64,000 nucleotides of DNA from Dehalococcoidia bacterium (GTDB lineage: Bacteria > Chloroflexota > Dehalococcoidia > Lucifugimonadales > JAPUKM01), in the NCBI GenBank assembly GCA_965248865.1, contig CBDFKP010000002.1, positions 376,610 to 440,609 of the forward strand, read 5' to 3'. The position numbers and the translations under genes are program-made. Under the pieces are notes generated by a model. That model searched no databases. It had not been told where the DNA came from and saw nothing but the letters and a program-made list of their open reading frames with translations. Positions 1 to 64,000 of this stretch are shown piece by piece (within the stretch, counting starts at the first letter, position 1; each line of letters opens with the position of its first letter).

Positions 1-722
1 GGGACCCGGAGGTGGAGCCGGCCGGTGCGGTGGATGTGGTGGCGCAGGCTGCGGAGCTGCCCCTTCCGGAGAGCGCTGGCACCGTTCCCTACGAGCCGAG
101 CCTGGAGGCGCTTCTGCGCCGCTGCCAGGCGGACGTGGTGGTGGACTTTACCAGCGCCGCCGCATGCACGGAGATGGCTCCCGTGGCCGCCTCCAACGGT
201 CTGCACCTGGTCATAGGCTCCACCGGCCTGAGTGATGACGACCTGGCCACGCTGGCGGACCTGAGCCGGAAGAATAGGGTGGGCATCGTTGTCGCCCCCA
301 ACTTCGCGCTGGGTGCCGTGGTGCTCAACCATCTGGCCCGTATAGCCGCCCGCTACTTCGACTACGCGGACATCTTCGAGGCCCACCACGAGGCCAAGGT
401 GGACGCCCCATCCGGGACGGCCTTGAAGCTGGCCAGGGACATCGCCGCCGAGGGGCGGTTCACACGTCCCATGCCCCAGACCGAGCCCTTGCCCGGCACT
501 CGTGGCGGCGACTATAATGGCGTCTCCATCCATAGCAGCCGCATGCCTGGGCGACTGGCCCAGCATGAGCTGGTCTTTGGAGTGTCCGGTCAGACATTGA
601 CCCTACGCCATGACACCATCAACCGCGAGTGCTATATGCCCGGTGTGCTGCTGGCCATCAAAGAGGTGACCAGGAGGCGGGAGCTGGTTGTTGGGCTGGA
701 GAGCATCCTGGGGCTGGGCTAG
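1..722 (+). CDS. dapB: 4-hydroxy-tetrahydrodipicolinate reductase (5' end outside window)
   Basis: Frame is open from the window edge. Carries the DapB signature FEAHHEAKVDAPSGTALKLA. Followed by asd and dapA. Confidence 0.85.
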   Translation, partial: DPEVEPAGAVDVVAQAAELPLPESAGTVPYEPSLEALLRRCQADVVVDFTSAAACTEMAPVAASNGLHLVIGSTGLSDDDLATLADLSRKNRVGIVVAPNFALGAVVLNHLARIAARYFDYADIFEAHHEAKVDAPSGTALKLARDIAAEGRFTRPMPQTEPLPGTRGGDYNGVSIHSSRMPGRLAQHELVFGVSGQTLTLRHDTINRECYMPGVLLAIKEVTRRRELVVGLESILGLG

Positions 723-744
723 CCTTTCTACTAAGGAGACATCC

Positions 745-1776
745 GTGTCAGGGCTGAACGTAGCCGTTGTGGGTGCTACCGGCCTGGTTGGGGCCGAGTT
801 CCTCAGGATACTGGAGGGCTGGAGCGTCCCCGTCAGCTCCTTACGACTCTACGCCTCCGACCGCTCCGCGGGCCAGCGTCTCCCGTTCAGGGGCGATGAG
901 ATTGCGGTGGAGGAGACTACCGACGACTCTTTTCAGGGCATAGACGTAGCCCTCTTCTCCGCCGGAGCCGATGTGAGCAAGCGCTTCTCACCGGTCGCTG
1001 CCAGGTCGGGTGCGGTGGTGGTGGACAACAGCTCGGCGTTTCGAATGGACCCTCAGTCGCCCCTGGTGGTGCCTGAGGTCAACCCCGACGACCTGGAGGG
1101 GCATCGGGGTATCATCGCCAACCCCAACTGCTCCACTATCCAGATGGTGGTAGCCCTGAACCCGCTGCACCAGCTCAACCCCATCGTGCGTATCGTCGTC
1201 TCCACCTATCAGGCGGTGGCCGGTACGGGGACGGCTGCCGTGGATGAGCTCAACCGGCAGATACGCCAGGTTATGAAAGGTGAAGAGACCTCTCCCAACG
1301 TGTACCCCCATCAGATCGCCTTCAACGTCATACCCTTCGTGGACGACTTTCTGGACAACGGCTACACCGTTGAGGAGTGGAAGATGGTCACGGAGACCCG
1401 CAAAATAATGCATCTTCCGGACCTGCCCGTGAGCGCAACGTGTGTCCGTGTGCCCGTCTATCTGAGCCACAGCGAGGCAGTGAACGTGGAGTTCACCCAC
1501 CCAATGTCGCCTCAGGAGGCACGGGAGATACTGTCCCATGCTCCGGGGGTGGAGGTGGTGGACGACCCCTCTCGCCAGATGTATCCTCTGCCGCTGACCG
1601 CCACCGGCCGGGACGAGGTGCTTGTAGGCAGAATCCGAGAGGGCCTCTCCCATCCCAACTCCCTGGCCCTGTGGATAGTGGCCGACGACTTGCGGAAGGG
1701 CGCCGCCCTCAACGCTATACAGATCGCTGAAGAGATCGTCAGCCGGGATTTGCTCCCAAGCCGGAAAGTCGGGTAG
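745..1776 (+). CDS. asd: aspartate-semialdehyde dehydrogenase
   Basis: Active-site motif IANPNCSTIQMVVAL and N-terminal VAVVGATGLVG. GTG 745 is preceded by AAGGAG (733-738). The track ORF start at 688 would overlap dapB. Confidence 0.9.
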   Translation: MSGLNVAVVGATGLVGAEFLRILEGWSVPVSSLRLYASDRSAGQRLPFRGDEIAVEETTDDSFQGIDVALFSAGADVSKRFSPVAARSGAVVVDNSSAFRMDPQSPLVVPEVNPDDLEGHRGIIANPNCSTIQMVVALNPLHQLNPIVRIVVSTYQAVAGTGTAAVDELNRQIRQVMKGEETSPNVYPHQIAFNVIPFVDDFLDNGYTVEEWKMVTETRKIMHLPDLPVSATCVRVPVYLSHSEAVNVEFTHPMSPQEAREILSHAPGVEVVDDPSRQMYPLPLTATGRDEVLVGRIREGLSHPNSLALWIVADDLRKGAALNAIQIAEEIVSRDLLPSRKVG

Positions 1777-1811
1777 AGTAACCGGGCCCGTCTCCTCCAG
1801 GAGGTGCTAGG

Positions 1812-2714
1812 ATGGCTGAGATAGGAAGACTCCTCACTGCCATGGTCACGCCCTTCGACCAGCAGGGGCAGGTGGACTACGCTCAGGCCAAGCGGCTGGC
1901 CCAGGCCCTGGTGCAGTCCGGGAGCGACGGCGTGGTGGTGGCCGGCACTACCGGCGAATCGCCCACGCTCACCGGGAAGGAGCAGGCGCGCCTCTTCGCC
2001 GAAGTGCGGCAGGCCCTGGAGGGCAGCGGCAGCGTGGTGGCGGGGACGGGCAGCAACAGCACGGCGGAGGCCGTGGAGTATACACGGGATGCCCAGGAGG
2101 CCGGTGCCGATGGTGCGTTGCTGGTGGTCCCCTACTACAACAAGCCCACCCAGGAGGGACTCTACCGCCACTTCAAGGCCATAGCGGAGAGCGCGGACCT
2201 GCCGTGCATCCTCTACAACGTGCCCAGCCGGACGATCACGAACCTGTCGGCGGAGACCACCATCCGCCTGAGCCAGATACCCAACATCGTGGGCGTCAAG
2301 GAGGCCAGCGCCGACTTCGACCAGATAGCGACCATCATCTCCGGCGCTCGGGAGGGGTTCCGCGTATGGAGCGGCAACGACGCCGATACCTTCGGAGTCC
2401 TCTGCCTGGGGGGCTACGGCGTCATCAGCGTTGCCTCACACCTGGTGGGCCGTCAGATCAAGGGGATGATCCAGATGCTGCTGGACGGCAGCCTGGAGGG
2501 GGCGGCCAGGGAGCACCGACGGCTGCTTCCCATCTTCAAGGGCATCTTCGTTGTGGCCAACCCCATTCCCATCAAGTACGGGGTGAACAGGGCCGGCCTC
2601 AGCGTGGGCAGCCCCCGCCTTCCCCTGACGGAGCCTGACGATAAGATAGCGGCATTCCTGGACGACCTGTTCGCCCGGTATACCATAGACCTGCCGGTGG
2701 AAGTGGCGAGCTAG
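1812..2714 (+). CDS. dapA: 4-hydroxy-tetrahydrodipicolinate synthase
   Basis: GTTGESPTL, YNVPSRT and VGVKEAS (Schiff-base Lys) motifs, about 300 aa, in DAP operon context. Confidence 0.92.
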   Translation: MAEIGRLLTAMVTPFDQQGQVDYAQAKRLAQALVQSGSDGVVVAGTTGESPTLTGKEQARLFAEVRQALEGSGSVVAGTGSNSTAEAVEYTRDAQEAGADGALLVVPYYNKPTQEGLYRHFKAIAESADLPCILYNVPSRTITNLSAETTIRLSQIPNIVGVKEASADFDQIATIISGAREGFRVWSGNDADTFGVLCLGGYGVISVASHLVGRQIKGMIQMLLDGSLEGAAREHRRLLPIFKGIFVVANPIPIKYGVNRAGLSVGSPRLPLTEPDDKIAAFLDDLFARYTIDLPVEVAS

Positions 2715-2743
2715 CCGGTTCGCCTTCGCAGCGACAAAAGCCA

Positions 2744-2776
2744 GGGGGCGTCTCCTCAAGGAGACGCCCCCTTTTC
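2744..2776. terminator. bidirectional intrinsic terminator between convergent dapA and FAH gene
   Basis: Perfect 12-bp stem GGGGGCGTCTCC / GGAGACGCCCCC with loop TCAA. Followed by TTTTCG on the + strand and preceded by CAAAAG on the other side. Confidence 0.8.
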
Positions 2777-2802
2777 GTTCGTCTGATTGTACGGTTGCTA
2801 CA

Positions 2803-3729
2803 CTACGCGGGGGTGGCGGGCTCGCCAAAGCCCCCGGTTTGAGACCTGCCCGCGACGCGGTCTGCCGTGGCCTGGTCTATTCCCCTGGGCCACTGCCGCT
2901 TCAGGTCGTCCTTCACGGTGACGGTAAGCTTCCCGAAGTCGGCGATCTCAATCTCCAGCTTGTCGCCGTCCTGGATGGCGCTCAGCCCCTGGTGGTTGGT
3001 GCCGCAGGCGATGACATCGCCCGGGAGCAGTGTCGCGATGGAGCAGGCCCACTCGAAGGAGCGCGGGATGCTGTAGCCCATGTCGTTGGTGTTGTAGTTC
3101 TGGCGCAGGTCGCCGTTGGACCAGAGCTTTACCTGGAGGTTCTGAGGGTCCGGGACCTCGTCTGCGGTGACGATGTATGGCCCAATAGGGCCAAAGGTAT
3201 TCCACGACTTGCCCAGGAGGAAGCTGCTCCGGTGGAGACCCCGCGCCGACGCATCGATGAAGTTGGTGTATCCGAAGACGTGGTCGTACACGTTCTCCGC
3301 CTTCACGTCCGTGGCCTCTTTGCCAACGATCAGACCCAGCTCCGCCTCGTGGTGGAAGATGTTTGCCTTGTCGGGAGGCATCACTATCGTGTCCCCGTCG
3401 CCGATGATGGAGTTGGAGGACTTGAGGAATGCGTTGATGGGCCGTGGCTCCTTCAGCGCACCGTTCTCCAGGTAGTTGGCGGCCATGCAGACGATGTGCA
3501 CGGGTTTCGGCAACGGTGGCCGTAGCCGTACCTGGCCCACCGGTGTGCCGCTGGCGTGGCTGGCGTGCTCCTCGATGTTGCTGCGGTAGCGGTCGAAGTT
3601 CGCGATCAGCCCGCTCATCCAGTCGTGGGGCGTAACGTGGGGGATGTCCCGGATAGCGTCGGAGATGCCCACGACGTTGCCGTCCTTGAGCACCCCGGGA
3701 ATAAAGTCGTTGTAGAAAAGCAGTCTCAT
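2803..3729 (-). CDS. fumarylacetoacetate hydrolase (FAH) family protein
   Basis: FAH-family core (FHHEAELGLIVGK, GDVIACGT). ATG 3727-3729 is preceded by GGAGGGAA. The track ORF extends to 3810. Confidence 0.85.
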   Translation of the reverse strand: MRLLFYNDFIPGVLKDGNVVGISDAIRDIPHVTPHDWMSGLIANFDRYRSNIEEHASHASGTPVGQVRLRPPLPKPVHIVCMAANYLENGALKEPRPINAFLKSSNSIIGDGDTIVMPPDKANIFHHEAELGLIVGKEATDVKAENVYDHVFGYTNFIDASARGLHRSSFLLGKSWNTFGPIGPYIVTADEVPDPQNLQVKLWSNGDLRQNYNTNDMGYSIPRSFEWACSIATLLPGDVIACGTNHQGLSAIQDGDKLEIEIADFGKLTVTVKDDLKRQWPRGIDQATADRVAGRSQTGGFGEPATPA

Positions 3730-3760
3730 GGTTCCCTCCTCATGTTGAATGGACGGTAGC

Positions 3761-4672
3761 CTAGGAAGAGCTTCCGGCTCCTGCCGCCTCTCTGGCTTCC
3801 TTCTGATCATGGGTCTCTCTGCGCCACTCCCGTTTCAGGTCGTCTCTGACGCTGACCCGGAGCCTTCCCATCTCTGGGATCTCCATCTCTATGGCATCGC
3901 CATCCTGCATGGGCCCCAGGCCGCGGTGGTTGGTCCCGCAGGCGAAGATGTCCCCCGGGTCAAGGGTAAGGACGTGGCTGGCCCACGCAAGGCTTGCCGC
4001 AATCGAGTGTGCCATGTCGCTGGTGGGGTAGTCCTGGCGCAGCTCTCCGTTCACCCACAGCTTCACGGGCAGGCTCTGCGGGTCTGATATCTCATCGGCG
4101 GTGACCAGGTAGGGGCCTATGGGGGCGAAGGTGTGCCACGACTTGCCGGGGTAGAAAGAGTCCATGGGGGGAGCGCCCAGTCCCCGGGCCGATCCGTCCA
4201 GGAAGTTGAGGTAGCCGAAGACGTAGTCGTAGGCGTCGTTCTCCCGGATCTCACTGGTGGTCTTGCCAATGACGATCCCAAGCTCTGCCTCGTGCTCGAA
4301 GACGCTGGCCTCGGCGCTGGGGATGACAATGGTATCCCCCTGGCCGATGGTGGAGCTGGGCGACTTCAGGAAGGCGTTGAGGGGGTTCGGCTCCGAAAGG
4401 TGGCCAGATTCCATGTAGTTGCCGGCCATGCAGATCATTTTGCCGGGCCGGGGCACCGGCGCTCGTAGCCGCACCTGGCCCAGGGGCGTACCCTTGGACG
4501 AGCGCGCCGCCTCTTCCAGGCGTCCCTTGTACTGGTCCCACCTCGCTATCAACCCGCTCATCAGGTCGTGTGGGCCCAGGTGCGGTATATCCTGGACCGC
4601 GGCGGAGACATCCACCACGTTTCCATCCTTCACCACCCCCAGGACAAAGTCGTTGAAATAGACAAGCTTCAC
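3761..4672 (-). CDS. fumarylacetoacetate hydrolase (FAH) family protein, tandem paralog
   Basis: Collinear with the preceding protein (MKLVYFNDFVLGVVKDGNVVDV vs MRLLFYNDFIPGVLKDGNVVGI; FEHEAELGIVIGK). GTG start. Confidence 0.85.
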   Translation of the reverse strand: MKLVYFNDFVLGVVKDGNVVDVSAAVQDIPHLGPHDLMSGLIARWDQYKGRLEEAARSSKGTPLGQVRLRAPVPRPGKMICMAGNYMESGHLSEPNPLNAFLKSPSSTIGQGDTIVIPSAEASVFEHEAELGIVIGKTTSEIRENDAYDYVFGYLNFLDGSARGLGAPPMDSFYPGKSWHTFAPIGPYLVTADEISDPQSLPVKLWVNGELRQDYPTSDMAHSIAASLAWASHVLTLDPGDIFACGTNHRGLGPMQDGDAIEMEIPEMGRLRVSVRDDLKREWRRETHDQKEAREAAGAGSSS

Positions 4673-4744
4673 GGTATTCCCTCCTCCCGTCCACCCATGG
4701 TGGACGATGCCGGATTTCCCGGCCTTGTGGTTGTCGAGGCTATC

Positions 4745-6040
4745 CTATCGGAGAATCGGCCGTATTGCCACCGTCTCCTCCCGTTTGGGACCGGTGGAGA
4801 TGAGATCGACGGGCACGCCGATCAGCTCCCCCAGACGGTCGACGTACCGGCGGGCGCCCGCCGGTAGCCTATCCAGGTTTGTTGCGGATGCGGTGGGCTG
4901 GTCCCAGCCGGCGAACTCCTCATACACCGGCTGACACTGCTCCAGCACCTCGTTATTGGTGGGGAAGTGGGGGAGCACGTTGCCGTGGATGCTGTAGCCG
5001 GTGCATACCTTGATTGGGGAGATGCCGTCAAGCACGTCCAGGCGGGTCAGCACCACGGAGGTAAAGCCGTTGACCTGAGCGCTGTACCGCGCCGCCACCG
5101 CATCAAACCAGCCGATGCGCCGCGCACGTCCTGTAGTGGTCCCGTACTCCCACGCCAGCTCCCTGATTTTCTCGCCTACGTCGTCGGTGAGCTCCGTCAC
5201 CAGTGGGCCGGCGCCCACCCGCGTGGAGTAGGCCTTGAAGATGCCGGCCACCCCCTCGATTGCGTGAGGTGGAATGCCCGTGCCGGAGGAGGCTCCACCA
5301 ATGGATGGGGAGGAGGATGTGACGAATGGATAGGTGCCGTGGTCGATGTCCAGGAGAGTGCCCTGTGCCCCCTCCAACAGAACGGTCTTCCCGTTGGCCA
5401 GGGCATCATGGAGAACAACCTCGGTTGGACGGATGTAGGGAGCAAGCTGCTCGCCCCACTGGAGGCACTTCTCCAGCAGCTCCTCCACTGAAATCGGCTC
5501 GCCTCCGTAAACCTTGGTGATCAGTGCGTTCTTCTGCTCGACCACGTGCATCAGTCGGGGAAGGAATCGCTCCTCATCGTTGACCTCCAGCAGGTCCCCC
5601 ACGCGAATGCCCACGCGACCCACCTTGTCCATGTAGGCCGGGCCGACACCCTTGCCGGTGGTGCCGATGGCCTGGCCTCCCTTGGAGCGCTCCTCCAGGG
5701 CGTCCAGGGTAACGTGATAGGGCATGATCAGGTGGGCGCGGTCGCTGATGTAGAGCCGGCTGGTATCCACTCCCCGCTCCTGGAGCCCCTGGATCTCACC
5801 CAGCAGCACCTCCGGGTCCACCACAACGCCGTTAGCTATTACGCAGGTGACCTGGGGCCAGAAGATGCCTGAGGGGACTAGATGGAAAGCGAACTCTCCC
5901 ATCTCGTTGATGACGGTGTGTCCGGCGTTGTTTCCCCCGGAGAACCTGACCACGTAGTCGGCCCGCTCCGCAAGGAAGTCCACCACCTTCCCCTTCCCCT
6001 CATCGCCCCACTGAGCACCGATCACGGCATATGCTGGCAT
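4745..6040 (-). CDS. purA: adenylosuccinate synthetase
   Basis: GAQWGDEGKGK P-loop, GGNNAGHT and TTGKGVGPAY motifs. ATG at 6038-6040 gives the canonical MPAYAVIGAQWGDEGKGK N-terminus. Confidence 0.93.
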   Translation of the reverse strand: MPAYAVIGAQWGDEGKGKVVDFLAERADYVVRFSGGNNAGHTVINEMGEFAFHLVPSGIFWPQVTCVIANGVVVDPEVLLGEIQGLQERGVDTSRLYISDRAHLIMPYHVTLDALEERSKGGQAIGTTGKGVGPAYMDKVGRVGIRVGDLLEVNDEERFLPRLMHVVEQKNALITKVYGGEPISVEELLEKCLQWGEQLAPYIRPTEVVLHDALANGKTVLLEGAQGTLLDIDHGTYPFVTSSSPSIGGASSGTGIPPHAIEGVAGIFKAYSTRVGAGPLVTELTDDVGEKIRELAWEYGTTTGRARRIGWFDAVAARYSAQVNGFTSVVLTRLDVLDGISPIKVCTGYSIHGNVLPHFPTNNEVLEQCQPVYEEFAGWDQPTASATNLDRLPAGARRYVDRLGELIGVPVDLISTGPKREETVAIRPILR

Positions 6041-6252
6041 AGCTATCCCTGTGGAAGAATACACCCTGTTCGGGCCTACGGCGGGGCGAGTATACCAAAA
6101 GGCCATCGGTTTTGGAATGGGCTTGGCCCCAGGATAATCGCCTGCTACCTGACCGTCACTTCGCCGGGGATAGTAGGCCAAAATACTGAATACTTGACAT
6201 CGAACGCCGCCTCGTCTATATCTTGGGGGCGATATAGAGACAGGAGGTTGCT

Positions 6253-7011
6253 TTGAGCATACCGAAGATGAAGGATATGGTGGCCATCGTCAATGGAGCC
6301 AGCCGTGGCATCGGCGCTGGAATAGCCAGGGGATACGGCATAGAGGGTGCCAAGGTGGTGGTGGCGGCCCGAACGGAGGAGCCGCATCCCAGGCTGCCCG
6401 GCACCATCCACTCCGTTGTGGCGGAGATCAACGAGGCAGGCGGTGAGGCCACCGCCATCAGATGCGACATCTCTCAAGAGGAGGATGTTCAGAATCTAGT
6501 CGATCAGACCCTGGAGAAGTACGGCAAGATAGACGTGGTGGTGAACAATGCCGCCGTGATGATCACCGGCAACCCCGTGGTGGATACCCAGGCCCGCCAC
6601 TACCTGTTGGGTCTCAGGGTGAACCTGCTGGGGCCGTTCCTGCTGTGCAAGTATGCCCTTCCCTCCATGATGGAGCGGCGGTCCGGGAGCATCATCAACA
6701 TCGGCTCCGGTGCGGCGGAGAGCAGGAACCCTGGCGGAACAAACTATGCCACCACAAAGGCCGGCCTGGAGCGGTTCACCATAGTGCTGGCTGAGGAGGC
6801 ACGGGAGTACAACATCGCCGTGAACTGCCTTGATCCGGGGCCTATCAAGTCTGAGGCGGCGGAGATGCTTCAGCCGGCGGACCACAACTGGGCCTCCTAC
6901 GCACCGCCGAAGGCCGTGGCCCCCTCGGCGATATTCCTTGCGGTGCAGGACGCCAAGAGTTTCACCGGCCGGATAGTCCACCGCACCGAGTTTCGCCGCA
7001 CCTGGCCGTAG
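6253..7011 (+). CDS. SDR family oxidoreductase
   Basis: NGASRGIGAGIA cofactor motif and YATTK (YxxxK) catalytic motif. AGGAGG lies 5 nt upstream of TTG 6253. Confidence 0.85.
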   Translation: MSIPKMKDMVAIVNGASRGIGAGIARGYGIEGAKVVVAARTEEPHPRLPGTIHSVVAEINEAGGEATAIRCDISQEEDVQNLVDQTLEKYGKIDVVVNNAAVMITGNPVVDTQARHYLLGLRVNLLGPFLLCKYALPSMMERRSGSIINIGSGAAESRNPGGTNYATTKAGLERFTIVLAEEAREYNIAVNCLDPGPIKSEAAEMLQPADHNWASYAPPKAVAPSAIFLAVQDAKSFTGRIVHRTEFRRTWP

Positions 7012-7178
7012 ACCGGCCGGGGAGCAGCCTCTGCTCGATATGGGCGTACCCGCCGGGTACGCCCAACGTTTGTCCCAGCCCCTCCGCAAGTCACTGCCAG
7101 TTGGCGAGCCCCTCCTTTGCAGAGACAAAACTTCCCTATGCTATAATTCCTTTGGAGAGCGCCCTCAGCGAGGTACCG

Positions 7179-8000
7179 ATGCCCGACTACGAAGCCATCA
7201 TCCTGGACAAGGACGCCCAGGAGCATATCGCCAGAATTACGTTGAACCGCCCCGACCGGTTGAACGCCATCAGTGATCAGATGGGACGGGAGCTCGTTGA
7301 GGCAATTGAGGACGTGGCCGCGGATGATGAGGTGCGTGTGCTGGTGCTCACCGGCGCCGGCCGCGGCTTCTGCTCTGGGGCCGATACCGCTGGTATGGCC
7401 GGGGGGCAGTCCCAGGGTGGGCACTCTGGCGAGCGGGGAGCAGAGGAGATACGCCGGGGCTTCGGCACCGCGCAGCGGATGATCCTCGGGCTGCATCGCA
7501 TGGAGAAGCCGACGATAGCTATGGTCAACGGTGCCGCCGTGGGGGCCGGGCTGGACCTAGCGTGCGCCTGCGATATACGCATCGGCTCCTCCAACGCCCG
7601 GTTCATGGTGGCCTATATACGCATCGGGCTGTTCCCGGGCTATGGCGGTGCCTGGCTGTATCCCCGAGTGCTGGGGAGCGTGGCCAAGGCGGCGGAGCTG
7701 CTCTTCACCGGCGACTTCATGGAGGCAGCAGAGGCCTTGCAGCACGGGCTGCTGAACCGCCTGGCGACCCCCGAGGAGTTGGAGAGCACCACCATGGAGA
7801 TGGCGCGGAAGATAGCCCAGGGTCCGCCCATAGCCATGCGCCTTTCCAAGCTTATGCTCTACAAGGGATTGGAGTTTGACCTGGAGACGGCCATGCAGAT
7901 GGCGGCGGCGGCGGAGACCATTACACTCACCTCCCGCGACCATCAGGAGGGGCTTGCCGCCTTCCGAGAGAAGCGCGTGCCCCGCTTTACCGGCGAGTAG
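7179..8000 (+). CDS. enoyl-CoA hydratase/isomerase (crotonase) family protein
   Basis: VLTGAGRGFCSGAD oxyanion-hole motif. ATG 7179 gives the typical N-terminus; the track ORF starts at 7101. Confidence 0.85.
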   Translation: MPDYEAIILDKDAQEHIARITLNRPDRLNAISDQMGRELVEAIEDVAADDEVRVLVLTGAGRGFCSGADTAGMAGGQSQGGHSGERGAEEIRRGFGTAQRMILGLHRMEKPTIAMVNGAAVGAGLDLACACDIRIGSSNARFMVAYIRIGLFPGYGGAWLYPRVLGSVAKAAELLFTGDFMEAAEALQHGLLNRLATPEELESTTMEMARKIAQGPPIAMRLSKLMLYKGLEFDLETAMQMAAAAETITLTSRDHQEGLAAFREKRVPRFTGE

Positions 8001-8056
8001 GTGTACCGTAGGCTGTTCCAGCTTGTAGATATCGATGTAGCCAAGAAAGGGGTCCA

Positions 8057-9000
<944 letters not shown>

Positions 9001-9004
<4 letters not shown>

Positions 9005-9279
9005 AGGACGGTGATGGTATGGCGGAGAGAGCGACAAAGACCTATGCGATGCCGGTCCAGATCAGCAAGATTGAGGGCGTAGGCTACCGTGCTGAGTGCA
9101 CGATCCTCCAGGGATGCTTTGTGGATGGCGGCACCATGGAGGAGGTGCTGTCGGACATCCAAGAGGCGATTGCGCTTTACATTGAGGCCTCCCGTGAGCG
9201 AAATCTGCCGCTGCCGGAGATCGTGGAAGCGCCAGGTTCGGCGGTGCTGACCATTATCCCTGTGGCTGTGCATGCATGA
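9001..9279 (+). CDS. hicB: HicB-family antitoxin (UPF0150-like)
   Basis: HicB N-domain pattern: YAMPVQISKIEGVGYRAECTILQGCFVDGGTMEEVLSDIQEAIALYIEA...LPLPE. Alternative ATG at 9019. Stop overlaps the next gene's ATG (ATGA). Confidence 0.75.
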
Positions 9280-9469
9280 GGTATGGTGAACTGATTCGGC
9301 TTCTCAGTGATCATGGAGCAGAGATCTATGGCAGGGCCGCAGACATGAAATCTGGGGTGTTCCAGGGACACCGCTTCGGACGCTGGTGCCGAGACATCGG
9401 GGAGAAATAGCCGCCGGCACAGCACAGAGGATCTTGAAAGAGCTAGGAATACAGATGCCACGAGGTTGA
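9276..9469 (+). pseudogene. hicA: HicA-family toxin, apparently frameshifted
   Basis: ATG 9276 gives MRYGELIRLLSDHG and then runs to TAG 9408-9410. The HicA-like remainder (WSRDLWQGRRHEIWGVPGTPLRTLVPRHRGEIAAGTAQRILKELGI, stop 9467-9469) is in another frame. The frames switch near 9312-9325. Confidence 0.65.
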
Positions 9470-9488
9470 ACGCAGCTGTCCAGCCGGA

Positions 9489-9504
9489 GCAATGTTTGAA
9501 TGAA
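9489..9504 (+). repeat. 16-bp direct repeat copy 2, overlapping secA start
   Basis: Identical to 8990-9005. Confidence 0.9.
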
Positions 9505-12175
9505 TACAGGCTACAACATGCTCAAATCCCCCTTGCGGTTCATTACAGACTCAAGCGGGCGGGCCATCAAGAAGTTCCGCCCCATTGTTGAGCGTATCAA
9601 TGCCCTTGAGCCTTCCCTGGAGCGCCTCTCCGACGACGAGCTCAAGGCGAACACCGCGGAGTTCCGGGCCCGTCTTGAGCGGGACGCCGAGCTGGACGAC
9701 CTGCTGGTGGAGGCCTTCGCCCACGTCCGTGAGGCGGCCAAGCGCACCATCGGCCAGCGCCACTACGATGTCCAGCTCATAGGAGGCACCGCGCTTCACC
9801 AGGGGAAGATCGCCGAGATGCAGACGGGAGAGGGAAAGACCCTGGTGGCCACCCTTCCTCTCTACCTGAACGCGCTGGAGGGCAAGGGTGCCCACCTGAT
9901 CACGGTCAACGACTACCTGGCCAAGCGGGACACCCAGTGGATGGGCCCCATTTTTCACCTTCTGGGACTGAGCGTCGGCTGCCTCCAGCATGAGTCGTCG
10001 TATATCTACGATCCGGACACCGAAAACGACAGTCCGAACCTGGTCAACCTGCGACCGGCGACCCGCAGGGAGGCGTACCAGGCGGACGTTACCTATGGGA
10101 CCAACAACGAGTTCGGGTTCGATTACCTGCGGGACAACATGATCGCCGACCCCTCCCAGGTGGCGCAGCAGGAGCTCCACTACGCCATTGTGGATGAGGT
10201 GGACAACATCCTCATCGACGAGGCACGCACCCCGCTGATCATCAGCGGCCCGGCCCAGGAGCCCGCCAAGCTCTACCCCGCCACGGCCCGACTGGCGGCA
10301 CGGCTGGTGGCGGAGGTGGACTACACCGTCGATGAGAAGCTACGCTCCGTCACCCTCACGGAAGAGGGCATCTCCAAGGTAGAGCGGGGGCTCAACCTCG
10401 ATAACCTCTACGCACCGGAGAACGTGGCACTGACCCACTACGTGGACAATGGACTCAAGGCCTCGGTCATCTTCCAGCGGGATAGGGACTACGTGGTCCA
10501 GGACGGTGAGGTGATCATAGTAGACGAGTTCACCGGGCGTCTCATGCCCGGGCGGCGCTACTCTGAGGGGTTGCACCAGGCCATAGAGGCCAAGGAGGGG
10601 CTCCAGGTCCGTCGGGAGAGCATCACCTACGCCACCATTACCTTGCAGAACTACTTCCGCCTCTACCGGAAGCTCTCGGGCATGACCGGCACGGCCGCCA
10701 CCGAGTCAGACGAGTTTTTCAAGATATACAGGTTGGAGGTCGTCGTCATTCCCACCAACAAATCGATGATCCGGGTGAACACCCCTGACCTGGTGTATAA
10801 GAATGAGAGGGCCAAGTACAACGCGGCTGCGCAGGAGATAGCCGAGCTCCATAAGGAGGGTCGCCCCGTGCTGGTGGGCACCACCTCCATCGAGAAGTCC
10901 CAGGAGCTCAGCGACCTCCTCAAACGGCGTGGCATTCCCTGCCAGGTGCTGAACGCAAAGTTTCATGAGAAGGAGGCGTCCGTGGTGGCCCAAGCCGGAC
11001 GTCTGGGTGCGGTGACCGTGGCCACCAGTATGGCCGGTCGTGGTACCGATATCGTCCTGGGAGGGAACCCGGAGAGCCGTGCCCCGGAGGAGTGGCAGGA
11101 GGAGCACGACAAGGTGGTGGCGCTGGGGGGGCTCCACATCCTCGGCACGGAGCGCCACGACGCCCGGCGCATCGATAACCAGCTCCGCGGCAGGGCGGCG
11201 CGCCAGGGCGACCCCGGGAGCGCTCAGTTCTACGTCTCCCTGGAGGACGACCTGATGCGTCGCTTCGGCGGCGATAGGATCAAGAAGATTATGGGCTGGG
11301 CCGGACTGGAGGAGGAGGTTCCCATTCAATCGCGCCTGGTTACCAAGGCCATCGGAAGCTCTCAAGTGAAGGTGGAGGCGGCCAACTTCGACATCCGCAA
11401 GCACCTGGTGGACTACGACGACGTTATCAACGTCCACAGGGACCTGATCTACAGCGAGCGTCGTAAGATCGTGTCCGGAGCCGATCTGAGGTCGAACATT
11501 CAGGAGATGGTCCACCGGGAGATCGATGACCTGGTGGCCGCCCACACCTCCGACCGGGACCGGGACGAGTGGACCCTGGACAGCCTTGTAGCGGAGCTTC
11601 AGTCCATCATGCCCCTGCCCTCGGACCTGGCCGTGGACCGCCTCTACGACCTCACTCCGGAGGAGATGGGTGATGCCATCATCGCCCACGCCGACGCCGT
11701 GTACGAGGAGCGTGAAGGGCTGCTGGGGGCCGAGCAGATGCGGGCGATGGAGCGCGTGGTGATGCTCCGGGTCATGGACTCCCATTGGGTGGAGCACCTG
11801 ACGGCGATGCAGAACCTTCGGGAGGGCATAGGGCTACAGGCCTACGGCCAGCGGGACCCCCTTGTCATGTACCGAAAAGAGGCGCATGAGATGTTCGAGG
11901 AGCTTCTCAGAAGCGTCCAGCATGACATCGTTCACACCCTGTTCCATGTGGTGCCCGCGCCTGGCGGAGCGGCCTCAGCCGCGCCGGCCTCATCAAGTGG
12001 TGCATTGCAGACTGGAAGAGGCGCGGTGGTGGCGGCATCCCGGCCCAGCGTCATGGCGAATGCCGTTGGCAATCGTGGTGCGGCAACGCCTGGCGGTGCC
12101 AAGGTGGGCCGCAACGACCCGTGTCCCTGCGGCAGCGGCAAGAAGTACAAACGGTGCCACGGCGCCGCTGCATAG
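9500..12175 (+). CDS. secA: preprotein translocase ATPase SecA
   Basis: [13 protein letters not shown] and [19 protein letters not shown] motor motifs. C-terminal Zn finger [14 protein letters not shown]. The start could instead be Met7 (9518). Confidence 0.95.
12107..12170 (+). repeat. 64-bp direct repeat copy 1 (secA Zn-finger tail)
   Basis: Repeated at 12670-12733 with one substitution (TGC/TGT Cys codon). Confidence 0.92.
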
Positions 12176-12188
12176 GAGGTTTGTTGTA

Positions 12189-12422
12189 ATGCGATTGTTT
12201 CACCTAATACAGAAGGGCATTCTCCTGGAGTTTCAGGAGGAATCTGAGGGCGGTTACACGGTTACAGTACCATCACTGCCGGGATGCGTGTCGTATGGCG
12301 AAAGCTTCGAACAAGCGATTGAGATGATCAAGGATGCTATGGAAGGATGGCTTGCCGTGGCCGGCGAGGAGGGGGTAGCCATTCCGGAGCCCTTCCGGTC
12401 GGTCAAGATCGCCAGTTTGTGA
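12189..12422 (+). CDS. hicB: HicB-family antitoxin (UPF0150-like)
   Basis: MRLFHLIQKGILLEFQEESEGGYTVTVPSLPGCVSYGESFEQAIEMIKDAMEGWL is typical of the HicB N-domain. Stop overlaps GTG of the next gene. Confidence 0.75.
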   Translation: MRLFHLIQKGILLEFQEESEGGYTVTVPSLPGCVSYGESFEQAIEMIKDAMEGWLAVAGEEGVAIPEPFRSVKIASL

Positions 12423-12662
12423 GAGTTGCTGTGCGCGGCGATCTTCCGACTCTCAGGCCGCAAGCGGTTGCACGTGTTTTGGAACGAGCTGGCTTTACTA
12501 GTGAAGCGGCAAACAGGGGCACACCTTATTCTATTTAAAGAAGGATTGCGAAGGCCGGTTACCGTACCGTTGCATCGGGGAGACCTGCCAAGGGGAACTT
12601 TGAGAGCTATCATTCGGGAAGCTGGTTTAACTGTGGGGGAGTTTCTTGCCTTACTCACATAA
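12419..12662 (+). pseudogene. hicA: HicA-family toxin, apparently frameshifted
   Basis: From GTG 12419 the N-terminus reads VRGDLPTLRPQAVARVLERAGFT and then stops (12536-12538). The rest ([54 protein letters not shown]) is in the adjacent frame. A 1-nt indel near 12497-12501 would restore a canonical HicA. Confidence 0.7.
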
Positions 12663-12669
12663 TGGCCAT

Positions 12670-12733
12670 GGCCGCAACGACCCGTGTCCCTGTGGCAGCG
12701 GCAAGAAGTACAAACGGTGCCACGGCGCCGCTG
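12670..12733 (+). repeat. 64-bp direct repeat copy 2 (orphan secA tail relic)
   Basis: Reads [22 protein letters not shown] and then TGA (12736-12738), with no gene body upstream. Confidence 0.92.
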
Positions 12734-12794
12734 GGTGATGGCTCATGTATCTGACCCAGGGTGAGAACAGCTCTCCAGATGGTGCTCCAGTCGC

Positions 12795-14549
12795 ATGAAC
12801 AACCTCCAGATAGCGGACGTGTTTACCAAGATCGCCGCTCTCACGGACCTGAAGGGCGAGGGCGTCTTCGTTGTGCGCGCCTACCAGCGGGCGGCCCACA
12901 CCATCGAGCGGCTTCCCGTGGAGCTGGAGCAGTACGTGGCCGAGGGGAACAACCTCCGAGAGATCTCCGGCATAGGCGAGGCCATCTCCAAGAAGATTCG
13001 GGAGCTCCTGGAGACCGGGCGGTTGGAGTTCTACGAGAAGCTAAAGGCAGAGTTTCCGGAGGGGCTGCTCCAGCTTTTGGATGTCCCGGGTATAGGGCCC
13101 AAGACCGCCATGCTGGTCTGTACGGAGCTGGGCGTCTCCACCGTGGAGGAGCTTGAGGCCGCCATTGAGGACGGCCGGGTGGCGGCGCTGCCTCGCCTTG
13201 GGGAGAAGGCGGCGGAGAACATCCTGCGCCACATCCGTTCCCCCCGGACCAAGGAGCAGCGCACACCCCTGGGGCGGGCCCTGCCCGTGGCCGAGGCGGT
13301 GATAGAGCATCTGCGCCAGCGAGGTCCGGGGATCAGGCGACTGGAGCCCGCCGGGAGCCTGCGCCGCTACGAGGAGACCGTGGGGGACATCGACCTGGTC
13401 TGTACCGCCGACGACCCCAAGGGGGTCATAGATGCCTTCGTGGCCTTGCCGGAGGTGGCGGATGTCCTGGGCCACGGCTCCACCAAGGGCAGCGTGGTCA
13501 CCAAGGTGGGGCTCCAGGTAGACCTCCGCGTGGTGACGGACGAGGAGTACGGCTCCCTGCTCCAATACTTCACCGGCAGCAAGCAGCACAACGTCATCCT
13601 CAGGGAGTATGCCAATCGCATGGGCCTCTCCCTCAACGAGTACGGTATTACCGATACAAAGACGGGCGAGGTTCAGAAGTACACCGATGAGGAGCCCTTC
13701 TACGCCCGGCTTGGCCTTCCCTACTTCCCGCCGGAGCTGCGCCAGGGCACCACGGAGCTGGATGTGGCCCGCCGCGGCGCTCTCCCTAACCTGGTAGAGA
13801 TGAGCCACATCAACGGCGACCTCCACGTCCACACGGACTGGAGCGACGGTCGTGACGCCATGGAGGCCATGCTGGCCGCCGCCGCGGAGCGGGGCTACCA
13901 GTACCTCGCCATCACGGACCACTCCTCCGGCCGCGGCATCGCCAACGGACTGACCAGGGAGCGGTTGCTCCGCCAGATCGAGCTCGTCCGCTCCCTGGAT
14001 GGGCGGTTCGGCACCATGAAGCTCCTCACCGGCTCGGAGGTGGACATCCGGGCGGACGGCTCCCTGGACTATGCGGAAGAGTTGCTAAGGGAGCTGGATG
14101 TGGTGGTGGCCTCCGTCCACTCCGCCATGGGTCAGGATAGAGAGACAATGACGGAGCGTATCATAAGGGCTATGAGGAACCCCTATGTCACCGTCATCGG
14201 CCACCCCACCACTCGGCTGGTGGGCCAGCGCCCGCCCATTGAGGTGGATATGGAGGCGCTGTTCCAGGCTGCGGCGGAGACCGGCACGGCCATGGAGATC
14301 AACGCCTCACCGGACCGCATGGACCTGCGGGACGTCCACGTGCTGCGGGCCAAGGAGGTGGGCGTTCCCCTGATGATCAACACAGATGCCCACTGGACGG
14401 AGCATTTTGCTAATATGCGCTTCGGTGTGGCGGTGGCCCGCCGGGGCTGGTGTGAGGCCATTCACATTGTCAACACCCGTCCCCTGGACGAGTTTCTCGC
14501 CTTCATACGCCGCAAACGTACTCAACCGAAGGCCACGGTGGTACACTAG
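12795..14549 (+). CDS. polX: DNA polymerase X family protein with C-terminal PHP domain
   Basis: Pol-beta-like HhH N-terminus, nucleotidyltransferase motif GSLRRYEETVGDIDLV and PHP motif GDLHVHTDWSDG. 584 aa. Confidence 0.9.
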   Translation: MNNLQIADVFTKIAALTDLKGEGVFVVRAYQRAAHTIERLPVELEQYVAEGNNLREISGIGEAISKKIRELLETGRLEFYEKLKAEFPEGLLQLLDVPGIGPKTAMLVCTELGVSTVEELEAAIEDGRVAALPRLGEKAAENILRHIRSPRTKEQRTPLGRALPVAEAVIEHLRQRGPGIRRLEPAGSLRRYEETVGDIDLVCTADDPKGVIDAFVALPEVADVLGHGSTKGSVVTKVGLQVDLRVVTDEEYGSLLQYFTGSKQHNVILREYANRMGLSLNEYGITDTKTGEVQKYTDEEPFYARLGLPYFPPELRQGTTELDVARRGALPNLVEMSHINGDLHVHTDWSDGRDAMEAMLAAAAERGYQYLAITDHSSGRGIANGLTRERLLRQIELVRSLDGRFGTMKLLTGSEVDIRADGSLDYAEELLRELDVVVASVHSAMGQDRETMTERIIRAMRNPYVTVIGHPTTRLVGQRPPIEVDMEALFQAAAETGTAMEINASPDRMDLRDVHVLRAKEVGVPLMINTDAHWTEHFANMRFGVAVARRGWCEAIHIVNTRPLDEFLAFIRRKRTQPKATVVH

Positions 14550-14559
14550 CCAGGGAGCC

Positions 14560-15315
14560 ATGGTGAGTAGCGAGAAGAAGATTGAGGGTGGCCCGTCACG
14601 GCGGAGGCGGAAAGCCTCCGTGGGCACTGACGCCGTAGAGCACCTCCGCACCTCCATTGCGGAGGGAGGCTCGTGGTTTAGAGCACTCCTGACCGCCGTC
14701 GGCATGTGGAGCCTTGCGGAGGAGGAGGTGGATGGACGCCACTACCAGTACCTGTTGCAGGGAGAGGCCTTTGACTGGCTGGTGCTAGCGGAACGTCTTC
14801 TGGACGAGGTCGATGGTCTGGTGCCCTTGGAGGAGAAGGAGTCCCTGCTCTTCCTTAACAAGCTCCCCGACGACCTTTCCGAGACCGAGTTTCGCACCCT
14901 CATGGGGGACGATAAGTACCGGGCTCACTTGAACTTCTTCTACGGCGTTGTGGTGGAGGAGTCTCTTCTGCTGGCGGTGGAGGAGGAGGTGCGGAAACAG
15001 CGGATAGCCCAGAGCCTACCCGACAACGATGAGGTTGTGGAGCGGGCCTATCAACGCATCTACGGCGAAGGCCCTGAGCGCCTCCTCAAGGCCTTCCAGC
15101 GGAAGAGTGGACGGGCCACCAGCCGGTCACTATCCCTGACCGACCTCAAGGAGTTCACCTACTGGCTGTTCAAGCGCCGCATCAACGCCTCTGATAGCTC
15201 CAGAGTGGCCAGTGACACCAAGAAGGGGCTGGAGCGCCTCTTTCAGTTGCACGCCCCTCCGGTTCATGAGCCAGTGGTGGCACGCTCCACAGCGGGATGG
15301 ACTGTGGGGTCATAG
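14560..15315 (+). CDS. hypothetical protein
   Basis: ATG 14560 follows GGGAGCC. The 251-aa acidic, helical-looking ORF has no recognisable motif. The track ORF (14386) overlaps the polX end. Confidence 0.55.
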   Translation: MVSSEKKIEGGPSRRRRKASVGTDAVEHLRTSIAEGGSWFRALLTAVGMWSLAEEEVDGRHYQYLLQGEAFDWLVLAERLLDEVDGLVPLEEKESLLFLNKLPDDLSETEFRTLMGDDKYRAHLNFFYGVVVEESLLLAVEEEVRKQRIAQSLPDNDEVVERAYQRIYGEGPERLLKAFQRKSGRATSRSLSLTDLKEFTYWLFKRRINASDSSRVASDTKKGLERLFQLHAPPVHEPVVARSTAGWTVGS

Positions 15316-15425
15316 GCGTGGTTCAGGCTGCCACCTCAGAGCGCCTTGACAGTGCTGAACGGCTTTGCTGATTTTCACGAAATACGTAGGAACTTTCATG
15401 ACCGTGGAAGACTAAGGAGGGCGTT

Positions 15426-16364
15426 TTGAAGAAGATTTTCACCGAGCCGAGTGCGCCGTTCCAGGGTCTACCTTTTCTTGTGGCTATGGATAAGGGGTTC
15501 TTTGCCGAAGAGGGTATCCAGATCGAGTGGCCGGCGTCGTCAGACTATTGGAACAGGGGCTATCACACCGCCGGCGTTGGTGCCAACCCGGATGTCAAGA
15601 ATTGGAACCAGATAGCCTCTAACCGGGGCCACGCCTCCCAGCTAGACCAGCAGCAGGCAGACCTCTACTCGGGCTGCGAGTGGGGCAACTACCGCCGTTC
15701 CCAGGATACGACCCGCGGCGGCAAGCAGATAGGCCGGCGGTCCATCGTCGCCTGTGGCGCGGTGGTCGTGCCACCTTGGTCGGATGTGTACACACCCCAG
15801 CAGCTGGCAGATAAGCTGATCGCCGTCCCTTTCCACGCCGGTACCCACTACCTTACCATTCAGATGCTGGAGGGGTTCCTCCCGCGCGACCTCATCAAAG
15901 TGTGCGACGCCAGCGGCCTCTCTGCGGAGCGGTACCGTTCCATAATGCAGGGGGAGGTGGACGCCTGCAGCGTTACCGAGCCCTACATCACCGTGGCTGA
16001 GAAGGCCGGGTGTAGAGTAATCGTCCAGTCCTTCTATCACGGCACGGATGTGGCAACGGATGCTGTGGACGCCGAGACCTACGTGGCCATGAACCGGGCG
16101 GTCTCCAAGGCAGTCACGCTCCTGAATGCCGACAAGCGTTGGGCCGCACAGCTTTTTATCGACTTCCACAAAAGGGACCCGGACGTCGCAGCCCTCACAC
16201 ATGATGATTTCAATCTAAGCCGCCTGGTATTCGTAGACCCGTCGCCCATTCCTGAGGATGAGCTGCAGCGGACCTACGACTGGATGGTGAGCTGGGACAT
16301 GATAGATTCCGGGCACGCCGCTGATGACCTGGTGCATACCCAGGTGCAGAGCCAGGCCCACTAG
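15426..16364 (+). CDS. NMT1/THI5-like (NitT/TauT-type) substrate-binding-fold protein, no signal peptide seen
   Basis: LPFLVAMDKGFFAEEGIQIEW N-terminus is typical of the NMT1/SsuA-like fold. TTG start after AAGGAGG. Confidence 0.55.
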   Translation: MKKIFTEPSAPFQGLPFLVAMDKGFFAEEGIQIEWPASSDYWNRGYHTAGVGANPDVKNWNQIASNRGHASQLDQQQADLYSGCEWGNYRRSQDTTRGGKQIGRRSIVACGAVVVPPWSDVYTPQQLADKLIAVPFHAGTHYLTIQMLEGFLPRDLIKVCDASGLSAERYRSIMQGEVDACSVTEPYITVAEKAGCRVIVQSFYHGTDVATDAVDAETYVAMNRAVSKAVTLLNADKRWAAQLFIDFHKRDPDVAALTHDDFNLSRLVFVDPSPIPEDELQRTYDWMVSWDMIDSGHAADDLVHTQVQSQAH

Positions 16365-16481
16365 GCCCAGGCGGCAGCGGGCACCACTGGGGGCGTTCCG
16401 CTAAGGACTGCCTGGACTGGGCGGGGATATATCTTCCGCACCCTTTCTTCGTGCTGAGGAGTCACGGACTGTGCGACGGTC

Positions 16482-17774
16482 CTACGGCTCACCATCGCCG
16501 ATCTCTCGCCCGGATTCCGACCGGGGTATCGCTGGCCGCTGCTCATCTTCCTGTCGCAGTACCTCCTCCGGCGGCTTCAAATTGCGGAACATGGTGTAGA
16601 GCGCAAGGTCGTAGATCAACCGGAGTATACCGCTGCCCACCAGGGGCACGCCGGAGGAGACGGCACTCCAGAGGGCCGTAGCGACCGATGGGCTAATGGA
16701 CTGGGCCACACCCCGGCCGATGGTGTTCATGCTTGCCATCGCCGTCCTCTCGGCGGGGCTCACCAGGGCCATGGTGTAGGAGTCTCGGGCCGGTATGTCC
16801 ATCTGGCCAAAGAAGGCGCGTATTTGCCAGGCCGCCACCGCCATCCATGCCGTGGGGAATATCGGCACAAGGATGGTCACCAGGGCGGCCAGGCCGTGGG
16901 TATAGACCATGGTGTTGAGCAGCCCTATCCGGTGTGCCAGCTTGGCGGAGAGCCATAGTGACACCGCCGTGATAATGTTGGAGGCGGAGAAGATAAATCC
17001 CAGAGGAGCCAGCCCGATACCAAAGCGGGTGAAAAACCAGAGGGACATCAGGCTGTGCATCAGAAGACCGCTGGCGAAGTGGTCCACGCTGAACAGCCCG
17101 GACAGGGTAAAGATGACCCGTCGTGATGGCAGGCGTAGGGGGTTGTTCCAGCGGCCGGTGGTGGTGGCCACCTCCACCGCAGGCGAAAGCAGCAGGTAGA
17201 GCAGGGAGGCCGATGTCGTCAGGAAGGCATACCCCAGGAACATGACTTTCAGAGCGTCCACCTCGCTGAGGCCCAGGGGCGCTCGGTAGAGATCGGGAAG
17301 ACCGGATGTCAGCGCCCCCAGCGCTGTGCCCAGGGTACGGGAGATGTTGAAAACGGCGTAGAGGTCGGTGCGTCGCTCCGGGGCCGTGGTGTCCGCCAGA
17401 GAGGCTAGCTCCAGAGGGTGCGTAGCGCTGGCCCCCACGCCTTCGGCAACGAAGGCCCCTACAAAGGCGGCGACAACCAGCAGGGTATAGTTGTCCGTGA
17501 GCACCACGATCACAGCTACCACGGCGGACATCAACGGGAATAGCAGCAGCAGACGCCGCCGGCCCAGCCTGTCTCCCACGGTCCCCACAAGAATGGCCAG
17601 GAACGTCGCGCCCGCCAGACCCGCGGAGATAAAGAGTCCTATTTGGAGCACGCTGAAGCCCAGCTGGTTCAGGTAGATACCCAGGATCACCGCTATGGCC
17701 CCCTGGGCGAAGGTACGGACCCCGCGCGCCAGAACGATCAGCTTGCCATCGCGGTTGATCCAACGTAGTGGCAT
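16482..17774 (-). CDS. MFS transporter
   Basis: 430 aa, multi-TM, with the MFS loop motif GTVGDRLGRRRLLL. Confidence 0.85.
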   Translation of the reverse strand: MPLRWINRDGKLIVLARGVRTFAQGAIAVILGIYLNQLGFSVLQIGLFISAGLAGATFLAILVGTVGDRLGRRRLLLLFPLMSAVVAVIVVLTDNYTLLVVAAFVGAFVAEGVGASATHPLELASLADTTAPERRTDLYAVFNISRTLGTALGALTSGLPDLYRAPLGLSEVDALKVMFLGYAFLTTSASLLYLLLSPAVEVATTTGRWNNPLRLPSRRVIFTLSGLFSVDHFASGLLMHSLMSLWFFTRFGIGLAPLGFIFSASNIITAVSLWLSAKLAHRIGLLNTMVYTHGLAALVTILVPIFPTAWMAVAAWQIRAFFGQMDIPARDSYTMALVSPAERTAMASMNTIGRGVAQSISPSVATALWSAVSSGVPLVGSGILRLIYDLALYTMFRNLKPPEEVLRQEDEQRPAIPRSESGREIGDGEP

Positions 17775-17847
17775 ACGAGATACTCCATTCCATCCAGGTT
17801 ACGTATCCTGGAGTGGCAGCGGGGGCGATGCGGTCGTTCGGGACCGG

Positions 17848-18297
17848 CTACCCGAGGAGTTTCAGCAACCAGAAGGTGATACCAAGAGCCCCGCTGACTA
17901 TGCCCAGGAAGATGCCGGCCAAGCGGAGCCAGACCAGGAATCGCCACCGGGGGCTTGGGCCTTGCACCTGCCAGGGCATCAGCACCCCCCAGCGGCTTGT
18001 CGTATCGTCCGCTGCTATGGTGGCATCCTCCGAGTAGTAGGAGAGGACCACCTGGTTCCCTCCCAGCATGATGCGATCGCCGTTTCTCAGGAGCTGGCCC
18101 TCTCCCTCCAGTCGCTTGCTGTTCAGCCGGGTCCCGTTTCTGCTCCCCAGGTCCCTGACTCGGTGGCCGGACGGCTCCGGGGAGAGAAGGGCATGCTGAC
18201 GCGAAACAAGGGCGTCATCGATCACGATGGTGTTGTCCGCCGTCCGACCGATGGTGACCTCACCCTCGTCCGGCAAGATCACTTGCTGGTCGGCCAT
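17848..18297 (-). CDS. FHA domain protein with C-terminal TM anchor
   Basis: FHA core: VTIGRTADNTIVIDDALVSRQHALL...RDLGSRNGTRLN. C-terminal hydrophobic helix LAGIFLGIVSGALGITFWLL. Confidence 0.85.
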   Translation of the reverse strand: MADQQVILPDEGEVTIGRTADNTIVIDDALVSRQHALLSPEPSGHRVRDLGSRNGTRLNSKRLEGEGQLLRNGDRIMLGGNQVVLSYYSEDATIAADDTTSRWGVLMPWQVQGPSPRWRFLVWLRLAGIFLGIVSGALGITFWLLKLLG

Positions 18298-18330
18298 CCC
18301 TGGGCGTTTGATAACGAGCAGCGCTATGGG

Positions 18331-19618
18331 CTAACCCTCGCCATCTCCGGTTCCGTGCGTTACCTGGGATACTATAGCCGGTTCCATCTCTCTGGTCTCC
18401 TGGGGGGCCTCATCAGGTGGTTTTACCTTGCGAAACGTACGGTAGAGAAGGAGGTCGCCGCCTATCTGCATCGCCCCGCTACCTATGAAGGGCACCGCGG
18501 CCGCTATACCCAGGAGGAAGGCCGCCACTGGCGGTCCCACTATCATTGAGCTGCTGCCCCCCAGGGAGTTGGCCGTGGCCATGGCTACCCGCTCGTGAGG
18601 CTCCACAATGGCCATGGCGAACGACTGGCGCATAGGCATAGCCATCCGCCGGGTCAGGGAGTACGCGAGCCAGAGAGCGACCGCAATCCATGCGCTGGGG
18701 ACAAACGGAAGGGCCATTAGCAACAGGCCGGAGGGTAAGTGAGTAAGCACCATGGTGTTGATCAGGCCGAAGCGATTGGCCAGCTTGGCCCCTATCCAAA
18801 ACGAAGAGGCGACACCGATGTTTGAAGCAAAGAAGATGAGAGCCAGGGACTGAAGCTCAACGCCGAACCGGTCAACGAACCAGAAGGCAATCAGGCTCTG
18901 AATAACCAATGCACCCGCAGCATGGTCTATGGTGAACAGTCCGGCAACGGAAAAAATCTTACGGCGGGAAGGCAGCTTCAGTGGGTTGACCGGGCGTCGG
19001 TCCTTTCCGGACACCTCTGCCGCGGGTGAGAGCAGTATCGCCAGCACCGTTGCCACCAGGTTACCCAGGGCGTACCAGAGCATGATGACCTGATAGGACC
19101 CAAGCTCGCCCATTCCAAAGAGGCTCTGTAGCACGGGTGGCAACCCCACCAGGAGCGTTCCCACGGCGGTGCCCCCCTATGGCAAACATATTATAGACGG
19201 CATACAAGTCATTCCTCTTGTGGGCGGGAGCGCTATCCGCCAGGATTGCCTGTGCCAACGGCTGCAGGGCGCCCCCACCCCCTCCGACGCCGGTGAAGCC
19301 GGTGAGAAAGATGATGACTGCCAGGATAGGAAAGCTGGTTATGGTGGCCAGAGAGAGCCCCGTTATCACCCGGGCGGCGGTGAAAAAGGTCATCAGCCGT
19401 CTCCGACCGATATAGTTCGCGAAGAGGGCCGTGAGGATAGAGTAGCAGGCACCGCCCAGAAGACCGGCGGAGATGATAAGCCCCGACTGCACAATGCTTA
19501 TCCCCTGCAGGTCCAGATAGATGATCAGGAGCACCACCACGGGCCCCTGAGCGAACAGGCGACATGCCCGTGCCATGATGATCAGCTTGCCGTCTCGATT
19601 AATCCAGCTTAGCGGCAT
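18331..19618 (-). pseudogene. MFS transporter paralog, split by a frameshift in a C6 (G6) run
   Basis: The two ORFs (19061-19669 and 18331-19164) are together collinear with the 16482-17774 protein. Removing one C from 19172-19177 gives ...NMFAIGGTAVGTLLVGLPPVL. Confidence 0.75.
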
Positions 19619-19665
19619 AGTACGTAAGGGTTCATGCTTTCGGGCTGAGTCCTTGGGTGGCCGTA

Positions 19666-22332
19666 TCACTGCCCAAGCTGATGGAGCAGCTCCTGAATTA
19701 TATTGCGCCGCTCCTCCAGCGCCGTGAGGCGCTGACGCTCCCGCTCCACCACCTCTTCCGGCGCCTTGGCAGTGAACTGCTGGTCTGCCAGGCGCTGCCT
19801 CAGCCTATGGCCGTGCTCTTCGGCCTCCCGTAGCTCTCCCTGCAGCCGCCGGCGCTCCGCGTCCTGGTCAACCTGGTCGCTTAGCTGAAGGGAGACGGTT
19901 GCATCGCCCACCACCAGCGTGACCGCAGAGCCCTGCGCGAGGGTGTCCTGGGCGAGCCCCACGCTAGCCAGCTTCTCAATCGCCTTGCGCTCGTCCTCAA
20001 TGATGGAGGATATGCCAGGGCCTGCAATCCTAGCTTCCAGCCTTTTGCCTGGGTCAATATGAAACTCCGCGCGCACGTTTCTGATGGCCTGGACGATGCT
20101 GCTGACCAGCTCCATCCCCGCCTCCGCTGTCTCATCCAGGGCCGCGGCGTTGGGCTGTGGATAGGGAGCGATCATAATCGAGTCGGGTAGGGAGCCCTCC
20201 GTGGGCAGCACCGCCGTGAGCCGCTGCCACAGCTCCTCGGTGATGAAGGGCATGAAGGGGTGGAGCAGGCGGAGGGTGCCCTCCAACACGTGGGCCAGCA
20301 CCCGGCGGGGAGAGCCATCGCTCGCGGTCAGCCTTACCTTCGCCATCTCTATGTACCAGTCGCAGAACTCCCCCCAGAGGAAGTCGTACAGCTCCCGCTC
20401 GGCCTCCCCAAGCTGGAACTCCTCCAGACGCCGGTTCACCCGCTGGACCACGCGGTTGTAGCGGCTGAGTATCCACCGGTCCTCCCGGTGATCGGGTTTT
20501 GGTAGCTCGAACCACCCATCAAGGTCGTCGGCACCATCCAGCGTGGAGACCACGTAGCGGCTAGCGTTCCACAGCTTGTTCGCGAAGTTCCGTGCCGCCT
20601 CCAGCTTCGCATCGTCCAGGCGGCTGTCGTTGCCCGGCGTCGTGCCCGTGGTGACGGCGAACCGCAGGGCGTCCGCTCCGTAGGTGTCCATGGTCTGCAG
20701 CGGGTCTATGACGTTCCCCTTGCTCTTGCTCATCTTGGCGCCCGCCGCGTCTCGGATGAGGCCGTGCAGGTAGACGGTGTGGAAGGGGATACTGCCGGTA
20801 TTTTCCAGGCCCATCATGATCATGCGGGCCACCCAGAAGAAGAGGATGTCGTATGCCGTCTCCATCACCGTGGTGGGATAGAAGTAGCGCAGCTCCTCCG
20901 TCTCCTCCGGCCAGCCCAGCGTCGAGTGCGGCCACAGGGCGGAGCTGAACCAGGTGTCCAGGACATCTGGTTCCTGGGTAAGGCCCGTGCCGCCACACTG
21001 GCTGCAGGCGGTGGGGTCCGTCATGGCCACCGTCTGCCCGTTGCAAGAGTCGCAGTACCATACAGGGATACGGTGACCCCACCAGAGCTGACGGCTGATG
21101 CACCAGTCGCGGATGTTCTCCATCCAGTTGAGATAGACCCGCGCGAACCGCTCGGGGACGATGCGAATGCGGCCGTCCGTGACGGCGTCGATAGCCTCCT
21201 TGGCCAGCCCCTCCGACGGCGACATACGCACGAACCACTGCTCGCTCACCAGCGGCTCCACAACGGTATCGCAGCGGCCGCAGTGGCCGATGGTCATATG
21301 GTACGGCTCGACGTGGTCCAGGGAGCCCCCTCGCTCAAGCTGCTCCAGGACGGCCTTGCGGGCGTCGCTCCGCTCATACCCCTGGTAGGGCCCTGCCTCC
21401 TGGTTGAGAGTGCCGTCCAGGTCCATGATGTTGATGGTGGGCAGGCCATGTCGCTGGCCGATCTCGAAGTCGGTCGGGTCGTGGCCGGGGGTCACCTTCA
21501 GCGCACCCGTGCCGAAGTCGGCCTCCACGGTCTCGTCGGCGATGATGGTGAGGGGCCGTCCCAGGATGGGCAGGACCACCCGCTTCCCAATCAGGTGTCG
21601 GTAGCGGTCATCGTGAGGGTTCACGGCCACGGCGGTATCGCCCAGCAGCGTCTCTGGCCGGGTGGTGGCCACGGTGACGTAGCCGCCGTCCTCCTCGTAC
21701 GGGTAGCGTATGTAGTAGAGGCTGCCCTCCTGCTCGACGTGGACCACCTCCAGGTCTGAGAGGGCCGTGGCGCAGCGAGGGCACCAGTTGATGATGCGGT
21801 TGCCCCGGTAGATGAGGCCCTTGTGGAACAGGTTGACGAAGGTGGTGCGCACCGCCTGGCTGGGGCCCGGGTCCAGGGTGAACCGCTCCCGGCTCCAGTC
21901 GCAGGATGCGCCCAGTCGCTGCTGCTGCCTGTTGATAATGCCGCCGTATTTGCGCACCCACTCCCACACCCGCTCCACGAACTGCTCTCGGCCTAGCTCA
22001 TGGCGTGTGGTCCCCTCCTGGGCAAGCTCACGCTCCACCACCACCTGGGTGGCTATGCCTGCATGGTCGGTGCCCGGCAGCCAGAGAGCGGCATCGCCCA
22101 GCATGCGGTGCCACCGGATGAGTGTATCCTGGACAGTAGCGACAAGGGCGTGGCCCAGGTGCAGCTCGCCGGTGACGTTGGGCGGCGGCATGATGATAAC
22201 GAAGGGCCTCTTACCCGGCTCCGACCTGGGCGTAAAGTAGCCCCCGTCCATCCAGAATTTATAGAGCCGCGTCTCCACGGAGGCGGGGTCATAGGCCTTG
22301 GGGAAGTCTCTTATTGTTTGAGCGGACGCCAT
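19666..22332 (-). CDS. valS: valine--tRNA ligase
   Basis: PNVTGELHLGHA (HIGH) and KMSKSKGN (KMSKS) motifs plus a C-terminal coiled coil. 888 aa. Confidence 0.95.
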   Translation of the reverse strand: MASAQTIRDFPKAYDPASVETRLYKFWMDGGYFTPRSEPGKRPFVIIMPPPNVTGELHLGHALVATVQDTLIRWHRMLGDAALWLPGTDHAGIATQVVVERELAQEGTTRHELGREQFVERVWEWVRKYGGIINRQQQRLGASCDWSRERFTLDPGPSQAVRTTFVNLFHKGLIYRGNRIINWCPRCATALSDLEVVHVEQEGSLYYIRYPYEEDGGYVTVATTRPETLLGDTAVAVNPHDDRYRHLIGKRVVLPILGRPLTIIADETVEADFGTGALKVTPGHDPTDFEIGQRHGLPTINIMDLDGTLNQEAGPYQGYERSDARKAVLEQLERGGSLDHVEPYHMTIGHCGRCDTVVEPLVSEQWFVRMSPSEGLAKEAIDAVTDGRIRIVPERFARVYLNWMENIRDWCISRQLWWGHRIPVWYCDSCNGQTVAMTDPTACSQCGGTGLTQEPDVLDTWFSSALWPHSTLGWPEETEELRYFYPTTVMETAYDILFFWVARMIMMGLENTGSIPFHTVYLHGLIRDAAGAKMSKSKGNVIDPLQTMDTYGADALRFAVTTGTTPGNDSRLDDAKLEAARNFANKLWNASRYVVSTLDGADDLDGWFELPKPDHREDRWILSRYNRVVQRVNRRLEEFQLGEAERELYDFLWGEFCDWYIEMAKVRLTASDGSPRRVLAHVLEGTLRLLHPFMPFITEELWQRLTAVLPTEGSLPDSIMIAPYPQPNAAALDETAEAGMELVSSIVQAIRNVRAEFHIDPGKRLEARIAGPGISSIIEDERKAIEKLASVGLAQDTLAQGSAVTLVVGDATVSLQLSDQVDQDAERRRLQGELREAEEHGHRLRQRLADQQFTAKAPEEVVERERQRLTALEERRNIIQELLHQLGQ

Positions 22333-22473
22333 AGCTGAATGCCGTAGTCAAAGCTACCGGCCATTGTAGCATGGCGACGGAAGCCGTCAACGAGCAGGGG
22401 GAGTTGCGCGACCAGGGGTTTGGGGACAGCGCTGTCCAAATCAGTGAATAGGTACGATGTCCACAAAAATGTA

Positions 22474-23318
22474 GGGTAAAGTCCCGTTTTAGCCACCGGA
22501 TTAGCTTTGAAGCAGCTTGAACAATGTCTTAACCTGTTCTGGTCCCGACAGACGCCGATGATTGTAGCGCCAGACATACTCAGCAAGATAGAGGGGCAGC
22601 CGTTCTCGGCGGACTCCCCCTTTGGCTGCCAGACGCCGCTTGAGATAACCCCAGAAGCCCTCCAAGCCGTTGACGTGGCTCCCTTGCCGATCGCTGAACG
22701 CCTGGCTGTGGACCACAAGCCGGTGGACGTAGCCCCCCGCTGCGACGCCCGTGTAGCTGGTAAAGGTGTCCGAGCAGACGATGGAGCCACGTTGCACGCG
22801 TTGGTGCAGGAGCGGCAGCAGCGTCTTGGCTTCCACGTTAGGTACCACGTGCGCCCACACCAGGCCACCTCGACACAGGATCCCAAAGACAGCTTGCTTA
22901 GTGGTTCCACGGCCCCGCTTCGTGCCCTGAACACGCTTTGCCAGGCGCCTGTTGCGCCAGGAACCTCCCAGGTAGGTCTCGTCGACCTCCACCACGCCGG
23001 AGAAGACATGGGGAACGTCCCGGACCATGGCCTGGCGCACCACGATCAGGGCTCGCAGGACTCGCTTTCGCTCCAGGCGGGCCTCCTGGGCAATCACCTC
23101 GGCACTCTGCCCCAAGACGAACCAGCGCAACAGTCGCCGCCACTCCCCTGGCGACAACCGAAGCGGCAGCGCCCTGGGCACCCACTCGTAGTGGCAGGCT
23201 GCACAACGACTCTTACCTCGCCGAATGCTCCAGCTCTTGGCGTGTTGACATCGAGGGCACCCAATCTTCCGTCCCATGCCACCATTCTCTCACAGGTGGC
23301 TGTTTGGGGACTATACCC
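22474..23318 (-). mobile_element. IS1595-family insertion sequence, copy A
   Basis: Imperfect terminal IRs GGGTAAAGTCCCGTTTTAGCCACC / GGGTATAGTCCCCAAACAGCCACC. 7-bp TSD AAATGTA (22467-22473 and 23319-23325). A near-identical copy lies at 34332-35176. Confidence 0.9.
22501..23277 (-). CDS. IS1595-family (ISXO2-like DDE) transposase
   Basis: N-terminal Zn ribbon CPRC...CAAC and the VEVDETYLGG motif. 258 aa, identical to the 34359-35135 product. Confidence 0.9.
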   Translation of the reverse strand: MGRKIGCPRCQHAKSWSIRRGKSRCAACHYEWVPRALPLRLSPGEWRRLLRWFVLGQSAEVIAQEARLERKRVLRALIVVRQAMVRDVPHVFSGVVEVDETYLGGSWRNRRLAKRVQGTKRGRGTTKQAVFGILCRGGLVWAHVVPNVEAKTLLPLLHQRVQRGSIVCSDTFTSYTGVAAGGYVHRLVVHSQAFSDRQGSHVNGLEGFWGYLKRRLAAKGGVRRERLPLYLAEYVWRYNHRRLSGPEQVKTLFKLLQS

Positions 23319-23336
23319 AAATGTATAATCCGCATT

Positions 23337-23705
23337 ATGAATGCGCTTTGGAATAGGGCTAGGCAGGTCATCACGGTATCCTGGATTGGCGCAGTCCTTG
23401 GATCTGTGGGTGTTTGGGGAATTGCTACGCTCCGGGAAGTCCCTGAGTGGGTTGCGGGTGGTTTAGTTGGAGCGGCCTTAGGGGCATTCTGGGGACTGTC
23501 AGGCTGGCGCTGGAGTCGCCCTGCGAAAAGCCAACCTGACCGCGTTGCCGATAAACCCCGGAACGGTTCGCGGAGAAAGAGAGATCGCCTTGTGGCTGCC
23601 TGGAGGCGACTTCTCCACGCTCCCGCGGCCATCTGGACGCGGGCCAAAAGCTTTGTACGTTCAGCCGTAAGGGTTATCCTTCAAAAGCCTCCCACCGTCA
23701 GCTAG
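23337..23705 (+). CDS. hypothetical small membrane protein
   Basis: ATG 23337. Two hydrophobic helices (VSWIGAVLGSVGVWGIA, WVAGGLVGAALGAFWGL) followed by a basic tail. No homolog recognised. Confidence 0.3.
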   Translation: MNALWNRARQVITVSWIGAVLGSVGVWGIATLREVPEWVAGGLVGAALGAFWGLSGWRWSRPAKSQPDRVADKPRNGSRRKRDRLVAAWRRLLHAPAAIWTRAKSFVRSAVRVILQKPPTVS

Positions 23706-23805
23706 CCTAGTAGAGGCCGATGCCTGCGCTTGTTTCCATCCGTTGGTGGTAACATGGTTGGTCGGATGTGGGCTTTGGCGTCGGGTGGCCGGCTCATACT
23801 CTCTA

Positions 23806-25083
23806 ATGCAACAAATACGAAAACCTGCAATCTCCTGGAAGCGCAACCTGGTGGTCATGTGGCTGGCGCAGAGTTGCACCGTCATCGGTTTCACCTTCTC
23901 CTTTCCCTTCATGCCCCTCTTTATCCAGGACATGGGTATCTCAGACGGAGGCCAGGCCTCTCTCTGGGCCGGTATCATCCAGGCGTCCATGGGCATTGCC
24001 ATGGTCCTCACCAGCCCCATCTGGGGTTTGGCGTCTGACCGGTACGGGCGAAAAATGAACGTGCAGCGGGCCATTGTGGGCAGCGCCATCTTCCTGGGCC
24101 TCTCCGCCTTTGCCACCAATGTCTACCAGCTGATTGTCCTCCGGTTTCTGACCGGGCTCACTTCCGGCGTCCTGGGCCCCTCCATGGCGCTGGTGGCCTC
24201 CACCACCCCCAGGGAGCGGATACCCTTCAGCCTGGGGGTTCTGCAATCGGCCTTCTTTGTTGGCAACACCATAGGGCCTCTGCTGGGCGGACTTGTGGCC
24301 GATGCCTGGAGACTCAAGGGCGCCTTCCTGGTCACCGCGGCGATACAGGTTGTTGCGGGGCTCATCGTTCAGCTGTTTGCGCGGGAGGACTTCCACCGCT
24401 CGCCGGAGAGCCTCTCCATCTTCCAGCGCGAGGCCTATAGCAACATGCTCCGAACGCTCACCTCGCGGAGACTTCTCCCCGTGCTCGCGACGATCTTCTC
24501 GGTCCAGTTTTTCACCATCATGTCCCTCGCGGTGCTTCCGGTGATACTGGACGACCTTTCACCGGGCAGCGGCGGCTCCGTCACCGGCGTCGCCTTCGCC
24601 GTCATGGGTATCACGGGAGGGGTGGCATCTTATTCGACGGGCCTGTTGAGCAAGAATGTGAAACTGACGCGTATTCTCAGCGTGGCGGCGGTTGGAGCCG
24701 GCCTCTCCTTCGCCCCCCTCTTCGTGGCGGACTCCGTGCCGCAGTTTTACCTCTTGCTTGCCACTGCAGGAGCCTTCCAGGGGGCCATGGTGGCCATGAC
24801 CGGCGGCCTGGTGGGACTGGCGGTGTCGGGAGAGCACCAGGGGGTCGCCTTCGGTGGGTTGCAGGCCGTGCAGGTGACCGCCTTCAGCAGCGGCCCTCTG
24901 CTCGGGGGCATCCTCGCCGCGACCGTTGGCCTGCGGTGGGTGTTTCCGGTCCAGGCCGTCGGCCTGCTGGCCGTGCCGGTGCTGGTGGCGTGGCTGCTCC
25001 CCAGCTCTGGTGGCGGCGCGCAACCTGCCGGAGAGGCCGTCGCGGAGGCCCGGGCCGAGGGTGGCGGCGACCCTCCGGGCTAG
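23806..25083 (+). CDS. MFS transporter
   Basis: Multi-TM protein with the MFS motif GLASDRYGRK. ATG 23806 chosen; the track ORF starts at 23743. Confidence 0.85.
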   Translation: MQQIRKPAISWKRNLVVMWLAQSCTVIGFTFSFPFMPLFIQDMGISDGGQASLWAGIIQASMGIAMVLTSPIWGLASDRYGRKMNVQRAIVGSAIFLGLSAFATNVYQLIVLRFLTGLTSGVLGPSMALVASTTPRERIPFSLGVLQSAFFVGNTIGPLLGGLVADAWRLKGAFLVTAAIQVVAGLIVQLFAREDFHRSPESLSIFQREAYSNMLRTLTSRRLLPVLATIFSVQFFTIMSLAVLPVILDDLSPGSGGSVTGVAFAVMGITGGVASYSTGLLSKNVKLTRILSVAAVGAGLSFAPLFVADSVPQFYLLLATAGAFQGAMVAMTGGLVGLAVSGEHQGVAFGGLQAVQVTAFSSGPLLGGILAATVGLRWVFPVQAVGLLAVPVLVAWLLPSSGGGAQPAGEAVAEARAEGGGDPPG

Positions 25084-25089
25084 GGCCCT

Positions 25090-26298
25090 TTAGCTCCCGG
25101 CGTCCAGCAGCTTCACCACCCGGTCCAGGATGCGGTGTCCCACCGCGTACTTGCTGGAGAGGGGGACATCTTCGGTGCCGCCCTGGCTGTCCAGGATGGT
25201 AACCCTGTTGTCGTCCGTGGCGAAGCCGCTGTCGGTGGCCGTGATGTCGTTGGCGGCGATGACCGCCAGGCCCTTGCTGGCCAGCTTCTGGCGGGCGTTT
25301 TCCAGCAGGTTCTGACTCTCGGCGGCGAAGCCCACCTTCATCACGCGCTCGGGGACCTCCAGCAGGAAGTCGGCGTTCTCCGTTAGAGGGAGCACCAGGC
25401 CACCGCCGCCCTTCTCCTTTTTAATCTTGTGCCGGGCCGTCTCCGCGGGCCTGAAGTCACTGACCGCCGCGGCCATGATCAGGACGTCGGCCTGCTGGCA
25501 GGCGTCCAGCACCGCCTGGCGCATCTGGGCCACCGTCTCCACTCGGGTGACCTCTATGGCGGCGGGATCGGGCAGCGCCGTCGGGGCGGCGACCAGCGTC
25601 ACTCGTGCTCCCCGGTCCCTGGCGGCCTCAGCGATGGCGTAGCCCTGCTTGCCGGATGAGCGGTTGGTGATGACGCGAACAGGGTCTATAGGCTCGGAGG
25701 TGCCCCCGGCGCTCACGACGATTGTGCGGCCCGCCAGGTCGCCCCCTCGTCCCAGGACGGCGGCGATGTGCCCCATCAGCTCCGCCGGCTCCACCAGGCG
25801 GCCGCTCCCCCACAGGCCCGATGCCAGGCGTCCCTTCGCCGGCCCCACTATGGTGGTGCCGTGGCTACGCAGCGTAGCCAGGTTCTCCTGCACGGCTGCG
25901 TTCTGGTGCATATCGGCGTCCATGGCCGGCGCAACCAGCACTGGTGCCGACGTGGCCAGCAGGGTGGTGGTCAGCATATCGTCCGCCAGGCCGTGGGCGA
26001 TCTTGGCGATGGTGTGCGCCGTGGCGGGCGCCACCACCACGATGTCCGCTCGTCTGGCCAGGGCCACGTGCTCAACGCTCAGCTCTGAGTCCGGGTCGAA
26101 CACCTCGGTGACCACCGGCCGGTGGGTGATGCTTCGGAAGGTCAGCGGCATGACGAAGTTGACGGCTCCTCGCGTCAGGACCACGTCCACCTGCGCGCCC
26201 GCCTGCGCCAGCTTGCTGGCCAGGTCCACCGCCTTGTAGCAGGCGATGCTCCCGGTGACGCCCAGCACCACGGACCTGTTCTCAAAGGGACTATTCAT
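25090..26298 (-). CDS. coaBC: bifunctional phosphopantothenoylcysteine decarboxylase / phosphopantothenate-cysteine ligase
   Basis: Flavoprotein N-domain (VLGVTGSIACYKA) plus the CoaB motif ITNRSSGKQG. 402 aa. Confidence 0.93.
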   Translation of the reverse strand: MNSPFENRSVVLGVTGSIACYKAVDLASKLAQAGAQVDVVLTRGAVNFVMPLTFRSITHRPVVTEVFDPDSELSVEHVALARRADIVVVAPATAHTIAKIAHGLADDMLTTTLLATSAPVLVAPAMDADMHQNAAVQENLATLRSHGTTIVGPAKGRLASGLWGSGRLVEPAELMGHIAAVLGRGGDLAGRTIVVSAGGTSEPIDPVRVITNRSSGKQGYAIAEAARDRGARVTLVAAPTALPDPAAIEVTRVETVAQMRQAVLDACQQADVLIMAAAVSDFRPAETARHKIKKEKGGGGLVLPLTENADFLLEVPERVMKVGFAAESQNLLENARQKLASKGLAVIAANDITATDSGFATDDNRVTILDSQGGTEDVPLSSKYAVGHRILDRVVKLLDAGS

Positions 26299-26300
26299 AG

Positions 26301-27086
26301 CTAGTCCATCTCAGAGCCGTCACCGACGTTCATCTCGTGGATGAGCCGCAGGCCTATAAGGGTCAGCTCCTGGTTCACCACGCCGAAGACGGTGGTCTGG
26401 CTGGCTATCAACGGGGCAAGGCCGCCCGTGGCCACCACCGTGGCATCGGCGCCCATCTCATGCTTGAACCGTTTGACCATCCCCTCCACCATATCCACCT
26501 GGCCCAGCACCAGCCCGGACTGCATGGCGTGGGGCGTGTTCTTCCCTATGGGCGTCTTGGGGGCCACCAGCTCCACCCGACGAAGTATGGATGTGCCGGC
26601 GACCATGGTTTCGGCGCTCATGGTCAGGCCCGGCGCTATGGCTCCGCCAAGGTACTCCGCCTTCTCGGAGACGGCATCGAACACCGTGGCCGTGCCGAAG
26701 TCGACGATGATCGCCGGACCGCCGTACAGTCGGTAGGCCGCCGCCGCATCCACGATCCGATCGGCGCCCACATCCCGAGGGTTGTCGTACAGTATCTTGA
26801 TGCCCGTGCGCACGCCCGCTCCGACCACCATGGGCGCAAGGGAGAAGTGGCTCTGGCACAGCTCCTCAAAGATCTGGGTGAGAGGCGGGACCACGCTACA
26901 CAGGGAGACGGCTTCCACCTGAGCAGGGGAGATCCCCTTCAGGGAGAGCAGGTTCACCAACGTCAGGCCGTACTCGTCCGGCATCCGGCGAGAGTCGGTG
27001 GCCAGCCGCCAGGTGAACTGCAGATTATCGCCCTGGAAGACGGCCAGCGTGATATTGGTGTTGCCTATGTCTATAGCTAAGAGCAC
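26301..27086 (-). CDS. coaX: type III pantothenate kinase
   Basis: MLLAIDIGNTNITLAVF and IIVDFGTATVFD motifs. Adjacent to coaBC. Confidence 0.92.
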   Translation of the reverse strand: MLLAIDIGNTNITLAVFQGDNLQFTWRLATDSRRMPDEYGLTLVNLLSLKGISPAQVEAVSLCSVVPPLTQIFEELCQSHFSLAPMVVGAGVRTGIKILYDNPRDVGADRIVDAAAAYRLYGGPAIIVDFGTATVFDAVSEKAEYLGGAIAPGLTMSAETMVAGTSILRRVELVAPKTPIGKNTPHAMQSGLVLGQVDMVEGMVKRFKHEMGADATVVATGGLAPLIASQTTVFGVVNQELTLIGLRLIHEMNVGDGSEMD

Positions 27087-27136
27087 AGTGCCGTCGGAAA
27101 CCTTTCGCGTACGGATCGTGCGCGGGCATTATACCA

Positions 27137-27248
27137 CCTTTGGCTATCCCTGGGTTTGGAGGTCCCGTTCGCTAAGATTGAAGGGCCCGTTCGTGGTGAG
27201 CTCCGATTGCATCGAGAGTCTCGACAGAGTCGGACTTGCCGAACTATC
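27137..27248 (+). repeat. intergenic repeat element, copy 1
   Basis: Shares CCTTTGGCTAT.CCTGGGTT.GGA.GTCCC ... GGCCCGTTCGTGGTGAGC ... CTTGCCGAACT.TC with 27849-27941. Internal palindrome CGAGAGTCTCG. Confidence 0.75.
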
Positions 27249-27399
27249 TAAGGAACTCGCTTCTAAACCGTCGGAGTTACCAAAGCGGACAGGCTCTCCC
27301 TTACTCTTCCACCTCTAAGAATTCTCTTGATTCCTCTCATAGGGTGTGATATAAGCTCAAGGCCATCAATCCTCATATCTAGGAGGCGATGTAAAGACC

Positions 27400-27732
27400 A
27401 TGAAAAAGTTTGTCGTAATCTATCACGCACCAGCAGGTTGGGAAGCAACGGAAGGTGCTAGCCCAGAAGATATGAAGAAGGGTATGGATTTATGGATGGC
27501 ATGGGCGGCAAAGTGCGGCGATGGTCTAGTCGACTTTGGCACCCCGCTTAGTGGCGGCCAAAAACTGAGCAAGTCAGGTAGCTCGTCAAGCGATAGTGGG
27601 GTGGTCGGTTACTCGATCTTGCAAGTGGAGGATATGGAGGGAGCGAAAGCACTGCTCCAGGGGCATCCCCACCTTGAGTGGGGGGCCGGCTGCGAAATAG
27701 AAGTTCACGAATCTATGCCGCCGCCAATGTAA
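27400..27732 (+). CDS. hypothetical protein, possibly YCII-like dimeric alpha/beta-barrel family
   Basis: 110 aa, with GGAGG upstream of the ATG. The pattern VVIYHAP...VVGYSILQVEDMEGAKALLQGHPHL...CEIEVHE resembles YciI-like proteins. Visibly AT-richer than its flanks. Confidence 0.5.
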   Translation: MKKFVVIYHAPAGWEATEGASPEDMKKGMDLWMAWAAKCGDGLVDFGTPLSGGQKLSKSGSSSSDSGVVGYSILQVEDMEGAKALLQGHPHLEWGAGCEIEVHESMPPPM

Positions 27733-27848
27733 ATTTGGCCGTTGATTTCTTGCTTTCAATGGATGAGGTCACCGTTGGTCTTGGAAAAGCGAGGGGGTCT
27801 CCTCCACCGACCTCAGCCTGTCTGATATGGTAGGCTCCTAATTCATTA

Positions 27849-27941
27849 CCTTTGGCTATACCTGGGTTGGAAGTCCCTGCTCTCTAGGTTTATAGGCCCC
27901 GTTCGTGGTGAGCCTGCCTGTAGTGAGCTTGCCGAACTGTC
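27849..27941 (+). repeat. intergenic repeat element, copy 2
   Basis: See 27137-27248. Same orientation, with a different internal segment. Confidence 0.75.
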
Positions 27942-28087
27942 GGACCATGAGCGGGGCAAGCCGGACATACCACGCCCACCCTGGGCAAGCCTATGGAGGC
28001 TTGCTCACTCCGGTCAGAAGTCGTTTCGATGCCCGCTTGCAGGCCCGGCCTGCCATGTTTATCAAAGTATGGTATAATACTTATGAA

Positions 28088-28342
28088 ATGGCAACTCGAG
28101 AAATCAAGACAACAATTGGGGAGGGTGGCAGGCTCGTAATTCCTGCCGAGTACCGCAAGGCGCTGGGCCTCAAACCTGGCGATGATGTTGTCCTGGTCAT
28201 GGAGGAGGGAGAGGTCCGGCTGCTGACTCCCCAGCGGGCGGTGAAGCGAGCCCAGGCTTTGGTGCGCCGCTACGTCCCGCAGGGGCGATCCCTGGCCGAG
28301 GAGCTTCTGCGCGAGCGTCGTGAAGAGACGGACCGTGGTTGA
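28088..28342 (+). CDS. vapB: AbrB/MazE/SpoVT-family antitoxin (VapB-type)
   Basis: SpoVT/AbrB loop: IGEGGRLVIPAEYRKALGLKPGDDVVLVMEEGEVRL. Overlaps the downstream PIN gene. Confidence 0.8.
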   Translation: MATREIKTTIGEGGRLVIPAEYRKALGLKPGDDVVLVMEEGEVRLLTPQRAVKRAQALVRRYVPQGRSLAEELLRERREETDRG

Positions 28343-28718
28343 GGTCGTCCTGGATGCTTCGGCGCTGATGGCACTGCTGAACGCGGAGCCAGGCGCTGAG
28401 TTCGTGGCGGCGGCGCTTCCCGATGCGGCCATCAGCGCCCTCAACCTCTCCGAGGTGGTGGCCAAGCTGTCCGACGCCGGTATGCCGGACGCTGCTATCC
28501 GAGATGCCCTCCAGGGGTTGTCTCTCGATATCGTATCCTTTGACATCGAGCAGGCCTACGAGGCAGGGCTGCTCCACTCCGCTACCAGGGGTGCCGGGCT
28601 GTCGCTGGGCGACCGTGGCTGCCTGAGCCTGGCCCGCAGGCTGGACCTGCCTGCGCTTACCGCAGACCGCACGTGGGAGCAGCTAGCGGTGGGCGCGAAT
28701 GTGCGGGTGATACGGTGA
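28335..28718 (+). CDS. vapC: PIN-domain toxin VapC
   Basis: VVLDASALMALL (first acidic residue) and LSLGDRGCLSLA motifs. GTG 28335 overlaps the vapB stop. The track start is 28320. Confidence 0.8.
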   Translation: MVEVVLDASALMALLNAEPGAEFVAAALPDAAISALNLSEVVAKLSDAGMPDAAIRDALQGLSLDIVSFDIEQAYEAGLLHSATRGAGLSLGDRGCLSLARRLDLPALTADRTWEQLAVGANVRVIR

Positions 28719-28724
28719 TTGGCG

Positions 28725-28800
28725 AGGAATGCTGGGCTGCCTTTTGGTGGGCCTCTGTGGACAGTACTCGAATTTTCCGCGGCCCCACCTTGTGCGAAGG
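28725..28800 (-). other. relic of an LSR gene tail with att-like centre (site S0)
   Basis: The minus strand reads AENSSTVHRGPPKGSP, compared with Rec tails NRRVRSTVKSGGPDWT and LDFVQSGPPDFT. GTCCA-N4-GGCCCACCA has the same spacing as at 50568-50585. Centre TGGTGGGCCT at 28745-28754. Confidence 0.5.
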
Positions 28801-29028
28801 TTGAGGCTGCTCTTGGGCGAGCCCAACGCTAGTGGCTAGCAGGGGGCCCTCAGGTTAAGAGGAATTTGAGCCTAGTTCTGCCATACGCCACCACCTTCCG
28901 CCCACGCCACTGCATTGCTGTCCGCCCTCTGGCGCTGTTGGGTCTTAAATTGTACAGGGTCAAAGCCCCTGATAGTCATGATAAACACTCATTGGTGCCC
29001 AGGCTAATTATTATTCGCAGTCGGGGGC

Positions 29029-29464
29029 TCATGTCCCTCTAGCTTCAAGAAGGGACTTGAGCCTTCGAAAGTCCGCTTCGATCTGCTTGGGCAACTGCCA
29101 CTCAATCAGCCATTGAACAAGCTTCAGGAGACCACGGGGCTGGAACTCCACACTCACGATCACTCGCGTGCCACCCTCCTCAGGAGCAAAGGCCGTGCAG
29201 CCCTGGGAGTCCAGAGGCCCTAAAGGAGCGCGATAGCAGATCCTATGCGGCGGGTCTACAACGGTAAACTCGTGGGGATGATTGACCTTGCGGCCGAACA
29301 TCTTGCGTATGATGACTTGCGTGGAACCAACCGCGAGTGGTTCCCTCAGGCACAAGGTGGGCTGATACCACGCTGGCCTGCCAGTCGGGGATATTCTGCG
29401 AAGCGTACCTAAACACCTCTTCGATGGGCCGCCGGATCACGACTGATTTCTCCACCGAGAACAT
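29029..29464 (-). pseudogene. SRPBCC-superfamily protein, frameshifted
   Basis: The N-terminal part (MFSVEKSVVIRRPIEEVFRYASQNIPDWQ, ORF 29243-29464) and the C-terminal part (ORF 29029-29355) are in different frames that overlap near 29340. Confidence 0.6.
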
Positions 29465-29465
29465 G

Positions 29466-29790
29466 TCAACCCTCCATCAAGACTCCACCATCTTCATGTC
29501 CCAGCGCATCAATGAACTGTTCCATTCTACAGCCGCTGCAGCAGTCTACAGCCGCTGCAGCAGCAGCGGGTTGTCCATCTGGATTCCGGAAGTGGTGAGA
29601 AATTGGCAAACTTCTTGCCAATATGCCAGATGGTGGGCCTAGGTGTACTGAATTGCGAACTTTTAGGTTGGCCGTTACCTTGTGACCCACCCACGAGAGC
29701 TTTGTGGCGGCCCAAGTCTTCTGGCGGCGCGGCTTCCATTCGACATCAGATGGCCAGAGCATGAGCTCGACCTCACCGTCACAATGCGAT
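29466..29790 (-). pseudogene. possible decayed ArsR/SmtB-type regulator remnant
   Basis: Weak match only: LARSLPISHHFRNPDG resembles the wHTH recognition helix region (..VSHHLR.L..AG). Contains a perfect 19-bp tandem duplication (29526-29563). Lies upstream of the SRPBCC gene, as in common ArsR-SRPBCC pairs. Confidence 0.25.
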
Positions 29791-30137
29791 ACATCATTGT
29801 TTGGACCATCGTTCTACGGTCGTTAGAAGCTTAAGTGCTGCTTCCGTAACTCTTGGGTCTTGTTCTAGCCGCAGGGCAGCCGCCCTGCCTTCAGGAGAAT
29901 CCGGCGTTCGTTTGGCATACAGACCAATGCTAGCCTGACCATCGCTGCCTGTTCCGAGCCTGTTCCGAGTTCGTAGCTCCTGGATGCTCCAGTTGGCATA
30001 TCGTGGGCAACGGCGACCAACTCTCCTTCGAGGTCGTGAGCATCGCGAAGGACCAGGTACACAATGGTATCCTTGTCTATCCAGGTCTGTTGGCAATCAG
30101 CACAAGTGGGACAGATTAGGACCCGAGAAGATTATTA

Positions 30138-31121
30138 TTATGAAGAGCTGCGTGGGAGCTCCCTGAGGGTCTTGTTGTAGCGTCTTCGCCGTTCTAACGT
30201 CTGGACCTGCACCTCCTTTCTCCGTTGGAGGATCTGCTCCCGCCTTCCGTTGAGCATGTCTGCGGGCGTCACGTTGCCCAGCGCCTTGTGATAGCGTCGG
30301 TAGTTGTAGTAGGCCACGAAGGCGGCGATTGCTCCTTCCAGGGCAGAAGGCATCTCGTAGGGGACCTGTTTGACGTCCCGCTTGATACTCTGGTGATAGC
30401 GCTCGAGCTTGCCATTGGTCTGAGGGTGGAACGGCGCGGCCAGAATGTGCTTGATTCCCACCAGGTGCAGGTAGTCTCTGAAGCCACGGGAGACATAACC
30501 TGAGCCGTTATCGCTCAGCAGGCTGGTCCGGTCGGCCACTGGGACCTCAGTCATGCCGGTCTTGTCCACGGCCTCTTGGACCACCTCGATGAGAGAGTCG
30601 GTGGTCATGTCCCGCTGGAGCTTGTGGGCCAGTATGAAGCGGGAGTAGTCGTCCATCACGGTGACCAGGTAGTAGTAGCCCCAACCGATCACCTTGAAGT
30701 AGGAGGCGTCGGTAGCCCACATCTGGTGAGGGCCGCTGGTCTTGCGATGGTACTCTTTGCCGGCCTTGAGCTGCATCTCGGGTGACTTCACAAGACCTTC
30801 TCTGCACAGGATGCGATACACAGTGGACTCGGATACAGCGAAGGCCAGGTTGTCTGTAGACCACGCTGCCAACTGGCGGCTACTTAGCTCCGGCATCTCC
30901 CTGGCCGCTTCCAGGATCGACCGTTCCTCCTGAGGTCTAAGGCGGTTCCACGGTGGAGCGCTGGCTCCAGGTCGGTCCTCGAGACCTTGTTGATGTTGTT
31001 GTCGCATCAACCACCGATAGTAGGTGCTCTTGGGAACACCCAGGTCTCTGAGCACCCGACGCTTGGCCAGCGGTGATGCGGCTACACTGGCCAGGACCGT
31101 CGCCTTCTCAACGGCGCTCAT
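30138..31121 (-). CDS. IS3-family transposase OrfB (rve integrase core)
   Basis: DDE/rve motifs: WATDASYF...LLSDNGSGYVS...HPQTNGKLERYHQSIK. Lies in the -1 frame relative to orfA. Confidence 0.9.
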   Translation of the reverse strand: MSAVEKATVLASVAASPLAKRRVLRDLGVPKSTYYRWLMRQQHQQGLEDRPGASAPPWNRLRPQEERSILEAAREMPELSSRQLAAWSTDNLAFAVSESTVYRILCREGLVKSPEMQLKAGKEYHRKTSGPHQMWATDASYFKVIGWGYYYLVTVMDDYSRFILAHKLQRDMTTDSLIEVVQEAVDKTGMTEVPVADRTSLLSDNGSGYVSRGFRDYLHLVGIKHILAAPFHPQTNGKLERYHQSIKRDVKQVPYEMPSALEGAIAAFVAYYNYRRYHKALGNVTPADMLNGRREQILQRRKEVQVQTLERRRRYNKTLRELPRSSS

Positions 31122-31525
31122 CCGCTGGTACCGACGCCGTTCTGGGGCATTGGTATGGCCGTTTTTTTCAGACGGTAGACCTCGAGGGATAGCTCGGCTA
31201 CCAGCTGCTTGAGCTCGCCGTTCTCCCGCTTGAGATCCTGGATCTCCTGCCGGGTGGCATCGCGCACCGTGTCACGGGACAGCCGCTCCCTGCCCGCCTC
31301 CATGAACTCCTTGGTCCACGAGTAGTAGGAGTGGGGCTTGATACCCTCCCACCGGCACAGGTCGTTCACGGTGACCTCGCGGCGGAAGCCCTCCAGCACG
31401 ATACGGATCTTCTCTTCCGGGGTGTATTTGCGCCGGGTAGCCGCTCTAACTCGTCGAACGAAGGACCTAGTCTGCTCCGACCGCTGATCGGCGGCCTCGG
31501 CCTTGCTGACGTCTGACTGGGACAT
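31118..31525 (-). CDS. IS3-family transposase OrfA (HTH_Tnp_1)
   Basis: KYTPEEKIRIVLEGFRREVTVNDLCRWEGIKPHSYYSWTKEF plus a leucine zipper. The A7 run (T7 on the + strand, 31162-31168) in the orfA/orfB overlap is the likely -1 slippery site. Confidence 0.88.
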   Translation of the reverse strand: MSQSDVSKAEAADQRSEQTRSFVRRVRAATRRKYTPEEKIRIVLEGFRREVTVNDLCRWEGIKPHSYYSWTKEFMEAGRERLSRDTVRDATRQEIQDLKRENGELKQLVAELSLEVYRLKKTAIPMPQNGVGTSG

Positions 31526-31642
31526 CGCTGCTCCTTTCATGAGGTACTCTACCCTCACTTCAGGAGCTCACACCACTCTCAGATTCTCGGGTTTTCTACC
31601 CCTCTCACGTGTCCCATTATCGCTGACGGTCTACAGTCAGAC

Positions 31643-32701
31643 ATGGAGACGAAGAGCGAAGCCGGGACCGGCCGGTCGACCCCAGCTTCAACCGAGAGGC
31701 GGCGGGTCTTCAGCGGCATTCAGCCGTCGGGCGACCTACATATCGGCTCTTATCTTGGGGCCATCAAGGGCTGGGTCAAACAGCAATCGGAGAAAGAGAA
31801 CATCTTCTGCATTGTGGACCTGCACGCCATCACCGTCCCTCAAGACCCGGAGGACCTCCAGCGACGGACCCGGGCCGTCGCCGCCACCTATCTGGCCGCG
31901 GGCCTGGACCCCTCGCAGTGCACCATATTTGTCCAAAGCCACGTGACCGAGCACGCCGAGGGCTGCTGGGTCCTCAACTGCATAACGCCCGTGGGCTGGC
32001 TCGAGCGTATGACCCAGTACAAAGACAAAGCGTCCCGCCAGGAGAGCGTGGTGGCGGGCCTGCTCGACTATCCGGTGCTGATGGCGGCCGACATCATCCT
32101 GTACGACGCCCACGAGGTGCCGGTGGGCGACGACCAGAAACAGCACGTAGAGCTGGCGCGCGATATCGCCCAGCGGTTCAACAGGCTGTTCGGTGAGACC
32201 TTTGTGGTGTCCGAGCCTGTCATCCCCGAGGTGGGTGCCCGGATAATGGGTCTGGACGACCCTACGGTCAAAATGTCGAAGGAGTACTCGAACGTCCGCG
32301 GCCACCTGGTGGGCCTGCTGGACGACCCTAAGGAGATCGAGCGCTCGTTCAAGCGGGCCGTAACCGACTCCGGAAACGGCATAGCGTTCTCCGACGATCC
32401 GGCGAAGGCCGGCGTGAACAACCTGCTCGGTATCTATAGCGCCGTCACCGGGCGAAGCGGGGCGGACGTGGAGTCAGACTTTGCCGCCGCTCGCGACTAT
32501 GGGGACCTGAAGACGAGGGTCGCCGAGGTGAAAATCGAAGAGCTAAAGCCGCTCCGCGAGCGGTACGAGGAGCTGATGAAGGACGTGGGCGAGCTGGACC
32601 GTGTTCTGGCCGATGGCGCCGAACAAGCCAGGGCCATTAGCGCTCCCAAGCTCGACGAGGTCAAACGCCGCATGGGGCTCGTCTTGTCCGGCGGGCGATA
32701 G
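31643..32701 (+). CDS. trpS: tryptophan--tRNA ligase
   Basis: SGIQPSGDLHIGSYLG (HIGH-type) and VKMSKE (KMSKS-type) motifs. 352 aa. Confidence 0.92.
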   Translation: METKSEAGTGRSTPASTERRRVFSGIQPSGDLHIGSYLGAIKGWVKQQSEKENIFCIVDLHAITVPQDPEDLQRRTRAVAATYLAAGLDPSQCTIFVQSHVTEHAEGCWVLNCITPVGWLERMTQYKDKASRQESVVAGLLDYPVLMAADIILYDAHEVPVGDDQKQHVELARDIAQRFNRLFGETFVVSEPVIPEVGARIMGLDDPTVKMSKEYSNVRGHLVGLLDDPKEIERSFKRAVTDSGNGIAFSDDPAKAGVNNLLGIYSAVTGRSGADVESDFAAARDYGDLKTRVAEVKIEELKPLRERYEELMKDVGELDRVLADGAEQARAISAPKLDEVKRRMGLVLSGGR

Positions 32702-32938
32702 GAAAGCCATGTACAACCCAACGCTGGAAGAGGCAAAGATTGGCAGAGGCGGAAGGGCAATGAGCGTCGCGCAGCGCAGCCACTTTAGGGAACCGGGACT
32801 CTTCGGGCCAACCTGACTCGCGCACGTGACGGCGAGCTTCCACGGCGACGAAGAATACAGAGATTGCCAAGCGCAGGAGATGTGGACTCTGCTCAAAATC
32901 CTTCATTGACGCAATATGGGGGAATCGTGGTTACACTA

Positions 32939-33415
32939 TTAGACAAGTTGGCCTCGATTGACAGCAAGGTATCCTCCTACCAACGACCCTAAGAGTGCCC
33001 CTATCGCGGTTACAGCTGCAAATACAAGAAGATACAAACTCCGAAGGTCCAGACATTCGAGCCTGACGAATGAGCCTGGTTCAAAATCCCCGCAACCCAA
33101 GAAGAGAATTGCGTAAATCAGTCCATTCATTCCAGGCACCATGCCTGCCACGAGTCCTGCCGCCACTCTGTACCGCTTCCCGCTAGTTGTCGTTTCTCGT
33201 CTTCTTGCACGGATGAATGCAAATGATGTACTGGTCAGCGCACCCAGCGTGCCTCCTATAGCGGCAAAGATAAGTGATGGACCTACGACTTCAATTATGA
33301 ATTCATGGCGACCGATCTTTCCCAGACCTGTAAAGGCCACTCCCAAACTCAAACCGGCGATTCCAGGAACTGTCCCGGCCGCGAATCCCAAAACGACGCT
33401 CCGCACGTTGACCAT
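32939..33415 (-). CDS. hypothetical membrane protein
   Basis: 158 aa with about 4 predicted TM helices. AT-richer than the core. No motif recognised. Confidence 0.5.
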   Translation of the reverse strand: MVNVRSVVLGFAAGTVPGIAGLSLGVAFTGLGKIGRHEFIIEVVGPSLIFAAIGGTLGALTSTSFAFIRARRRETTTSGKRYRVAAGLVAGMVPGMNGLIYAILFLGCGDFEPGSFVRLECLDLRSLYLLVFAAVTAIGALLGSLVGGYLAVNRGQLV

Positions 33416-33677
33416 GATGTGACGCCTACATTACTCGCGATATGTAACTGCTACGACCTCCCCAGCGGTAGACTCTCTTATTTTAGCCTCACCGCTGTCC
33501 TGATGATGGGGTCCACTTGACAGGGATGGCGACCCAGGCTCCTGCCGCAGGTCTTTTCACCGTCAGCCCGAGGGCGAAAATTGACCCACGCAGACCAGGC
33601 CACTCGCCGGGCCATCCGCTCATTGGGCGACCTGTCAGAGCACCACAGAACCTTCGTGGCGACGGAAGGGGAGCTTC

Positions 33678-34130
33678 TTGGCCGGAGACCACAAGGGCGT
33701 CGTCTGGCAACAGTGCGGGAGCGGACTAGGCGATGACCCTCCCGTGCGAATCTCCCCGGACGCGAGTCTGCCCGGAATCCTGGCATGGGCGGAGCGCCTG
33801 CTGGGCTCGTCCTACTCCTTCCTACGCGACAGCCCGAAGCCGAATCCCGGCACGCTGTACCCCTCCGGCGTTCAGGCCGCCATGCCCGAACCGTCGCATC
33901 TGGCGTCGGCCCTTTCGGTGCAGCTGACCCGGGCCGACAAAGATGCCCTCGACTTGCTGGCCGCATGGCCACTGTGCACTCGTGAGCAGCTTGCGGGACT
34001 GATGGGAGGCGTCACCCAGCGCCGCGTCAACCAGGTGCTTCGCTCCTTGAGCCAACGCGGCCTCGTGCAGGCGGACGGCCCACTCCACGTGCTAACGGAC
34101 GAGGGGTTGACCTACCTGGCCCGCAGAGAC
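33678..34130 (+). pseudogene. fragment of a wHTH Replic_Relax-like protein (paralog of 44697-46406)
   Basis: LTRADKDALDLLAAWPLCTREQLAGLMGGVTQRRVNQVLRSLSQRGLVQADGPLHVLTDEGLTYLARRDRA aligns with ISPSEKRTLDLVTDHPMTPREHLARWLGVSEGRVSQMMHNLVDTWGLMERQGKRGDTRYTLSTEGIRYITHRDRA. The similarity ends abruptly at about 34130. Confidence 0.6.
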
Positions 34131-34247
34131 CGCGCCGTTCGGACCCACCATCCCCAGCACTTCTCCCGGCTCCACGGTGAAGCTCACGTCTTTCACCACG
34201 ACACGGTCCCCGTACTGCTTCCAGATTTGCTGTGCTTCTACAACCGT
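34128..34247 (-). pseudogene. N-terminal fragment of an ABC transporter ATP-binding protein
   Basis: MTVVEAQQIWKQYGDRVVVKDVSFTVEPGEVLGMVGPNGA stops inside the Walker A motif (GPNGAGKS expected). Confidence 0.6.
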
Positions 34248-34331
34248 CATGTGGTCACTCCCGATACCCACCATAGTGGATGGTCTTACATCGGCCCGAA
34301 ATTCCTTGGTCACCGTCATCCTAATCCGGAA

Positions 34332-35176
34332 GGGTAAAGTCCCGTGTTAGCCACCGGATTAGCTTTGAAGCAGCTTGAACAATGTCTTAACCTGTTCTGG
34401 TCCCGACAGACGCCGATGATTGTAGCGCCAGACATATTCAGCAAGATAGAGGGGCAGCCGTTCTCGGCGGACTCCCCCTTTGGCTGCCAGACGCCGCTTG
34501 AGATAACCCCAGAAGCCCTCCAAGCCGTTGACGTGGCTCCCTTGCCGATCGCTGAACGCCTGGCTGTGGACCACAAGCCGGTGGACGTAGCCCCCCGCTG
34601 CGACGCCCGTGTAGCTGGTAAAGGTGTCCGAGCAGACGATGGAGCCACGTTGCACGCGTTGGTGCAGGAGCGGCAGCAGCGTCTTGGCTTCCACGTTAGG
34701 TACCACGTGCGCCCACACCAGGCCACCTCGACACAGGATCCCAAAGACAGCTTGCTTAGTGGTTCCACGGCCCCGCTTCGTGCCCTGAACACGCTTTGCC
34801 AGGCGCCTGTTGCGCCAGGAACCTCCCAGGTAGGTCTCGTCGACCTCCACCACGCCGGAGAAGACATGGGGAACGTCCCGGACCATGGCCTGGCGCACCA
34901 CGATCAGGGCTCGCAGGACTCGCTTTCGCTCCAGGCGGGCCTCCTGGGCAATCACCTCGGCACTCTGCCCCAAGACGAACCAGCGCAACAGTCGCCGCCA
35001 CTCCCCTGGCGACAACCGAAGCGGCAGCGCCCTGGGCACCCACTCGTAGTGGCAGGCTGCACAACGACTCTTACCTCGCCGAATGCTCCAGCTCTTGGCG
35101 TGTTGACATCGAGGGCACCCAATCTTCCGTCCCATGCCACCATTCTCTCACAGGTGGCTGTTTGGGGACTATACCC
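34332..35176 (-). mobile_element. IS1595-family insertion sequence, copy B
   Basis: Same IRs as copy A. 7-bp TSD TCCGGAA (34325-34331 and 35177-35183). Only two substitutions versus copy A were seen by eye (22488/34346 and 22579/34437). Confidence 0.9.
34359..35135 (-). CDS. IS1595-family transposase
   Basis: Protein identical to the 22501-23277 product. Confidence 0.9.
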   Translation of the reverse strand: MGRKIGCPRCQHAKSWSIRRGKSRCAACHYEWVPRALPLRLSPGEWRRLLRWFVLGQSAEVIAQEARLERKRVLRALIVVRQAMVRDVPHVFSGVVEVDETYLGGSWRNRRLAKRVQGTKRGRGTTKQAVFGILCRGGLVWAHVVPNVEAKTLLPLLHQRVQRGSIVCSDTFTSYTGVAAGGYVHRLVVHSQAFSDRQGSHVNGLEGFWGYLKRRLAAKGGVRRERLPLYLAEYVWRYNHRRLSGPEQVKTLFKLLQS

Positions 35177-35535
35177 TCCGGAATTACCCATATCAAGCTG
35201 CCTGGGTCCAAGCAAGGTACCATCCTCGACGAGAGCCATCGTAGTATCACTCACGGATGCCGTCAACCATCCAATCAAGCTCACAAAACCATCTCTCGGC
35301 GTGGTGAGTTAGCGGCCCCAGGCAGCGGAGGTGGCTTTCACCACGTTTGCACTCCCTTCAAACTCCTCCGGGCACGCACCTCGCCCTTGGTTGCCTCTCT
35401 TCACCTCTGATGACCTCAAGGATAATCGCTACCCTGGTGCTGGATGGAGCCCGGCGATACGCTCCAACACTTGCCGGAATACCTCCCGGGACCCTGCCAC
35501 CTCAGCAAGCTGAAACACCAACCTCCTGGCATGCC
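35177..35535 (-). mobile_element. 3'-terminal fragment of the IS1380-family element (inverted relative to the full copy)
   Basis: Reverse complement matches 53275-53633, comprising the last transposase codons HARRLVFQLAEVA.SREVFRQVLERIAGLHPAPG and the about 250-bp end. Its tip CCGGAA is split by IS1595 copy B. Confidence 0.85.
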
Positions 35536-35788
35536 ACGAACCACTAAGACCATCACCTTCTCCTTGCCGCCAGAGATGGCCGACCGGGTGGACGAGGTGA
35601 TGAAGCAGCAAAGACGGTCCAGGAGCGAGTTCCTTCGGGATGCGGTGCTCCGCTACATCGAGGAGTGCGAGTGGAGACAGCTGCTCCAGTACGGAGAGGA
35701 GAGGGCCAGGAAGAAGGGTATCGGTCCTGAGGACGTGGCCGGTCTGGTGGAAGAGTACCGGGCCGAGGTCAACTCTTCCCGTACATGA
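35531..35788 (+). CDS. ribbon-helix-helix (CopG-type) antitoxin
   Basis: MPRTTKTITFSLPPEMADRVDEVMKQQRRSRSEFLRDAVLRYIEE is a typical RHH. Stop overlaps the PIN gene start (ATGA). Confidence 0.75.
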   Translation: MPRTTKTITFSLPPEMADRVDEVMKQQRRSRSEFLRDAVLRYIEECEWRQLLQYGEERARKKGIGPEDVAGLVEEYRAEVNSSRT

Positions 35789-36189
35789 GAGTCGTCCTCG
35801 ATACCAACGCCATCGTCTCCGGTCTGAACTTCCCTGGGAACGAACGTCTTGTCCTGGAGCTTGCTCTCAGGGGACGGTTCGAGCTGTTCCTGTCTCCCTT
35901 CATCCTGGAAGAGGTTACCGAGGTGCTTGGGCGCAAGTTCGCCTGGGCCGAGGAACGCTCGTCCCAGGCTCTCAGAGCGCTGGGAGGTGCTGCCACCGTC
36001 ATTGAACCCCGGCGGCTCGCGGAGACGATAGAGGGCGACCACGCCGGCAACCGCATCTTGGAGTGTGCGGTGGAGGCTTCCGCTGACTACCTGGTGACTG
36101 GCGACCGGAGGCATCTGCTGCTCATTGAGGGACATCAGGGTGCGAGAATCCTCAACGCCCCCCGGTTCCTGTTGGCGCTGGAAGGGTGA
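35785..36189 (+). CDS. PIN-domain toxin
   Basis: MRVVLDTNAIVSGL, EEVTEVL and DYLVTGDRRHLL give the acidic PIN residues in the expected order. Confidence 0.8.
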   Translation: MRVVLDTNAIVSGLNFPGNERLVLELALRGRFELFLSPFILEEVTEVLGRKFAWAEERSSQALRALGGAATVIEPRRLAETIEGDHAGNRILECAVEASADYLVTGDRRHLLLIEGHQGARILNAPRFLLALEG

Positions 36190-36232
36190 ACCGGCCGCGA
36201 CGTAACACGTCGTCTAACAAAGAGGGAAGGAT

Positions 36233-36514
36233 ATGGAACCTTTTGACCAGTGGATGAACCTCCACCAGATCGAGTGGCGCAAAGCTAATGTGGCATCCAC
36301 GGGACTTGGACGATGGCACGGCGATCAATATCCCTGGATCCTGCCCGAAGGTTCGTGGGAGGAAGGTCCCTGGCAAGGTATACGCACGGGGTCGGACAAC
36401 TCGCTGCCAGCGTACCTTGAGAGGACCGGGGTGCAGAAGCATGAGGGCGTGCACAATCTCAAGAGTTCGTGGAAGGTGAGGATGAGCCCCATCAAGGAAC
36501 TGTCTCCCAGATGA
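36233..36514 (+). pseudogene. possible N-terminal fragment of a restriction-endonuclease-like protein
   Basis: YPWILPEGSWEEG...SLPAYLERTGVQKHEGVHNLKSSW resembles, from memory, the N-termini of PD-(D/E)xK-like 'HNLxSSQ' proteins. The ORF ends 12 codons after the motif. Weak call. Confidence 0.25.
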
Positions 36515-36972
36515 AACGTTTGCGGTTGCCGCCTATGATAGCTCATGTATTGGCTTGGGCCGCGTTTTTCGGAGTGGTGTTTTGGCCCTTTGGATACTCC
36601 GTGACCACCACAACCGCGCTCCCGGGCGACGTTGTGAGGGTTGTATTCGCGCACTTCCCGGGGCCCTTCAAGGGATACTTGGGACCGGAAGAAGTAATGC
36701 TGCTGCTGATACCGGTGGCGCTAACTGGCCTGGCAGTCTGGCTGGCTTGGTCGCGGGGCATCTGGTCTGCGTGGGCTAAACTGGCGCAGTGGGGCTTGGG
36801 AGTGCTTTGCCTGGGGTATTGTTCGGTCCCAATCTGGTTCGTTGAAGAGGTGGACATCAGTTTCATTGGGGTGTTCTTTCTCCCCGCGGCGCTGGTATTA
36901 GTCGTCTCGGCGAGTATAGCGGCCCTATGGGCCAAACCCCGAAAGCAAACGGAACCAGCGGAGGTCCGGTAG
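36511..36972 (+). CDS. hypothetical membrane protein
   Basis: 153 aa with about 4 TM helices. No motif recognised. Confidence 0.5.
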   Translation: MKRLRLPPMIAHVLAWAAFFGVVFWPFGYSVTTTTALPGDVVRVVFAHFPGPFKGYLGPEEVMLLLIPVALTGLAVWLAWSRGIWSAWAKLAQWGLGVLCLGYCSVPIWFVEEVDISFIGVFFLPAALVLVVSASIAALWAKPRKQTEPAEVR

Positions 36973-37076
36973 GGATAGGGCAGTTGTGATGCCCGGACAC
37001 CGGGTAGCTACTCCTTGACAACGGCCTGTCAGATGTCTCAAGATATGGAGTAAGACTCGGTAACAGCATAGGCAGC

Positions 37077-38939
37077 ATGAAGAAGAACCTACAGCCGCTC
37101 ACACCGGCGGCGCTCTACGCCAGGGTCTCCAGCGAGCGGCAGGACGTGGACCTGTCCGTGTCCGCCCAGCTCAGGGCGCTCAAGGACTACGCCAAGGCCA
37201 ACGGCTACTCCGTAGCCCGCGAGTACGTGGACGAGGCCGAGAGCGGACGCGTCGCCGACAGGCCCCAGTTCAGGGAGATGATCGAGGAGGGGAGCAAGCC
37301 AAAGGCCCCGTTCCAGGTCATCTTGGTCTGGAAATTCTCCCGCTTCACCCGAAAGCGGGAGCACGCTGTGGCGTTCAAGTCGATGCTCCGGCGCAAAGGT
37401 GTGAGGGTCGTCTCCATCACCGAACACGCCGACGACTCCCCCACCGGCAAGCTCATGGAGGCCATCATCGAGAGCGTGGACGAGTTTTACAGCGAAAATC
37501 TTGCCGAAGACGTTACGAGGGGAATGAGGGAGGCGGCTTCGAGAGGCTTCTTCCTCGGCTCCAAGGCCCCCTTCGGCTACAAACGAGTCAAGGTCAGCGA
37601 CGGAGCCAAGGAGCGTCCCACCCTGGAGGTTGACCCTGCCACCGCTCCAATAGTGAAGGAAATCTTCGAGAGCTCGCTCAGCGGCTACGGCCTCAAGGAG
37701 ATATGCAGGACCCTGAACGACCGGGGCATCACCAACAGGGGCAAACGCTGGTACAAGGGAGGACTCCACTACCTGCTGACCAACGAAGCCTACACCGGAA
37801 CCGCCGTCTGGGGCAGGACGGCGAAGGTAGAGAAGGCCCAGGACCCGGTGCGAGTGGAGGGAGCATGGCCCGCGCTGGTGTCTAGGGAGCTGTTCGACGC
37901 CGTTCAGGAGGCAATGCGGGACCGAGCACCGAAGGTGCGAAGACCCGCGAGAGTGGGGAGCAGGTTCCTGCTGAGCGGTCTGCTGAAGTGTGGAGTGTGC
38001 GGCAGGCCCTACTCCGGCCAGGGGGCCAAGAGCGGGCAGTTCGCCTACTACATCTGCGGCACACTGTTCAGGGAAGGCGCGGGGACATGCAGCGCCCGCT
38101 ACCTGAACACTCCCAGGGTGGAGGAGTTCGTCGTCGAGAAGATCAGGGAGCGGATTCTGACCGAGGAGACCATCGTTGAGTTGGTGAAGCTGGTGGCCGA
38201 GGAGATCGACGCTATGGCCGGTGAGCTGTCCGGCAGGCTGGAGGTCATCGACGCCGAGCTAGGGGACGTGAGGAAGCGTCTTGAGCGGCTCTACGAGGCC
38301 CTTGAAACGAGCGAGTTGATGTTGGAGGTCCTGTCGCCCCGAATCTTCTCTCTGAGGCACCGTGAGGAGCAGCTTGAGGCTGCGCGTGACGACGCCGCAA
38401 CTCAGTTGGAGCAGCGAAGGGTGGAGTTGCCGACCACCGAGGAGATCAAGGGGTACGTGGCGGACTTCCGGGAGTTCTTGCAAGAAGGGACGTTCCCTGA
38501 GCGCAAGGCGCTCATCCGCAACTTCGTGGAGGGCATTGAGGTCACCGGAGACGAGGCCGTTCTGACGTACACCATCCCCATGCCCAGCGATGGAGTGACC
38601 TCGGAATCGGCCTCGGTTCTTGATTTCGTCCAGTCCGGCCCGCCAGGCGTCCCAGGTGGGCGGCCGTTTTCTCAGTTCTGGACTTGCGAGATGAGAGAGA
38701 GCATGGTGGCCAATGCTGAACGGATGACTCAGTGCTCACAGGGAGTATGGAGCAGCGGGATTGACCAGTCGACAAACAATCCTCTCCGTGAAGTCTTACT
38801 GCAAGATCGGAGGGGTAGCGGATGTCATTTCATTGAGTTTCAAGAAAGTGTGACCACCACCGCGGCTGAGACGCTGTATCAGGAGAGACAACGGCAATGC
38901 GATGGTCGGCGCAAGCTCTTTATCGCAAGCTCTTTATAG
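37077..38939 (+). CDS. large serine recombinase (Rec1); last ~98 codons look like read-through past the att-like site
   Basis: Resolvase catalytic domain (ALYARVSSERQD...VWKFSRFTR), recombinase domain and Zn ribbon (CGVCGRPY...YYICG). Collinear and mostly identical with the 49020-50678 product up to ...VLDFVQSGPP. Confidence 0.88.
   Translation: MKKNLQPLTPAALYARVSSERQDVDLSVSAQLRALKDYAKANGYSVAREYVDEAESGRVADRPQFREMIEEGSKPKAPFQVILVWKFSRFTRKREHAVAFKSMLRRKGVRVVSITEHADDSPTGKLMEAIIESVDEFYSENLAEDVTRGMREAASRGFFLGSKAPFGYKRVKVSDGAKERPTLEVDPATAPIVKEIFESSLSGYGLKEICRTLNDRGITNRGKRWYKGGLHYLLTNEAYTGTAVWGRTAKVEKAQDPVRVEGAWPALVSRELFDAVQEAMRDRAPKVRRPARVGSRFLLSGLLKCGVCGRPYSGQGAKSGQFAYYICGTLFREGAGTCSARYLNTPRVEEFVVEKIRERILTEETIVELVKLVAEEIDAMAGELSGRLEVIDAELGDVRKRLERLYEALETSELMLEVLSPRIFSLRHREEQLEAARDDAATQLEQRRVELPTTEEIKGYVADFREFLQEGTFPERKALIRNFVEGIEVTGDEAVLTYTIPMPSDGVTSESASVLDFVQSGPPGVPGGRPFSQFWTCEMRESMVANAERMTQCSQGVWSSGIDQSTNNPLREVLLQDRRGSGCHFIEFQESVTTTAAETLYQERQRQCDGRRKLFIASSL
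38616..38665 (+). other. att-like site S1 (hybrid: consensus left arm, divergent right arm)
   Basis: GTTC TTGATTTC GTCC AGTC | CGGCCCGCCA | GGCGTCCCAGGTGGGCGGCC. Homology to Rec2 ends at 38646. Confidence 0.55.
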
Positions 38940-39005
38940 TGGTGGTAGGCTATTCTTTGGTGCTGTGGCTGCTACGGTAGTAGTTAGCCTGAAAGGAGGT
39001 ACCCT

Positions 39006-40019
39006 ATGAGATGGATCGGAACCATAGCAACCTCTCTGGTCGTGATAATTATGGCCGTTCCCACCCTGGGGATCGTGCTTTTCTTTGTCCCCGTAGGGTT
39101 GTGGCTAAGTGCGTTGTTCGCCGGTGTCCCGGTGAGCCTGAGCACCTTGATGGGGATGCGTATGCGTAAAGTAAGCCCCAACGCCATCGTCCCGTCCCTG
39201 ATTTCTGCCACCAAGGCAGGTCTAGAGCTCGACATCAACGAGATGGAGGCTCATCACTTGTCCGGTGGATCCGTAGGACGAGTAGTCGCCGCCATGATTT
39301 CTGCCGAAAAGGCGACCATAGAGTTGCCTTGGCGACAAGCCACTGCCATTGACCTAGCCGGGCGTGACGTATTGGAGGCGGTTCAGACCAGCGTCAATCC
39401 CAAGGTCATCAATACACCCAATGTTTCAGCCGTGGCTAAGGACGGCATTCAGCTCATCGCCATTGCCCGGGTAACGGTCCGGGCCAACCTGGACCGGCTT
39501 GTGGGCGGTGCAGGCGAGGAGACCATTCTAGCGCGTGTGGGGGAGGGTACTGTGTCTGCCATCGGCTCGGCTGGCAGTCACAAAGAGGTATTGGAGAATC
39601 CGGATCAGATATCGAAACGGGTGCTGGCGGGTGGGTTGGACCAAGGCACGGCTTTTGAGATACTGTCTATCGATATCGCCGACGTGGACGTTGGAAAGAA
39701 CATCGGTGCTCAGCTTCAGATAGACCAGGCAGAGGCTGACAAGCAGATCGCCCAGGCCCAGGCTGAGCAACGCAGGGCCGCCGCAGTGGCTGCAGAGCAG
39801 GAAATGGTGGCCAAGACTCAGGAGATGCGCGCCCTGGTCGTAGAGGCTGAAGCTGAAGTGCCCAGGGCTATGGCAGAGGCCTTCCGATCGGGTAACCTGG
39901 GAATCATGGACTATCACCGAATGCGCAATATTCAGGCCGATACCCAAATGAGGGAGAGTCTAGGGCAAGATCGGGAACAGGGGCTAGGGGGCCAATCTCC
40001 CGGTGGAAGTGCTTCATAG
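39006..40019 (+). CDS. floA: flotillin-like protein FloA (SPFH domain, UPF0365/YqfA family)
   Basis: Near-collinear with FloA hallmark stretches: [77 protein letters not shown]. Confidence 0.9.
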
Positions 40020-40082
40020 CAGCCGTTTCTAGTACAGTGCAGGCGGTTGTAGTTGAAGCAAAACGAGCGGTAAGGACTTGAT

Positions 40083-40343
40083 ATGGAAAGTAAGGAGGGC
40101 ATGAAAGAACTGCTGAGCCCGCAAGAAGAGAATCTAGAAACGCATCTCAGCGATGAGCCTGAAGGCCAGATACCATCAACTGTTCATCCTACCCCGACCT
40201 TGGGAACTGATGCCGACCTTGGACTCGCTTTTCGCAAGAGAGGGAGCGCTGCGCAGAGGCTGTTGAACCGTGGCAATTTGAGGCGAGCAATCCTGGTGAC
40301 AGAGATACTTTCTCCGCCTTTGACCTTTCGGCCTGGGAGTTAG
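40083..40343 (+). CDS. hypothetical small protein
   Basis: 86-aa ORF downstream of floA with no motif recognised. Coding status uncertain. Confidence 0.3.
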   Translation: MESKEGMKELLSPQEENLETHLSDEPEGQIPSTVHPTPTLGTDADLGLAFRKRGSAAQRLLNRGNLRRAILVTEILSPPLTFRPGS

Positions 40344-40663
40344 ACAGGGGTTCCGGAAATACGTGCTAGAGCAGGTACGAGATTGCACTCTACCGTGGTG
40401 GGAGACCTCGTCCGAGCTTGGTTGGGACCGCGACCGAATCGACGAAAGATGGGAAGGGTAGTCAGATGAGAAGGGAAATAGAAACCCGGTCAAGAGGAGG
40501 AACTATGGCGTCGCAAGAAAAAATAGACCGGATTGAAGCGAAGTGGCGGGAACTTTACGGCAAGGGTCCTGGGAATCTATAGTTTCATCGAGGCTGGCAA
40601 GGAGCGGCTTACTCGGGAGACCGAAGTGCTCCGCGACCTCTCACGTCTCGGTGAGGCCAGTCA

Positions 40664-40957
40664 TCAGCCTCCGTTCGATCCGACCGCTGAGACTGCTGTG
40701 TAGCCGACGAACATCTTCCACTGTTTGCCGTACAATCTAACCACCAACTCAAAGACGGTTCTGCCTACCGTCAACTTAGGCCCACCAGACTTGACAAAAT
40801 CAAGAACTTTCAGCTTGAGATTCAAGCTGGCGGTATAGTAGGTGCTCGGCCTCCAGCAGCAGTAGTGCTCCGGGGCCACGTCCCCAACCAACCTTCCAGT
40901 CGGGCACGGATCTTGCCATTGACTTCGGTCGGTAGTATGTGTAACGATATTACACAC
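40664..40957 (-). pseudogene. LSR gene 3'-tail relic (probably the detached tail of Rec3)
   Basis: The minus strand reads ...LKVLDFVKSGGPKLTVGRTVFEL..., matching the conserved Rec tail VLDFVQSGPP / STVKSGGPDWTKSRT. Confidence 0.55.
40758..40807 (+). other. att-like site S4 (both arms near consensus)
   Basis: GTTC TGCCTACC GTCA ACTT | AGGCCCACCA | GACT TGAC AAAATCAA GAAC. The 14-mer GGCCCACCAGACTT (40779-40792) is identical to 50577-50590. Confidence 0.6.
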
Positions 40958-40983
40958 TCACCTTAGCCCGGTTGGAGGTCGAT

Positions 40984-41259
40984 ATGGCCAGAGTGCAGTT
41001 GGTAATGGCGGACAATGACCGAGACCGCTTTGTTCACCAGGCGCGGCAGTAGGGCATGTCCCTCAGCGCCTGGCTGCGTGAAGCTGCGCACGAGCGCCTC
41101 GAAAAGCGCCAGATCGTCAAGCTATTCCAGTCACCTGAGGACGTTGAGGAGTTTTTCAGGTCATGCGCTACGCTGGAAGGCCCAGAGACGGAGCCGGACT
41201 GGGATGAACACTTGCGCGTCATGAGCGAGTCGCGCGGCCGAGGAGTTGCCAGAACGTGA
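40984..41259 (+). pseudogene. vapB: RHH-type VapB antitoxin with in-frame TAG at codon 23
   Basis: MARVQLVMADNDRDRFVHQARQ*GMSLSAWLREAAHERL, with TAG at 41050-41052. Its stop overlaps the vapC start. Confidence 0.65.
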
Positions 41260-41651
41260 TTTTCGTCGACACCAACGTCTTCATGTACGCCGTAGGACGC
41301 CCCCACGTTCTCCAGACAAATGCCCAAGGATTCTTCGTCGAAGCTAACCGAAGTGGCACACCGCTGTGCACTTCAGCAGAGGTCATGCAGGAACTGGCCC
41401 ATGCGTACTTGCCCATCGGAAGGCTGCAAACCTTCGATGCAACGCTGGACTTGATAGCAAGCGCCGGAGTTGAGGTTTGGCCGCTGGAGGAGGCGGACGT
41501 GGCTCTGGCCCGTCAACTCCATGAGCAATATCCCGCGTTACAAGCCCGAGACCTCTGCCACCTAGCCAGTTGTCGAAGGCGTGGAGTCCGAGAGGTCAAG
41601 ACCTTTGACCAAACATTCGCGGCCGTATCCAGCAATCCATCAATCCCATAG
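41256..41651 (+). CDS. vapC: PIN-domain toxin VapC
   Basis: MIFVDTNVFMYAV, SAEVMQEL and ARDLCHLA give the PIN acidic residues in order. 131 aa. Confidence 0.82.
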   Translation: MIFVDTNVFMYAVGRPHVLQTNAQGFFVEANRSGTPLCTSAEVMQELAHAYLPIGRLQTFDATLDLIASAGVEVWPLEEADVALARQLHEQYPALQARDLCHLASCRRRGVREVKTFDQTFAAVSSNPSIP

Positions 41652-41699
41652 AGGAGAGAGAAACAGGGTTGGCCGCAAGCTAACTGCCTGAATGTAAGT

Positions 41700-44597
41700 A
41701 TGCCACGCCAGACCGAGCCGAACGCGAACAACGCACTGGGCGACCTGCTGCGAGGCATGATGCCGGGCTGTGAAGTCCGCTCCGAGAACACCCAGACCTT
41801 CACCGACCATCCGGGCCGCCACGCCGATGTGCTGATAGCCGCGCCGGGGCGCTCGCCAGTAGTCGTCGAAGCCGAATATGCGCCGGCCTCTGAGGTCGAA
41901 AAGGACGCCTCCGAAAGGCTGGGGCTTCACGTGCAGGGACAACCCCGAACTGTCGAGGCTGCTATCGCAGTTCGCTACCCGCAGGTTGTAGAGGACGCCT
42001 ATGACTTGCGCCCGGTCCTCGCCGAATCCCGTCTTTCCTACTATGTCCTGCACCAAGACGGCAGCCGCTTCCCTGAATCGGGATGGCTTGAGGGTTCGGC
42101 AACCGATCTGGCTGACCTTGGACGACTGGTATCCATACCACAGAAAGCCGTGGAACAGGCGGCCGATACCCTCGAGCAAGGCATTGGGCAGGCCGCCAAC
42201 CTGTTGGAGGACATGGCCAAGCTCCGCCCCAATGTCACTCCTGTCATCGCTCGGTTGCTGGGAATGAGCGACGTTTCCCAGACCCGCCGCATGGCCTGCG
42301 CCATCATCGCTAACGCCATGATCTTCCACCAACGCATCGCAGGGATGCACCAGGAGGTGAAACCTCTGCGGCTGGTGTGCGGCCCCAATGTTGCAGACCC
42401 CCAGGGTGAGGTACTGGCGGCCTGGGAAGATATCCTGAAGATCAACTACTGGCCCATCTTTGCCATAGCCAAGGACATCTTGGAGCAGCTTCCCGGAGAC
42501 GTTGCCACTAGCATCTTGCGGGAACTGTTGGAGACTGCCCAGGAAGTTGAAGCAACCGGCGTCGACAACGCCCACGACCTGACAGGCCGCATATTTCAAC
42601 GGCTTATCGCTGATCGGAAGTATCTGGCTACCTTCTACACGCTTCCAGCCTCGGCCGCGCTGTTGGCCCGGCTCGCCGTGGCCAAGATGGATTCCGTGGA
42701 CTGGTCCGACGCCGGGGCCATCGGCAGGCTGCGCATCGGAGATTTTGCCTGTGGCACCGGTGCCCTGCTGTCGGCGGTGTACGAGCAGGTTGCATCCCGC
42801 CATGAACGCGCTGGTGGCGACTCCACATCGCTGCATCCCGTGATGATGGAGGAGGTCCTATATGGCTGCGACGTCATGCCCTCGGCCATTCACATCACCG
42901 GCTCCACCCTGTCCGGTATGCGGCCCAACGTGGGATTCAATCAGTCCCGTCTCTACACCATGCCCTACGGAAAGCAGAAGGACAGCACGGTGAAGATAGG
43001 TTCCCTGGAGTTACTCCAAGCCTCCACAGCCTTGACCTTGTTCAATACCAGCGACCCAGCTCTGCGCACTGGCAGCGTGGGAGAGGAGACTGCTGCCCAG
43101 ATCAACGTGGACATCCCGGACGCGAACTTTGACCTGGTGATAATGAATCCACCCTTCACCAGGGCAACCAACCATGAAGGTGCCCATGCGGATATCACCA
43201 ACCCCGCCTTCGCCGCATTTGACGCCACGCCCGCTGACCAAACGGAGATGGGACACCGGATCAACCAGTTGGGGAAGGACTCCTGCTACCACGGCAACGC
43301 TGGAATCGCTTCAGCATTCGCTGCGCTGGCCCACAAGAAGCTCAGGTTCGGTGGAGTCCTTGCCCTGGTATTGCCACTGTCGGCAGCCGCTGGTCTTTCA
43401 TGGCAGGGGTTCAGGGAAACGTTGGCCAAGAACTATACCGACCTTACCGTGTTGAGCATCGCGGCTTCGGACAACGATCACCTGTCGTTCTCAGCCGATA
43501 CTGGCATGGCCGAGTGCCTGGTCATAGCTCGCAAGGTCAAGCAAGCTGAGGCACCAACGGGACGAGGGCACTTCATATCCCTGGGCCGCCGTGCCCAAGG
43601 GTTTGCCCATGCAACTTCACTGGCGATGAACGTCTCCAGTCCTCAAAAGGCGAGACGGGTTGAGGATGGGCCTTATGGCGGCACCGCTTTAATGATCGGT
43701 GACGAGCTGGCCGGCGACAGCATGACCGTCCCGGTGCAGACGGACGGGGCATCATGGGGTGCGGTCCGTCTGTCCGACTTATCGCTGGCTCAGGCAGCTT
43801 TCGCATTGGCTAAATCCAAGCTATGGCTTCCCGGCAGCCACTCGGCGTTGGACGTGAAAGTGGCTCCGTTGAACAAGACATCTAAACTCGGCTTGGTTGA
43901 TCGAGACATCACGGGACCACGACCTCGCGGCCCATTCGACAAGATGGCCCCAACTCCTACAGCTACTTATCCGTCTCTGTGGAATCACGATGCTAAGAAC
44001 GAGACTCGGATGGCCTGCCAGCCAGACTCCCAGCTCCGGGTCAGGTCGGGAATGGAGGAGAAAGCCGCAATTGCCTGGGCTACGGCCAGCCGCGCTCACG
44101 TCAATCGCGATTTCAGGTTCAACTCGCAGCCGTTGACCGCAGCGTTCACTGAGCAGGAAAGCATGGGTGGCAGAGCGTGGCCCAACGTAAGGTTTCCAGA
44201 CAGCCGGTTCGATTACGCGTTCACGCTGTGGTCTAACTCTACGCTCGGGCTGCTGCTGTATTGGTGGCACTCAAACCGGCAGCACAGTGGTCGAGGCACC
44301 ACTACTATCAGAAACGTTGAATCACTGCCCGTCCTGGACCTCCACGCCCTCAGCGACGAGCAGCAGCGCACCTCTGAGGCCATCTTCAACGAACTGAGAG
44401 ACATGGAGTTGAAGCCCGCCTATCTTGCCGACGCCGATCCCAACCGGGCGCTGCTGGACCGCAGGATCGTCTGCGATCTTCTGGGCTTCGACGAGGATGT
44501 GTACGAGGGAGTTCGGAGGCTGTCGGCCAAATGGTGCGCCGAGCCGTCGGTGCACGGCGGGAAGGCGCGGCCAAAGGCTGCCCAGCTCGTGATCTAG
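41700..44597 (+). CDS. fused N6-adenine DNA methyltransferase with nuclease-like N-terminus and TaqI_C-like C-terminal domain (type IIG restriction-modification-like)
   Basis: SAM motif I DFACGTGALL (42741-42770) and motif IV NPPF (43146-43157). The C-terminal pattern FTLWSNSTLGLLLYWWH...IRNVESLPVLDL is typical of MTase target-recognition domains. The N-terminal HADVLIAAPGRSPVVVEAEY could be a PD-(D/E)xK-like core. Confidence 0.75.
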   Translation: MPRQTEPNANNALGDLLRGMMPGCEVRSENTQTFTDHPGRHADVLIAAPGRSPVVVEAEYAPASEVEKDASERLGLHVQGQPRTVEAAIAVRYPQVVEDAYDLRPVLAESRLSYYVLHQDGSRFPESGWLEGSATDLADLGRLVSIPQKAVEQAADTLEQGIGQAANLLEDMAKLRPNVTPVIARLLGMSDVSQTRRMACAIIANAMIFHQRIAGMHQEVKPLRLVCGPNVADPQGEVLAAWEDILKINYWPIFAIAKDILEQLPGDVATSILRELLETAQEVEATGVDNAHDLTGRIFQRLIADRKYLATFYTLPASAALLARLAVAKMDSVDWSDAGAIGRLRIGDFACGTGALLSAVYEQVASRHERAGGDSTSLHPVMMEEVLYGCDVMPSAIHITGSTLSGMRPNVGFNQSRLYTMPYGKQKDSTVKIGSLELLQASTALTLFNTSDPALRTGSVGEETAAQINVDIPDANFDLVIMNPPFTRATNHEGAHADITNPAFAAFDATPADQTEMGHRINQLGKDSCYHGNAGIASAFAALAHKKLRFGGVLALVLPLSAAAGLSWQGFRETLAKNYTDLTVLSIAASDNDHLSFSADTGMAECLVIARKVKQAEAPTGRGHFISLGRRAQGFAHATSLAMNVSSPQKARRVEDGPYGGTALMIGDELAGDSMTVPVQTDGASWGAVRLSDLSLAQAAFALAKSKLWLPGSHSALDVKVAPLNKTSKLGLVDRDITGPRPRGPFDKMAPTPTATYPSLWNHDAKNETRMACQPDSQLRVRSGMEEKAAIAWATASRAHVNRDFRFNSQPLTAAFTEQESMGGRAWPNVRFPDSRFDYAFTLWSNSTLGLLLYWWHSNRQHSGRGTTTIRNVESLPVLDLHALSDEQQRTSEAIFNELRDMELKPAYLADADPNRALLDRRIVCDLLGFDEDVYEGVRRLSAKWCAEPSVHGGKARPKAAQLVI

Positions 44598-44696
44598 TGT
44601 CGGTGATCCCGCCGAAGCCAGAGAAGGCGCTTTCCATTCACCGGTGCTGACATGTAGTGGCTGCGCACCGTATATGCACGTTGCTACTATTGATGC

Positions 44697-46406
44697 ATGG
44701 CTCTCACCGAACGACAGCTTCTCGACTCCCTCAGCAGGATGCCTTTCATCGACTCAGCAGAGTTGGCAGGCATCCTGGGGGAGCCTCACACGACCATCCA
44801 CCGCGCCCTAACCGGCCTGCTGGCCGCCGGCGTGGTCGGCCGAGTGAGTCACGGGACTGCCCACCTGCCGTCGAGCCAGAGGTACTACCTGACGGCCAAC
44901 GGCATCGGGGAGGCCGCCGGGATACTCGGCTTCGACACCCCATCGGACTTCGTGCGAATCTACCCGGTGTCCAGGGAGTGGCTGGCGCTGCTCATCCGCC
45001 GGATGGACGCGGTGGCCGCCGTCTATCGTCTCGCCGCCTCACTCTCCCCCGGCATCGACGGCCTACGGTCGCACGTGGAGTTCCACCGCCGGGGCCGCTT
45101 CGACGCCACGATCACCCTCCACGACGGGCGCAGCTTCGGAATGGTACGCCAGAGCCTGGCTCTTCGTCGGCGCTCGCTCTACGACCGGCTGAGGGCCATA
45201 GCGGAGTACGACTACACGCGCCGCCCTGACACGATCCTGGTCCTGACCCCCAGCGTCTGGGAGCAGAGACTGACAACGAGGTTCTGCATGGAGCTGAACC
45301 TTGAAGGCTCTTACGTCGGCGAGGAGTCTCGGGACGTACTCGAAAGACGGGACTCCCACGTCTGGCAGAAGACCTCAGGCCTGTTCAGTGGCTCGTACTA
45401 CACCCTCGATTTCGTGAGCTCACAGGGCGACGCCAGCGGAAGACTCTGCACCGAGTCCCCGAATCGGAAGCGGGCATCGATACCCCATCCTGAGCGGATG
45501 GTGCGGGCTGCGCCGACCTTCGGCATCAGCCCATCGGAGAAGCGGACCCTCGACCTAGTTACCGACCACCCTATGACCCCCCGTGAGCACCTGGCTCGCT
45601 GGCTCGGCGTTTCGGAGGGACGGGTTAGCCAGATGATGCATAACCTCGTCGATACGTGGGGCTTGATGGAGCGACAGGGAAAACGTGGAGACACGCGCTA
45701 CACCCTGTCCACCGAGGGCATCCGCTACATCACCCACCGGGACCGCGCCCAGCTCCCCACCACGCAGGGCATCTGGAGCACGGCCCTCACGACCGACCGG
45801 CAGGACCGGAGACGACACGTAGGCCATCGGATCGACACGTGGGCGCGTCAGACGAAGCACGCCGACGGCATCACATGGTTCCTCTCAAAGTTTGAGGCGG
45901 AGACCCGGGCCGATTCCGACAGCGAGCTGCTCTGGTCTGTCCCCACCGCGAGGTCCGACCGGGCCTACAACTGGGGCGATTCCGCTATTGCTCCCGACGC
46001 CGTGGGGAAGGTGATTGCACAGGGCCTCGACGTACCGTTCTACCTCGAGTACGAGCTGCGGGCCAGGCATCCCCAGGGAGTCATTGCCCGCCTGAGTCCC
46101 TACACGAGCTACTACTGGTCCACCGAACCAGGGGAAGACCAGCCCCCGTTCCCCACCACCCTGTTCGTCGTGGACACAGAGGAGGTCGAGGCCACCTACG
46201 TGCGCACGGCGGCCAGGATGAGTCTGATGTCGCTGCCCATACTCGTGTCCTGCATGCCCGTCTTGTCCACAACAGGGATACTGGGGCGGTCATGGCATCC
46301 CCTCTGGGAGCCGGAATCCCCGCGACTGGCCCTGTCAGGGCTGAGCGCCTACCAGTGGGACCCACTCTACCACCGGATGCGTCAGCGTCCTGTAGGGGGG
46401 GAATAG
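44697..46406 (+). CDS. duplicated wHTH / Replic_Relax-like protein
   Basis: Two wHTH modules (LSRMPFIDSAELAGILGEPHTTIHRALTGLLAAGVV and DHPMTPREHLARWLGVSEGRVSQMMHNLVDTWGLM). Each is followed by a PDA...FYLEYE-type segment as in replication-relaxation family proteins. Confidence 0.6.
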   Translation: MALTERQLLDSLSRMPFIDSAELAGILGEPHTTIHRALTGLLAAGVVGRVSHGTAHLPSSQRYYLTANGIGEAAGILGFDTPSDFVRIYPVSREWLALLIRRMDAVAAVYRLAASLSPGIDGLRSHVEFHRRGRFDATITLHDGRSFGMVRQSLALRRRSLYDRLRAIAEYDYTRRPDTILVLTPSVWEQRLTTRFCMELNLEGSYVGEESRDVLERRDSHVWQKTSGLFSGSYYTLDFVSSQGDASGRLCTESPNRKRASIPHPERMVRAAPTFGISPSEKRTLDLVTDHPMTPREHLARWLGVSEGRVSQMMHNLVDTWGLMERQGKRGDTRYTLSTEGIRYITHRDRAQLPTTQGIWSTALTTDRQDRRRHVGHRIDTWARQTKHADGITWFLSKFEAETRADSDSELLWSVPTARSDRAYNWGDSAIAPDAVGKVIAQGLDVPFYLEYELRARHPQGVIARLSPYTSYYWSTEPGEDQPPFPTTLFVVDTEEVEATYVRTAARMSLMSLPILVSCMPVLSTTGILGRSWHPLWEPESPRLALSGLSAYQWDPLYHRMRQRPVGGE

Positions 46407-46527
46407 ATAGGGCCGATGTGTCCCTATCTCCCCGGTATGCTGTCTGGGGCTGGAAGTTGGGATAACCGGAGCGATTTCTGAGGTCTGTCGACGCCCAAAC
46501 TGCCCTGTTTTAGCTATGAACCGGGGT

Positions 46528-46630
46528 TGACGTGTCGCCTGACGTGTCATGGAGCAAATTGGGATTCTGCGCTAAAATACAGGGGCCGAAGAATTGTAGT
46601 TTTGCAACCCATGACGAGGGCTGACGTGTC
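46528..46630 (+). promoter_or_regulatory. three direct copies of TGACGTGTC around the start of the excisionase-like gene
   Basis: Copies at 46528-46536, 46540-46548 and 46622-46630. A TAAAAT -10-like hexamer lies at 46573-46578. Confidence 0.4.
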
Positions 46631-47117
46631 AACCGATAGAGAAGAAAAAGCTAGGCATGAGCCTGTCCGCTGGGTCTCGAAAACAGAGGCGGCGGAGGAG
46701 CTGGAGATATCCCTTTCAACTCTCGATCGGAAGATCAGGAAGGGAGAGGTCGAGGTTGTCCGTGAGGGCCGCCGGGTCTATGTGCGGATGCACGGGTCGG
46801 AGTATCTGAGCGACCACGAGCTGCTGCGCCGGGCCATCGCCAGGGAGGATGAGCTTCAGCGGACAGTGCGGGAGTTGGAGCGGAGCGTGTCGGACTTGGA
46901 TCTTAGAGCATCCGAGTTGGAGCGGGAGCGGGACGAGGCCAGGGAGTCCGCATCCGCCAGCAGACGGCCTTACGAGGAGCTGGAGAAGGCGTACCGGAAG
47001 GAGATCGCCGAGCATAAGGAGACGAAGGAAGTGGTCATCGCAGTACGCGTGACCGCCATCGTGCTGTTGGTGCTTCTGGTCGCCAGCGTTCTCGTGTGGT
47101 GGTTTGTGCTGAGGTAG
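46611..47117 (+). CDS. excisionase-family HTH protein with coiled coil and C-terminal TM helix
   Basis: VSKTEAAEELEISLSTLDRKIRKGEVEVVREGRRVYV (HTH_17-like), then a heptad-rich acidic/basic segment, then VIAVRVTAIVLLVLLVASVLVWWFVL. Confidence 0.65.
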   Translation: MTRADVSTDREEKARHEPVRWVSKTEAAEELEISLSTLDRKIRKGEVEVVREGRRVYVRMHGSEYLSDHELLRRAIAREDELQRTVRELERSVSDLDLRASELERERDEARESASASRRPYEELEKAYRKEIAEHKETKEVVIAVRVTAIVLLVLLVASVLVWWFVLR

Positions 47118-47574
47118 GGCGTCCACGCGTTGTGCTGTGCCTGGACCACCTGCAGAGGCAACGGACGGGGAGCACGGCTCACGGAACCCGGTTCGGGGCC
47201 TATCCCCAGTTCCCGTCACTTTGTACAGCGGCATTTTGTCCACTTTTGTAGGTAGCATTGTCCTCTGCCGCCCGATTTGCCAACCGGCGTTTTGTTCACT
47301 CTCGTAGCTAAGACTGTTCTGTGGCCGTGGAAGGAGCACCAGAATCAAATTGCTTGCTCCGATGTCGCAGACTGCTTGGTTTCCCCTCGATTTCAGCTAG
47401 GAAATCACCAAACCTACAACTCGTCCACAAACTCAAACTCCTGTACACGTGTATGACACCACCATAGGCTCCGCGATTCTCCTGCCCTGTGAGGGGGGCT
47501 GCGTGCGAGCCCTGCCAGACCCGTCGTTGCATCCGCAACAACTTCGTCTATCCACTGGGAACCAGTGTTTAGCC

Positions 47575-47603
47575 TTGACATGATTAACGGCACACGTTAA
47601 TAT
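47575..47603 (+). promoter_or_regulatory. sigma70-type promoter with embedded palindromic operator upstream of higB
   Basis: TTGACA (47575-47580), 17-nt spacer, TAATAT (47598-47603). Inverted repeat ATTAACG-N5-CGTTAAT (47583-47601). Confidence 0.6.
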
Positions 47604-47605
47604 CA

Positions 47606-47890
47606 TTGGCGGTGGATAGATTTCGAGATGGCGACGCTCAACGCCTCTTCGCCGGACAAACGGTTCGGCGCTTACCGCCTGACATTCAACGCAGGGCGAG
47701 GATGCGGTTACAACGGGTGATTGCAGCTACGGCGTTGACCGACCTTCGGGTGCCACCATCCCATCGGCTGGAAGCATTGCGGGGAGACCGGGCTGGGCAG
47801 TTCAGCATCCGCATAAACGACCAGTGGCGGGTGTGCTTCATCTGGACAGACCAGGGCGCGATGGAGATAGAAATCACTGACTACCACTGA
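47606..47890 (+). CDS. higB: HigB-type (RelE/ParE superfamily) toxin
   Basis: RFRDGDAQRLF...LRVPPSHRLEALRGDRAGQFSIRINDQWRVCFIW...EIEITDYH is the canonical HigB pattern. The start may be a leaderless GTG at 47612. Confidence 0.85.
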   Translation: MAVDRFRDGDAQRLFAGQTVRRLPPDIQRRARMRLQRVIAATALTDLRVPPSHRLEALRGDRAGQFSIRINDQWRVCFIWTDQGAMEIEITDYH

Positions 47891-47901
47891 GGAGGACATC
47901 A

Positions 47902-48195
47902 ATGACTAATACGGTCGAACCGATTCACCCTGGAGAGCATCTGTCAGAGATCATGGAGGAGCTGGGCATCACCCAGTATCGCCTGGCAAAGACCATAGGA
48001 GCGCCGCCTATACGCATCCATGACATCGTGCATTGTCGGAGGTCCATCACTGTGGACACTGCGCTGAAGATCGGAAAGGCTCTGGGAACAACTCCGGAGT
48101 TCTGGTTGAATCTTCAGCGGATGTACGACCTGGACGTAGCCCGGGCCACTACCGACGTAAGTGGGATTGAGCCTCTGGTCAAGGCGTCTGCATGA
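47902..48195 (+). CDS. higA: HigA-type antitoxin (XRE HTH)
   Basis: IHPGEHLSEIMEELGITQYRLAKTIGAPPIRIHDIVHCRRSITVDTALKIGKALGTTPEFWLNLQ is the canonical HigA pattern. Confidence 0.88.
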   Translation: MTNTVEPIHPGEHLSEIMEELGITQYRLAKTIGAPPIRIHDIVHCRRSITVDTALKIGKALGTTPEFWLNLQRMYDLDVARATTDVSGIEPLVKASA

Positions 48196-48956
48196 TGCAG
48201 GAATCGCGGTTGCCCCCGAACCTGCGAGGTGGCGCAAGTTTCAGCCACTTTAATCCCCAATCCAGTCTGCTGGCCAATGGCCTAGACTTTCTAGTCAGCG
48301 CCGCGGAGTTTGCATCACGTGATGACGAACGAAGTTGGAAATATGCCGTCTTGCATCTGTGGTACGGGCTGGAATTGCTCCTAAAGGCGAGGTTAGAGCG
48401 TGAGCACTGGTCGCTGCTATTTTCCAACATTGACCACGCAGATCGGCTGAAGCTCATCAGCGGCGACTTCTTATCAGTAGATTCTAACCAAGCCTATAAA
48501 CGTCTCAAGCAGATTTGCGACATCGAGATAGACCCTTCGGACTGGAAACACTTGATTGCACTGCGGAATCGAAGCAACCGCATCAGGCATCATGTTGCTG
48601 AATACAACTCCATACAGGTCAAGTCAATGGTGTGGAGGTGTATGAACATCGGTCTTGCATTTTGTGAATCACAACAGATGCAAGAGGACAGTAGAACAAT
48701 TCAAAGGCAGTTCTATAAAGTTGGCTCGCTTTTGAAGGGGTTTGACGATTTTGTCAATGACCGGTTGAAAGTCATTTCGTTGCACCCTGATTTCGACCCC
48801 GATGTAAAATGCATGGAGTGTTGGCAAACTACTTGTGTCATTGATGCCAACGGAATCCTGTGTCAGTTTTGTGGGGTAGAGATTGATGCTGAAACCCTAA
48901 ACCAGTGGATGGCGGAGATAGAATTAGACGCCTCGGACAGTGCAGAACACCAATAG
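48192..48956 (+). CDS. hypothetical protein with HEPN-like Rx4-6H motif and C-terminal CxxC...CxxC Zn ribbon
   Basis: ATG overlaps the higA stop (ATGA). LIALRNRSNRIRHH (48564-48593) fits the HEPN RNxxxH-type motif. CMEC...CQFC lies at 48810-48872. AT-richer than neighbours. Confidence 0.6.
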   Translation: MMQESRLPPNLRGGASFSHFNPQSSLLANGLDFLVSAAEFASRDDERSWKYAVLHLWYGLELLLKARLEREHWSLLFSNIDHADRLKLISGDFLSVDSNQAYKRLKQICDIEIDPSDWKHLIALRNRSNRIRHHVAEYNSIQVKSMVWRCMNIGLAFCESQQMQEDSRTIQRQFYKVGSLLKGFDDFVNDRLKVISLHPDFDPDVKCMECWQTTCVIDANGILCQFCGVEIDAETLNQWMAEIELDASDSAEHQ

Positions 48957-49019
48957 GCGAATGCCGCAGATCAGGACCAATGTGACTAGAAAGGGATGAC
49001 AAATAGGGAGGAAGACTAA

Positions 49020-50678
49020 ATGAAACATAAGCAACCCCTAACACCCGCGGCCCTCTACGCCAGGGTGTCCAGCGACCGTCAGGACGTGGACCTGTCCGTG
49101 TCCGCCCAGCTCAGAGCGCTCAAGGACTACGCCAGAGCCAACGGCTACTCCGTGGCCCGCGAGTACGTGGACGAGGCCGAGAGCGGCCGCGTGGCCGACA
49201 GGCCCCAGTTCCGGGAGATGATTGAGGAGGGCGGCAAGCCCAACGCTCCCTTTGAGGTCATCTTGGTATGGAAATTCTCCCGCTTCACCCGCAAGCGGGA
49301 GCACGCCGTCGCTTTCAAGTCCATGCTGCGGCGCAAGGGCATCCGCGTCGTGTCCATCACCGAGCACGCCGACGACTCCCCGACCGGCAAGCTCATGGAG
49401 GCCATCATCGAGAGCGTGGACGAATTTTACTCAGAGAATCTTGCGCAGGAGGTCGTCCGTGGTATGCGGGAAGCCGCATCACGAGGCTTCTTCCTCGGCT
49501 CCAAGGCCCCCTTCGGCTACAGGCGGGTCAAGGTCAGCGACGGAGCCAAGGAGCGTCCCACCCTGGAGGTTGACCCTGCCACCGCTCCGGTGGTGAAGGA
49601 GATATTCGAGAGTTCGCTCAGCGGCTACGGCCTCAAGGAAATATGCAGGACCCTGAACGACCGGGGCATCACCAACAGGGGAAAGCGCTGGTACAAGGGA
49701 GGACTCCACTACCTGCTGACCAACGAAGCCTACACCGGAACCGCCGTCTGGGGCAGAACCACCAAGGTAGAGAAGGCCCAGGACCCGGTGCGAGTGGAGG
49801 GAGCATGGCCCGCCCTGGTGTCTAGGGAGCTGTTCGATGCCGTGCAGCAGGCGATGCGGGACCGTGCCCCGAAGGTGCAGAGGCCCGGTAGAGTGGGGAG
49901 CAAGTTCCTGCTGAGCGGTCTGCTCAAGTGCGGGGTGTGCGGCAGGCCCTACAGTGGCCAGGGGGCCAAGAGCGGCCAGTTCGCCTACTACGTCTGCGGG
50001 ACATTGTTCCGGGAGGGAGCGGGGACGTGCAGCGCACGCTACCTGAACGCCCCCAGGGTGGAGGACTTCATTGTTGAGAAGATACGGGAGCGAATTCTCA
50101 CCGAGGAGACCATCGTGGAGCTGGTGACCCTGGTGGCGGAAGAGATCGACGCAATGGCCGGTGAGCTGTCCGGCAGGCTGGAGGTCATCGAGGCCGAGCT
50201 AGGGGACGTGAGGAAGCGTCTTGAGCGGCTCTACGAGGCCCTTGAAACGAGCGAGTTGACGTTGGAGGTCCTGTCGCCCCGAATCTTCTCGCTGAGGCAC
50301 CGTGAGGAGCAACTGGAGGCTGCGAGAGAGGACGCCGAGACCCAGCTTGAGCAGCGGAGGGTTGAGCTTCCGACCACCGAGGAGATCAAGGGGTACGTGG
50401 CGGACTTCCGGGAGTTCTTGCAAGAGGGGACGTTCCCCGAGCGCAAGGCCCTCATCCGCAACTTCGTGGAGGGCATCGAGGTGGTGGGAGACGAGGCGAC
50501 GCTGACGTACACCGTTCCCATGCCAAAGGACGGTGTGAAGCGGGAATCGGCCTCGGTTCTCGATTTCGTCCAGTCCGGCCCACCAGACTTTACTGTACTG
50601 CGAACTCGCCTGTTTAGGGCGACCTCTGCGGTGTCCGCTCCCCCTATTGGCGAGTCCTCCGGCGTGGGTATGGAGTAG
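49020..50678 (+). CDS. large serine recombinase (Rec2)
   Basis: Same domain set as Rec1. Its tail VLDFVQSGPPDFTVLRT runs through the att-like site, and the last about 30 codons are antisense to Rec3. Confidence 0.88.
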   Translation: MKHKQPLTPAALYARVSSDRQDVDLSVSAQLRALKDYARANGYSVAREYVDEAESGRVADRPQFREMIEEGGKPNAPFEVILVWKFSRFTRKREHAVAFKSMLRRKGIRVVSITEHADDSPTGKLMEAIIESVDEFYSENLAQEVVRGMREAASRGFFLGSKAPFGYRRVKVSDGAKERPTLEVDPATAPVVKEIFESSLSGYGLKEICRTLNDRGITNRGKRWYKGGLHYLLTNEAYTGTAVWGRTTKVEKAQDPVRVEGAWPALVSRELFDAVQQAMRDRAPKVQRPGRVGSKFLLSGLLKCGVCGRPYSGQGAKSGQFAYYVCGTLFREGAGTCSARYLNAPRVEDFIVEKIRERILTEETIVELVTLVAEEIDAMAGELSGRLEVIEAELGDVRKRLERLYEALETSELTLEVLSPRIFSLRHREEQLEAAREDAETQLEQRRVELPTTEEIKGYVADFREFLQEGTFPERKALIRNFVEGIEVVGDEATLTYTVPMPKDGVKRESASVLDFVQSGPPDFTVLRTRLFRATSAVSAPPIGESSGVGME

Positions 50679-51733
50679 ACGATGGCGGCCTTGCCGGGCT
50701 TGACCTCGATCTCCTTGACGAAGGAGTGGACGAAGGCCCTGGTCTCGGTAAGCTCGCTGGTTTTCAGGAAGTCGCTCATCTCGGCGGCGAAGGTGGCGAC
50801 AGTGTCGGCGCTGTCCAGGAACTGCCGCCGTTCCGAGAACAGCCCTCTGGCCTCCTCCGCGGCGACCTCCAGCTTCTCCTTGCGCTCCCGGAGTTCCACG
50901 ATGAGGTCCGAAGCCTCGGCCACGTCGACGCTGTCGCTTTTCGCTACGAAGTTCCAGACGCGGCCCAGTTGCTTCTTCACGTCCTCAAGCTCTTCGTCGA
51001 TGGTCTGAAGCCGCTGCCGCTGCTCGTGGGCCACCCCGTCCATCTCCTCGTCCAGCAGCTTCACCAGGTCGCGGATGTTGGACTCGGTGAGGATGTTGGC
51101 CCGAATCTCATCGACGATGAGCTTCTCGAAGGACTTGGCGTTGAGCCTGGGGGTCTCGCAGGCGCCGCTGCCCCGCTTGAGGAGGGAGTGGCAGACGTAG
51201 TAGGTGTACTTACCGCCCTTGGCCTCGGCCGCGGTCATGGCCTTGCCGCAGGTCTCGCACCTGAGCAGACCGCTGAGCAGGTAGGGGCTGGCGGAGCGCC
51301 GTGGGTGGACCTTCTTCGGAGCGCGGGACCCCAGCAGCTTGGTGACCCTTTGGAACTGCCGCCTGGAGACGATGGCGGGGTGTGCGCCCTCGACGCGCAC
51401 GGGCGGCGCGCCGTCCTTCGCGGTTGTTCCCCAGACCAACGTGCCTGTGTAGGCTTCGTTGAGCAGCACGTTGTGGACGGAGGTCTTGGACCACTGCTTT
51501 CCCCTGGGGCTGGCCACGCCCTCGGCGTTGAGGGCCTTGGTCACGTCGAGGGTGCTGCTGCCCTGGAGCACCATGTCGAAGATGCGGCGGGCCACGGCAT
51601 CGGCGGGCGGGTCAAGCTCCAGCTTGGGGCGCTTCTTCGGCCCGTCCTGGACGTAGACCTTCCGGTAGCCGTAGGGGGCGTAGGTGGTGACCCAGAATCC
51701 GCGAGAAGCGGCTTCCCGCATCCCCCGCGCCAC
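50231..51733 (-). pseudogene. large serine recombinase (Rec3), 5'-truncated (catalytic resolvase domain missing)
   Basis: Starts at the equivalent of Rec1/2 residue about 145 (ILAQEVARGMREAASRGFW vs NLAQEVVRGMREAASRGFF), with homology lost at about 51750. Recombinase domain and Zn ribbon (CETCGKAM...YYVCH) are present. Codons beyond ...STVKSGGPDWT are antisense to Rec2. Confidence 0.75.
50556..50605 (+). other. att-like site S2/3, fully symmetric arms
   Basis: GTTC TCGATTTC GTCC AGTC | CGGCCCACCA | GACT TTAC TGTACTGC GAAC. The left arm ends Rec2 (+) and the right arm ends Rec3 (-). Confidence 0.65.
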
Positions 51734-51931
51734 CTCTTGGGCGAGGATATCGGTTATTCAATCGAAACAAAAAGATCAGGTATACATGGGCGGTTGGACT
51801 TGAAGCCAGTTGACAGCGACGATTGCTCACGAAACCTGCGTGGTTCGAACCCCCGTTACCGGGGGCCTAGGATAGAAACGAGAAGAATTAAGCCCACATT
51901 TCCCAGATCAGCCGCGTGGGTGCGTCGTAAT

Positions 51932-53633
51932 CCGGTAAGATTGCTGCCTATTTGAGCCGCATACCTGGGCATTATGGGCAGTGTGGGTGCTAGACTGGCC
52001 GAGCTAGCGGGATCTAGTTCTGGATACCGCAATCTCGCTGGAGGCACCCAATGGGTGAAAGCTCCGACACCCTTTTGAAGCTCCAATTCGACCGCAGAGT
52101 CCGCCTGGATTTTCGTGGCGCTACCATCACCTCGGACGCCGGACTCCTGGCATGCCGCGAGCTTGATGCCGCTCTGGGGCTCACAGAGACAGCCAACGAT
52201 TATATCCATGAAAGCCGCACCGGCCGCAACGTGCAACACCCGCTGTTGCCCTTGCTCAGACAATCGGTGTATAGCCGTCTCGCTGGCTATGAGGACACCA
52301 ACGACGCTGAACGGCTTGCCCAAGACCCGGCTATGCGGGTCATCGTCGGGTGGCAAGGTACTGATAAGCAGGCAGCCAGCACCAACACTATGAGCCGATT
52401 TGAGACTGAGGTGTTAACCGAAGAGGAGAACCTGGATGGGCTTGCGCGCCTGAATGTTGAGTGGGTGGCCAGGGCCATGGCCCAGACATCTCACCAGCGA
52501 GTTATCCTAGACATGGACAGATCTGAAAGCCCGGTGCATGGGCAGCAAGAGGGAGTCGCCTACAACGGCCACTTCGAGTCCGTATGTTATCACCCGCTCT
52601 TCCTGTTCAACCATTTCGGAGATTGCGAAGGTGCAATGCTTCGACAGGGCAACGTCCACAGCGCTGAGCGGTGGCGGGAGGTTCTGGAGCCAGTCGTGAA
52701 GCGATACCAGGAGAAAGGAGTCCGGCTGCTGTTCCGGGCCGATGCTGCCTTTGCCAAGCCCGAGGTGTACGAGTACCTGGGGTCAAGGGACACTGGCTAC
52801 GCTATGCGGCTTCCGGCCAACGAGGTATTACAACGAAACATCCGCCACCTACTGAAGCGGCCCGTGGGCAGGCCGCCTAAGAAGCCCGTAGTCCGGTATC
52901 ACGACTTCGTTTACCAGGCCCAGAGCTGGGACATTCCCCGGCGTGTGGTCGCCAAGGTGGAGTGGCACCAGGGTGAGCTATTCCCGAGGGTCGGGTTCGT
53001 CGTCACCAACCTCAACCTACCGCCGGCAGGCGTAACCCACTTCTACAACGGGCGGGGCACGGCCGAGCAGTGGATCAAGGAAGGTAAATACGCCCTGAAC
53101 TGGACGCGGCTCTCGTGTCACAGGTTCGTTGCTAACCAGGTGAGGCTGTGGCTGTTTGTACTGGCCTACAACCTGGGCAACTTCATGAGAAGGCTGACTT
53201 TGCCAGAGTCAGTGAAACACTGGTCACTGCGAAGTGTTCAGACCAAGCTCATCAAGATGGGTGGACGTCTGGTGCGGCATGCCAGGAGGTTGGTGTTTCA
53301 GCTTGCTGAGGTGGCAGTGTCCCGGGAGGTATTCCGGCAAGTGTTGGAGCGTATCGCCGGGCTCCATCCAGCACCAGGGTAGCGATTATCCTTGAGGTCA
53401 TCAGAGGTGAAGAGAGGCAACCAAGGGCGAGGTGCGTGCCCGGAGGAGTTTGAAGGGAGTGCAAACGTGGTGAAAGCCACCTCCGCTGCCTGGGGCCGCT
53501 AACTCACCACGCCGAGAGATGGTTTTGTGAGCTTGATTGGATGGTTGACGGCATCCGTGAGTGATACTAAGATGGCTCTCGTCGAGGATGGTACCTTGCT
53601 TGGACCCAGGCGGTTTGATATGGGTAATTCCGG
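51932..53633 (+). mobile_element. IS1380-family insertion sequence (left boundary tentative)
   Basis: The right end is fixed by comparison with the 35177-35535 fragment (...TTGATATGGGTAATTCCGG). The left end is proposed at CCGGTAAGATTGC (weak IR). No TSD seen. Confidence 0.6.
52051..53382 (+). CDS. IS1380-family DDE transposase
   Basis: Hallmarks ILDMDRSESPVHGQQEGVAYNGHFESVCYHPLF and FYNGRGTAEQWIKEGKYALNWTRLSCHRFVANQVRLWLFVLAYNL. Confidence 0.88.
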   Translation: MGESSDTLLKLQFDRRVRLDFRGATITSDAGLLACRELDAALGLTETANDYIHESRTGRNVQHPLLPLLRQSVYSRLAGYEDTNDAERLAQDPAMRVIVGWQGTDKQAASTNTMSRFETEVLTEEENLDGLARLNVEWVARAMAQTSHQRVILDMDRSESPVHGQQEGVAYNGHFESVCYHPLFLFNHFGDCEGAMLRQGNVHSAERWREVLEPVVKRYQEKGVRLLFRADAAFAKPEVYEYLGSRDTGYAMRLPANEVLQRNIRHLLKRPVGRPPKKPVVRYHDFVYQAQSWDIPRRVVAKVEWHQGELFPRVGFVVTNLNLPPAGVTHFYNGRGTAEQWIKEGKYALNWTRLSCHRFVANQVRLWLFVLAYNLGNFMRRLTLPESVKHWSLRSVQTKLIKMGGRLVRHARRLVFQLAEVAVSREVFRQVLERIAGLHPAPG

Positions 53634-53761
53634 CTAGGAGTTTGTGCAGGTCAGCAAGCGACCAGGGCGGCTGGGACCGGTGCAAGAAGGGCAGGGCGCG
53701 GGTGAATAGCCGGTCCATGCAGCCCGCTTGCGGTGCGCTGCAGCTGCGCTCCGGGGAAACG

Positions 53762-54007
53762 ATGATGTGTCCATTGAAACGGCCCTGGCACGAGATGCCG
53801 GAGTTCGTCGAGAACGCGCTGAGGGAGCACGGGCTCATGGAGGCGAACCGCAGCCGCCCTCCCTACCAGCGGAACGACTACGTGGGGTGGATAACGGGGG
53901 CCAAGCGCTGGGAGACGCAGCAGAAGCGGTTGGCTCAGATGATCAGTGAGCTGCAGTGCGGCGACCGCTACATGAACATGGTCTATCGGCCCAGATCCAA
54001 GGGCTAG
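53762..54007 (+). pseudogene. C-terminal fragment of a YdeI/OmpD-associated (OmdA) family protein
   Basis: PEFVENAL...PPYQRNDYVGWITGAKRWETQQKRLAQMISEL matches the family's C-terminal domain. It begins immediately after the IS1380 end. Confidence 0.5.
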
Positions 54008-54417
54008 CATTCCTGGGCCGGAACGCATGCAGATGGGCCTGTCCGGGGGAGCGGCCGGAAGGGTCTGCGCGGACCGGGAAGTGCGGCCGCGTTGGCTCTC
54101 GCCGGTCTACGGCCAGATGGTCCCCGCAACGAAAACCGAAGCGGAGGTTGGAGCGTGCCCCCTCGCGTCTCCAACCTCCGCAGTATGGAGCCGGCGGGCG
54201 TGGGCGGTACCCGGCCGGCCTTAACCACATTTGTTGTAGCCGCATTCGCGGCACATGAGACAGCCCTCCTGAAAGACTAGGGGACCCGAACACTCGGGGC
54301 AGGAGCCCCACCCGCTGCGGCCGTTGCCATTGCCGTTGGCCTTGGCAGCGGCAGGCTGTAAGTAATGTTGTAGAGATCAACCGCTAGACGCCAGCAGACC
54401 ACACTTGAGGGGGATAT

Positions 54418-54789
54418 ATGGAACTCGGTGCATTCTCAATTAGCCTGGCCGTAAACGACCTAGAAGCTTCCAAGGCATTCTATGAGAAGCTCGGCTTCGA
54501 GGTCGTCGGAGGTGACCCTTCAGAGAACTGGCAGATTCTCAGGAACGGCATTCACACCATAGGCCTCTTCCATGGTATGTTCAAGGGGAACATACTAACC
54601 TTCAACCCAGGTTGGGACGCTGGAGGTAGGCCAATTGATTCCTTTATGGACGTGCGCGAGCTGCAGAGGCGGTTCAAGGCCCAGGGGGTGAGCCTAACGA
54701 GTGAAGCGGATGAGAATTCTACAGGGCCAGCCAGCTTCATGACCTTGGACCCGGACGGCAATCCGATCCTTGTAGATCAGCATGTCTAA
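54418..54789 (+). CDS. VOC (glyoxalase/bleomycin-resistance) family protein
   Basis: [24 protein letters not shown]... and [12 protein letters not shown] are typical VOC beta-alpha-beta modules. Confidence 0.8.
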
Positions 54790-54983
54790 CGAATAGGGAC
54801 AAGGGGTTGTCACCCGCCCTAGTATGCTGGGCCACCGCCCTCTCTCGACCTTCTTTCGTAGCAGCCACGGCCTCCTTCAGCCATTTAGGGAAGATAAAAC
54901 GGGTTTCTAAGTCGATACGCGAGAGCTCTGCGCCCTTAGCCATCGGATAGTCCTGCTCGGGTTCTTGCGGGTGGCGCGGCTTT

Positions 54984-55283
54984 TCAGAGCAGCCAGGGCG
55001 AGCCCGACACTGACGACGCCCACATCTGAGACGGCCCCCACCAGAATCCCATGCCGGCGACAAAGGACATGATGATCTCCGGCACCTTGAGGCCGACTAC
55101 CAGGGCGAAGTCGGCAACCACTAGTCCCAACAGTAACACCAGCCCGTCTGCCGGTCTGACCACCAAGCGGTTGAAGTGGCCATTCTGGATATCGGTGACC
55201 ACCACCAGGGCGCGGTATATGCCGGTCACCGCAAACAATACCGCCAGGATCAAGACCAGGAACGTCGACGACGTTGGGGCCAC
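54984..55283 (-). CDS. hypothetical membrane protein (possibly a frameshifted fragment)
   Basis: A 99-aa hydrophobic ORF. A further TM-like segment continues in another frame (track ORF 54907-55353). Confidence 0.3.
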   Translation of the reverse strand: MAPTSSTFLVLILAVLFAVTGIYRALVVVTDIQNGHFNRLVVRPADGLVLLLGLVVADFALVVGLKVPEIIMSFVAGMGFWWGPSQMWASSVSGSPWLL

Positions 55284-55440
55284 AAGTTATGGCTACGAGA
55301 CATTCTGCAAAAGCGTGATATTCTAGAAAGAGTAGTCGTTCGAGAGATGCCACCCGTCAAGGGGGGCGCTACTGCGCCCTCAAGTTGGCCTCATTAGGAT
55401 GAATTGGCAATGGAGGAGAAATACTAATTCGGAGGTAGGC

Positions 55441-55500
55441 ATGGCGAGCCCAATCGTCCATTTCGAGATAGCATCCAGGGAGACTAGGAAGGTCCAGACC
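55441..55500 (+). pseudogene. 5' relic of a VOC-family paralog
   Basis: RBS plus MASPIVHFEIASRETRKVQ parallels 56998-57070 (MSNPVVHFEIASKDTGKVR). Similarity is then lost. Confidence 0.5.
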
Positions 55501-55568
55501 GGTCTGCATTTGGGCGATGGCTGCCACAAGTCGAATTCCTCGTCGTGCGATCGAAGGGGCCCAACTCT

Positions 55569-56042
55569 ATGAAATGGGCTCAGTTCCAAAGCGAGCGTCC
55601 AGAGCTAGCAGTTCTGGGTGAGGAGCTATTTGACAAGCCGGGCCTGGTGCTCGTCGGCACGATCAGGGGCGACGGTTGGCCGCGAATCAGCCCGGTCGAA
55701 CACGTCATCACAGACGGGCATCTCTACCTTGGCATGATGTGGCGATCCAGGAAGGCCCTCGACCTGCTTCGCGATATGAGGTGCACGATCCATAACGCGG
55801 TGTCAGACCGGCACGGCACCGAAGGCGAGTTCAAGGTCTATGGTAGGGCGATGGAGGTAACCGACACTGAAGTGCGTCATCGCTACGAGGTCGCCCTATA
55901 CGAGAAGATAGGCTGGAGTCCAGGCAGGGATGAAGGACAAAGCCATGCCCAATACCACCTCTTTTTCGTCGATGTGGAGAGCGTTGCCTACGCTGCCATC
56001 CGGGACGGACAATGGTTGCGCGAACTTTGGAAGGCAGCGTAG
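55569..56042 (+). CDS. pyridoxamine 5'-phosphate oxidase family protein
   Basis: LVLVGTIRGDGWPRISPVEHVITDGHLYLGMMWRSRKALDL is the PNPOx-like split-barrel pattern. Confidence 0.75.
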   Translation: MKWAQFQSERPELAVLGEELFDKPGLVLVGTIRGDGWPRISPVEHVITDGHLYLGMMWRSRKALDLLRDMRCTIHNAVSDRHGTEGEFKVYGRAMEVTDTEVRHRYEVALYEKIGWSPGRDEGQSHAQYHLFFVDVESVAYAAIRDGQWLRELWKAA

Positions 56043-56085
56043 CTGGATGGGCCGGATGTGACCGTAACATAAGGAGGAGACGGTA

Positions 56086-56964
56086 GTGACAGATGGGCTT
56101 ACCATCCTCGTAATAGGGGCGACAGGACAGCAGGGCGGCGCTGTCACGCGGGTGCTGTTGAGCAAGGGGCATCGGGTTCGGGCCTTCACGCGCAACGCGG
56201 ACTCTCCTGCCGCTCAAGAGCTGGCAAGACTGGGTGCAGATCTGGCGGTAGGCCACGCCGAGGATCGTGAGTCGGTGGTGCGGGCCTGTCGGGGCATGGA
56301 CTCCGTGTACGCCATGTCCACCTTCTTCGAGTCGGGAACCGAGGGGGAGGTCGAGCAGGGGAAGAACATCGCGGAAGCCGTAAGTGCCGCCGGGACCGCA
56401 CACCTCGTCTTCTCCTCCGTCGCCAGTGCAAATCTGTCGACGAGGGTTCCCCACTTTGAAAGCAAGTACGAGATTGAGCGGCACATAGAGTCGCTCAGCA
56501 TACCGAGCACCATAGTCGCTCCGGTATACTTCTGCGAAAACCTGCTCAGCCCGTGGACGCTGCCGGGATTGGCCGAGGGTAGCCTCTCCATGTCGATGCC
56601 GCCGGACCGTCCATTGCAGCAGATACCGGTCGGCGACATTGCGTCTTTCGTGCTTATGGCGCTAGAAGACCCTTCGAGGTTCACCGGCAAGCGATTCGAC
56701 ATAGCGTCGGACGAGTTAACGGGCAAACGGGCGGCGGAGGTCCTCTCAGGTGTCATTGGGCATCCCATCGACTTCGTTCAGACGCCAATTGCAGGGGCCC
56801 GCGCGATGAGCGAGGACGTGGCCCTCATGTACGAGTGGTTCGATGAAGTCGGATACAGCGCCGACATCCCCAGCCTGCGACGGGAATACCCAGAGGTGGG
56901 ATGGCGGACCTTCGAGCAGTGGGCAGAGGAACAGGACTGGGGGAAACTAGACGCCCAGGGATGA
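56086..56964 (+). CDS. NmrA-family NAD(P)-binding protein
   Basis: ILVIGATGQQGGAVTRVLLSKGHRVRAFTRN Rossmann motif. 292 aa. Confidence 0.85.
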   Translation: MTDGLTILVIGATGQQGGAVTRVLLSKGHRVRAFTRNADSPAAQELARLGADLAVGHAEDRESVVRACRGMDSVYAMSTFFESGTEGEVEQGKNIAEAVSAAGTAHLVFSSVASANLSTRVPHFESKYEIERHIESLSIPSTIVAPVYFCENLLSPWTLPGLAEGSLSMSMPPDRPLQQIPVGDIASFVLMALEDPSRFTGKRFDIASDELTGKRAAEVLSGVIGHPIDFVQTPIAGARAMSEDVALMYEWFDEVGYSADIPSLRREYPEVGWRTFEQWAEEQDWGKLDAQG

Positions 56965-57012
56965 TCCCCCCTACAGGGCGGAAGACAGAACATTACCAAT
57001 TAGGAGGTTTAC

Positions 57013-57381
57013 ATGTCGAATCCAGTTGTTCATTTTGAGATAGCATCCAAGGACACCGGCAAGGTCCGGGACTTCTATTCCAAGCTCTTCGGCTGGTCCA
57101 TCGACGCCGACAATCCCATGAACTATGGTGTGGCCAGCACCAAAGAAGGCGAGCTCGGCATTGACGGCGGTTTGTACCAAACTGAGGACGCTAACGACCA
57201 GCCAGGTGTGCGCCTGTACGCCCAGGTTGACGATGCTCAAGCCTTTCTTGAGATGGCCGCGTCCTTGGGCGGCACTGTAGTAGGAGAGGCCCAGGAGGTG
57301 CCCGGCCAAGGCATCAAAGTGGGTCAGTTCCTCGATCCGGAGGGTAATATCTTCGGCGTCATCCAAACGTTGCAAGGCTAG
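57013..57381 (+). CDS. VOC (glyoxalase) family protein
   Basis: VVHFEIASKDTGKVRDFYSKLFGW... and LDPEGNIFGVIQ. Confidence 0.8.
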   Translation: MSNPVVHFEIASKDTGKVRDFYSKLFGWSIDADNPMNYGVASTKEGELGIDGGLYQTEDANDQPGVRLYAQVDDAQAFLEMAASLGGTVVGEAQEVPGQGIKVGQFLDPEGNIFGVIQTLQG

Positions 57382-57433
57382 GCCATCAAAGGGGGCTCGA
57401 TATCCTATCGAACCGCCTTGGGAAAGGTGAATC

Positions 57434-57904
57434 GTGAAGAGCAGCGCAGAGACGGTCGAACAGTATCTAGAAGAATTGACACCGGGGCGGCGTGAGGCCG
57501 TCTCCGCAGTCCGTGACGTCATCCTCGCCAACCTCCCGGATGGGTACGAGGAGAGGATGGATTTCGGGATGATCGCCTACGTAGTGCCGCTCGCCCGATA
57601 CCCCGAGACGTATAACGGCCATCCCCTGAGCTATGCAGGGATATCGTCGGAGAAGAACCATGTCTCGGTCCACCTCATGAACATCTATGCAGACGCCGAA
57701 AGCGAGCGGTGGTTCGTCGACAACTACAAGGCCACCGGGAAGAAGCTGGACATGGGCAAGTCGTGTGTGCGGTTCAGGAGGCTCGAAGATCTGCCGTTGA
57801 GCCTGATAGGAGAGGCGGTCAGCCGGTCCCCGATGGAAGAGTGGATTCGGTGCTACGAATCCTTGCGTCCAGTCAAGAGGTCTGCTGGATCGAAACGGGA
57901 CTAG
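57434..57904 (+). CDS. DUF1801 (YdhG-like) domain protein
   Basis: VEQYLEELTPGRREAVSAVRDVILANLP...KSCVRFRRLEDLPL matches the DUF1801 pattern. Confidence 0.7.
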   Translation: MKSSAETVEQYLEELTPGRREAVSAVRDVILANLPDGYEERMDFGMIAYVVPLARYPETYNGHPLSYAGISSEKNHVSVHLMNIYADAESERWFVDNYKATGKKLDMGKSCVRFRRLEDLPLSLIGEAVSRSPMEEWIRCYESLRPVKRSAGSKRD

Positions 57905-57914
57905 GCACGACCTG

Positions 57915-58118
57915 GTGCCCAGACCCCTCTGGTTGGACCACGACATCCAGGACCCTGCCCTTGCAGGAGTCCTGACTCCCTACACCACCGACGAGATGGA
58001 GGCATACGAAGTCTCCTCCCTGGTTGACAGCCCCGCTAACGATGGGGCGGAACTGGTCGTTCCAGTGCGGGAGGCTGGCCCGGATAGCGAGGGTTCTGCT
58101 CTGAAGTTGCCGCTATGA
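57915..58118 (+). pseudogene. C-terminal fragment of an SOS-response-associated peptidase (SRAP/YedK family)
   Basis: WLDHDIQDPALAGVLTPYTTDEMEAYEVSSLVDSPANDGAELVVP matches the SRAP C-terminus. The N-terminal catalytic Cys region is absent. Confidence 0.6.
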
Positions 58119-58469
58119 GGGAGACGCCGTGACGATTGTCGAGGGGGACTTGAGAGATATAGCGGGGCGTGTCGGCGGCGACTAAAGGATGCGATAATGG
58201 CTGTAGAAGGTCCCATAGTCGCTACAACGAAAACACAAGGTCAAACCTGGTACTGCGTACAGTCCCCCCAAGCCCACCATATGCTACGCCCACATGCAAG
58301 CGGTAGGCATGGCCAACGACCACATCACAGGATGCTTCCGGGCTAATGTCCCAGAGTCACCGTAACCGGGCCGCGAGCACGTTACCCATGATCGAACCGG
58401 CGAGTCCGGTCCCCCTTACACTGGAATCGCCAAGTCCAAACGGACCTGTTGTCTTGCTCGGCCGGTTTA

Positions 58470-59394
58470 CTATCGAGCCGTGAAGGTCTCACTAAATTGA
58501 TCGTTGACAGTCACCGTGTACTCCTCTCCGGAGACTAGATTGGCGCCGAGCGGTATCTCCGTCTCCACGACGGGCAGGTCACGCGTACAGGGCACGTTAT
58601 TCTCTGCCACCTCTAGGTGCGTAACGCCTACTTCAATGGTGTTGGCGAACTGGCGGACGATGTCGTAGCCGTTGAACGCCGAGCAGCAGCTGCCGCGCGG
58701 AAGCCTCGACACAACATTCAGCGAGTACTGAGCAGGTTCTGCGTCGGACACCACCACCTCGACCGTCTCGATGGGCGAGGCCTGCACGACCCACCCCGTC
58801 GTCCACTCGTCGCGCGCGAGGAATGAGTTGGTCACCTCGCCGTTGACGGCCACCGTGTAGGTCTCACCGGCCGTAAGGTCGCTGCCGAGGGCTATCTCCG
58901 TCTCGGTATAGCCGAAGTCAGCAGTGCAGGGGACGAGTTGCCCCGGCGCGACTTCGAGGTTGGTGACCGTCACGGAAAATGTTGTCTGGCCTCCGTCCAC
59001 TTCGTAGCCATCGAAACTCGAACACGACGTGCCCTGTGGCAAAGTCGACAGGACAGTCAGCGAATAGTCGGGCGGGGCCGACTCAGAGACCTTCACCTCC
59101 ACGCTTTGGACCGGCGCCAGGACGCTGACCATGGTCGGCCCTTCCGGCTGCTCGGGCTGGGCCCCTGTCCCCTGGGCGACGAAGGTCTCGGTCACGTCGT
59201 TGACGTACACCGTGTAGGTCTTCCCTCCGTCGAAGTCGATGCCCAGGGCGATGTTACTCTCCACGGTCCCGTAGATCTCCGCGCACATCATCGGCTCTTC
59301 AGGCTTCAGGTTCGTAACTGTGATCCGGACCGTTTCGCCGTCCCGATCGACCTCGTACCTGTCGAACTCGTAGCACGCGTTGGGCAGCCCAGAC
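58470..59394 (-). pseudogene. tandem-repeat (about 90-aa units, conserved Cys pair) protein, 5'-truncated by IS3 copy 2
   Basis: Four units follow the pattern LP.G.sC..F.GYEV......v.VTNLEV....VPCT......ETEI.LG..L..GE.YTV.VN. The frame stays open up to the IS boundary at 59394. Confidence 0.65.
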
Positions 59395-59504
59395 TGTAGA
59401 CCGTCAGCGATAATGGGACACGTGAGAGGGGTAGAAAACCCGAGAGTCTGAGAGTGGTGTGAGCTCCTGAAGTGAGGGTAGAGTACCTCATGAAAGGAGC
59501 AGCG

Positions 59505-59912
59505 ATGTCCCAGTCAGACGTCAGCAAGGCCGAGGCCGCCGATCAGCGGTCGGAGCAGACTAGGTCCTTCGTTCGACGAGTTAGAGCGGCTACCCGGCGC
59601 AAATACACCCCGGAAGAGAAGATCCGTATCGTGCTGGAGGGCTTCCGCCGCGAGGTCACCGTGAACGACCTGTGCCGGTGGGAGGGTATCAAGCCCCACT
59701 CCTACTACTCGTGGACCAAGGAGTTCATGGAGGCGGGCAGGGAGCGGCTGTCCCGTGACACGGTGCGCGATGCCACCCGGCAGGAGATCCAGGATCTCAA
59801 GCGGGAGAACGGCGAGCTCAAGCAGCTGGTAGCCGAGCTATCCCTCGAGGTCTACCGTCTGAAAAAAACGGCCATACCAATGCCCCAGAATGGCGTCGGT
59901 ACCAGCGGATGA
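59505..59912 (+). CDS. IS3-family transposase OrfA
   Basis: Identical to the 31118-31525 product. A7 run at 59862-59868. Confidence 0.88.
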   Translation: MSQSDVSKAEAADQRSEQTRSFVRRVRAATRRKYTPEEKIRIVLEGFRREVTVNDLCRWEGIKPHSYYSWTKEFMEAGRERLSRDTVRDATRQEIQDLKRENGELKQLVAELSLEVYRLKKTAIPMPQNGVGTSG

Positions 59913-60892
59913 GCGCCGTTGAGAAGGCGACGGTCCTGGCCAGTGTAGCCGCATCACCGCTGGCCAAGCGTCGGGTGCTCAGAGACCTGGGTGTTCCCAA
60001 GAGCACCTACTATCGGTGGTTGATGCGACAACAACATCAACAAGGTCTCGAGGACCGACCTGGAGCCAGCGCTCCACCGTGGAACCGCCTTAGACCTCAG
60101 GAGGAACGGTCGATCCTGGAAGCGGCCAGGGAGATGCCGGAGCTAAGTAGCCGCCAGTTGGCAGCGTGGTCTACAGACAACCTGGCCTTCGCTGTATCCG
60201 AGTCCACTGTGTATCGCATCCTGTGCAGAGAAGGTCTTGTGAAGTCACCCGAGATGCAGCTCAAGGCCGGCAAAGAGTACCATCGCAAGACCAGCGGCCC
60301 TCACCAGATGTGGGCTACCGACGCCTCCTACTTCAAGGTGATCGGTTGGGGCTACTACTACCTGGTCACCGTGATGGACGACTACTCCCGCTTCATACTG
60401 GCCCACAAGCTCCAGCGGGACATGACCACCGACTCTCTCATCGAGGTGGTCCAAGAGGCCGTGGACAAGACCGGCATGACTGAGGTCCCAGTGGCCGACC
60501 GGACCAGCCTGCTGAGCGATAACGGCTCAGGTTATGTCTCCCGTGGCTTCAGAGACTACCTGCACCTGGTGGGAATCAAGCACATTCTGGCCGCGCCGTT
60601 CCACCCTCAGACCAATGGCAAGCTCGAGCGCTATCACCAGAGTATCAAGCGGGACGTCAAACAGGTCCCCTACGAGATGCCTTCTGCCCTGGAAGGAGCA
60701 ATCGCCGCCTTCGTGGCCTACTACAACTACCGACGCTATCACAAGGCGCTGGGCAACGTGACGCCCGCAGACATGCTCAACGGAAGGCGGGAGCAGATCC
60801 TCCAACGGAGAAAGGAGGTGCAGGTCCAGACGTTAGAACGGCGAAGACGCTACAACAAGACCCTCAGGGAGCTCCCACGCAGCTCTTCATAA
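59909..60892 (+). CDS. IS3-family transposase OrfB
   Basis: Identical to the 30138-31121 product. The -1 frame stays open back to the A7 run, giving OrfAB ...VYRLKK/NGHTNAPEWRRYQRMSAVEK. Confidence 0.9.
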   Translation: MSAVEKATVLASVAASPLAKRRVLRDLGVPKSTYYRWLMRQQHQQGLEDRPGASAPPWNRLRPQEERSILEAAREMPELSSRQLAAWSTDNLAFAVSESTVYRILCREGLVKSPEMQLKAGKEYHRKTSGPHQMWATDASYFKVIGWGYYYLVTVMDDYSRFILAHKLQRDMTTDSLIEVVQEAVDKTGMTEVPVADRTSLLSDNGSGYVSRGFRDYLHLVGIKHILAAPFHPQTNGKLERYHQSIKRDVKQVPYEMPSALEGAIAAFVAYYNYRRYHKALGNVTPADMLNGRREQILQRRKEVQVQTLERRRRYNKTLRELPRSSS

Positions 60893-61043
60893 TAATAATC
60901 TTCTCGGGTCTCAGTGTCCCACTTGTGCTGATTGCCAACACCTGGCTCCCTTCACTTCCGTGAATCTACTCTCCTGCCTGATCCAGGACAATCGCTTTAA
61001 CTGACGCTTCTCAACTACACAACAGCTGTCCCAAATGTGCTGA

Positions 61044-61316
61044 CTATACACACGTCTGGACCAGTGGGCGTACCTGAACGGTGTGGAGCTAGACTTCAGT
61101 CGGCCAGGCAAGCCTACAGACAACGCTATGATCGAGGCCTTCAACGCCAGGCTTCGGGCTGAATGCCTCAACGAAAGTTGGTTCTTGTCTTTGGAGGACG
61201 CTCGGGAGAAAATAGAGGGGTGGCGCTGGCACTACAACGGCGAACGTCCCCACAGTGCCCTGGGGAACCTCGCCCCGGAGACTTTTGCCCTGGTGGCCAC
61301 AGCAGGGGTTCAATGA
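61044..61316 (+). pseudogene. C-terminal fragment of a different IS3-family transposase
   Basis: LDQWAYLNGVELDFSRPGKPTDNAMIEAFNARLRAECLNESWFLSLEDAREKIEGWRWHYNGERPHSALG is the rve C-terminus typical of the IS2/IS407-type group. Confidence 0.8.
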
Positions 61317-61439
61317 CCCACGAAGACCCACGAAACTAACATTACGACTGGTACAAAGAATGGGGCAAGACCACTTACGCCCGCAGTCGGAAGGCAAACT
61401 GGGCTGCACCACGGGCAGACCACTGAACCATAACCGAGG

Positions 61440-62231
61440 ATGGTGCGAGGGCTGAATTTGCTAAAGTCGCTGTCTAGCCTGGCATTCCTTGTATTGCTGA
61501 CCGCTTGTAGTGGAAACGCCGTCACTGAAGTGCCCTCGACAGCCGACGCCGAAACTGTCTCTACACAAGTAATTCTCGAAAGGGCTTTGGCTTCCACGAA
61601 AGAACAACTCTCATACTGCTTCACATATGAGTACAAAGCTGAAGTATTGAACGCGACACGAAGCCATGACACCACTGGACAACGGCTCAGGACCACTCAA
61701 GAAGGTATAAGGGAAGATATCGAGTCAGTCACTTTTGGCAAATATCAGGCACCTAGTCTATTCGAGACGACAGGGAGTACGACCTTCGCAACGGATAATG
61801 AAACCATTACAATCAGTGGTGACGCGATCACTATAGGCGTTACGGTGTACACGAAAATCCCTCCAACGGGAGAGTGGAAGGTGGAAACCCTCGATTCGGT
61901 CCCTGAAACTCCCTTAGACAAAATGGCTATAGATCCATCACTCTTAAGCAATTTGGTAATCAAGGCAGAAGAACAGCTAGGTGGAGTTGATGTGCTCCAT
62001 TTGGTTGCGTTGGTGCCACCAGGAGTGGATATTGGCGTTGCCGACCCTGCACTCGACCGTCGCGTGGAATACTGGATCGGGAGAGACGACCATCTTGTCA
62101 GACGGTATGTTTTTGCGGGCACAACTCCAGGTGAGGGTGGATTTACGAACACAATAACGCTGTCCGATTTCGGCAAACTCGTTGAAATAAGTGCTCCAGA
62201 AGTCCCTTCCAAGGTGATGTCTAGCCCCTAG
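61440..62231 (+). CDS. putative lipoprotein
   Basis: Signal peptide plus lipobox LLTAC-SG. 263 aa, AT-richer than flanks, no other motif. Confidence 0.6.
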   Translation: MVRGLNLLKSLSSLAFLVLLTACSGNAVTEVPSTADAETVSTQVILERALASTKEQLSYCFTYEYKAEVLNATRSHDTTGQRLRTTQEGIREDIESVTFGKYQAPSLFETTGSTTFATDNETITISGDAITIGVTVYTKIPPTGEWKVETLDSVPETPLDKMAIDPSLLSNLVIKAEEQLGGVDVLHLVALVPPGVDIGVADPALDRRVEYWIGRDDHLVRRYVFAGTTPGEGGFTNTITLSDFGKLVEISAPEVPSKVMSSP

Positions 62232-62399
62232 AAGTTACTCATGGCGGTGACCACCCACAACAGCGGCACGACCTGGTGTTCAGACCCACCTGTCGAGACG
62301 CCGGCCAGTTATCCAGCCATTCGGCGTTAGCTCATTGGTCTGGCGTTCCGGACCAGTTAGGAGATACGACTGTTCCCGCTTGACGCATCGAACCCCACC

Positions 62400-62621
62400 G
62401 CCCACGAGTAGCGCAGTTTCTTGTGTCGTTGCCCTCAACACCGGGTACCGGGTGAGCGGCGACACCGAGTGGCCACGCTTACCAGCGCTACCCACACCGT
62501 AGACGAACTGGTGTGCCACACGTCTTATAAGTTCCGCGTGAGCACATACGCGGATGGCGAGACCTACAAAGCCGAGTGGGGTGGCGCAGAGGTACCCGCA
62601 ACGACCGGAGTCTGTAGCTAA
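62400..62621 (+). pseudogene. possible fibronectin type III domain fragment (frameshifted)
   Basis: ...YRVSGDTEW... in one frame and ...HTVDELVCHTSYKFRVSTYADGETY... in another. Weak call. Confidence 0.25.
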
Positions 62622-62649
62622 GCCCTAGAGAAGCGACTCTGCCCATTCA

Positions 62650-62862
62650 GGGGATTAGCCGCCAACTCCAGTTCCACCACTCCCAGCGGCATCCAAGTCC
62701 ACCCCCCACGAGAACCGCAGTTTTTGGTGTCGATTGAGAAATGGGGATGGTGTAGTGGATCGTGGCCTTGCCGGGCCTGACTTCGATCTCCTTGACAAAG
62801 GAGTGGATGAAGGCCCGCGACTCGGTTAGCTCGCTGGTCTTCAGGTACTCGCTCCATCTCCG
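62650..62862 (-). pseudogene. LSR gene 3' fragment (Rec3-like) with diverged att-like end (site S5)
   Basis: SEYLKTSELTESRAFIHSFVKEIEVRPGKATIHYTIP compares with Rec3 SDFLKTSELTETRAFVHSFVKEIEVKPGKAAIVYSIP. The 5' break abuts the stop of the next gene. Confidence 0.7.
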
Positions 62863-62884
62863 TAGGCCGGCAGCCCATAGCATA

Positions 62885-63946
62885 CTACGGTTCGACGACG
62901 TGCACCCTGCCGGCGAACTCCTCGCTGACGTAGATGCGGCCCCGCACCACCGCCACGGCCGTGGGGGAAACAAGGCCATCGGCCACCACCGACATGACAC
63001 CGTCGCGCCACCGGACCAGCCTGCCTGGGAACAGGTGGGACTCCTTGAAGCCAACCTCGGCCAGGGAGCGCATGTCGCCGCTGTACTCCGTGACCAGCAT
63101 GGCGCCGTCGGCCTCAAAAGCCACGTCCGTCGCGGCGGTGAACCCGTCAGCATAGACGGTGGTCTCGCCGATGTCCAGAGCGTCGCCGTCGCCGTTGTCG
63201 TCCTGCAAACGCAGGACCCGGGCACCGCCGGTGGGGAAGGGAAACCCCGTGAGGGTGGCGACGTAGGCCGCGCCGTCCGGTCCCAAGGCAATGCCGGTGG
63301 GCACGGCCTCCACCTGCGCCGAGCCGTCAGCCGTGGCGTGGGTCTGAGGGTCCAGTCGAGCGTAGGGGTGGATCTCGCCAGCGAGGGTGACGCGCCAGAC
63401 CGCGTTGGCTCCAGCGTCGCTGACGAGCAGTCCGCCAGAGGGGGCGGGCAGCAGGTCGTAGGGATTGGTGATGGGATTGAGGGGGGCTAGCCCCAGGGGA
63501 TCCTGGCCGGTCAGACCGACGGGGTGCGATCCCGGCGCCAGTGCGTAGACCTCGCGGAACTCCTTGGCCCGGGCCTCCCCCACCACGTAGTAGGTTATGC
63601 CGCCCAACTGCACGGCGGCAGAGACCCCGGCGGGCGCTCCTTCCGGCCCGTCTTTCAGCCGTGGCAGGCCCTCGTGGAGCACGGCGAGTCGGTTTTGGTG
63701 GTCCAAGATCAGGAGTCGCCCGCCGCCCACCTCGGCGATGAGCAATCGACCGTCGTCCAGGGCCGTCAGCCCGCGGGGCGACGCCAACCCCTCCAGTGCG
63801 CTATCGGTGGGCTGCGCCTCCGATGGTCCGCTGCAGCCCGCCGCCATCGCGGCGACGGCTGCGGTCAACGCGGTCAGCCGGGCCACGCCGGCCAAAACGG
63901 CGGCGAGGGTTGGGGACCGCGGGTGATGCAGTTTCATACGCCCCAT
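62885..63946 (-). CDS. ScyD/ScyE-family beta-propeller lipoprotein
   Basis: Lipobox AAMAAGC-SG. Repeated ...G.LLI.E.GGGR..., NPYDLLPAP.GGLLVSDAGANAVWRV and GIALGPDGAAYVA blades. Confidence 0.7.
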   Translation of the reverse strand: MGRMKLHHPRSPTLAAVLAGVARLTALTAAVAAMAAGCSGPSEAQPTDSALEGLASPRGLTALDDGRLLIAEVGGGRLLILDHQNRLAVLHEGLPRLKDGPEGAPAGVSAAVQLGGITYYVVGEARAKEFREVYALAPGSHPVGLTGQDPLGLAPLNPITNPYDLLPAPSGGLLVSDAGANAVWRVTLAGEIHPYARLDPQTHATADGSAQVEAVPTGIALGPDGAAYVATLTGFPFPTGGARVLRLQDDNGDGDALDIGETTVYADGFTAATDVAFEADGAMLVTEYSGDMRSLAEVGFKESHLFPGRLVRWRDGVMSVVADGLVSPTAVAVVRGRIYVSEEFAGRVHVVEP

Positions 63947-64000
63947 ACAATGAACCGACCACGCCCTACAAGCATAGGGCGGGGTCGGTCTGGCGTCGAC

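Follow-up and report, generated by a model that had tools for sequence, protein, structure and literature searches.

How does a toxin-antitoxin (TA) module come to lie between two housekeeping genes when no mobility gene accompanies it? In E. coli, TA pairs occupy such intercistronic positions at relA-mazEF-mazG, dinB-yafNO-yafP and folA-ccdO157-apaH (Fraikin et al., 2020, PMC7167474; Mine et al., 2009), and the mechanism by which TA systems integrate is stated as not elucidated (PMC7167474). We investigated this question at the prs-hicB-hicA-secA locus of a Dehalococcoidia bacterium, a marine Chloroflexota with a 3.1-Mb genome, in a stretch of 64,000 nt (GCA_965248865.1, CBDFKP010000002.1:376610-440609) referred to here as the window. 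The original prediction held that a hicBA cassette of roughly 0.5 kb had been inserted between the prs stop and the secA start, where it would be bracketed by a 16-bp direct repeat left by duplication of the end of the target gene.

The target gene is prs (8057-9004, + strand), which encodes ribose-phosphate pyrophosphokinase (Pfam Pribosyltran_N, 1.2e-49; Pribosyl_synth, 4e-25) with 64-84% identity to Prs of relatives. The predicted repeat is exact: the 16-mer GCAATGTTTGAATGAA has + strand copies at 8990-9005 and 9489-9504, no third copy turns up anywhere in the four contigs of the 3.1-Mb assembly even at one mismatch, and 100 shuffles of the sequence yielded no match (0.00 expected). As anticipated, the left copy covers the last four codons of prs and its TGA stop (9002-9004), plus one base. 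The loose similarity proposed upstream of both copies stands for 20 nt at 95% identity, with one mismatch (8986-9005 and 9485-9504, repeat finder); an extension by eye to about 28-29 nt, with three mismatches and one indel (8978-9005 and 9476-9504), is not statistically secure. We annotated the gene-proximal copy, DR-L, at 8978-9005 (+ strand; exact core 8990-9005, 20 nt at 95% from 8986, a possible degenerate part from 8978) and the orphan distal copy, DR-R, at 9476-9504 (+ strand; exact core 9489-9504, degenerate part from 9476). Another 16-nt repeat pair in the window, at 27186 and 27898, has no TA genes in its interior and was treated as unrelated.

The copies were also thought to overlap the start codons of hicB and secA, at 9001 and 9500, and this part of the prediction does not hold. 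Relatives' SecA aligns from residue 1 with the product read from ATG 9518 (MLKSPL..), which is the likely start of secA (9518-12175, + strand), the downstream partner in the ancestral prs-secA pair. Likewise, all 20 HicB homologues are about 86 aa long with the N-terminus MAE..TKTY, and AAGGA lies 10 nt upstream of ATG 9019, the likely start of hicB. With the starts at 9019 and 9518, the repeat overlaps neither start codon. Instead, DR-R is followed by a native 13-nt secA leader, TACAGGCTACAAC, and then by ATG 9518. The insert between the 16-mers measures 483 bp and contains only hicB and a frameshifted hicA, both read in the same direction as prs and secA. ORF and Pfam scans turned up neither a transposase nor an integrase at the cassette, and the repeat finder no terminal inverted repeat, in agreement with the prediction that no integrase, IS end or inverted repeat would be associated with it. 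Neither a sigma-70-like promoter nor a + strand terminator was predicted in 7900-9700, and the cassette is probably co-transcribed with prs and secA.

We then characterized the cargo. The antitoxin gene hicB (9019-9279, + strand) is intact and encodes 86 aa. Its match to HicB_lk_antitox (PF15919) scores 24 bits, under the 27-bit cut-off (E 4.6e-5); its 20 homologues (62-98% identical), which stem from metagenomes or from MAGs of Chloroflexota, all carry precomputed PF15919 annotation. The hicB TGA and the hicA ATG overlap as ATGA at 9276-9279, joining two small co-oriented genes. The toxin gene hicA (9276-9469, + strand) is a pseudogene, so the predicted hicBA cassette is not intact. Frame 1 (9276-9410) encodes 44 aa and then stops, and the remainder of HicA (QGRRHEIW..VPRHRGEIAAGTAQRILKELGIQMPRG, then a stop) continues in the -1 frame at 9332-9469. 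No ORF of this cassette holds an intact HicA domain; the HicA_toxin match (PF07927, 2.1e-6, 28.2 bits with a cut-off of 27, on 9314-9469) is confined to the -1 frame. The lesion is one base absent at 9329/9330 (TAT-GG-CAG GGC, vs TAC CGC CAG GGC in the intact gene of lineage L032). L030 and L031, independent metagenome assemblies of very close relatives with 98% HicB identity, share exactly this frameshift, which is therefore not an assembly error. In its genes the module resembles canonical HicAB type II TA systems, with a predicted HicA RNase toxin fold (PF07927), a putative HicB of family PF15919 and overlapping reading frames. It differs in its short single-domain HicB, in which no DNA-binding domain was detected, in its hicA pseudogene and in the lack of a detected promoter of its own. 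The cargo is an ordinary, decaying HicAB module.

The insertion reading presupposes that prs and secA are neighbors in relatives, and they are. When 40 relatives were searched at the DNA level, 30 genomes gave matches to the 3' end of prs and the 5' end of secA, and none matched the cassette interior. Of 21 loci retrieved from genomes of this order, 20 have prs and secA together, at rough distances of 8-561 nt (below 320 nt except in G002), and the adjacency is ancestral in the order. Sister genomes have clean empty sites, consisting of the prs stop, 8-66 nt and the secA start. In G001, the only genome of the same family, the junction reads ..GGCGCTATGTTTGAATAG-GAAGAGCAGTCGTC-ATG(secA), with 14 nt from the prs stop to the secA ATG, and the junctions of G029 and G039 are empty and similar. 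Removing one repeat copy and the interior from the window gives ..GGCGCAATGTTTGAATGAATACAGGCTACAACATGCTC.., in agreement with the G001 empty site ..GGCGCTATGTTTGAATAGGAAGAGCAGTCGTCATGTTC... The compact junction that the prediction expected from such a deletion is therefore the natural layout of G001. Because relatives carry clean empty sites (G001, G029, G039 and others in the alignment of orthologous loci), the cassette is an insertion, and the proposal of a TA module of about 0.5 kb placed between the prs stop and the secA start is upheld.

It is not an event private to the window's genome. When the same hicBA pair was sought in other flanks, all 11 contexts retrieved for the HicB family turned out to lie between prs and secA. 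They come from L023, L025, L026, L027/28/29, L030/31, L032, L033, L034/35, G073 and G086, the last two from a search of 401 genomes of the order, and they place the family at this junction in at least 10 lineages besides the window. For a tree of Prs and SecA we took the five cassette-bearing lineages with enough sequence; they fall within one 11-member clade (93/93), interleaved with six empty genomes. The window pairs with the empty G001 and L023 with the empty G039, both at 100/99, and at least four gains or losses of the cassette are needed on this tree. A single genus holds both G086, with the cassette, and G039, without it. HicB identity roughly tracks Prs/SecA identity, L026 being the most distant for both, and dS between cassette lineages is about 1-2. 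Altogether, the cassette is neither private to the window genome nor recent.

Across these lineages the two genes have fared differently. Intact hicA orthologues are found in L026 and L032. In L027-29, hicA carries a 1-nt deletion different from that of the window, in L023 it has several lesions, in L025 it is deleted, in G073 it is replaced by a small palindromic element, and in L037 it is likewise deleted or replaced. In L033 it is interrupted by a gene of 251 aa and a PIN-domain gene (L033:925-2164), and in L034 a gene of 164 aa and an NYN-domain gene occupy its place (L034:2855-3804). We considered programmed frameshifting and rejected it: the 1-nt deletions found in two lineages differ from each other, further lineages carry several lesions or have lost sequence, and hicA is in frame in L026 and L032. 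The toxin gene has decayed independently in several lineages. Conversely, hicB shows a dN/dS of 0.07-0.18 between lineages and is kept under purifying selection. The locus documents the usual fate of such modules, in which the toxin is lost first and the antitoxin kept. Between L027 and L037, hicB is more diverged than prs (dS 1.1 vs 0.29), with the excess mainly in its 3' half, beside the deleted hicA; we do not claim horizontal replacement of the cassette there, as relaxed constraint explains the excess equally well.

The prs-secA junction is a hot spot for toxin-type cargo, as the PIN and NYN modules of L033 and L034 show, and the varied decay and replacement of hicA make it resemble the plastic TA insertion loci of E. 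coli (PMC7167474). As in those islets, a TA pair sits between two cistrons of a housekeeping operon that are contiguous in strains without it, its location is conserved, and its toxin decays progressively. Both kinds of junction also gather small elements, REP in E. coli (PMC7167474) and MITE-like palindromes and PIN/NYN modules here. What sets the prs-secA cassette apart from the E. coli loci (PMC7167474) is the clear duplicated target end that brackets it, together with the seeming absence of a promoter of its own.

The palindromes are REP/MITE-like, G-rich elements in the prs-hicB or hicB-secA spacers (L023:2686-2990, L025:2646-2820, L034:2346-2495, L037:1724-1880) and share motifs such as GGGGGTTTGGGGGTGTCCC; in the window's genome (G000), weak similarity to them was found in one place (C3:555827-555892).

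We further investigated how the repeat itself behaves across lineages. In L026 it reaches 41 nt (40/41) and derives from that lineage's own prs end (GGGGCCATGTTCGAGTAG plus AGGAGATG), and in L025 about 33 nt at 82%. The distal copy has decayed in L023/G086, with about 10/15 bases left, and is mostly deleted in L027/L033/G073. Lack of the repeat in cassette-bearing relatives had been named beforehand as evidence against the insertion, and some cassette lineages do have no recognizable repeat, others a longer one (41 nt in L026). Where the orphan copy survives, it resembles the prs end of its own genome best: the window copy matches its own prs end at 18/19 positions and those of other lineages at 16/19 at most, the L025 copy at 16/19 (14 at most elsewhere), and the L026 copy at 19/19, or 40/41 over 41 nt (15 at most elsewhere). 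These own-genome matches extend to synonymous, third-codon sites and to which stop codon is used. Since dS between lineages exceeds 1, this excludes that the repeat is a neutral relic of one ancient duplication, and the co-variation of the orphan copy with its own prs end indicates that the repeat is renewed by recombination or re-insertion. The copies thus appear either to exchange sequence, by gene conversion or unequal crossing-over, or to belong to a cassette re-installed in each lineage from the local target. Such renewal is not universal, since the orphan copy has decayed or been deleted in two groups of lineages, B (L027/L033/L037) and C (L023/L038/L034). The predicted duplication of the target's end therefore stands in that a duplicated prs end brackets the insert, but it may not be a simple duplication made at the time of insertion, because it co-varies with prs.

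With 13 nt between the orphan copy and the downstream secA start, some constraint is conceivable, and one could suppose that the repeat is a passive ancient scar kept prs-like by selection on the secA leader, if not chance similarity or an assembly artifact. However, selection on a leader cannot track the synonymous and stop-codon changes of prs in three lineages, zero shuffle matches are expected, the structure is identical in two independent short-read assemblies, and, as described below, the same build recurs at a dozen loci. We regard this explanation as very improbable and close to refuted.

A genome-wide survey, in which a scan for local direct repeats was followed by Pfam checks, revealed that the cassette build recurs at at least 12 other loci of the window's genome. 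Six of its 13 hicA loci are bracketed by significant direct repeats (null 95th percentile score 12.5): besides prs, these are the secA tail (64 nt), a tRNA-Gln (63 nt), a tRNA-Met (95 nt), a comM-like gene (79 nt) and a gene of 706 aa (110 nt). Other cassettes, bracketed by 29-124-nt repeats of the 3' end of a neighboring gene or tRNA, carry a DUF433/DUF5615 pair (42 nt), a ParE pair (34 nt), a GNAT gene (95 nt), an RRM and zinc-ribbon pair (104 nt) or, in three cases, a DUF2283-type pair (42, 60 and 124 nt). Nine small cassettes, at C4:652926-653708, C4:1458137-1458729, C2:279328-280090, C3:535953-536588, C4:307413-308062, C1:29442-30169, C1:167851-169292, C4:12359-13140 and C4:773978-774667 of G000, lie between 34-124-nt duplications of the neighboring gene's 3' end; their cargo comprises DUF433/DUF5615, DUF2283-type pairs, ParE, a GNAT acetyltransferase, an RRM protein with a zinc-ribbon protein, hicAB, and a hicBA behind the comM-like gene. 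At most loci with an assignable target, the duplicated sequence comes from the 3' end of a long housekeeping ORF or of a tRNA. The gene-proximal copy contains the stop codon or ends just before it, and cassette and target usually share their orientation. At the comM-like locus, a 10-nt deletion in the gene-proximal copy alters the protein tail.

The nearest of these cassettes lies directly behind secA (12107-12733, + strand; repeat finder and Pfam), with the secA tail copy at 12107-12170, hicB at 12189-12422, hicA at 12426-12662 and the orphan copy at 12670-12733, all on the + strand. Here both hicB and hicA are intact. The repeat is 64 nt of the SecA zinc-finger tail, 63/64 identical, and its sole mismatch is synonymous (TGC/TGT). 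The gene-proximal copy ends in ..GAAA and a stop, its last codon and stop coming from the insert, and the orphan copy in ..GAAG and a stop.

Two further hicBA cassettes lie behind tRNA genes. The first follows tRNA-Gln(CTG) at C3:571119-571726 of G000 (L057) and is itself followed by a perfect 63-nt orphan tRNA fragment. Its HicA homologues at 78-82% identity are found 3' of tRNA-Gln in three other, differently flanked metagenome contexts (L052-L055), with a 59-nt orphan piece of tRNA-Gln(TTG) in L052/53; more distant HicA homologues (53-62%) include none adjoining tRNA-Gln. Orphan and live tRNA-Gln share their anticodon in each genome, CTG in the window's and TTG in L052/53, and the repeat unit measures 534 nt in the former vs 533 nt in the latter. 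This is a second site-bound cassette lineage. The other cassette lies behind tRNA-Met (G000 C2:27972-28777), within a 95-nt repeat that runs from tRNA position 19 to the end of the tRNA and on through a 38-nt terminator hairpin. Its copies differ at 0/57 positions in the tRNA part vs 5/38 beyond it (p about 0.02), which hints, no more than suggestively, that they diverged while both were functional.

Direct repeats at rebuilt gene ends call to mind integrase-borne islands and cis-mobilizable elements (CIMEs), which occupy gene or tRNA 3' ends, as ICESt1/3 does in fda of Streptococcus thermophilus. The cassettes share with CIMEs the direct repeats taken from the target's 3' end, the reconstituted target and the lack of a recombinase of their own. 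The prs-secA cassette could accordingly be a minimal integrative element of CIME type, its repeats being attL and attR and a tyrosine or serine recombinase acting in trans. Integration into a 3' end that is rebuilt in the process is the classic integrase signature and is seen in the prs, secA, tRNA-Gln and tRNA-Met cassettes alike; such a recombinase would account for binding to one site and for precise excision, and the genome encodes six tyrosine recombinases. However, all six genes are far from the cassettes, none lies in 7000-14500 of the window, and no recombinase gene is found within about 50 kb of the cassettes with listed positions, so that, unlike for CIMEs, neither a helper element nor a recombinase is nearby. 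The dozen or more targets in this one genome would demand many specificities, and the repeats range from 16 to 124 nt. The cassettes, only 0.5 kb long, consist of ORFs and a ribosome-binding site, and a shared motif or inverted repeat was not seen at their inner ends. We consider this explanation quite improbable, and weaker than that of independent insertions discussed below. Other mobile elements fit no better: transposons and IS elements differ from the prs-secA cassette in having a transposase ORF and inverted-repeat arms, and integron cassettes in their attC-type inverted repeat, absent from 9410-9504, and in forming an array beside intI; the cassettes here are dispersed singly behind different genes.

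The reading that we favor, with slightly better than even confidence, is that the locus is an old, site-bound, promoterless type II TA islet whose repeat copies are an active substrate of recombination. A hicB-hicA cassette entered the junction of the prs-secA operon directly after the prs stop, leaving two copies of the last 16-40 nt or so of prs, one as the live end and one as an orphan before the untouched secA leader. The toxin gene later died by a 1-nt deletion, with the antitoxin gene retained by purifying selection. We infer that the copies, rather than forming a passive scar, would recombine with each other. Gene conversion or unequal crossing-over would keep them alike, and recombination across them would delete the cassette precisely, which would explain the clean empty sites scattered among cassette-bearing relatives. 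DNA from a relative could then restore the cassette at the same gene end, either by Campbell-type integration of a circle with one repeat copy or by recombination of a fragment that bears this target sequence on both arms. A repeat that serves as the substrate of recombination would also hold each cassette lineage to one target, and a cassette that carries its own homology to that target would need no transposase or integrase.

Efficient RecA pairing usually needs roughly 25-30 nt, and the 16-20 exact bases of the window fall short of this, which makes ongoing conversion at this copy of the locus doubtful. Exact patterns of all four junctions (left, right, empty, and circle or tandem) had 0 matches among JGI metagenome contigs, a collection from which the lineage seems to be absent, and no excision product was seen. 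The renewal model does not account for the first insertion. We also counted synonymous and non-synonymous differences between the repeat copies of seven loci (16 vs 18) as a test for a foreign copy and dropped it, as the ratio is compatible both with a foreign copy and with duplication in place under constraint on one of the copies.

The main rival to this recombining, site-bound islet is that related hicBA cassettes were inserted independently in each lineage, without homology, by a process that duplicates a long and variable stretch of target and prefers gene ends, such as a staggered break with fill-in or a replication template switch. The repeat would then be no more than a scar, recent in the window, L025 and L026 and older in the lineages in which it has decayed. 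Such a process readily accounts for the likeness of the two copies within a genome and for repeat lengths that vary from 16 to 124 nt between loci and, at this junction, between lineages (about 20-29, 33 and 41 nt). Related hicA genes of this genome are also found at different targets, for instance tRNA-Met and the secA tail, and at each the repeat is a different one. In L026, moreover, the right boundary of the repeat differs, lying 8 nt beyond the stop with the hicB ATG included, and the 5' end of hicB is shorter; this boundary appears to fit independent insertion as well as renewal. Yet the same family would have had to strike the same few bases at least three to five times and nowhere else in 11 contexts, with HicB divergence following host divergence. 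The prs position at which the orphan copy begins is about the same in all three of the window, L025 and L026, and the tRNA-Gln family keeps a unit of 533/534 nt in two lineages, neither of which independent insertion leads one to expect. It explains the variable lengths and the L026 boundary and does not explain strict binding to one site; we judge it unlikely overall, if a serious contender.

Independent insertion has a documented model in restriction-modification genes, whose repeats reach across the start or stop of a neighboring gene and which are accompanied by no mobility genes (PMC2853133). Restriction-modification complexes are described as inserting with long, variable target duplications by a mechanism given as unknown (Nobusato et al., 2000, Gene 259:99; Furuta, Abe and Kobayashi, 2010, PMC2853133). 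Several features recur here: a small addiction-type unit with neither transposase nor integrase, direct repeats that align once with the empty site of a related genome, and repeats that occur nowhere else in the genome and in many cases include the start or stop of an adjoining gene (PMC2853133). The criteria of Furuta et al. are an insert below 20 kb with no mobility gene and a unique repeat, an empty site aligning to both repeats, and a duplication of more than 30 bp. The 483-bp prs-secA insert has the first set of features, and G001, G029, G039 and others provide the empty site. The duplication is shorter than 30 bp in the window (16 nt exact, 20 at 95%, about 29 degenerate) and longer in L026 at the same site (41 nt), at the secA tail (64 nt) and at other loci (34-124 nt). 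Two points nevertheless separate our locus from the restriction-modification complexes, as far as the passages of PMC2853133 on their target duplications describe them. The cassette is bound to one site across deep divergence, and its repeat co-varies with the host gene. Furthermore, the cargo here is a TA pair, and since its HicA toxin is an RNase, the cargo cannot be held responsible for breaking the DNA itself.

The footprint of the locus belongs to the long-target-duplication pattern, below its 30-bp threshold in the window, and to the intercistronic chromosomal TA islets. For TA modules we have not found a description of this combination: a duplicated target end, a repeat that co-varies with the host gene, attachment to one site over deep divergence, and a dozen parallel cases in one genome. 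This locus and the dozen like it supply a structural footprint, a duplicated upstream-gene end with no mobility gene, that is a testable clue to how TA modules enter genomes without a transposase, and they widen the long-target-duplication pattern from restriction-modification genes to another class of addiction modules. The evidence that cassette lineages stay on one target, at prs/secA and at tRNA-Gln, with copies kept alike, narrows the possible mechanisms. More tentatively, and with real doubt, the cassettes as a group may be recombinase-free, homology-armed mobile elements, in which the copy of the target's end would allow precise looping out, homogenization and, in related cells, re-installation behind the same gene, with only the host's homologous recombination at work. 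In that case, TA modules and some other small genes would survive over deep time as parasites tied to particular sites at essential genes and tRNAs, and the question of how chromosomal TA systems integrate would have an answer, at least in this lineage.

Long direct repeats in this genome also flank other kinds of sequence. Two transposase genes, which we named IS110-like (G000 C4:1517727-1519205) and IS1595-like (C3:96418-97968) by eye from their N-terminal sequences, are bordered by direct repeats of 90 nt at 91% and 173 nt at 92.5%, respectively, which far exceed normal target-site duplications. Behind tRNA-Thr(CGT), at C4:769985-772529, a 2.3-kb island of small ORFs, none recognized as a recombinase, is bracketed by a 122-nt repeat (98%) made up of part of the tRNA and its downstream flank.

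Follow-up and report, generated by a model that had tools for sequence, protein, structure and literature searches.

In the window, that is, the whole 64,000-nucleotide stretch of Dehalococcoidia DNA that was analysed, a 499-nt insert that holds hicB and hicA and nothing else lies between secA and polX, bracketed by two near-identical copies of the 3' coding end of secA. We read this arrangement, with a probability of roughly 0.55, as an old hicBA insertion in which host repair gave rise to a long target duplication at secA, the two copies of which were later homogenised, and as a kind of event that was repeated independently at prs and at comEC.

A repeated secA tail brackets a hicBA cassette

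The features of the secA locus are as follows.

9500..12175, plus strand: secA, the target gene (Pfam SecA_DEAD, SecA_PP_bind, P-loop_SecA, SecA_SW and SEC-C)
12107..12170, plus strand: upstream copy of the repeat, the functional SEC-C zinc-finger tail of secA
12171..12188, plus strand: left junction, with the last secA codon and stop (GCA TAG) and a GGAGG ribosome-binding site 9 nt 5' of the hicB ATG
12189..12422, plus strand: hicB2, a 77-aa antitoxin (Pfam HicB_lk_antitox, 8.7e-12)
12419..12662, plus strand: hicA2, predicted toxin pseudogene, from a three-way alignment with the intact hicA genes of L097 and L096
12663..12669, plus strand: right junction, 7 nt from the hicA stop to the tail copy
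12670..12738, plus strand: downstream copy (12670-12733), then a last codon and stop of its own (GGG TGA); a secA 3' end left stranded
12795..14549, plus strand: polX, a family X DNA polymerase with PHP domain, the ancestral 3' neighbour of secA (Pfam; synteny in L003-L006, L013, L081 and L082)

The true start of secA is probably the ATG at 9518 (MLKS...), as its relatives begin MLK... The two tail copies form a 64-nt direct repeat, identical at 63 of 64 positions and spaced 563 nt from start to start, with a local-alignment score of 61.5 against a maximum of 13 over 60 shuffles. Their sole mismatch, C12130 against T12693, falls on the third base of a Cys codon (TGC/TGT) and is synonymous. The upstream copy is the genuine 3' end of secA and runs on into GCA TAG, giving ...HGAAA* (stop at 12173-12175), and the downstream copy runs on into GGG TGA, giving ...HGAAG* (stop at 12736-12738) with no gene body in front of it, and is followed by 56 nt and then polX. 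An earlier note on this DNA had described the recurring 64-nt tail, the single synonymous TGC/TGT change and the downstream copy that reads to its own stop, all of which our analysis reproduced. It had also set hicB and hicA between the copies, 563 bp apart, which is right as to position and spacing; hicA, however, is not intact.

HicB2 has 236 homologues, chiefly in Dehalococcoidia MAGs; the exact protein was found on no other record, and the next closest is the HicB P0002, at 78%. It consists of the N-terminal HicB domain only: the HicB structures 6g1c and 6g1n match residues 20-61 of HicB2 and no more, the 142-aa 6g1n being matched at residues 13-53, and the C-terminal DNA-binding domain (RHH or HTH) that serves autoregulation is missing. 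For this reason we infer that read-through from secA probably provides the transcription of the cassette. A scan for promoter-like sites found none upstream of hicB, with a consensus of E. coli type that may not suit Chloroflexota, and a terminator scan of the secA-polX locus was likewise negative. The G+C content of the cassette is 0.535-0.575, against 0.62-0.67 in the flanks. The GTG start of hicA2 overlaps the hicB stop (GTGA), so that the genes are adjacent in a translationally coupled layout. Compared with its intact orthologues (L097 and L096), hicA2 carries a 1-nt insertion near 12497-12499; its uncorrected reading frame covers positions 15-58 only of the HicA profile, and the frame-corrected sequence covers positions 4-58 of 58 of HicA_toxin (1.2e-17).

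The same arrangement behind prs and comEC

A parallel cassette lies directly 5' of secA, behind prs.

8986..9005, plus strand: upstream copy of the prs-tail repeat at the prs 3' end, containing the prs stop TGA (9002-9004)
9019..9279, plus strand: hicB1, 86 aa (Pfam HicB, 3.9e-5, a weak match below the Pfam cut-off)
9276..9468, plus strand: hicA1, predicted toxin pseudogene, with a 1-nt deletion near 9330-9332
9485..9504, plus strand: downstream copy of the prs-tail repeat, directly 5' of secA

Here the repeat (8986-9005 and 9485-9504) is 20 nt long, with 19 of 20 positions identical and a spacing of 499, and it scores 17.5, where shuffled sequence reached 12 at most. hicB1, whose homologues are 86 aa long and 62-98% identical, probably does not begin at the ATG at 9001. 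Uncorrected, hicA1 has no Pfam match, and after frame correction it matches HicA_toxin at positions 3-58 of 58 (3.4e-11). Two other metagenome assemblies (L125 and L126) have the whole cassette in identical sequence, the frameshift included, and the prs-secA site is empty in L121. That the architecture at prs is the same as at secA, and that the two HicB proteins are clearly different, had both been noted before; the proteins are indeed only 26% identical. Both hicA genes of the window thus read as pseudogenes, with toxin-antitoxin pairs predicted to work no longer. Programmed frameshifting was considered and rejected, as the two genes need opposite corrections (a 1-nt insertion in one, a 1-nt deletion in the other) and their orthologues are intact in one frame.

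In all, a cassette bracketed by the 3' end of its upstream gene was seen behind secA (window, L097), prs (window, L125, L126) and comEC (L098, L100), and in every case the repeat is the coding 3' end of a co-oriented upstream gene. The comEC repeat measures 38 nt at 84% identity in L098 and 27 nt in L100, and in L099 a deletion of about 270 nt has taken out most of the comEC tail copy, a documented case of repeat loss. Flanking repeats occur in only about 3 of some 8 distinct hicB insertion contexts examined, which is a small sample. The recurrence that the earlier note proposed holds as an architecture behind three genes, and the molecular route is one that we infer.

As a control, 900 long-ORF ends in the fetched DNA were screened, and no further high-identity repeat of at least 30 nt reaching a real stop codon was found. 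A 19/20 match in L030 was discarded, since it lay on a spurious frame. The same screen met an 80%-identical repeat in L021.

Relatives of the secA locus

Seven relatives (L003, L004, L005, L006, L013, L081 and L082) have kept the gene order prs-secA-polX-orf309 and have no hic gene in it. In five of them (L003-L006 and L013), secA and polX are adjacent and there is one secA tail only, so that the comparison of secA-polX regions suggested earlier does yield empty sites with a single tail. The gap between secA and polX is 6-220 nt in the empty-site relatives, and larger in L081 and L082. These relatives are distant, with SecA 52-71% identical and not of the same species. A SecA scan of genome contigs reached 61% at best, a PolX scan of metagenome contigs about 64-71% over fragments, and the SecA closest to that of the window, in L097, is 71% identical.

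The contig that holds this closest SecA (L097/L121) comes from an independent Dehalococcoidia MAG and carries secA, hicB, an intact hicA and a tail copy. Among 85 secA loci with a SEC-C tail it is the only other one with a second copy of the tail, and in none of the 85 was a duplicated tail found without a cassette, an outcome that had been named as one that would speak against the cassette model. The L097 repeat is 71 nt long with 70 of 71 positions identical, its left boundary, GGCCGCAAC, is identical to that of the window, and the window left junction (CATAGGAGG) is similar to the L097 junction CGTAGGAGA. On the right, the 64-nt repeat of the window ends before the last codon, whereas the 71-nt repeat of L097 takes in the stop and GA, a difference that would need an extra event in one lineage. 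The tail copy follows hicA after 7 nt in the window, 1 nt in L097 and 3 nt in L098, and the right junction of the window belongs to a tandem ATGGCC-ATGGCC that is absent from L097. The gene 3' of the tail-hicBA-tail unit is polX in the window and F420H2_quin_red in L097.

The four lineages that have hicB behind secA group as one clade in the SecA tree, and within it the two repeat carriers (window and L097) are sisters; the other two, L096 and L127, have hicB behind secA without a tail copy. Between window and L097, nucleotide identity is 73.5% for hicB, 67.1% for hicA and 69.7% for the body of secA. Because the carriers form one SecA clade and the cassette has diverged about as far as secA itself, the insertion at secA is, judged by its sequences, old and inherited rather than recent. 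A fresh event at secA is accordingly not borne out: the insertion is common to the window and L097 by descent. The empty sites come only from distant genomes (nearest SecA 71%), and they do not fix when the duplication arose with respect to the insertion.

Near-identity of the tail copies

Although the insertion is old, the tail copies within a genome differ by a single base, in the window as in L097, and between the two genomes they are 90.6% (upstream copies) and 85.9% (downstream copies) identical, within a clade in which the secA tail is 83-91% identical at the nucleotide level. The downstream copies of the window and L097 have no derived state in common. The near-identity is thus a sign of concerted evolution and not evidence of a recent crossover: the copies must have been kept alike within genomes, by gene conversion or by repeated re-duplication. 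Gene conversion is most likely the homogenising process, a reading drawn from the sequence pattern only, and cycles of excision and re-integration would yield the same pattern. At comEC, the tail end in L098 carries the downstream-copy sequence type, which those of L100 and L099 do not, pointing to exchange between copies. The secA case offers a clean example of the phenomenon, in which a non-coding gene fragment of 64 nt has been held identical to its parent over a deep evolutionary split.

Origin of the duplicated tail

In the reading that we favour, a promoter-less hicB-hicA module would have inserted at the secA 3' end, between secA and polX, in an ancestor among Dehalococcoidia-like Chloroflexota, and would in doing so have duplicated the last ~64-71 nt of secA, an insertion with long target duplication. 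The route would be host break repair or illegitimate recombination and not a transposase or integrase. The upstream copy would have stayed on secA, with the left edge of the cassette supplying a new last codon, stop and ribosome-binding site, and the downstream copy would be the original tail, left stranded with its stop codon and the former spacer before polX. Each genome would since have kept its copies near-identical through gene conversion, with the secA tail, which is under selection, as the donor, and the repeat would have been lost in lineages where the downstream copy was deleted or escaped conversion; alternatively, L096 and L127 may never have had it, the repeat having arisen later in the common ancestor of window and L097. 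The same kind of event would have taken place independently behind prs and behind comEC, and later frameshifts would have inactivated both toxins in the window genome.

Searches for mobility machinery were negative throughout. Within about 10 kb of the cassette in the window there are housekeeping genes only, with no integrase, transposase or other mobility gene; no integrase or mobility gene was found in L097/L121, L098 or L122 either; and neither tRNA genes or Rfam matches near the cassette nor inverted repeats at its ends were detected. A transposon, IS or MITE was rejected on the missing terminal inverted repeats and on duplication lengths (20, 38 and 64-71 nt) that are not fixed. An integron cassette was rejected as well, since the cassette's 3' end, where only 7 nt (window) or 1 nt (L097) lie between the hicA stop and the tail copy, shows no inverted repeat of the attC type.

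The earlier note had named, as one of two options, a Campbell-type single crossover of a circular cassette with a copy of the target's 3' end. In this model a 563-bp circle carrying one tail copy and hicBA integrates by homologous recombination in the SEC-C coding tail, is excised via the repeats, and by re-integration or cell-to-cell transfer keeps the copies identical. The structure is compatible with such a circle, as a crossover predicts an upstream copy followed by cassette-borne sequence (CATAGGAGG, like CGTAGGAGA in L097) and a downstream copy followed by the resident GGTGA...polX, which is what is observed. The repeats at secA are also longer than the usual minimum for homologous recombination, the nucleotide identity of the tail across the clade is 83-91%, the same tail-hicBA-tail unit precedes polX in one genome and F420H2_quin_red in the other, and a comparable cycle of invasion, amplification and release has been proposed by Kobayashi's group for restriction-modification units with long repeats (PMC2853133). 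Nevertheless, a circle with the right tail presupposes a donor in which the cassette already sits behind that gene, which leaves the first arrival at secA, prs and comEC unexplained; at 20 nt, the prs repeat does not exceed the length usually needed for a RecA-mediated crossover; and with near-identity no sign of a recent crossover, a cassette divergence that follows SecA in carriers of one clade fits vertical descent. We therefore regard the circle as unlikely, though possible. A bolder version, which we hold to be rather improbable, makes the tail a working part of a minimal mobile unit and not a scar: tail-hicBA-tail would move, or be precisely lost and regained, by host homologous recombination, with the conserved 3' ends (secA SEC-C, prs, comEC) as portable landing pads whatever lies downstream. 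If true, it would amount to a recombinase-free spread of toxin-antitoxin modules.

Toxin-antitoxin modules commonly stabilise integrative elements, and the repeats might be the attL and attR of a site-specific element (a CIME-like relic) that lost its integrase, with hicBA as the addictive survivor. Integrative elements often insert at the 3' ends of genes, for which they carry a surrogate end, and the direct repeats left behind measure 15-60 nt. The site-specific class is discussed in PMC2853133. We rejected this reading as highly improbable: no integrase or mobility gene lies within ~10 kb or in the related loci, the three targets have no common core and differ in repeat length (20, 38 and 64-71 nt), and the cassette takes up nearly all of the room between the repeats (in the window 18 nt before hicB and 7 after hicA; 1 nt after hicA in L097 and 3 in L098), so that in three separate cases deletions would have had to stop right at the att borders. 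Selection on the downstream copy itself, whether as a small translated SEC-C zinc-finger peptide, as an RNA or control element acting on polX or hicA, or as a handle in programmed precise excision, would account for a copy that is in frame and free of indels in two deeply diverged genomes. It could also draw on an in-frame TTG with a GGAG-type motif 4 nt upstream in both (12646 in the window, 2942 in L097), on a 6-nt indel between the two genomes that keeps the TTG frame, and on a 28-aa SEC-C ORF predicted by the gene caller in L097. However, both the TTG and the GGAG fall within a conserved coding part of hicA, which may have produced them incidentally, identity at synonymous positions requires gene conversion in any case, L096 and L127 manage without a copy, neither an Rfam match nor a terminator was found, and the L098 comEC copy, with the non-conservative changes K>E, W>R and V>G, appears neutral; a use for the copy is in our view very unlikely. 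That the duplication is a mis-joined or expanded repeat of the assembly, which had been raised as a possible refutation, is scarcely credible. The exact secA locus does come from one assembly only, and the exact HicB2 is on no other record, but the copies are told apart by one base and by unique flanking sequences, the independent MAG L097/L121 has the same layout, the prs sister cassette is identical in two other metagenome assemblies, and the comEC case occurs in two (L098 and L100).

Comparison with known systems

The movement of chromosomal toxin-antitoxin modules outside plasmids, phages, integrons and transposons is poorly understood. The pair described here belongs with type II HicAB systems (PF07927 HicA_toxin, PF15919 HicB_lk_antitox; structures 6g26, 4p78 and 1whz) in having both domains in adjacent genes with a GTGA overlap, and intact orthologous pairs are present in L097, L096 and L098. 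It departs from them in a HicB reduced to a 77-aa N-terminal domain, in the antitoxin gene coming first and in the frameshifts of both window toxin genes. Integrative elements and their cis-mobilisable relics, with att duplications at the ends of tRNA, tmRNA and protein genes, likewise repeat the target 3' end on both sides and leave the gene intact, but here there is no recombinase near, no core common to the three targets and an insert of ~500 bp that is wholly hicBA. The toxin-antitoxin cassettes of Vibrio superintegrons are similarly small, promoter-less, co-oriented and expressed from upstream; unlike them, the present cassettes have no attC-like inverted repeat, integrase or attI, and their flanks are host-gene copies and not recombination sites.

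The closest likeness is to restriction-modification systems, for which long and variable target duplications without mobile-element genes are known (PMC2853133; PMC3874152), under the name of insertion with long target duplication (Gene 259:99 (2000); Furuta, Abe & Kobayashi 2010, PMC2853133; reviewed in PMC3874152). In both, a small addictive gene pair sits in an otherwise conserved chromosomal site, between direct repeats, some tens of bases long, of which relatives with an empty site have one copy, with no transposase, integrase or terminal inverted repeats and with a repeat length that varies by case; some of the published repeats also overlap the 3' end of a neighbouring gene. Set against the features used by Furuta et al. 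2010, the repeats of 64 nt (window), 71 nt (L097) and 38 nt (L098) exceed 30 bp, and the 20-nt prs repeat falls short; the empty site is single-copy at secA-polX (L003-L006, L013) and at prs-secA (L121); and the insert, at 499 nt and with no mobile-element genes, is far below 20 kb. The cargo, however, is hicBA in place of restriction-modification genes, a type II toxin-antitoxin pair with an RNase as its toxin, and the DNA breakage proposed for restriction enzymes therefore cannot come from it. Other differences are that what is repeated is in each case the coding 3' end of the gene upstream, in the same orientation, and that the secA case is old, inherited and homogenised over a deep split and not a strain polymorphism. 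Beyond the restriction-modification work, our literature search found nothing relevant on toxin-antitoxin or hicAB cassettes with flanking direct repeats or target duplications, in agreement with the earlier note, which knew of no description for hicBA; the restriction-modification case is nonetheless a close analogue (PMC2853133, PMC3874152).

As the toxin does not cut DNA, the cause of the duplications probably lies in host repair or recombination and not in the cargo. The hicBA family leaves the same scar, a duplicated 3' end of the upstream gene, at three housekeeping genes, and so extends the restriction-modification pattern to a toxin without DNA-cutting activity. A pattern as simple as this can be screened for in all genomes, which makes the mobility of toxin-antitoxin modules directly testable.

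Results

Three housekeeping genes (secA, prs and comEC) each have a small hicBA module, in the same orientation, inserted at their stop codon, and the last 20-71 nt of the gene are duplicated. The secA locus has a 64-nt direct repeat (12107-12170 and 12670-12733; 63/64 identity, start-to-start spacing 563). Locally aligning 250 nt 5' of hicB with 1.1 kb 3' of hicB gave a score of 61.5, compared with a maximum of 13 in 60 shuffles. The sole mismatch, C12130 vs T12693, falls at the third position of a cysteine codon (TGC/TGT). The upstream copy, the SEC-C zinc-finger tail of secA, continues GCA TAG (..HGAAA*), and the downstream copy continues GGG TGA (..HGAAG*), followed by 56 nt and polX.

Features of the secA locus (window positions)
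9500-12175: secA, with Pfam SecA domains and SEC-C
12189-12422: hicB2, 77 aa, HicB_lk_antitox 8.7e-12, between the tail copies
12795-14549: polX, 56 nt beyond the downstream-copy stop

The mechanical secA start at 9500 is likely too early, with the MLK... start of relatives probably corresponding to ATG 9518. A GGAGG lies 9 nt ahead of the hicB2 ATG, directly after the new secA stop, and hicA2 starts at GTG 12419, overlapping the hicB2 stop. An ATGGCC-ATGGCC tandem hexamer (12662-12673) at the junction of the hicA2 stop and tail copy, one unit of which is missing in the comparison locus L097, may have arisen by slippage or be a relic of how the ends were joined. The earlier note's account of the duplication, its synonymous change, its spacing and the downstream copy's own stop was borne out; its order and placement of hicB-hicA between the copies also stood, but hicA is not intact.

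Behind prs, another hicB-hicA pair is enclosed by a 20-nt repeat (8986-9005 and 9485-9504; 19/20, score 17.5 vs at most 12 in shuffles), and the HicB proteins of the two cassettes are only 26% identical, in agreement with the proposal of the same architecture with a different HicB. The mechanical hicB1 start (9001) is likely too early, as 86-aa homologues probably correspond to ATG 9019.

Both toxin genes, hicA1 (9276-9468) and hicA2 (12419-12662), are frameshift pseudogenes, and both hicB partners are intact. The uncorrected hicA2 frame covers HicA profile positions 15-58 only; in a three-way alignment, the intact orthologues of L097 and L096 lack one base that the window has near 12497-12499, and once it is removed the translation matches positions 4-58 (1.2e-17). 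Uncorrected hicA1 had no Pfam match, and a 1-nt correction near 9330-9332 recovers positions 3-58 (3.4e-11). Since the hicA1 frameshift is reproduced base for base in two independent metagenome assemblies (L125 and L126, ~99% identical to the window), the frameshifts are real mutations. Mapped on the protein, the lesions lie no more than a few codons apart, and they are of opposite kinds (1-nt deletion in hicA1, 1-nt insertion in hicA2). Judged from sequence, the window is left with two antitoxin genes and predicted dead toxins.

The window comes from a Chloroflexota bacterium, for which two collection scans returned no close relative (best SecA match 61%). L003, L004, L005, L006, L013, L081 and L082 all keep the order ECH-prs-secA-polX-orf309, lack hic genes and carry one secA tail each; both window cassettes have therefore been inserted into a conserved core operon. 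Variation is general at the secA-polX junction, which spans 6 nt in L004, 1.5 kb of other genes in L081 and L082, and, in L084 (473-1283; PolX 61% identical to the window's), an HTH antitoxin and PIN toxin pair without flanking repeat. This junction is a recurrent landing place for toxin-antitoxin modules. HicB2 homologues numbered 236, mostly from Dehalococcoidia MAGs.

Cassettes behind secA and comEC in comparison loci
L097/L121 (MAG GCA_036447195.1): ECH, prs, secA, hicB, intact hicA, second SEC-C tail, F420H2_quin_red replacing polX; repeat of 71 nt, 70/71, left boundary GGCCGCAAC as in the window
L094-L096/L122: hicB overlapping the secA stop, intact hicA missed by the gene caller; no flanking repeat
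L127-L129: secA-hicB, hicA deleted; no flanking repeat
L098, L100: comEC-hicB-hicA, then the final ~38 nt of comEC repeated; 84% (L098)
L099: layout as L098; a ~270-nt deletion took most of the comEC tail copy, leaving a remnant

Out of 85 SEC-C-tailed secA loci, only L097/L121 showed a second copy, together with a cassette; a duplicated tail lacking a cassette was not seen in relatives.

In the L096 genome both secA junctions are occupied, as in the window, the prs-secA gap (L122 5847-7315) containing a 114-aa HicB1-like gene, an ORF of 164 aa and a gene with an NYN domain, without flanking repeat. The Lactamase_B/ODP-CinA genes that come after comEC-hicBA in L098 are preceded in L113/L114 (1627-2734) by four hic genes in tandem (hicB 84 aa, hicA 78 aa, hicB 72 aa, hicB 77 aa). 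The 70-nt comEC-hicB spacer of L098 (2430-2500) has, by eye, a good sigma-70-like promoter (TTGATA, 18 nt, TATACT). A scan of the secA cassette found no promoter-like or terminator-like site bearing on it, and comEC-linked cassettes may, unlike secA-linked ones, have their own promoter.

Other repeats were noticed. A 110-aa ORF (27400-27732) lies between the two copies of a 66-nt direct repeat (27136-27201 and 27848-27913; 80% identity, spacing 712 nt), the second of which comes just before an AbrB/SpoVT-like antitoxin-type ORF (27905-28342). Diverged repeats at 55422-55495/56994-57067 and 3078-3554/4012-4497 (74-77% identical) resemble tandem paralogue starts or bodies, as exemplified by the FAA-hydrolase gene pair at 2803-4672. 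In an unrelated bacterium (L021), a 331-aa gene has its 3'-terminal 92 nt (1271-1362) repeated at ~80% identity 495 nt downstream (1766-1857), perhaps a further case of a duplicated 3' end flanking a small insert.

Discussion

The secA insertion is old and vertically inherited, contrary to a recent-arrival reading: in a neighbour-joining tree of the C-terminal third of SecA, the four secA-hicB lineages form one clade, ((L096, L127), (L097, window)), with the repeat-bearing genomes as sisters, and the cassette is about as diverged between window and L097 (hicB 73.5%, hicA 67.1% nt identity) as the secA body (69.7%; protein 71%). Either the repeat is as old as the insertion and later disappeared from the L096/L127 branch, or it is new in the window/L097 ancestor; the L099 deletion exemplifies such a loss of a tail copy at comEC. 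The AAA* end of the working secA is common to all four carriers. In the window polX, the ancestral neighbour, is still in place and the downstream copy has an in-frame stop and a spacer of its own, so that this copy has the look of the original secA end, left stranded when the cassette was inserted. Within each genome the tail copies differ by one base. A fragment drifting freely would not have remained so alike while synonymous sites nearby neared saturation, so the copies must be homogenised, which we infer to occur by gene conversion (preferred) or repeated excision and re-integration. Between window and L097, upstream copies are 90.6% and downstream copies 85.9% identical, with no derived state common to both downstream copies. 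In L098, L099 and L100, cassettes are near-identical in alignment; over its final ~13 nt the comEC tail of L098 is of the downstream-copy type (GGTGGAGAGGTA), which supports exchange between copies, and the L100 and L099 tails are quite different.

As to how the modules arrived, an assembly artefact is excluded by matching structures in independent assemblies at secA, prs and comEC. The recurrence suggested by the earlier note holds, and extends to secA (window and L097), prs and comEC, without mobile-element genes. An integrase relic, integron cassette or transposon is disfavoured, because no inverted repeats were found at the secA cassette ends and no tRNA genes (nor Rfam matches) at the window locus, genes within ~10 kb are all housekeeping (asd, dapA, purA, ECH, prs, secA, polX, MFS, valS), the cassettes fill the inter-repeat space almost exactly, and the three targets have no core sequence in common and unequal repeats (20, 38 and 64-71 nt). 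Because the cargo encodes nothing beyond an RNase toxin with its inhibitor, the insertion is probably not an element-encoded reaction, and we favor host-mediated illegitimate insertion, by staggered-break fill-in, template switching or one-sided homology-assisted joining. The Campbell-type circle proposed in the earlier note, a hypothetical intermediate, would yield an identical product and might account for the upkeep of the structure or its spread among relatives, but it cannot explain the first arrival at each gene. Lower G+C in both cassettes (0.535-0.585 vs 0.60-0.68 in the flanks) fits a foreign origin. Following host-mediated insertion, regeneration of the gene end by the duplication may be what lets the insert survive in these compact genomes, where gaps between genes are 6-50 nt. 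Expression would come by read-through from the upstream gene, given the co-orientation, the GGAGG right after the new secA stop, and the lack in HicB2 of the DNA-binding domain by which canonical HicB autoregulates.

Two points seem most worth following: the recurrence at conserved gene ends, and the way a stranded gene tail of 64 nt has been homogenised over the long term. In our full-text literature search no hicBA module or other type II toxin-antitoxin pair was described as lying between such duplications, which is no proof of absence. Insertion with long target duplication, known for restriction-modification genes, was recognised when genomes of Helicobacter, Haemophilus, Neisseria and others were compared, without mobile-element genes (PMC2853133; PMC3874152; earlier work by Nobusato et al. 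2000, as cited therein), and DNA breakage by restriction enzymes was suggested as its common cause (PMC2853133; PMC3874152), a cause inapplicable to HicA, which is an RNase. The flanking duplication thus has its analogue in restriction-modification systems, whereas the cargo in the window is hicBA.

Follow-up and report, generated by a model that had tools for sequence, protein, structure and literature searches.

Sequence comparisons point to a 50-bp attachment site, copied from a tRNA 3′ end, within large serine recombinase genes of a Dehalococcoidia bacterium

Here we describe a 50-bp motif that recurs in 64 kb of DNA from a Dehalococcoidia bacterium (the window, the whole stretch analysed), and which very probably serves as attachment site for integrative elements that form a multi-copy family in Dehalococcoidia and are moved by CcrB-like large serine recombinases. 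On the strength of sequence comparisons we identify the motif as a real attachment site that copies the 3′ end of a tRNA, and the copies at 40758-40807 and 50556-50605 as attL and attR of one element, E2, with its recombinase Rec2. The elements are probably mobilisable.

Attachment sites and recombinase genes in the window

Each site consists of two 20-bp half-sites flanking a 10-bp centre. The sites, the three recombinase genes (Rec1 to Rec3) and a related gene fragment are as follows:

50556-50605, + strand: assigned as attR of E2, GTTCTCGATTTCGTCCAGTC CGGCCCACCA GACTTTACTGTACTGCGAAC
40758-40807, + strand: assigned as attL of E2, GTTCTGCCTACCGTCAACTT AGGCCCACCA GACTTGACAAAATCAAGAAC
38616-38645, + strand: Rec1 junction, alpha arm and centre CGGCCCGCCA, diverging directly after
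29611-29660, - strand: extra site, beta*-type arm GTTCGCAATTCAGTACACCT and perfect centre AGGCCCACCA
28725-28774, - strand: degenerate relic, beta*-like arm lacking 1 nt, followed by a perfect centre AGGCCCACCA
62701-62856, - strand: fragment of a Rec3-like C-terminus, 61.5% identical to Rec3 residues 319-365
49020-50678, + strand: Rec2, intact large serine recombinase of 552 aa
37077-38939, + strand: Rec1, intact paralogue of Rec2, 89% nucleotide identity over 37092-38646
50231-51733, or 50576-51745, - strand: Rec3, beta-type recombinase remnant, aligning to Rec2 residues 141-529

At attR, the alpha arm GTTCTCGATTTCGTCCAGTC and centre CGGCCCACCA form the last ten conserved codons of Rec2 (VLDFVQSGPP), while the outside arm GACTTTACTGTACTGCGAAC, read on the opposite strand, encodes the Rec3 tail. 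At attL, the outside arm GTTCTGCCTACCGTCAACTT is of gamma* type and adjoins the centre AGGCCCACCA; the element arm, alpha′ (GACTTGACAAAATCAAGAAC), is an inverted, non-coding copy of the Rec2 tail arm. Judging by the dyad and the point at which junctions diverge, crossover would fall at a CC dinucleotide, 40782-40783 in attL and 50580-50581 in attR. The initial annotation had described this layout at both loci and half of it at Rec1, and the sequence reads exactly so, with the left arm and centre present at Rec1 and divergence thereafter; its translations of the centre from opposite arms, Gly-Pro-Pro and Gly-Gly-Pro, are likewise correct. The layout shared by the 40.7- and 50.5-kb sites is real, but they represent an attL/attR pair rather than two copies of one site.

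The arms had also been presented as mirror images. Their shared fixed pattern is real, but the symmetry of any single site (12/20) is at chance level, with 130 such 50-bp windows in the 64 kb against 98 +/- 9 in shuffled sequence, so symmetry alone is no proof. Significance rests instead on the shared register and the comparative data, which lie far beyond chance. Searching with a degenerate 29-nt arm-plus-centre pattern recovered only the sites beginning at 50556, 40758 and 38616, and gave no match in 100 shuffles. Among the remaining sites, the arm at 29611-29660 is identical at 19/20 positions to an arm abutting an alpha′ end in a related locus (L001). The relic previously proposed at 28725-28774 is plausible in view of its perfect centre, but it is degenerate, with a deletion in one arm and the second arm absent. 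A further proposed relic at about 62685-62712 did not hold up, as no recognisable att site was found there; the adjoining Rec3-like fragment is real, and beyond ...YTIP it continues into a different, recurrent tail.

Rec1 and Rec2 both carry Pfam domains PF00239 (resolvase), PF07508 (recombinase) and PF13408 (zinc-ribbon), together with the catalytic serine motif ALYARVSS(E/D)RQ (residues 12-22 and 11-21, respectively), which is invariant across an alignment of 28 sequences, and both are thus large serine recombinases, or serine integrases. Rec3, which has no PF00239 domain, is a pseudogene truncated at its N-terminus, with an IS transposase gene upstream (52051-53382). The best NCBIfam match of Rec2 is CcrB, at 162 bits against an equivalog cut-off of 900 that it therefore fails to reach, and E2 contains neither a CcrA partner nor a second serine recombinase. 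Nucleotide similarity between Rec1 and Rec2 stops at 38646/50586. From 50586 the Rec2 residues beyond ...SGPP are antisense Rec3 sequence gained at the junction, and the Rec1 reading frame continues for 98 codons past its junction into unrelated DNA. At 38616-38645 lies the attR left by a decayed alpha-type element, whose outside arm is unrecognisable and whose matching alpha′ end is absent from the window. The Rec3 tail, ...VRSTVKSGGP, is the centre read antisense, and the original 3′ end of Rec3 resumes at 40782 and runs down to 40664 (KLTVGRTVFELVV...). A predicted structure model (mean pLDDT 43.6) was too poor to show tail disorder.

Element E2 and its insertion site

The element and its gene content are as follows:

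40783-50580, + strand: E2, alpha-type integrative element of about 9.8 kb, delimited by the attL/attR pair and by boundaries in related loci
41056-41651: putative antitoxin (no family match) and PIN toxin
41700-44597: type IIG restriction-modification-like gene
44697-46406: conserved 569-aa winged-helix protein, whose homologue in locus L081 has a weak replication-relaxation match
46527-47117: 196-aa excisionase-family HTH protein (weak match)
47606-48195: HigB/HigA-like pair
48192-48956: 254-aa hypothetical protein
last gene: Rec2, ending in attR

E2 lacks a DDE or other transposase, its sole recombinase being the serine recombinase, and the weak excisionase-family match makes the product of 46527-47117 the only candidate directionality factor. 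The left boundary recurs in two related loci, which begin to resemble the window at 40782, within the centre. Exchanging halves between attL and attR yields a near-palindromic attP and a target site. In the reconstructed attP the arms flank CGGCC|CACCA and match each other at 17/20 positions, a value that no window of the 64-kb sequence reaches, and the result has the form of a 40-50 bp imperfect inverted repeat around a non-palindromic central dinucleotide, as would be expected of a serine integrase attP. An intact alpha-centre-alpha′ site, also with arms matching at 17/20 and identical to the reconstruction at 47/50 positions, lies in another genome, between two tandem elements of locus L081 that have a single centre in common. 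This only intact attP observed is a tandem junction, not a circle. Scanning JGI metagenome and IMG/VR contigs with the attP pattern returned no matches.

The reconstructed target is identical at 50/50 positions, and at a further 10, to an uninterrupted site in locus L083, and the window with E2 removed aligns across the junction with L083 and two companion loci (L084 and L085) at 96.7%. Direct insertion into an uninterrupted site would be the simplest account of this 60-nt identity. Counting against it, the site that holds E2 has element-type spacing on both arms (see below), and canonical serine integrases should not use such an attB.

Relationship to tRNA genes

The centre and inner left arm (GTCCAGTCCGGCCCACCA) copy a tRNA 3′ end, comprising the end of the T-arm, the acceptor 3′ strand, the discriminator A and CCA, and for the alpha inner arm and centre together 16/18 positions agree with the end of tRNA-Ile. 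In L082 a beta-type recombinase gene converges on tRNA-Ile(GAT), whose CCA supplies the final 3 nt of the centre, and in L011 a gamma′ arm adjoins tRNA-Val(TAC). Rec2-type (alpha) genes read the copy in the tRNA sense (S-G-P-P), whereas Rec3-type (beta/gamma) genes, which are the ones fused to the real tRNA-Ile and tRNA-Val genes, read it antisense (S-G-G-P), so that the origin of the centre as a copy of the acceptor-strand/CCA end explains its two reading orientations. The proposal that the tail motif V-x-S-G-(P/G)-P is the att site read on either strand is thus borne out by the comparative evidence.

Half-site geometry separates two types of arm. The GTTC motif occupies index 0-3 in alpha, beta and gamma (element-type) arms and index 6-9 in tRNA-Ile and tRNA-Val (tRNA-type) arms, 6 bp further out in the former, while GT(C/A) stands at index 12-14 in both; GTTC is mirrored, at the tRNA-type position, in 15-17 right arms. 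Some right arms are also antisense T-loop-like. In the A118-family integrase of a Listeria innocua prophage, the motif for the zinc-ribbon domain is shifted 5 bp inward in attB (PMC3783163), and the GTTC shift fits this serine-integrase attP/attB half-site model.

Neither a tRNA nor a tmRNA gene is present in the 64-kb window, which therefore does not show the primary chromosomal target. Among the related loci, no alpha-type element forms a junction with an intact tRNA, and the tRNA-like arms adjoining alpha′ are isolated fragments. Two isolated fragments appear to resemble the 3′ end of ssrA.

In the one competing account that we consider a real, if lesser, possibility, the same sites and enzymes operate but E2 at no time entered an element/element junction; the array grew solely by successive integrations at a tRNA-proximal hybrid site of one tRNA arm and one element arm, with the tRNA later lost through IS rearrangement. 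IS copies are abundant in the window, and tandem growth beside ssrA is documented for related Dehalococcoides islands in the published passages that describe them (PMC3146451). All the junction types that it predicts are seen (tRNA-type/alpha′, tRNA/gamma′ and gamma*/tRNA-type′), and on the gamma* side L083 resembles the window for only about 40 nt beyond the junction, which could therefore have arisen separately in each. Against this account stand the lack of any tRNA in the 64 kb and the identity of the target, over 60 nt, to an uninterrupted site on a Rec3 remnant that is itself 96.7% identical. Junctions of element-type with element-type arms, and mixed junctions, are common insertion contexts; the range of junction types suggests relaxed att pairing, although serial accretion could also explain it.

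Related loci and constraint at the DNA level

Genes of the Rec2 type occur at more than 500 loci in Dehalococcoidia genomes. Their products are conserved as far as ...VLDFVQSGPP and then diverge right past the 10-bp centre, with all similarity gone directly after the centre at 80 loci. Column entropy is at most 0.5 bit at site index 22-28, rises to 1.1 bit at index 29 and is about 1.8 bits from index 30. Tails past ...SGPP differ at every junction, while in the attP configuration the reading frame closes with a conserved 16-19-aa tail and a conserved stop. At the far end, among elements for which that end fell inside the retrieved DNA, inverted alpha′ arms were found 11 times in 9 related loci; for 7/11 the recombinase-end site of that locus follows 7.5-11.1 kb downstream, with the centre in the same orientation each time.

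Selection on a functional C-terminal peptide, with the DNA similarity secondary, could be suspected because V-x-x-x-V-x-S-G-(P/G)-P is common to the alpha, beta and gamma subfamilies, which share 42-60% identity with one another. We regard this as very unlikely. Synonymous third positions carry 1-1.9 bits upstream yet are nearly invariant across the 30-nt site, that is, only in the last ten codons; the same nucleotides are kept in inverted non-coding copies; the beta/gamma motif comes from reading this DNA as its reverse complement and is not an independent peptide; and the sequence is that of a tRNA 3′ end.

Rather less probable still is that the palindrome is a by-product, without site function, of two homologous recombinase genes that converge with overlapping 3′ ends. 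The right arm at 50556-50605 really is the Rec3 tail on the other strand, and the symmetry there is at chance level, but the alpha′ arms at 40788-40807 and in 9 other loci lie outside any recombinase gene, similarity between copies stops precisely at the centre in 80 loci, and cutting out the segment between both sites gives a site that exists intact elsewhere. Finally, the view of E2 as a transposon with 16-20-bp terminal inverted repeats, its 14-bp GGCCCACCAGACTT being a target-site duplication made by a different enzyme, can be set aside as the least probable of all: identical 14-bp direct repeats do flank E2, its ends are inverted repeats and the empty site carries a single repeat copy, but the supposed duplication is identical in all 80 unrelated insertion contexts and equals a tRNA 3′ end, a mark of site-specific recombination rather than duplication, two tandem elements have a single centre in common, and a transposase is lacking in E2, where the one recombinase gene ends in the site.

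Proposed mechanism

Under the attachment-site reading, we infer that Rec2-type enzymes act on these sites, with cleavage at the non-palindromic CC at the dyad. In alpha elements the tRNA-end copy supplies the last recombinase codons in the tRNA sense, and in beta and gamma elements the recombinase gene enters from the other side and reads it antisense. Symmetric binding by an enzyme dimer would account for the way in which the non-coding half-site at the far end mimics the coding tail. A circular alpha element (attP, alpha-centre-alpha′) may have recombined with a site that paired a gamma*-type arm with the Rec3 tail, leaving attL and attR to bound the 9.8-kb E2. Rec1 would mark the attR of an older, decayed copy, the 28.7- and 29.6-kb sites would be remnants of further elements, the 62.7-kb stretch is a recombinase-gene fragment without a recognisable site, and all of these lie in an IS-riddled array that probably grew by accretion.

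As the att site overlaps the last ten recombinase codons, the enzyme tail would be altered at each integration, all residues after ...SGPP being exchanged, so that the tail would be conserved when the element is excised and arbitrary when it is integrated. We can only speculate, and consider it rather doubtful, that the family is free of the canonical attP x attB rule and inserts at any junction with a tRNA-end centre, including those of two element-type half-sites, with the tail swap serving as a sensor of integration state. If so, arrays would grow by nesting, a tail swap of the kind demonstrated for Mx8 IntP/IntX would act as a sensor in a serine integrase, and the family would be a plain instance of tRNA genes serving as targets of serine integrases, the T-arm acting as host half-site.

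Comparison with known systems

The closest parallel is with the ssrA-specific genomic islands of Dehalococcoides and their serine recombinase DsiB (McMurdie et al. 2011, PMC3146451). According to the passages describing them, these islands come from the same bacterial class, have a CcrB-like serine recombinase of about 540 aa at the edge with its 3′ end facing the att site, target the 3′ end of a tRNA-like gene and form tandem arrays with repeats of the target 3′ end between elements. Tandem arrangement is also found here, in the sites at 28.7, 29.6, 38.6, 40.7 and 50.5 kb and in the tandem elements of L081. As those passages have it, the islands differ in their ssrA target and 20-bp repeats (here tRNA-type, with tRNA-Ile and tRNA-Val in related loci), in a small partner recombinase, DsiA, and a six-gene integration module that E2 lacks, and in an insertion point inferred to lie in the T-loop, whereas the dyad here lies in the acceptor strand. 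The same passages mention neither overlap of the site with the recombinase frame nor palindromic attP arms.

With the integrases of A118/LI, Bxb1 and phiC31, for which the attP/attB half-site model was developed (phage serine integrases; Rutherford et al. 2013, PMC3783163), the present family shares domain architecture and imperfect inverted repeats of about 50 bp around a central dinucleotide, and with A118/LI an outer motif that sits further inward in host-type half-sites, by 6 bp here and by 5 bp in LI. In contrast, those enzymes are restricted to attP x attB recombination, usually with protein-coding genes as targets, while here the target resembles a tRNA end and attP lies inside the integrase gene. 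The latter arrangement is known from Myxococcus phage Mx8, where attP lies inside int and integration creates a new 3′ end and an altered C-terminus, converting IntP to IntX (PMC6070905); here, too, the C-terminus changes at every junction. However, Mx8 Int is a tyrosine recombinase, and the change in activity or specificity that was demonstrated experimentally there is conjecture for the present serine enzymes.

Islander-type islands carry a copy of the tRNA 3′ end, so that the gene stays intact, and the paper describing them notes that no serine-family integrase was known to use tRNA genes as targets (Hudson et al. 2015, PMC4383910). The elements described here likewise contain a tRNA 3′-end copy and lie between tDNA and tDNA-like fragments, but the Islander signature combines an intact tRNA or tmRNA gene at one end and a tDNA 3′ fragment at the other with a tyrosine integrase, and the integrases here belong to the serine family; the intact-tRNA junction is present in L082 and L011 and absent from the window. 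SCCmec elements (CcrAB/CcrC) resemble the family in that CcrB is its closest named relative, that a conserved gene has the site at its 3′ end and that composite tandem arrays occur; they differ in the low score (162 against the 900-bit cut-off), the single recombinase of E2 and the target. SCCmec recombinases have relaxed selectivity for site pairs.

Attachment sites and cargo of the element E2

The proposal that the motif repeated at the recombinase gene ends represents attachment sites is well supported at the sequence level by a reconstructed attP, an uninterrupted target in another sample (L083) and an intact site between tandem elements (L081). The two full sites (40758-40807 and 50556-50605) and the half site (38616-38645) carry exactly the sequences reported in the initial annotation, and the recombinases concerned are as follows:

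Rec1, 37077-38939: complete large serine recombinase with resolvase, recombinase and zinc-ribbon domains.
Rec2, 49020-50678: complete large serine recombinase with the same three domains, at the right edge of the integrated element E2.
Rec3, nominal open reading frame 50231-51733, minus strand: convergent with Rec2, without the catalytic domain, matching Rec2 residues 141-529.

The nearest named family of these enzymes is CcrB, with a score far below the CcrB cut-off. Rec1 and Rec2 share 89% DNA identity (37092-38646 versus 49032-50586), and this similarity ends one base past the 10-bp centre. Because Rec3, which has an IS transposase gene directly upstream (52051-53382), converges on Rec2 from the minus strand, the Rec3 tail VRSTVKSGGP, read on the opposite strand, supplies the right arm of the 50.5-kb site. 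A degenerate arm-plus-centre pattern matched the window only at 38616, 40779 (minus strand) and 50556, and produced no match in 100 shuffles. Arm symmetry, which had been offered as evidence, proved uninformative: it amounts to 12 of 20 positions at each full site, which is not above chance, and windows of 50 bp with equal symmetry number 130 in the window versus 98 ± 9 in shuffles. Palindrome statistics were consequently dropped as evidence.

Below, alpha denotes the Rec1/Rec2-type recombinase-tail arm and alpha′ its inverted non-coding copy at the far end of an element; beta and gamma are Rec3-type arms, with beta*, gamma*, beta′ and gamma′ as related element-type arms. When the left half of the 50.5-kb site is fused with the right half of the 40.7-kb site, the product is a reconstructed attP, GTTCTCGATTTCGTCCAGTC CGGCCCACCA GACTTGACAAAATCAAGAAC, with arms matching at 17 of 20 positions, a level reached nowhere in the window; the opposite pairing of halves gives a reconstructed target in which a gamma*-type arm faces the Rec3 tail. 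Three independent lines of evidence support taking these two full sites as the attL and attR of a single 9.8-kb element, E2 (40783..50580). Firstly, the related loci L019 and L036 align with the window at 83-87% identity from 40782 for ∼6 kb, starting inside the centre. Secondly, the L083 contig carries the uninterrupted site GTTCGCAGTACAGTAAAGTC TGGTGGGCCT AAGTTGACGGTAGGCAGAAC CGTCTTTGAG, identical to the reconstructed target at 50/50 positions and 10 further bases. Thirdly, an intact alpha-centre-alpha′ site, GTTCTTGATTTCGTCCAGTC CGGCCCACCA GACTTGATAAAATCAAGAAC, lies between two tandem E2-like elements in L081. The circular junction after excision is predicted to be GATTTCGTCCAGTCCGGCCCACCAGACTTGACAAAATC, and the empty junction in the window's own genome AGTAAAGTCTGGTGGGCCTAAGTTGACGG. 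Homologues of the left flank (38650-40790, with floA) were absent from 80 related loci, which therefore offered no empty site at the same locus. A degenerate 38-nt pattern for circular or free attP gave 0 matches in JGI metagenome contigs and 0 in IMG/VR; the recombinase family may be absent from these collections, which would explain the result.

The cargo of E2 comprises:

41056-44597: PIN toxin with its putative antitoxin (no family match); type IIG restriction-modification-like gene.
47606-48195: HigB/HigA-like pair.
Conserved 569-aa winged-helix protein, with weak replication-relaxation and nicking matches.
196-aa HTH protein, with a weak excisionase-family match; a candidate directionality factor.

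Related elements in L081 carry Mrr and other restriction-modification genes, and elements of this recombinase family appear to ferry defence and addiction genes.

The Rec2-type family and its C-terminal tail

Rec2-type genes occur at no fewer than 533 loci in GTDB representative genomes, nearly all of them Dehalococcoidia MAGs, with several copies per genome. Proteins from 120 clusters and 80 fetched loci agree as far as ...VLDFV(Q/K)SGPP and then diverge fully. In 82 copies, site index 0-28 (counted along the 50-bp site) shows a column entropy close to zero except at 5, 11, 15 and 21; entropy rises to ∼1.8 bits from index 30 on, while third codon positions upstream of the site each vary by 1-1.9 bits. 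The last ten codons are thus under DNA-level constraint.

Nine related loci contain inverted alpha′ arms whose centre keeps the same orientation. Seven of these loci carry the arm 7.5-11.1 kb upstream of their own recombinase-end site, and the remaining alpha′ arms mark neighbouring elements. Only ∼60 nt inside the alpha′ end are kept between elements with different cargo. A conserved stop, T(G/A)TAG, lies within this stretch, ∼30 nt past the alpha′ arm and ∼57 nt inside the element end (window 40808-40839, and related alpha′ ends), so that the excised form would encode a recombinase with a conserved tail of 16-19 aa, predicted to end ...SGPPDLTKSRTFSLRFKLAV in the attP configuration (DLIKSRTFSLNLKLLL in protein cluster P0111). 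This native-tail enzyme would have 540-541 aa, compared with 552 aa for Rec2 in its integrated form. With attP inside the reading frame, the free element would thus make a different enzyme from the integrated one. The tyrosine integrase of phage Mx8 likewise has attP inside its gene and swaps its C-terminus, whereas the enzyme here is a serine recombinase. Structures matched by sequence cover the N-terminal, recombinase and zinc-ribbon parts but none covers the tail, and an AlphaFold2 model from a 28-sequence alignment had a mean pLDDT of 43.6, too low to judge tail disorder.

Half-site grammar and crossover

Short sites and strict directionality make serine integrases prized tools for genome engineering, and natural families with well-resolved attP/attB grammars are helpful to this end. 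The present family offers hundreds of natural junctions, with element- and host-type half-sites in one register and a 6-bp motif shift. The half-site grammar and the tRNA-end origin of the centre are both new details. In element arms (alpha, alpha′, beta, beta*, gamma, gamma*) GTTC occupies index 0-3 and GT(C/A) 12-14; in tRNA-type arms GTTC lies at 6-9 (GTTCGAGTCC, the T-loop), with GTCC again at 12-15. The 6-bp inward shift of GTTC is comparable to that in the A118-family (Listeria innocua prophage) integrase, whose zinc-ribbon-domain motif differs in position by 5 bp between attP and attB half-sites (PMC3783163).

The mirror image GGAYTCGAAC sits exactly at index 34-43 in the right arms of 15-17 of 80 alpha junctions, and 11 of its 26 exact occurrences in 1.79 Mb fall at those right-arm positions. 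Antisense T-loop-like right arms were recorded at:

L001, L003, L005, L006, L014, L015, L028, L029, L036, L040, L041, L051, L054, L055, L059, L069, L075 (related loci).

These loci have no tRNA or T-stem complement at the arm and their flanks are unrelated; the arms nevertheless seem to behave as genuine host-type right half-sites. No unoccupied symmetric host site, with the T-loop motif in both arms, was found in the 1.79 Mb of related loci.

The two C's of CGGCC|CACCA flank the dyad, and junction sequences begin to vary 2-4 bases to its right, which would fit a crossover at CC. A crossover at the palindromic GC of index 22-23 could have accounted for both orientations of the centre, but was rejected since the dyad would then sit 2 bp off the arm symmetry.

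Resemblance of the centre to tRNA 3′ ends

The tRNA-Ile(GAT) of L082 faces a converging Rec3-type recombinase gene, and the site in the tRNA frame reads TCCCTGGTTCGAGTCCAGGC TGGCCCACCA GACTGTACTGTACTGCGAAC, with the tRNA CCA as the last three bases of the centre. L011 has a junction in the same register, where tRNA-Val(TAC) abuts a gamma′ arm and a recombinase gene that converges on it. The C-terminal peptide of many Rec3-type proteins is antisense tRNA sequence (one example is ...SGGPAWTRTRDLSLIRTAL), and 16 of 18 bases agree between the alpha inner arm plus centre, GTCCAGTCCGGCCCACCA, and the end of tRNA-Ile, GTCCAGGCTGGCCCACCA. The 10-bp centre thus reads as a tRNA 3′ end, and such an origin would explain its two readings by recombinase genes, which stand as originally described: TCC GGC CCA CCA (S-G-P-P) in the alpha sense and TCT GGT GGG CC. 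(S-G-G-P) in the beta/gamma antisense.

Real tRNA junctions were found for beta/gamma-type recombinases only. ARAGORN detected no tRNA or tmRNA in the window, and none at the alpha junctions examined in 32 related loci; Rfam likewise detected none at two of these junctions (L003, L043); the tRNA-like arms of alpha junctions were accordingly rejected as real tRNA or tmRNA genes and are isolated fragments or motifs. Isolated fragments of ∼25-30 nt resembling a tRNA/tmRNA 3′ end adjoin alpha′ ends in L019 (419-448), L043 (1267-1296) and L003 (12735-12784), with TTCGA(A/G)TCCCC(T/C)CAGCTCCACCA in the first two. No gene accompanies them (ARAGORN negative in 3/3, Rfam negative in L003 and L043), and other islands may have left them behind as displaced 3′ fragments.

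This family ties a serine integrase to tRNA 3′ ends, a target class long regarded as exclusive to tyrosine integrases; according to the Islander paper (PMC4383910), no serine-family integrase was known to use tRNA genes as targets. As a near precedent for a serine integrase at a tRNA-like 3′ end we found only the predicted ssrA-specific DsiB of Dehalococcoides. Its ssrA islands are the closest system, sharing the organism class, a CcrB-like enzyme at the island edge, a tRNA-like 3′ target and tandem arrays (PMC3146451), but differing in target, accessory genes and reported insertion point. Insertion into genes of other mobile elements is known for streptococcal elements with serine integrases.

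Junction types and history of the array

Junctions across the loci include alpha/gamma′, alpha/beta′, alpha/tRNA-type′, beta*/alpha′, gamma*/alpha′, tRNA-type/alpha′, gamma*/tRNA-type′ and tRNA/gamma′. By analogy with Dehalococcoides, where islands accumulate side by side next to ssrA (PMC3146451), these are the products that would be expected from side-by-side build-up of related elements.

On one side of E2 lies a gamma*-type end and on the other the Rec3 tail, with element-type spacing in both. Without 40783-50580 the window aligns over the junction at 96.7% with L083, L084 and L085, and the simplest reading of the L083 alignment is that E2 inserted directly into a gamma*-type/Rec3-tail junction, which would mean relaxed site pairing. 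The order could also reflect repeated integration, one element after another, at a hybrid site near a tRNA, the site having since been lost; the window lacks a tRNA and holds many IS copies. Relaxed pairing through direct insertion and the C-terminal tail switch are put forward as hypotheses. If the junctions do reflect relaxed pairing, the family would stand as a natural counter-example to the coiled-coil gating model and would help to explain the build-up of Dehalococcoidia island arrays.

The stretch at 50576-51853 (minus strand), an N-terminally truncated Rec3-like gene without the catalytic domain plus its tail site, is 96.7% identical in L083, L084 and L085, and seems to travel or persist as a unit in these three other genomic contexts.

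Remnant sites and repeats in the window

The outer arm of the Rec1 junction (38616-38645) is not recognisable, and no alpha′ partner for it is left within the window. One further site was absent from the initial annotation:

29611-29660, minus strand: arm GTTCGCAATTCAGTACACCT plus perfect centre AGGCCCACCA.

Its arm shares 19/20 positions with the arm adjoining the alpha′ end in L001 (20170), and both this site and 28725-28774 look like remnants of an element arm plus centre. The supposed relic att site at 62.7 kb is instead a recombinase C-terminal fragment without a site (62647-62856, minus strand), joined after ...YTIP to ISQSTPKTAVLVGGGLGCRWEWWNWSWRLIP and a stop. Nearly the same tail ends the Rec2-type protein cluster P0115 (104 members), which suggests a recurrent alternative 3′ end.

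Between the relic sites 28725-28774 and 29611-29660, a 50-bp window at 29020-29069 has arms complementary at 15/20 positions (GTCGGGGGCTCATGTCCCTC ... AAGGGACTTGAGCCTTCGAA) and is unrelated to the att motif. Three near-identical repeat pairs (98.9-99.8%; two of the three inverted), at 30088-31638/59392-60940, 22473-23318/34331-35176 and 35178-35535/53276-53633, are presumably IS copies and make the region prone to rearrangement. Far from the att sites lie a tandem duplication of ∼0.85 kb with 70% identity (2885-3712/3819-4655) and a 64-bp repeat with 98% identity whose copies are 560 bp apart (12107-12170/12670-12733).

Follow-up and report, generated by a model that had tools for sequence, protein, structure and literature searches.

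How did two large serine recombinase genes, here called Rec2 and Rec3, come to run into each other's 3′ ends, with the last codons of Rec3 lying some 9.8 kb away on the far side of a group of defense and toxin-antitoxin genes? In the 64,000-nucleotide stretch of Dehalococcoidia DNA analyzed here (the window), the first-pass annotation had read the intervening genes as a defense and addiction island that inserted into the recombinase tail of a resident element. We observed directly both junctions of the interval, unoccupied sites, an attP-type junction in a relative, a matching tail, and recurrence of the arrangement elsewhere, and the unoccupied sites, the tail, and the recurrence support that reading. 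It is thus highly probable that positions 40782 to 50581 (9,798 bp) are a large-serine-recombinase integrative element, which was inserted by site-specific recombination, in tail-to-tail orientation, into the tail of a Rec3 relic.

The interval is bordered by the 14-bp sequence GGCCCACCAGACTT, of which the window contains exactly two copies, both on the + strand (40779 to 40792 and 50577 to 50590). Chance alone would be expected to give about 8 exact pairs of 14-mers in 64 kb [(64000^2/2)/4^14], so the repeat by itself is without significance; its significance comes from its placement. First, it lies at the point where two paralogues diverge: Rec1 (37092 to 38646) and Rec2 (49032 to 50586) share 89% DNA identity, and their homology ends within the repeat. 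Second, it is the center of a palindrome common to 80 loci, and third, Rec3 remnants uninterrupted at this position were present in three metagenome contigs. The repeat is therefore real.

On the + strand, attL extends from 40758 to 40807 and attR from 50556 to 50605. In attL, the outer Rec3-tail arm (left half, 40758 to 40781) is followed by the P′ arm of the element (right half, 40784 to 40807), ACCAGACTTGACAAAATCAAGAAC, which was used for arm searches; in attR, the P arm within the Rec2 3′ end (left half, 50556 to 50579) is followed by the inner Rec3-tail arm (right half, 50582 to 50605). Joining the left half of attR to the right half of attL yields a 50-bp imperfect palindrome (GTTCTCGATTTCGTCCAGTCCGGC-CC-ACCAGACTTGACAAAATCAAGAAC) with its symmetry center at CC. 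Such an attP-type junction exists as real DNA at a related locus, L084, where the 24-nt arms are 83% complementary. It is known only from the two tandem relatives at this locus and was not found in contig scans of the JGI metagenome and IMG/VR collections. Excision had been proposed to occur at the 14-bp repeat; the repeat and both junctions are real, but the crossover is most likely the 2-bp CC at 40782 to 40783 and 50580 to 50581, to which a comparison of the junctions at loci L022 and L059 confines the exchange. The 14-bp identity, larger than the crossover itself, would then reflect the likeness of two related att sites.

Rec3 is 38% identical to Rec2 and represents a second family of large serine recombinases; its remnant (50582 to 51757, − strand) retains the Recombinase domain, the zinc ribbon, and the C-terminal region. 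Approximately 146 N-terminal residues comprising the catalytic domain are missing, as seen both in alignment and in the lack of a Pfam Resolvase match, and in its present state the open reading frame continues through antisense Rec2 to 50231. The displaced 3′ tail (40664 to 40781, − strand) reads ..P KLTVGRTVFELVVRLYGKQWKMFVGYTAVSAVGSNGG and ends with a stop codon at 40664 to 40666. As originally proposed, joining the two parts gives a protein that translates through GGP into KLTVGRTVFEL..., and this matches the native tails of Rec3 homologues, 60 of 120 of which carry a tail of this type; homologues with uninterrupted tails, for which a search of other genomes had been suggested, were indeed found (e.g., P0003, ending in KLTVGRTVFEMLLEL and a stop). 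The unoccupied target was also found, with exactly the sequence predicted from the window. In three metagenome contigs (L001, L002, and L003), the Rec3 remnant is uninterrupted and has just one copy of the repeat, to which both window copies map, with window positions 50577 to 51773/51854 contiguous with 40741/40748 to 40795. This site equals the left half of attL, the core, and the right half of attR, exact to the base. Because the flanks of these contigs differ from those of the window, the unoccupied sites are homologous rather than isogenic; for the window genome itself, neither an empty site nor a circle was seen. The contigs carry the same truncated Rec3 allele (97% identity), and since the truncation point is common to the unoccupied alleles, truncation came before insertion. 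Excision would thus restore the Rec3 tail, as had been claimed, but it would not restore a working gene: without its catalytic domain, Rec3 was already dead and is a relic with or without its tail.

In contrast to Rec3, Rec2 (49020 to 50678, + strand) is intact, with matches to Pfam Resolvase (PF00239, 9.6e-32), Recombinase (PF07508, 6.8e-26), and Zn_ribbon_recom (PF13408, 1.3e-15), and with the catalytic serine motif YARVSSDRQ visible at its N terminus in the alignment. Its best NCBIfam match was CcrB, with a score far under the cutoff. The final 31 codons of Rec2, after 50584, are antisense read-through of Rec3. Among 120 Rec2 homologues, the tails split apart right after SGP(P), showing that the 3′ end of the recombinase gene overlaps the att site; in 61 of these homologues, antisense read-through of a convergent recombinase forms the C terminus, and a convergent recombinase lies directly adjacent at about 36 of the 80 genomic loci. 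The tail that Rec2 would acquire in the circular form, PDLTKSRTFSLRFKLAV and a stop, translates as the first-pass annotation had stated and has a natural counterpart in P0231, whose tail (PDLIKSRTFSLNLKLLL and a stop) sits at the head-to-tail junction between the two Rec2-type elements of L084.

Tail-to-tail joining recurs outside the window. The P′ arm of the window element was also found 8.3 to 11.6 kb upstream of the recombinase at 8 other loci, giving elements of 8.3 to 11.6 kb, and at four of these (L010, L011, L016, and L059) joining the ends restores the recombinase reading frame to a stop codon. The restored tail is 14 amino acids long in the first three and consists only of SWTT in L059. 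Both junctions were found at five loci, namely, the window, L010, L011, L016, and L087. At L087, a different Rec2-type element, 9.55 kb long, interrupts an intact Rec3-type gene (98% amino acid identity) at the position that is interrupted in the window; the displaced tail of that gene, DLTVDSTTFELVVVL and a stop, adjoins the P′ arm of the inserted element. Rec2-type elements with the same ends also occupy sites without a recombinase gene (L022, L046, and L004). Together, these related genomes show that insertion into recombinase tails appears to be a habit of the Rec2 recombinase family.

These arrangements suggest the following course of events. The attP site would be a 50-bp imperfect palindrome with the final coding stretch of the recombinase gene (..LDFVQSGP) as its left arm, the opposite end of the element as its right arm, and the central CC as the putative point of exchange. 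At the 3′ end of Rec3, the circular form would have met a site built in the same way and recombined with it. Rec3, which had already lost its catalytic domain, was probably the recombinase gene of an unrelated resident element. This insertion would have moved the last ∼40 Rec3 codons to 40664 to 40781 and left Rec2 and Rec3 convergent, each running into the antisense strand of the other. Serine recombinases must rejoin matching 2-bp overhangs. The center reads CC on the sense strand of Rec2 and GG on that of Rec3, which leaves the inverted, tail-to-tail orientation as the only possible one. Rec2 itself would be the catalyst of the insertion, and the element may currently be mobile.

One feature of the target does not fit this scheme easily. 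In both half-sites of the Rec3-tail target, the spacing is of the attP type, GAAC ending at a distance of 24 nt from the center; some other targets of the Rec2 family have a shorter spacing, with the outer motifs ∼6 bp nearer the center, as expected of attB. On the side that is sequenced, the spacing is attP-type in more than half of the observed targets; in the window target it is so on both sides. The integrases studied so far (phiC31, Bxb1, and A118) are not known to act between attP and attP-like sites, so the catalytic details of the insertion do not follow from these enzymes.

The genes that had been listed between the repeats are all present, in the order vapB(TAG)-vapC, 965-amino-acid (aa) Eco57I-like methylase, Replic_Relax-family protein, excisionase-like helix-turn-helix (HTH) protein, higBA, DUF3644 protein, and Rec2, all on the + strand. 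The backbone is probably formed by the Replic_Relax-family protein, the excisionase-like HTH protein, and the recombinase. The first of these (569 aa, 44697 to 46406) has winged-helix domains (Pfam MarR_2) and no sequence relative in the PDB. The label "Replic_Relax-like" holds for its family, since Replic_Relax is detected in 13 of 15 close homologues (best E value, 1.2e-10), although not in the window copy, which stays under the detection limit. Most of the 80 loci keep its gene upstream of the recombinase, and across loci it adjoins the gene for a 196-aa protein (46527 to 47117) with a coiled-coil-like C-terminal half, whose matches to Pfam HTH_17 and NCBIfam "excise" are both under the cutoffs. 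The 569-aa protein is a candidate relaxase or replication protein, and the 196-aa protein may be a directionality factor or a regulator.

The cargo appears to be modular, with vapBC and the methylase or restriction candidate on the left and, ahead of the recombinase, a variable slot holding higBA and the DUF3644 protein. The vapB-like antitoxin reading frame (40985 to 41259), covered by a tblastn match to its L022 homologue, is interrupted by an in-frame TAG at 41050 to 41052, which indicates some decay of the element; its part from 41056 onward, which was scanned, had no Pfam match. It is followed by a VapC-type PIN toxin (41256 to 41651; Pfam PIN, E = 2.5e-18). The 965-aa protein (41700 to 44597) has an Eco57I-type N6-adenine methyltransferase domain (Pfam Eco57I marginal at 25.9 bits versus a cutoff of 25.3; PADLOC matches to mad2 and MTase_II) and is a candidate type IIG-like restriction-modification enzyme, with no nuclease domain identified by Pfam or PADLOC. 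It is 91 to 93% identical to copies in L022 and L039, where the left module of vapBC and this gene occurs at other sites (83 to 88% nucleotide identity). In the right-hand slot, a HigB-like toxin (47606 to 47890; Pfam HigB-like_toxin, E = 3.1e-15) and HigA antitoxin (47902 to 48195; NCBIfam antidote_HigA, 95.8 bits versus a cutoff of 47.7) were both detected as a type II pair, next to a 254-aa DUF3644-type protein (48192 to 48956), which the first-pass annotation had labelled HEPN, a candidate defense-associated gene with PADLOC matches to DUF3644 (2.6e-21), HEC-08, and PDC-S64 and no significant Pfam match. Nine of the ten element genes were scanned with Pfam, and none of them matched type IV secretion or coupling-protein families. 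Within this scope, the element has its own integrase without a conjugative transfer apparatus, as in an integrative and mobilizable element (IME), and this element of an uncultured sponge-type Dehalococcoidia bacterium is probably mobilizable.

Could the junctions have arisen in another way? An intact Rec3-family paralogue might have made them in trans with the attP of Rec2 as its target, or a ready-fused composite might have arrived whole. On paper the reaction is symmetrical, both sites being 50-bp palindromes with the same center, related genomes contain intact Rec3-family genes (L087), and other accreted elements are documented to move as whole composites (PMC5704250). However, the Rec3 copy in the window has no catalytic domain, its truncated allele exists unoccupied, so that this copy was unable to act after truncation, and Rec2-type elements at the recombinase-free sites show autonomous insertion; we consider this explanation unlikely. 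Far less credible is that the convergent pair is a vertically inherited functional cassette, either a two-recombinase system, as known for CcrA/CcrB and DsiA/DsiB (PMC3146451), or an inversion switch. Common as tail-to-tail pairs are, the partners vary in family and in level of identity, some Rec2-type elements have no partner at all, and the missing tail of a partner always lies at the far end of the Rec2-type element; unoccupied partners largely refute this reading. Finally, a chance repeat in a patchwork made by IS-mediated rearrangement, for which the expected number of 14-mer pairs and the richness of the window in IS copies might speak, is practically negligible, being refuted by unoccupied sites that reproduce the junction to the base, by the junctions at other loci, and by the position of the repeat at the center of the shared palindrome.

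Insertion by site-specific recombination thus remains our preferred reading, and it allows a broader, more tentative proposal. Possibly, the C-terminal att site of this clade of Dehalococcoidia recombinases serves other elements as a landing pad, in which Rec2-type attP sites recombine with the sites of attP geometry that belong to unrelated recombinases and CC/GG polarity forces tail-to-tail fusion. If so, this would be a P-by-P-like reaction of the kind avoided by studied serine integrases, and roughly half of the Rec2 family would be hitchhikers on larger, ICE-like Rec3-type elements. The proposal could also explain the intact "native" tail in half of the Rec3-family genes inside chromosomes.

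Compared with known systems, Rec2 is the same three-domain protein as the phage serine integrases (phiC31, Bxb1, and A118/LI), in which attP likewise spans ∼50 bp of imperfect inverted repeat and a central dinucleotide determines polarity. However, the studied phage enzymes are not known to use attP-spaced targets, the type to which more than half of the observed Rec2-family targets belong on the sequenced side, and the window element contains no phage genes. By description, Tn4451 and Tn5397 are also similar, a large serine recombinase (TnpX or TndX) inserting and excising a small mobilizable element via a circular form and a 2-bp crossover, and their favored targets resemble the element's own joint. 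They differ in low target specificity, a GA crossover, and their occurrence in Firmicutes, and they are not known to land habitually in the genes of other recombinases. Site-specific accretion of ICEs, IMEs, and CIMEs (the ICESt1/ICESt3 family and streptococcal IMEs) also brings small elements with an integrase and relaxase next to conjugative ones, mostly by tyrosine integrases and as head-to-tail tandems at the end of a host gene (PMC5704250), whereas the window combines serine recombinases, a target in the coding tail of a resident recombinase, and inverted orientation. As a point of likeness to these systems, one Rec3-family element, at L086, carries TraG/VirB4-like and Replic_Relax genes.

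In the ssrA-specific islands of Dehalococcoides mccartyi, integrated by DsiB (McMurdie et al. 2011, PMC3146451), a CcrB-like recombinase of ∼540 aa forms the edge of the element; its 3′ end overlaps att, so that its stop codon is set by the sequence beyond, and islands with variable cargo pile up at repeated att copies (PMC3146451). The window element comes from the same bacterial class and shares the edge recombinase, the overlap of its 3′ end with att, and the junction-dependent C terminus. Unlike the islands, it is not integrated at a tmRNA gene 3′ end and has no 20-bp direct repeats of ssrA; neither the window nor 18 related loci contain a tRNA or tmRNA gene, and there were no Rfam matches. 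The integration module of the islands comprises six genes (DsiB, DsiA, RecF-like, ParB-like, Mom-like, and primase-like; PMC3146451), in contrast to the Replic_Relax-family, HTH_17, and recombinase backbone of the window, and tandem accretion at ssrA repeats contrasts with an inverted tail-to-tail join inside the reading frame of another recombinase. The arrangement is a new form of known site-specific accretion, nearest to the ssrA islands of Dehalococcoides.

The three large serine recombinase genes of the window differ in completeness. Rec1 (37077-38939, + strand) and Rec2 (49020-50678, + strand) were complete by Pfam, and their products were 90% identical up to ..LDFVQSGPP, with no relation beyond this point. 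Rec3 (50231-51733, - strand), which is convergent with Rec2 and 38% identical to it, matched the Recombinase and zinc-ribbon domains only and began at approximately residue 147 of the full-length protein; judged by these matches, we regard Rec3 as a relic without a catalytic domain. At the DNA level, homology between Rec1 and Rec2 (89%; 37092-38646 against 49032-50586) ended within GGCCCACCAGACTT, a 14-mer present in exactly two copies in the window (40779-40792 and 50577-50590, both on the + strand). Direct reading of the sequence confirmed this perfect, equally oriented repeat, on which the first-pass annotation had built its case. Since ∼8 exact 14-mer pairs are expected by chance in a 64-kb sequence (simple arithmetic), the repeat alone means little, and its weight comes from its placement: as the Rec1/Rec2 homology ends inside it, the repeat identifies a recombination junction at the 3' terminus of genes for this type of recombinase.

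Among the homologues retrieved with the rejoined Rec3 as query were proteins of 397 aa (P0003 and P0005; 96-97% identical) with an uninterrupted tail. Their contigs, L001, L002, and L003, aligned at 97% to window positions 50577-51773/51854 and ran on unbroken from the Rec3 block into positions 40795-40741/40748, with a single copy of the repeat in place of both. Side-by-side comparison revealed that the L001 sequence consists of the left part of attL (40758-40807), the core, and the right part of attR (50556-50605). The uninterrupted Rec3 homologues expected in other genomes were thus found, with the junction as predicted. Homology of the three contigs reached beyond the truncated 5' end of Rec3 and the N-terminal truncation was common to all, indicating that the relic predates the insertion. 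The flanks outside the Rec3 block were unlike one another, and these contigs are homologous unoccupied sites, not the same genome minus the element.

The left side of attR joined to the right side of attL gives GTTCTCGATTTCGTCCAGTCCGGC-CC-ACCAGACTTGACAAAATCAAGAAC, a 50-bp imperfect palindrome of the attP type (..GATTTCGTCCAGTCCGGCCCACCAGACTTGACAAAATCAAGAAC.. across the join). A junction of this type was present as actual DNA in L084, a locus with two Rec2-type elements head to tail, where a repeat finder detected 24-nt arms, 83% complementary, around CCCA. Searches for the attP junction gave 0 matches in JGI metagenomes and 0 in IMG/VR, the relevant ENA assemblies apparently lying outside both collections. 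The reciprocal join restores the Rec3-tail site GTTCTGCCTACCGTCAACTTAGGC-CC-ACCAGACTTTACTGTACTGCGAAC (..CCGTCAACTTAGGCCCACCAGACTTTACTGTACTGCGAAC.. across the join), which is also 50 bp long and palindrome-like. The 14-bp identity is the stretch in which these two related sites, attP and the Rec3 tail, happen to match. The two junctions diverged directly left of CC in L022 and directly right of CC in L059, bracketing the central CC (40782-3 and 50580-1) as the most likely crossover, assuming one position family-wide. The crossover most likely comprises 2 bp, not 14 bp. A terminator scan also found a 6-bp hairpin followed by TTTGAG in the outer arm of the Rec3-tail site (40754-40772, - strand); since terminator-like sites were fewer across the whole region than in shuffled controls, this hairpin may mean nothing.

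Translation of the rejoined Rec3 gave ..STVKSGGP followed by KLTVGRTVFELVV.. and a stop at 40664-40666, in agreement with the predicted tail. This tail type (consensus KLTVDRTIFEMWLGAL, then a stop) ended 60 of the 120 closest Rec3 homologues; a further 18 ended in antisense read-through of a convergent recombinase, as in the window copy, and 19 had xxTRT-type tails. That excision would rejoin truncated Rec3 to its tail accordingly holds for the tail, although the gene so restored would nonetheless be a catalytically incomplete relic. The short tail predicted for circular-form Rec2 (PDLTKSRTFSLRFKLAV, then a stop) has a natural counterpart in P0231 (PDLIKSRTFSLNLKLLL, then a stop), located at the L084 tandem junction. 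Approximately half of the Rec3-family proteins (P0006-P0120) carried an intact "native" tail, ..GGP-KWTVDRTIFEMWLGAL and a stop, despite their location in Mb-size chromosomes, and a seemingly intact att site was frequent among integrated copies of this family. DNA conservation of these genes stopped at about the stop codon. Their downstream genes varied (imuB-dnaE2 in L086, defence-like ATPases in L085), and the DNA following the tail was unlike among L001, L002, L085, L086, and the window. The conserved tail may derive from the element's own P' (outer) arm, from the end of a neighbour, or from a site of the host.

Relatives of Rec2 occurred at >533 genomic loci, often several per genome, in Dehalococcoidia metagenome-assembled genomes, with sponge association indicated for a few. 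In ∼36 of 80 fetched loci, a convergent recombinase abutted at the SGPP/GGP codons; these partners belonged to at least two families, and many were full length. Antisense read-through of a recombinase formed the end of 61 of the 120 closest Rec2 homologues. The outer arm CCAGACTTGACAAAATCAAGAAC (≤3 mismatches) preceded the recombinase by 8.3 to 11.6 kb in L004, L010, L011, L016, L022, L030, L046, and L059. Joining the ends regenerated a recombinase tail in L010, L011, and L016, whereas the left flank in L022 and L046 resembled a tRNA 3' end instead. A different Rec2-type element, 9.55 kb long, interrupts an intact gene of the Rec3 type (98% aa identity) in L087 at the position used in the window, and the displaced tail (DLTVDSTTFELVVVL, then a stop) directly adjoined the outer arm. 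The window's left module (vapC and the genes for the 965-aa and 569-aa proteins) was found at other sites in L022 and L039 with 83 to 88% nucleotide identity. These recurrent cases are independent insertions, not a single inherited event. With its junctions, unoccupied sites, and recurrence, the integrative element in the tail of another recombinase is real, and the original reading of it was essentially right. Distant large serine recombinases (25 to 31% identical to Rec2) were also present in L002 (170-1850), L008 (2999-4528), L031 (3506-5005), and L046 (13057-14568), <10 kb from genes of the Rec2 or Rec3 type; recombinases of several lineages appear clustered in shared genomic neighbourhoods.

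Serine integrases such as those of phiC31 and Bxb1 make a staggered 2-bp central cut that must rejoin a matching overhang, and this alone sets orientation. Here, the central dinucleotide is CC when read along the sense strand of Rec2 and GG along that of Rec3, so that insertion is possible only in inverted orientation, which accounts for the tail-to-tail arrangement without a special targeting device. A Rec2-type attP would recombine with the Rec3-tail site, the matching dinucleotide dictating inverted, tail-to-tail insertion. Alignment of the outer flanks of 77 junctions revealed two target spacings. In short-type flanks (ACC-N5-GGACTCGAAC; ∼17 loci, on both sides in L046, ..TTCGAGTCCCCCCAGCTCCACCATGAAAGTCTTGAAC..), the GAAC end lay 18 nt from the centre, and such a site looks like a conventional attB. 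In long-type flanks (∼45 loci), which are arms of other recombinases' sites, the distance was 24 nt, as in the element's own arms. The window's target showed long spacing on both sides; we flag that the putative pairing of two attP-geometry sites by a serine recombinase falls outside current models. A tRNA or tmRNA target, suggested by the core GGCCCACCA and the left flanks of L022 and L046, was rejected: ARAGORN detected neither in the window or 18 loci, Rfam gave no matches in window 30-64 kb, and a tRNA origin of the site is at most ancestral.

From left to right, the element (40782-50581; 9,798 bp) encodes a vapB-like ORF with an in-frame TAG (41050-41052), a VapC PIN domain protein, the 965-aa protein (marginal Eco57I methyltransferase match; PADLOC MTase_II/mad2 matches), the 569-aa winged-helix protein, the 196-aa HTH_17/excisionase-like protein, HigB and HigA, a DUF3644-type protein, and Rec2. 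For the DUF3644-type protein, the HEPN label of the first-pass annotation is provisional. The Replic_Relax-like label given to the 569-aa protein holds at the level of its close homologues only (13 of 15 matched); sequence search found no PDB relatives. Most loci shared a backbone of the 569-aa gene, the 196-aa gene, and the recombinase, the segment between the latter two being variable, and partner elements carried mirror copies of the 569-aa gene (30% identical). A transfer apparatus was absent from the element's gene content, and the Rec3-family element in L086 carried TraG/VirB4-like genes. From gene content, an integrative mobilizable element beside an ICE-like element is a reasonable, if unproven, reading.

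The surroundings contain further traces of mobility. Rec1 had its junction at 38640-38641 and a read-through tail of 98 aa; its outer flank (GCCAGGCGTCCC..., also given as GCCAGGCGTCCCAGG..) fitted neither half-site type, and no second P' arm marking a left end of its element occurred anywhere in the window. The floA segment (38647-40757) was rejected as a mobile cassette, having no match in any fetched locus, and was treated as host-like DNA. Upstream of Rec1 lay an RHH/PIN pair (35444-36189) and a membrane protein, in a region interrupted by IS copies. One copy (34331-35176) of an IS1595-family pair (99.8% identical; the other at 22473-23318) cuts a 219-aa ORF (33678-34337; 32% identical to part of the 569-aa protein), which may be eroded backbone of the Rec1 element. 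A further IS (∼51855-53633; DDE_Tnp_1_4 transposase at 52051-53382) lay ∼100 bp upstream of truncated Rec3; L002 homology stops at 51854. An inverted piece of the end of this IS, 358 bp long (35178-35535), was located 16 kb away beside an IS1595-type copy. Two inverted 1.55-kb IS copies with rve-type transposases (30088-31638 and 59392-60940; 99.6% identical) bracket a 28-kb region with all three recombinases and may serve as substrate for inversion or for composite mobility. A ∼160-bp fragment at 62701-62856 (- strand), similar to the Rec3-type C-terminal region (85% nucleotide identity to 50665-50782) and with no recognisable att site nearby, is probably another relic.

One mobile element family docks preferentially in another's recombinase tail, as documented by both junctions, unoccupied sites, and several independent recurrences. 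This suggests a route by which defence and addiction islands become nested and build up in genomes of sponge-symbiont Dehalococcoidia. It also explains a class of over-long recombinase ORFs, Rec3-type proteins of 644 aa among them, as annotation artefacts of antisense read-through. For recombinase engineering, it offers the inferred 50-bp attP, ∼38-bp attB-type sites, and the CC crossover, and raises the testable possibility that two sites of attP geometry recombine with each other. We found no paper describing this docking in Dehalococcoidia or sponges, which, given incomplete literature coverage, argues only weakly for novelty.

Among described systems, the ssrA-specific genomic islands of Dehalococcoides come nearest; they accumulate at ssrA repeats and encode DsiB, a CcrB-like 540-aa recombinase whose gene overlaps attL at its 3' end (PMC3146451). 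In both systems, a gene end overlaps the att site, but the elements described here have neither a tmRNA target nor the DsiA/RecF/ParB/Mom module and are therefore not members of the ssrA-island family. In contrast to described site-specific accretion, the recombinases here are of the serine type, and the elements are joined in inverted orientation at a site within the coding tail of the resident; the frequency, about half of the family, is notable. The element is a new member of the serine-recombinase integrative elements, and its family's habitual tail-to-tail docking in other recombinases' tails is a new form of accretion.
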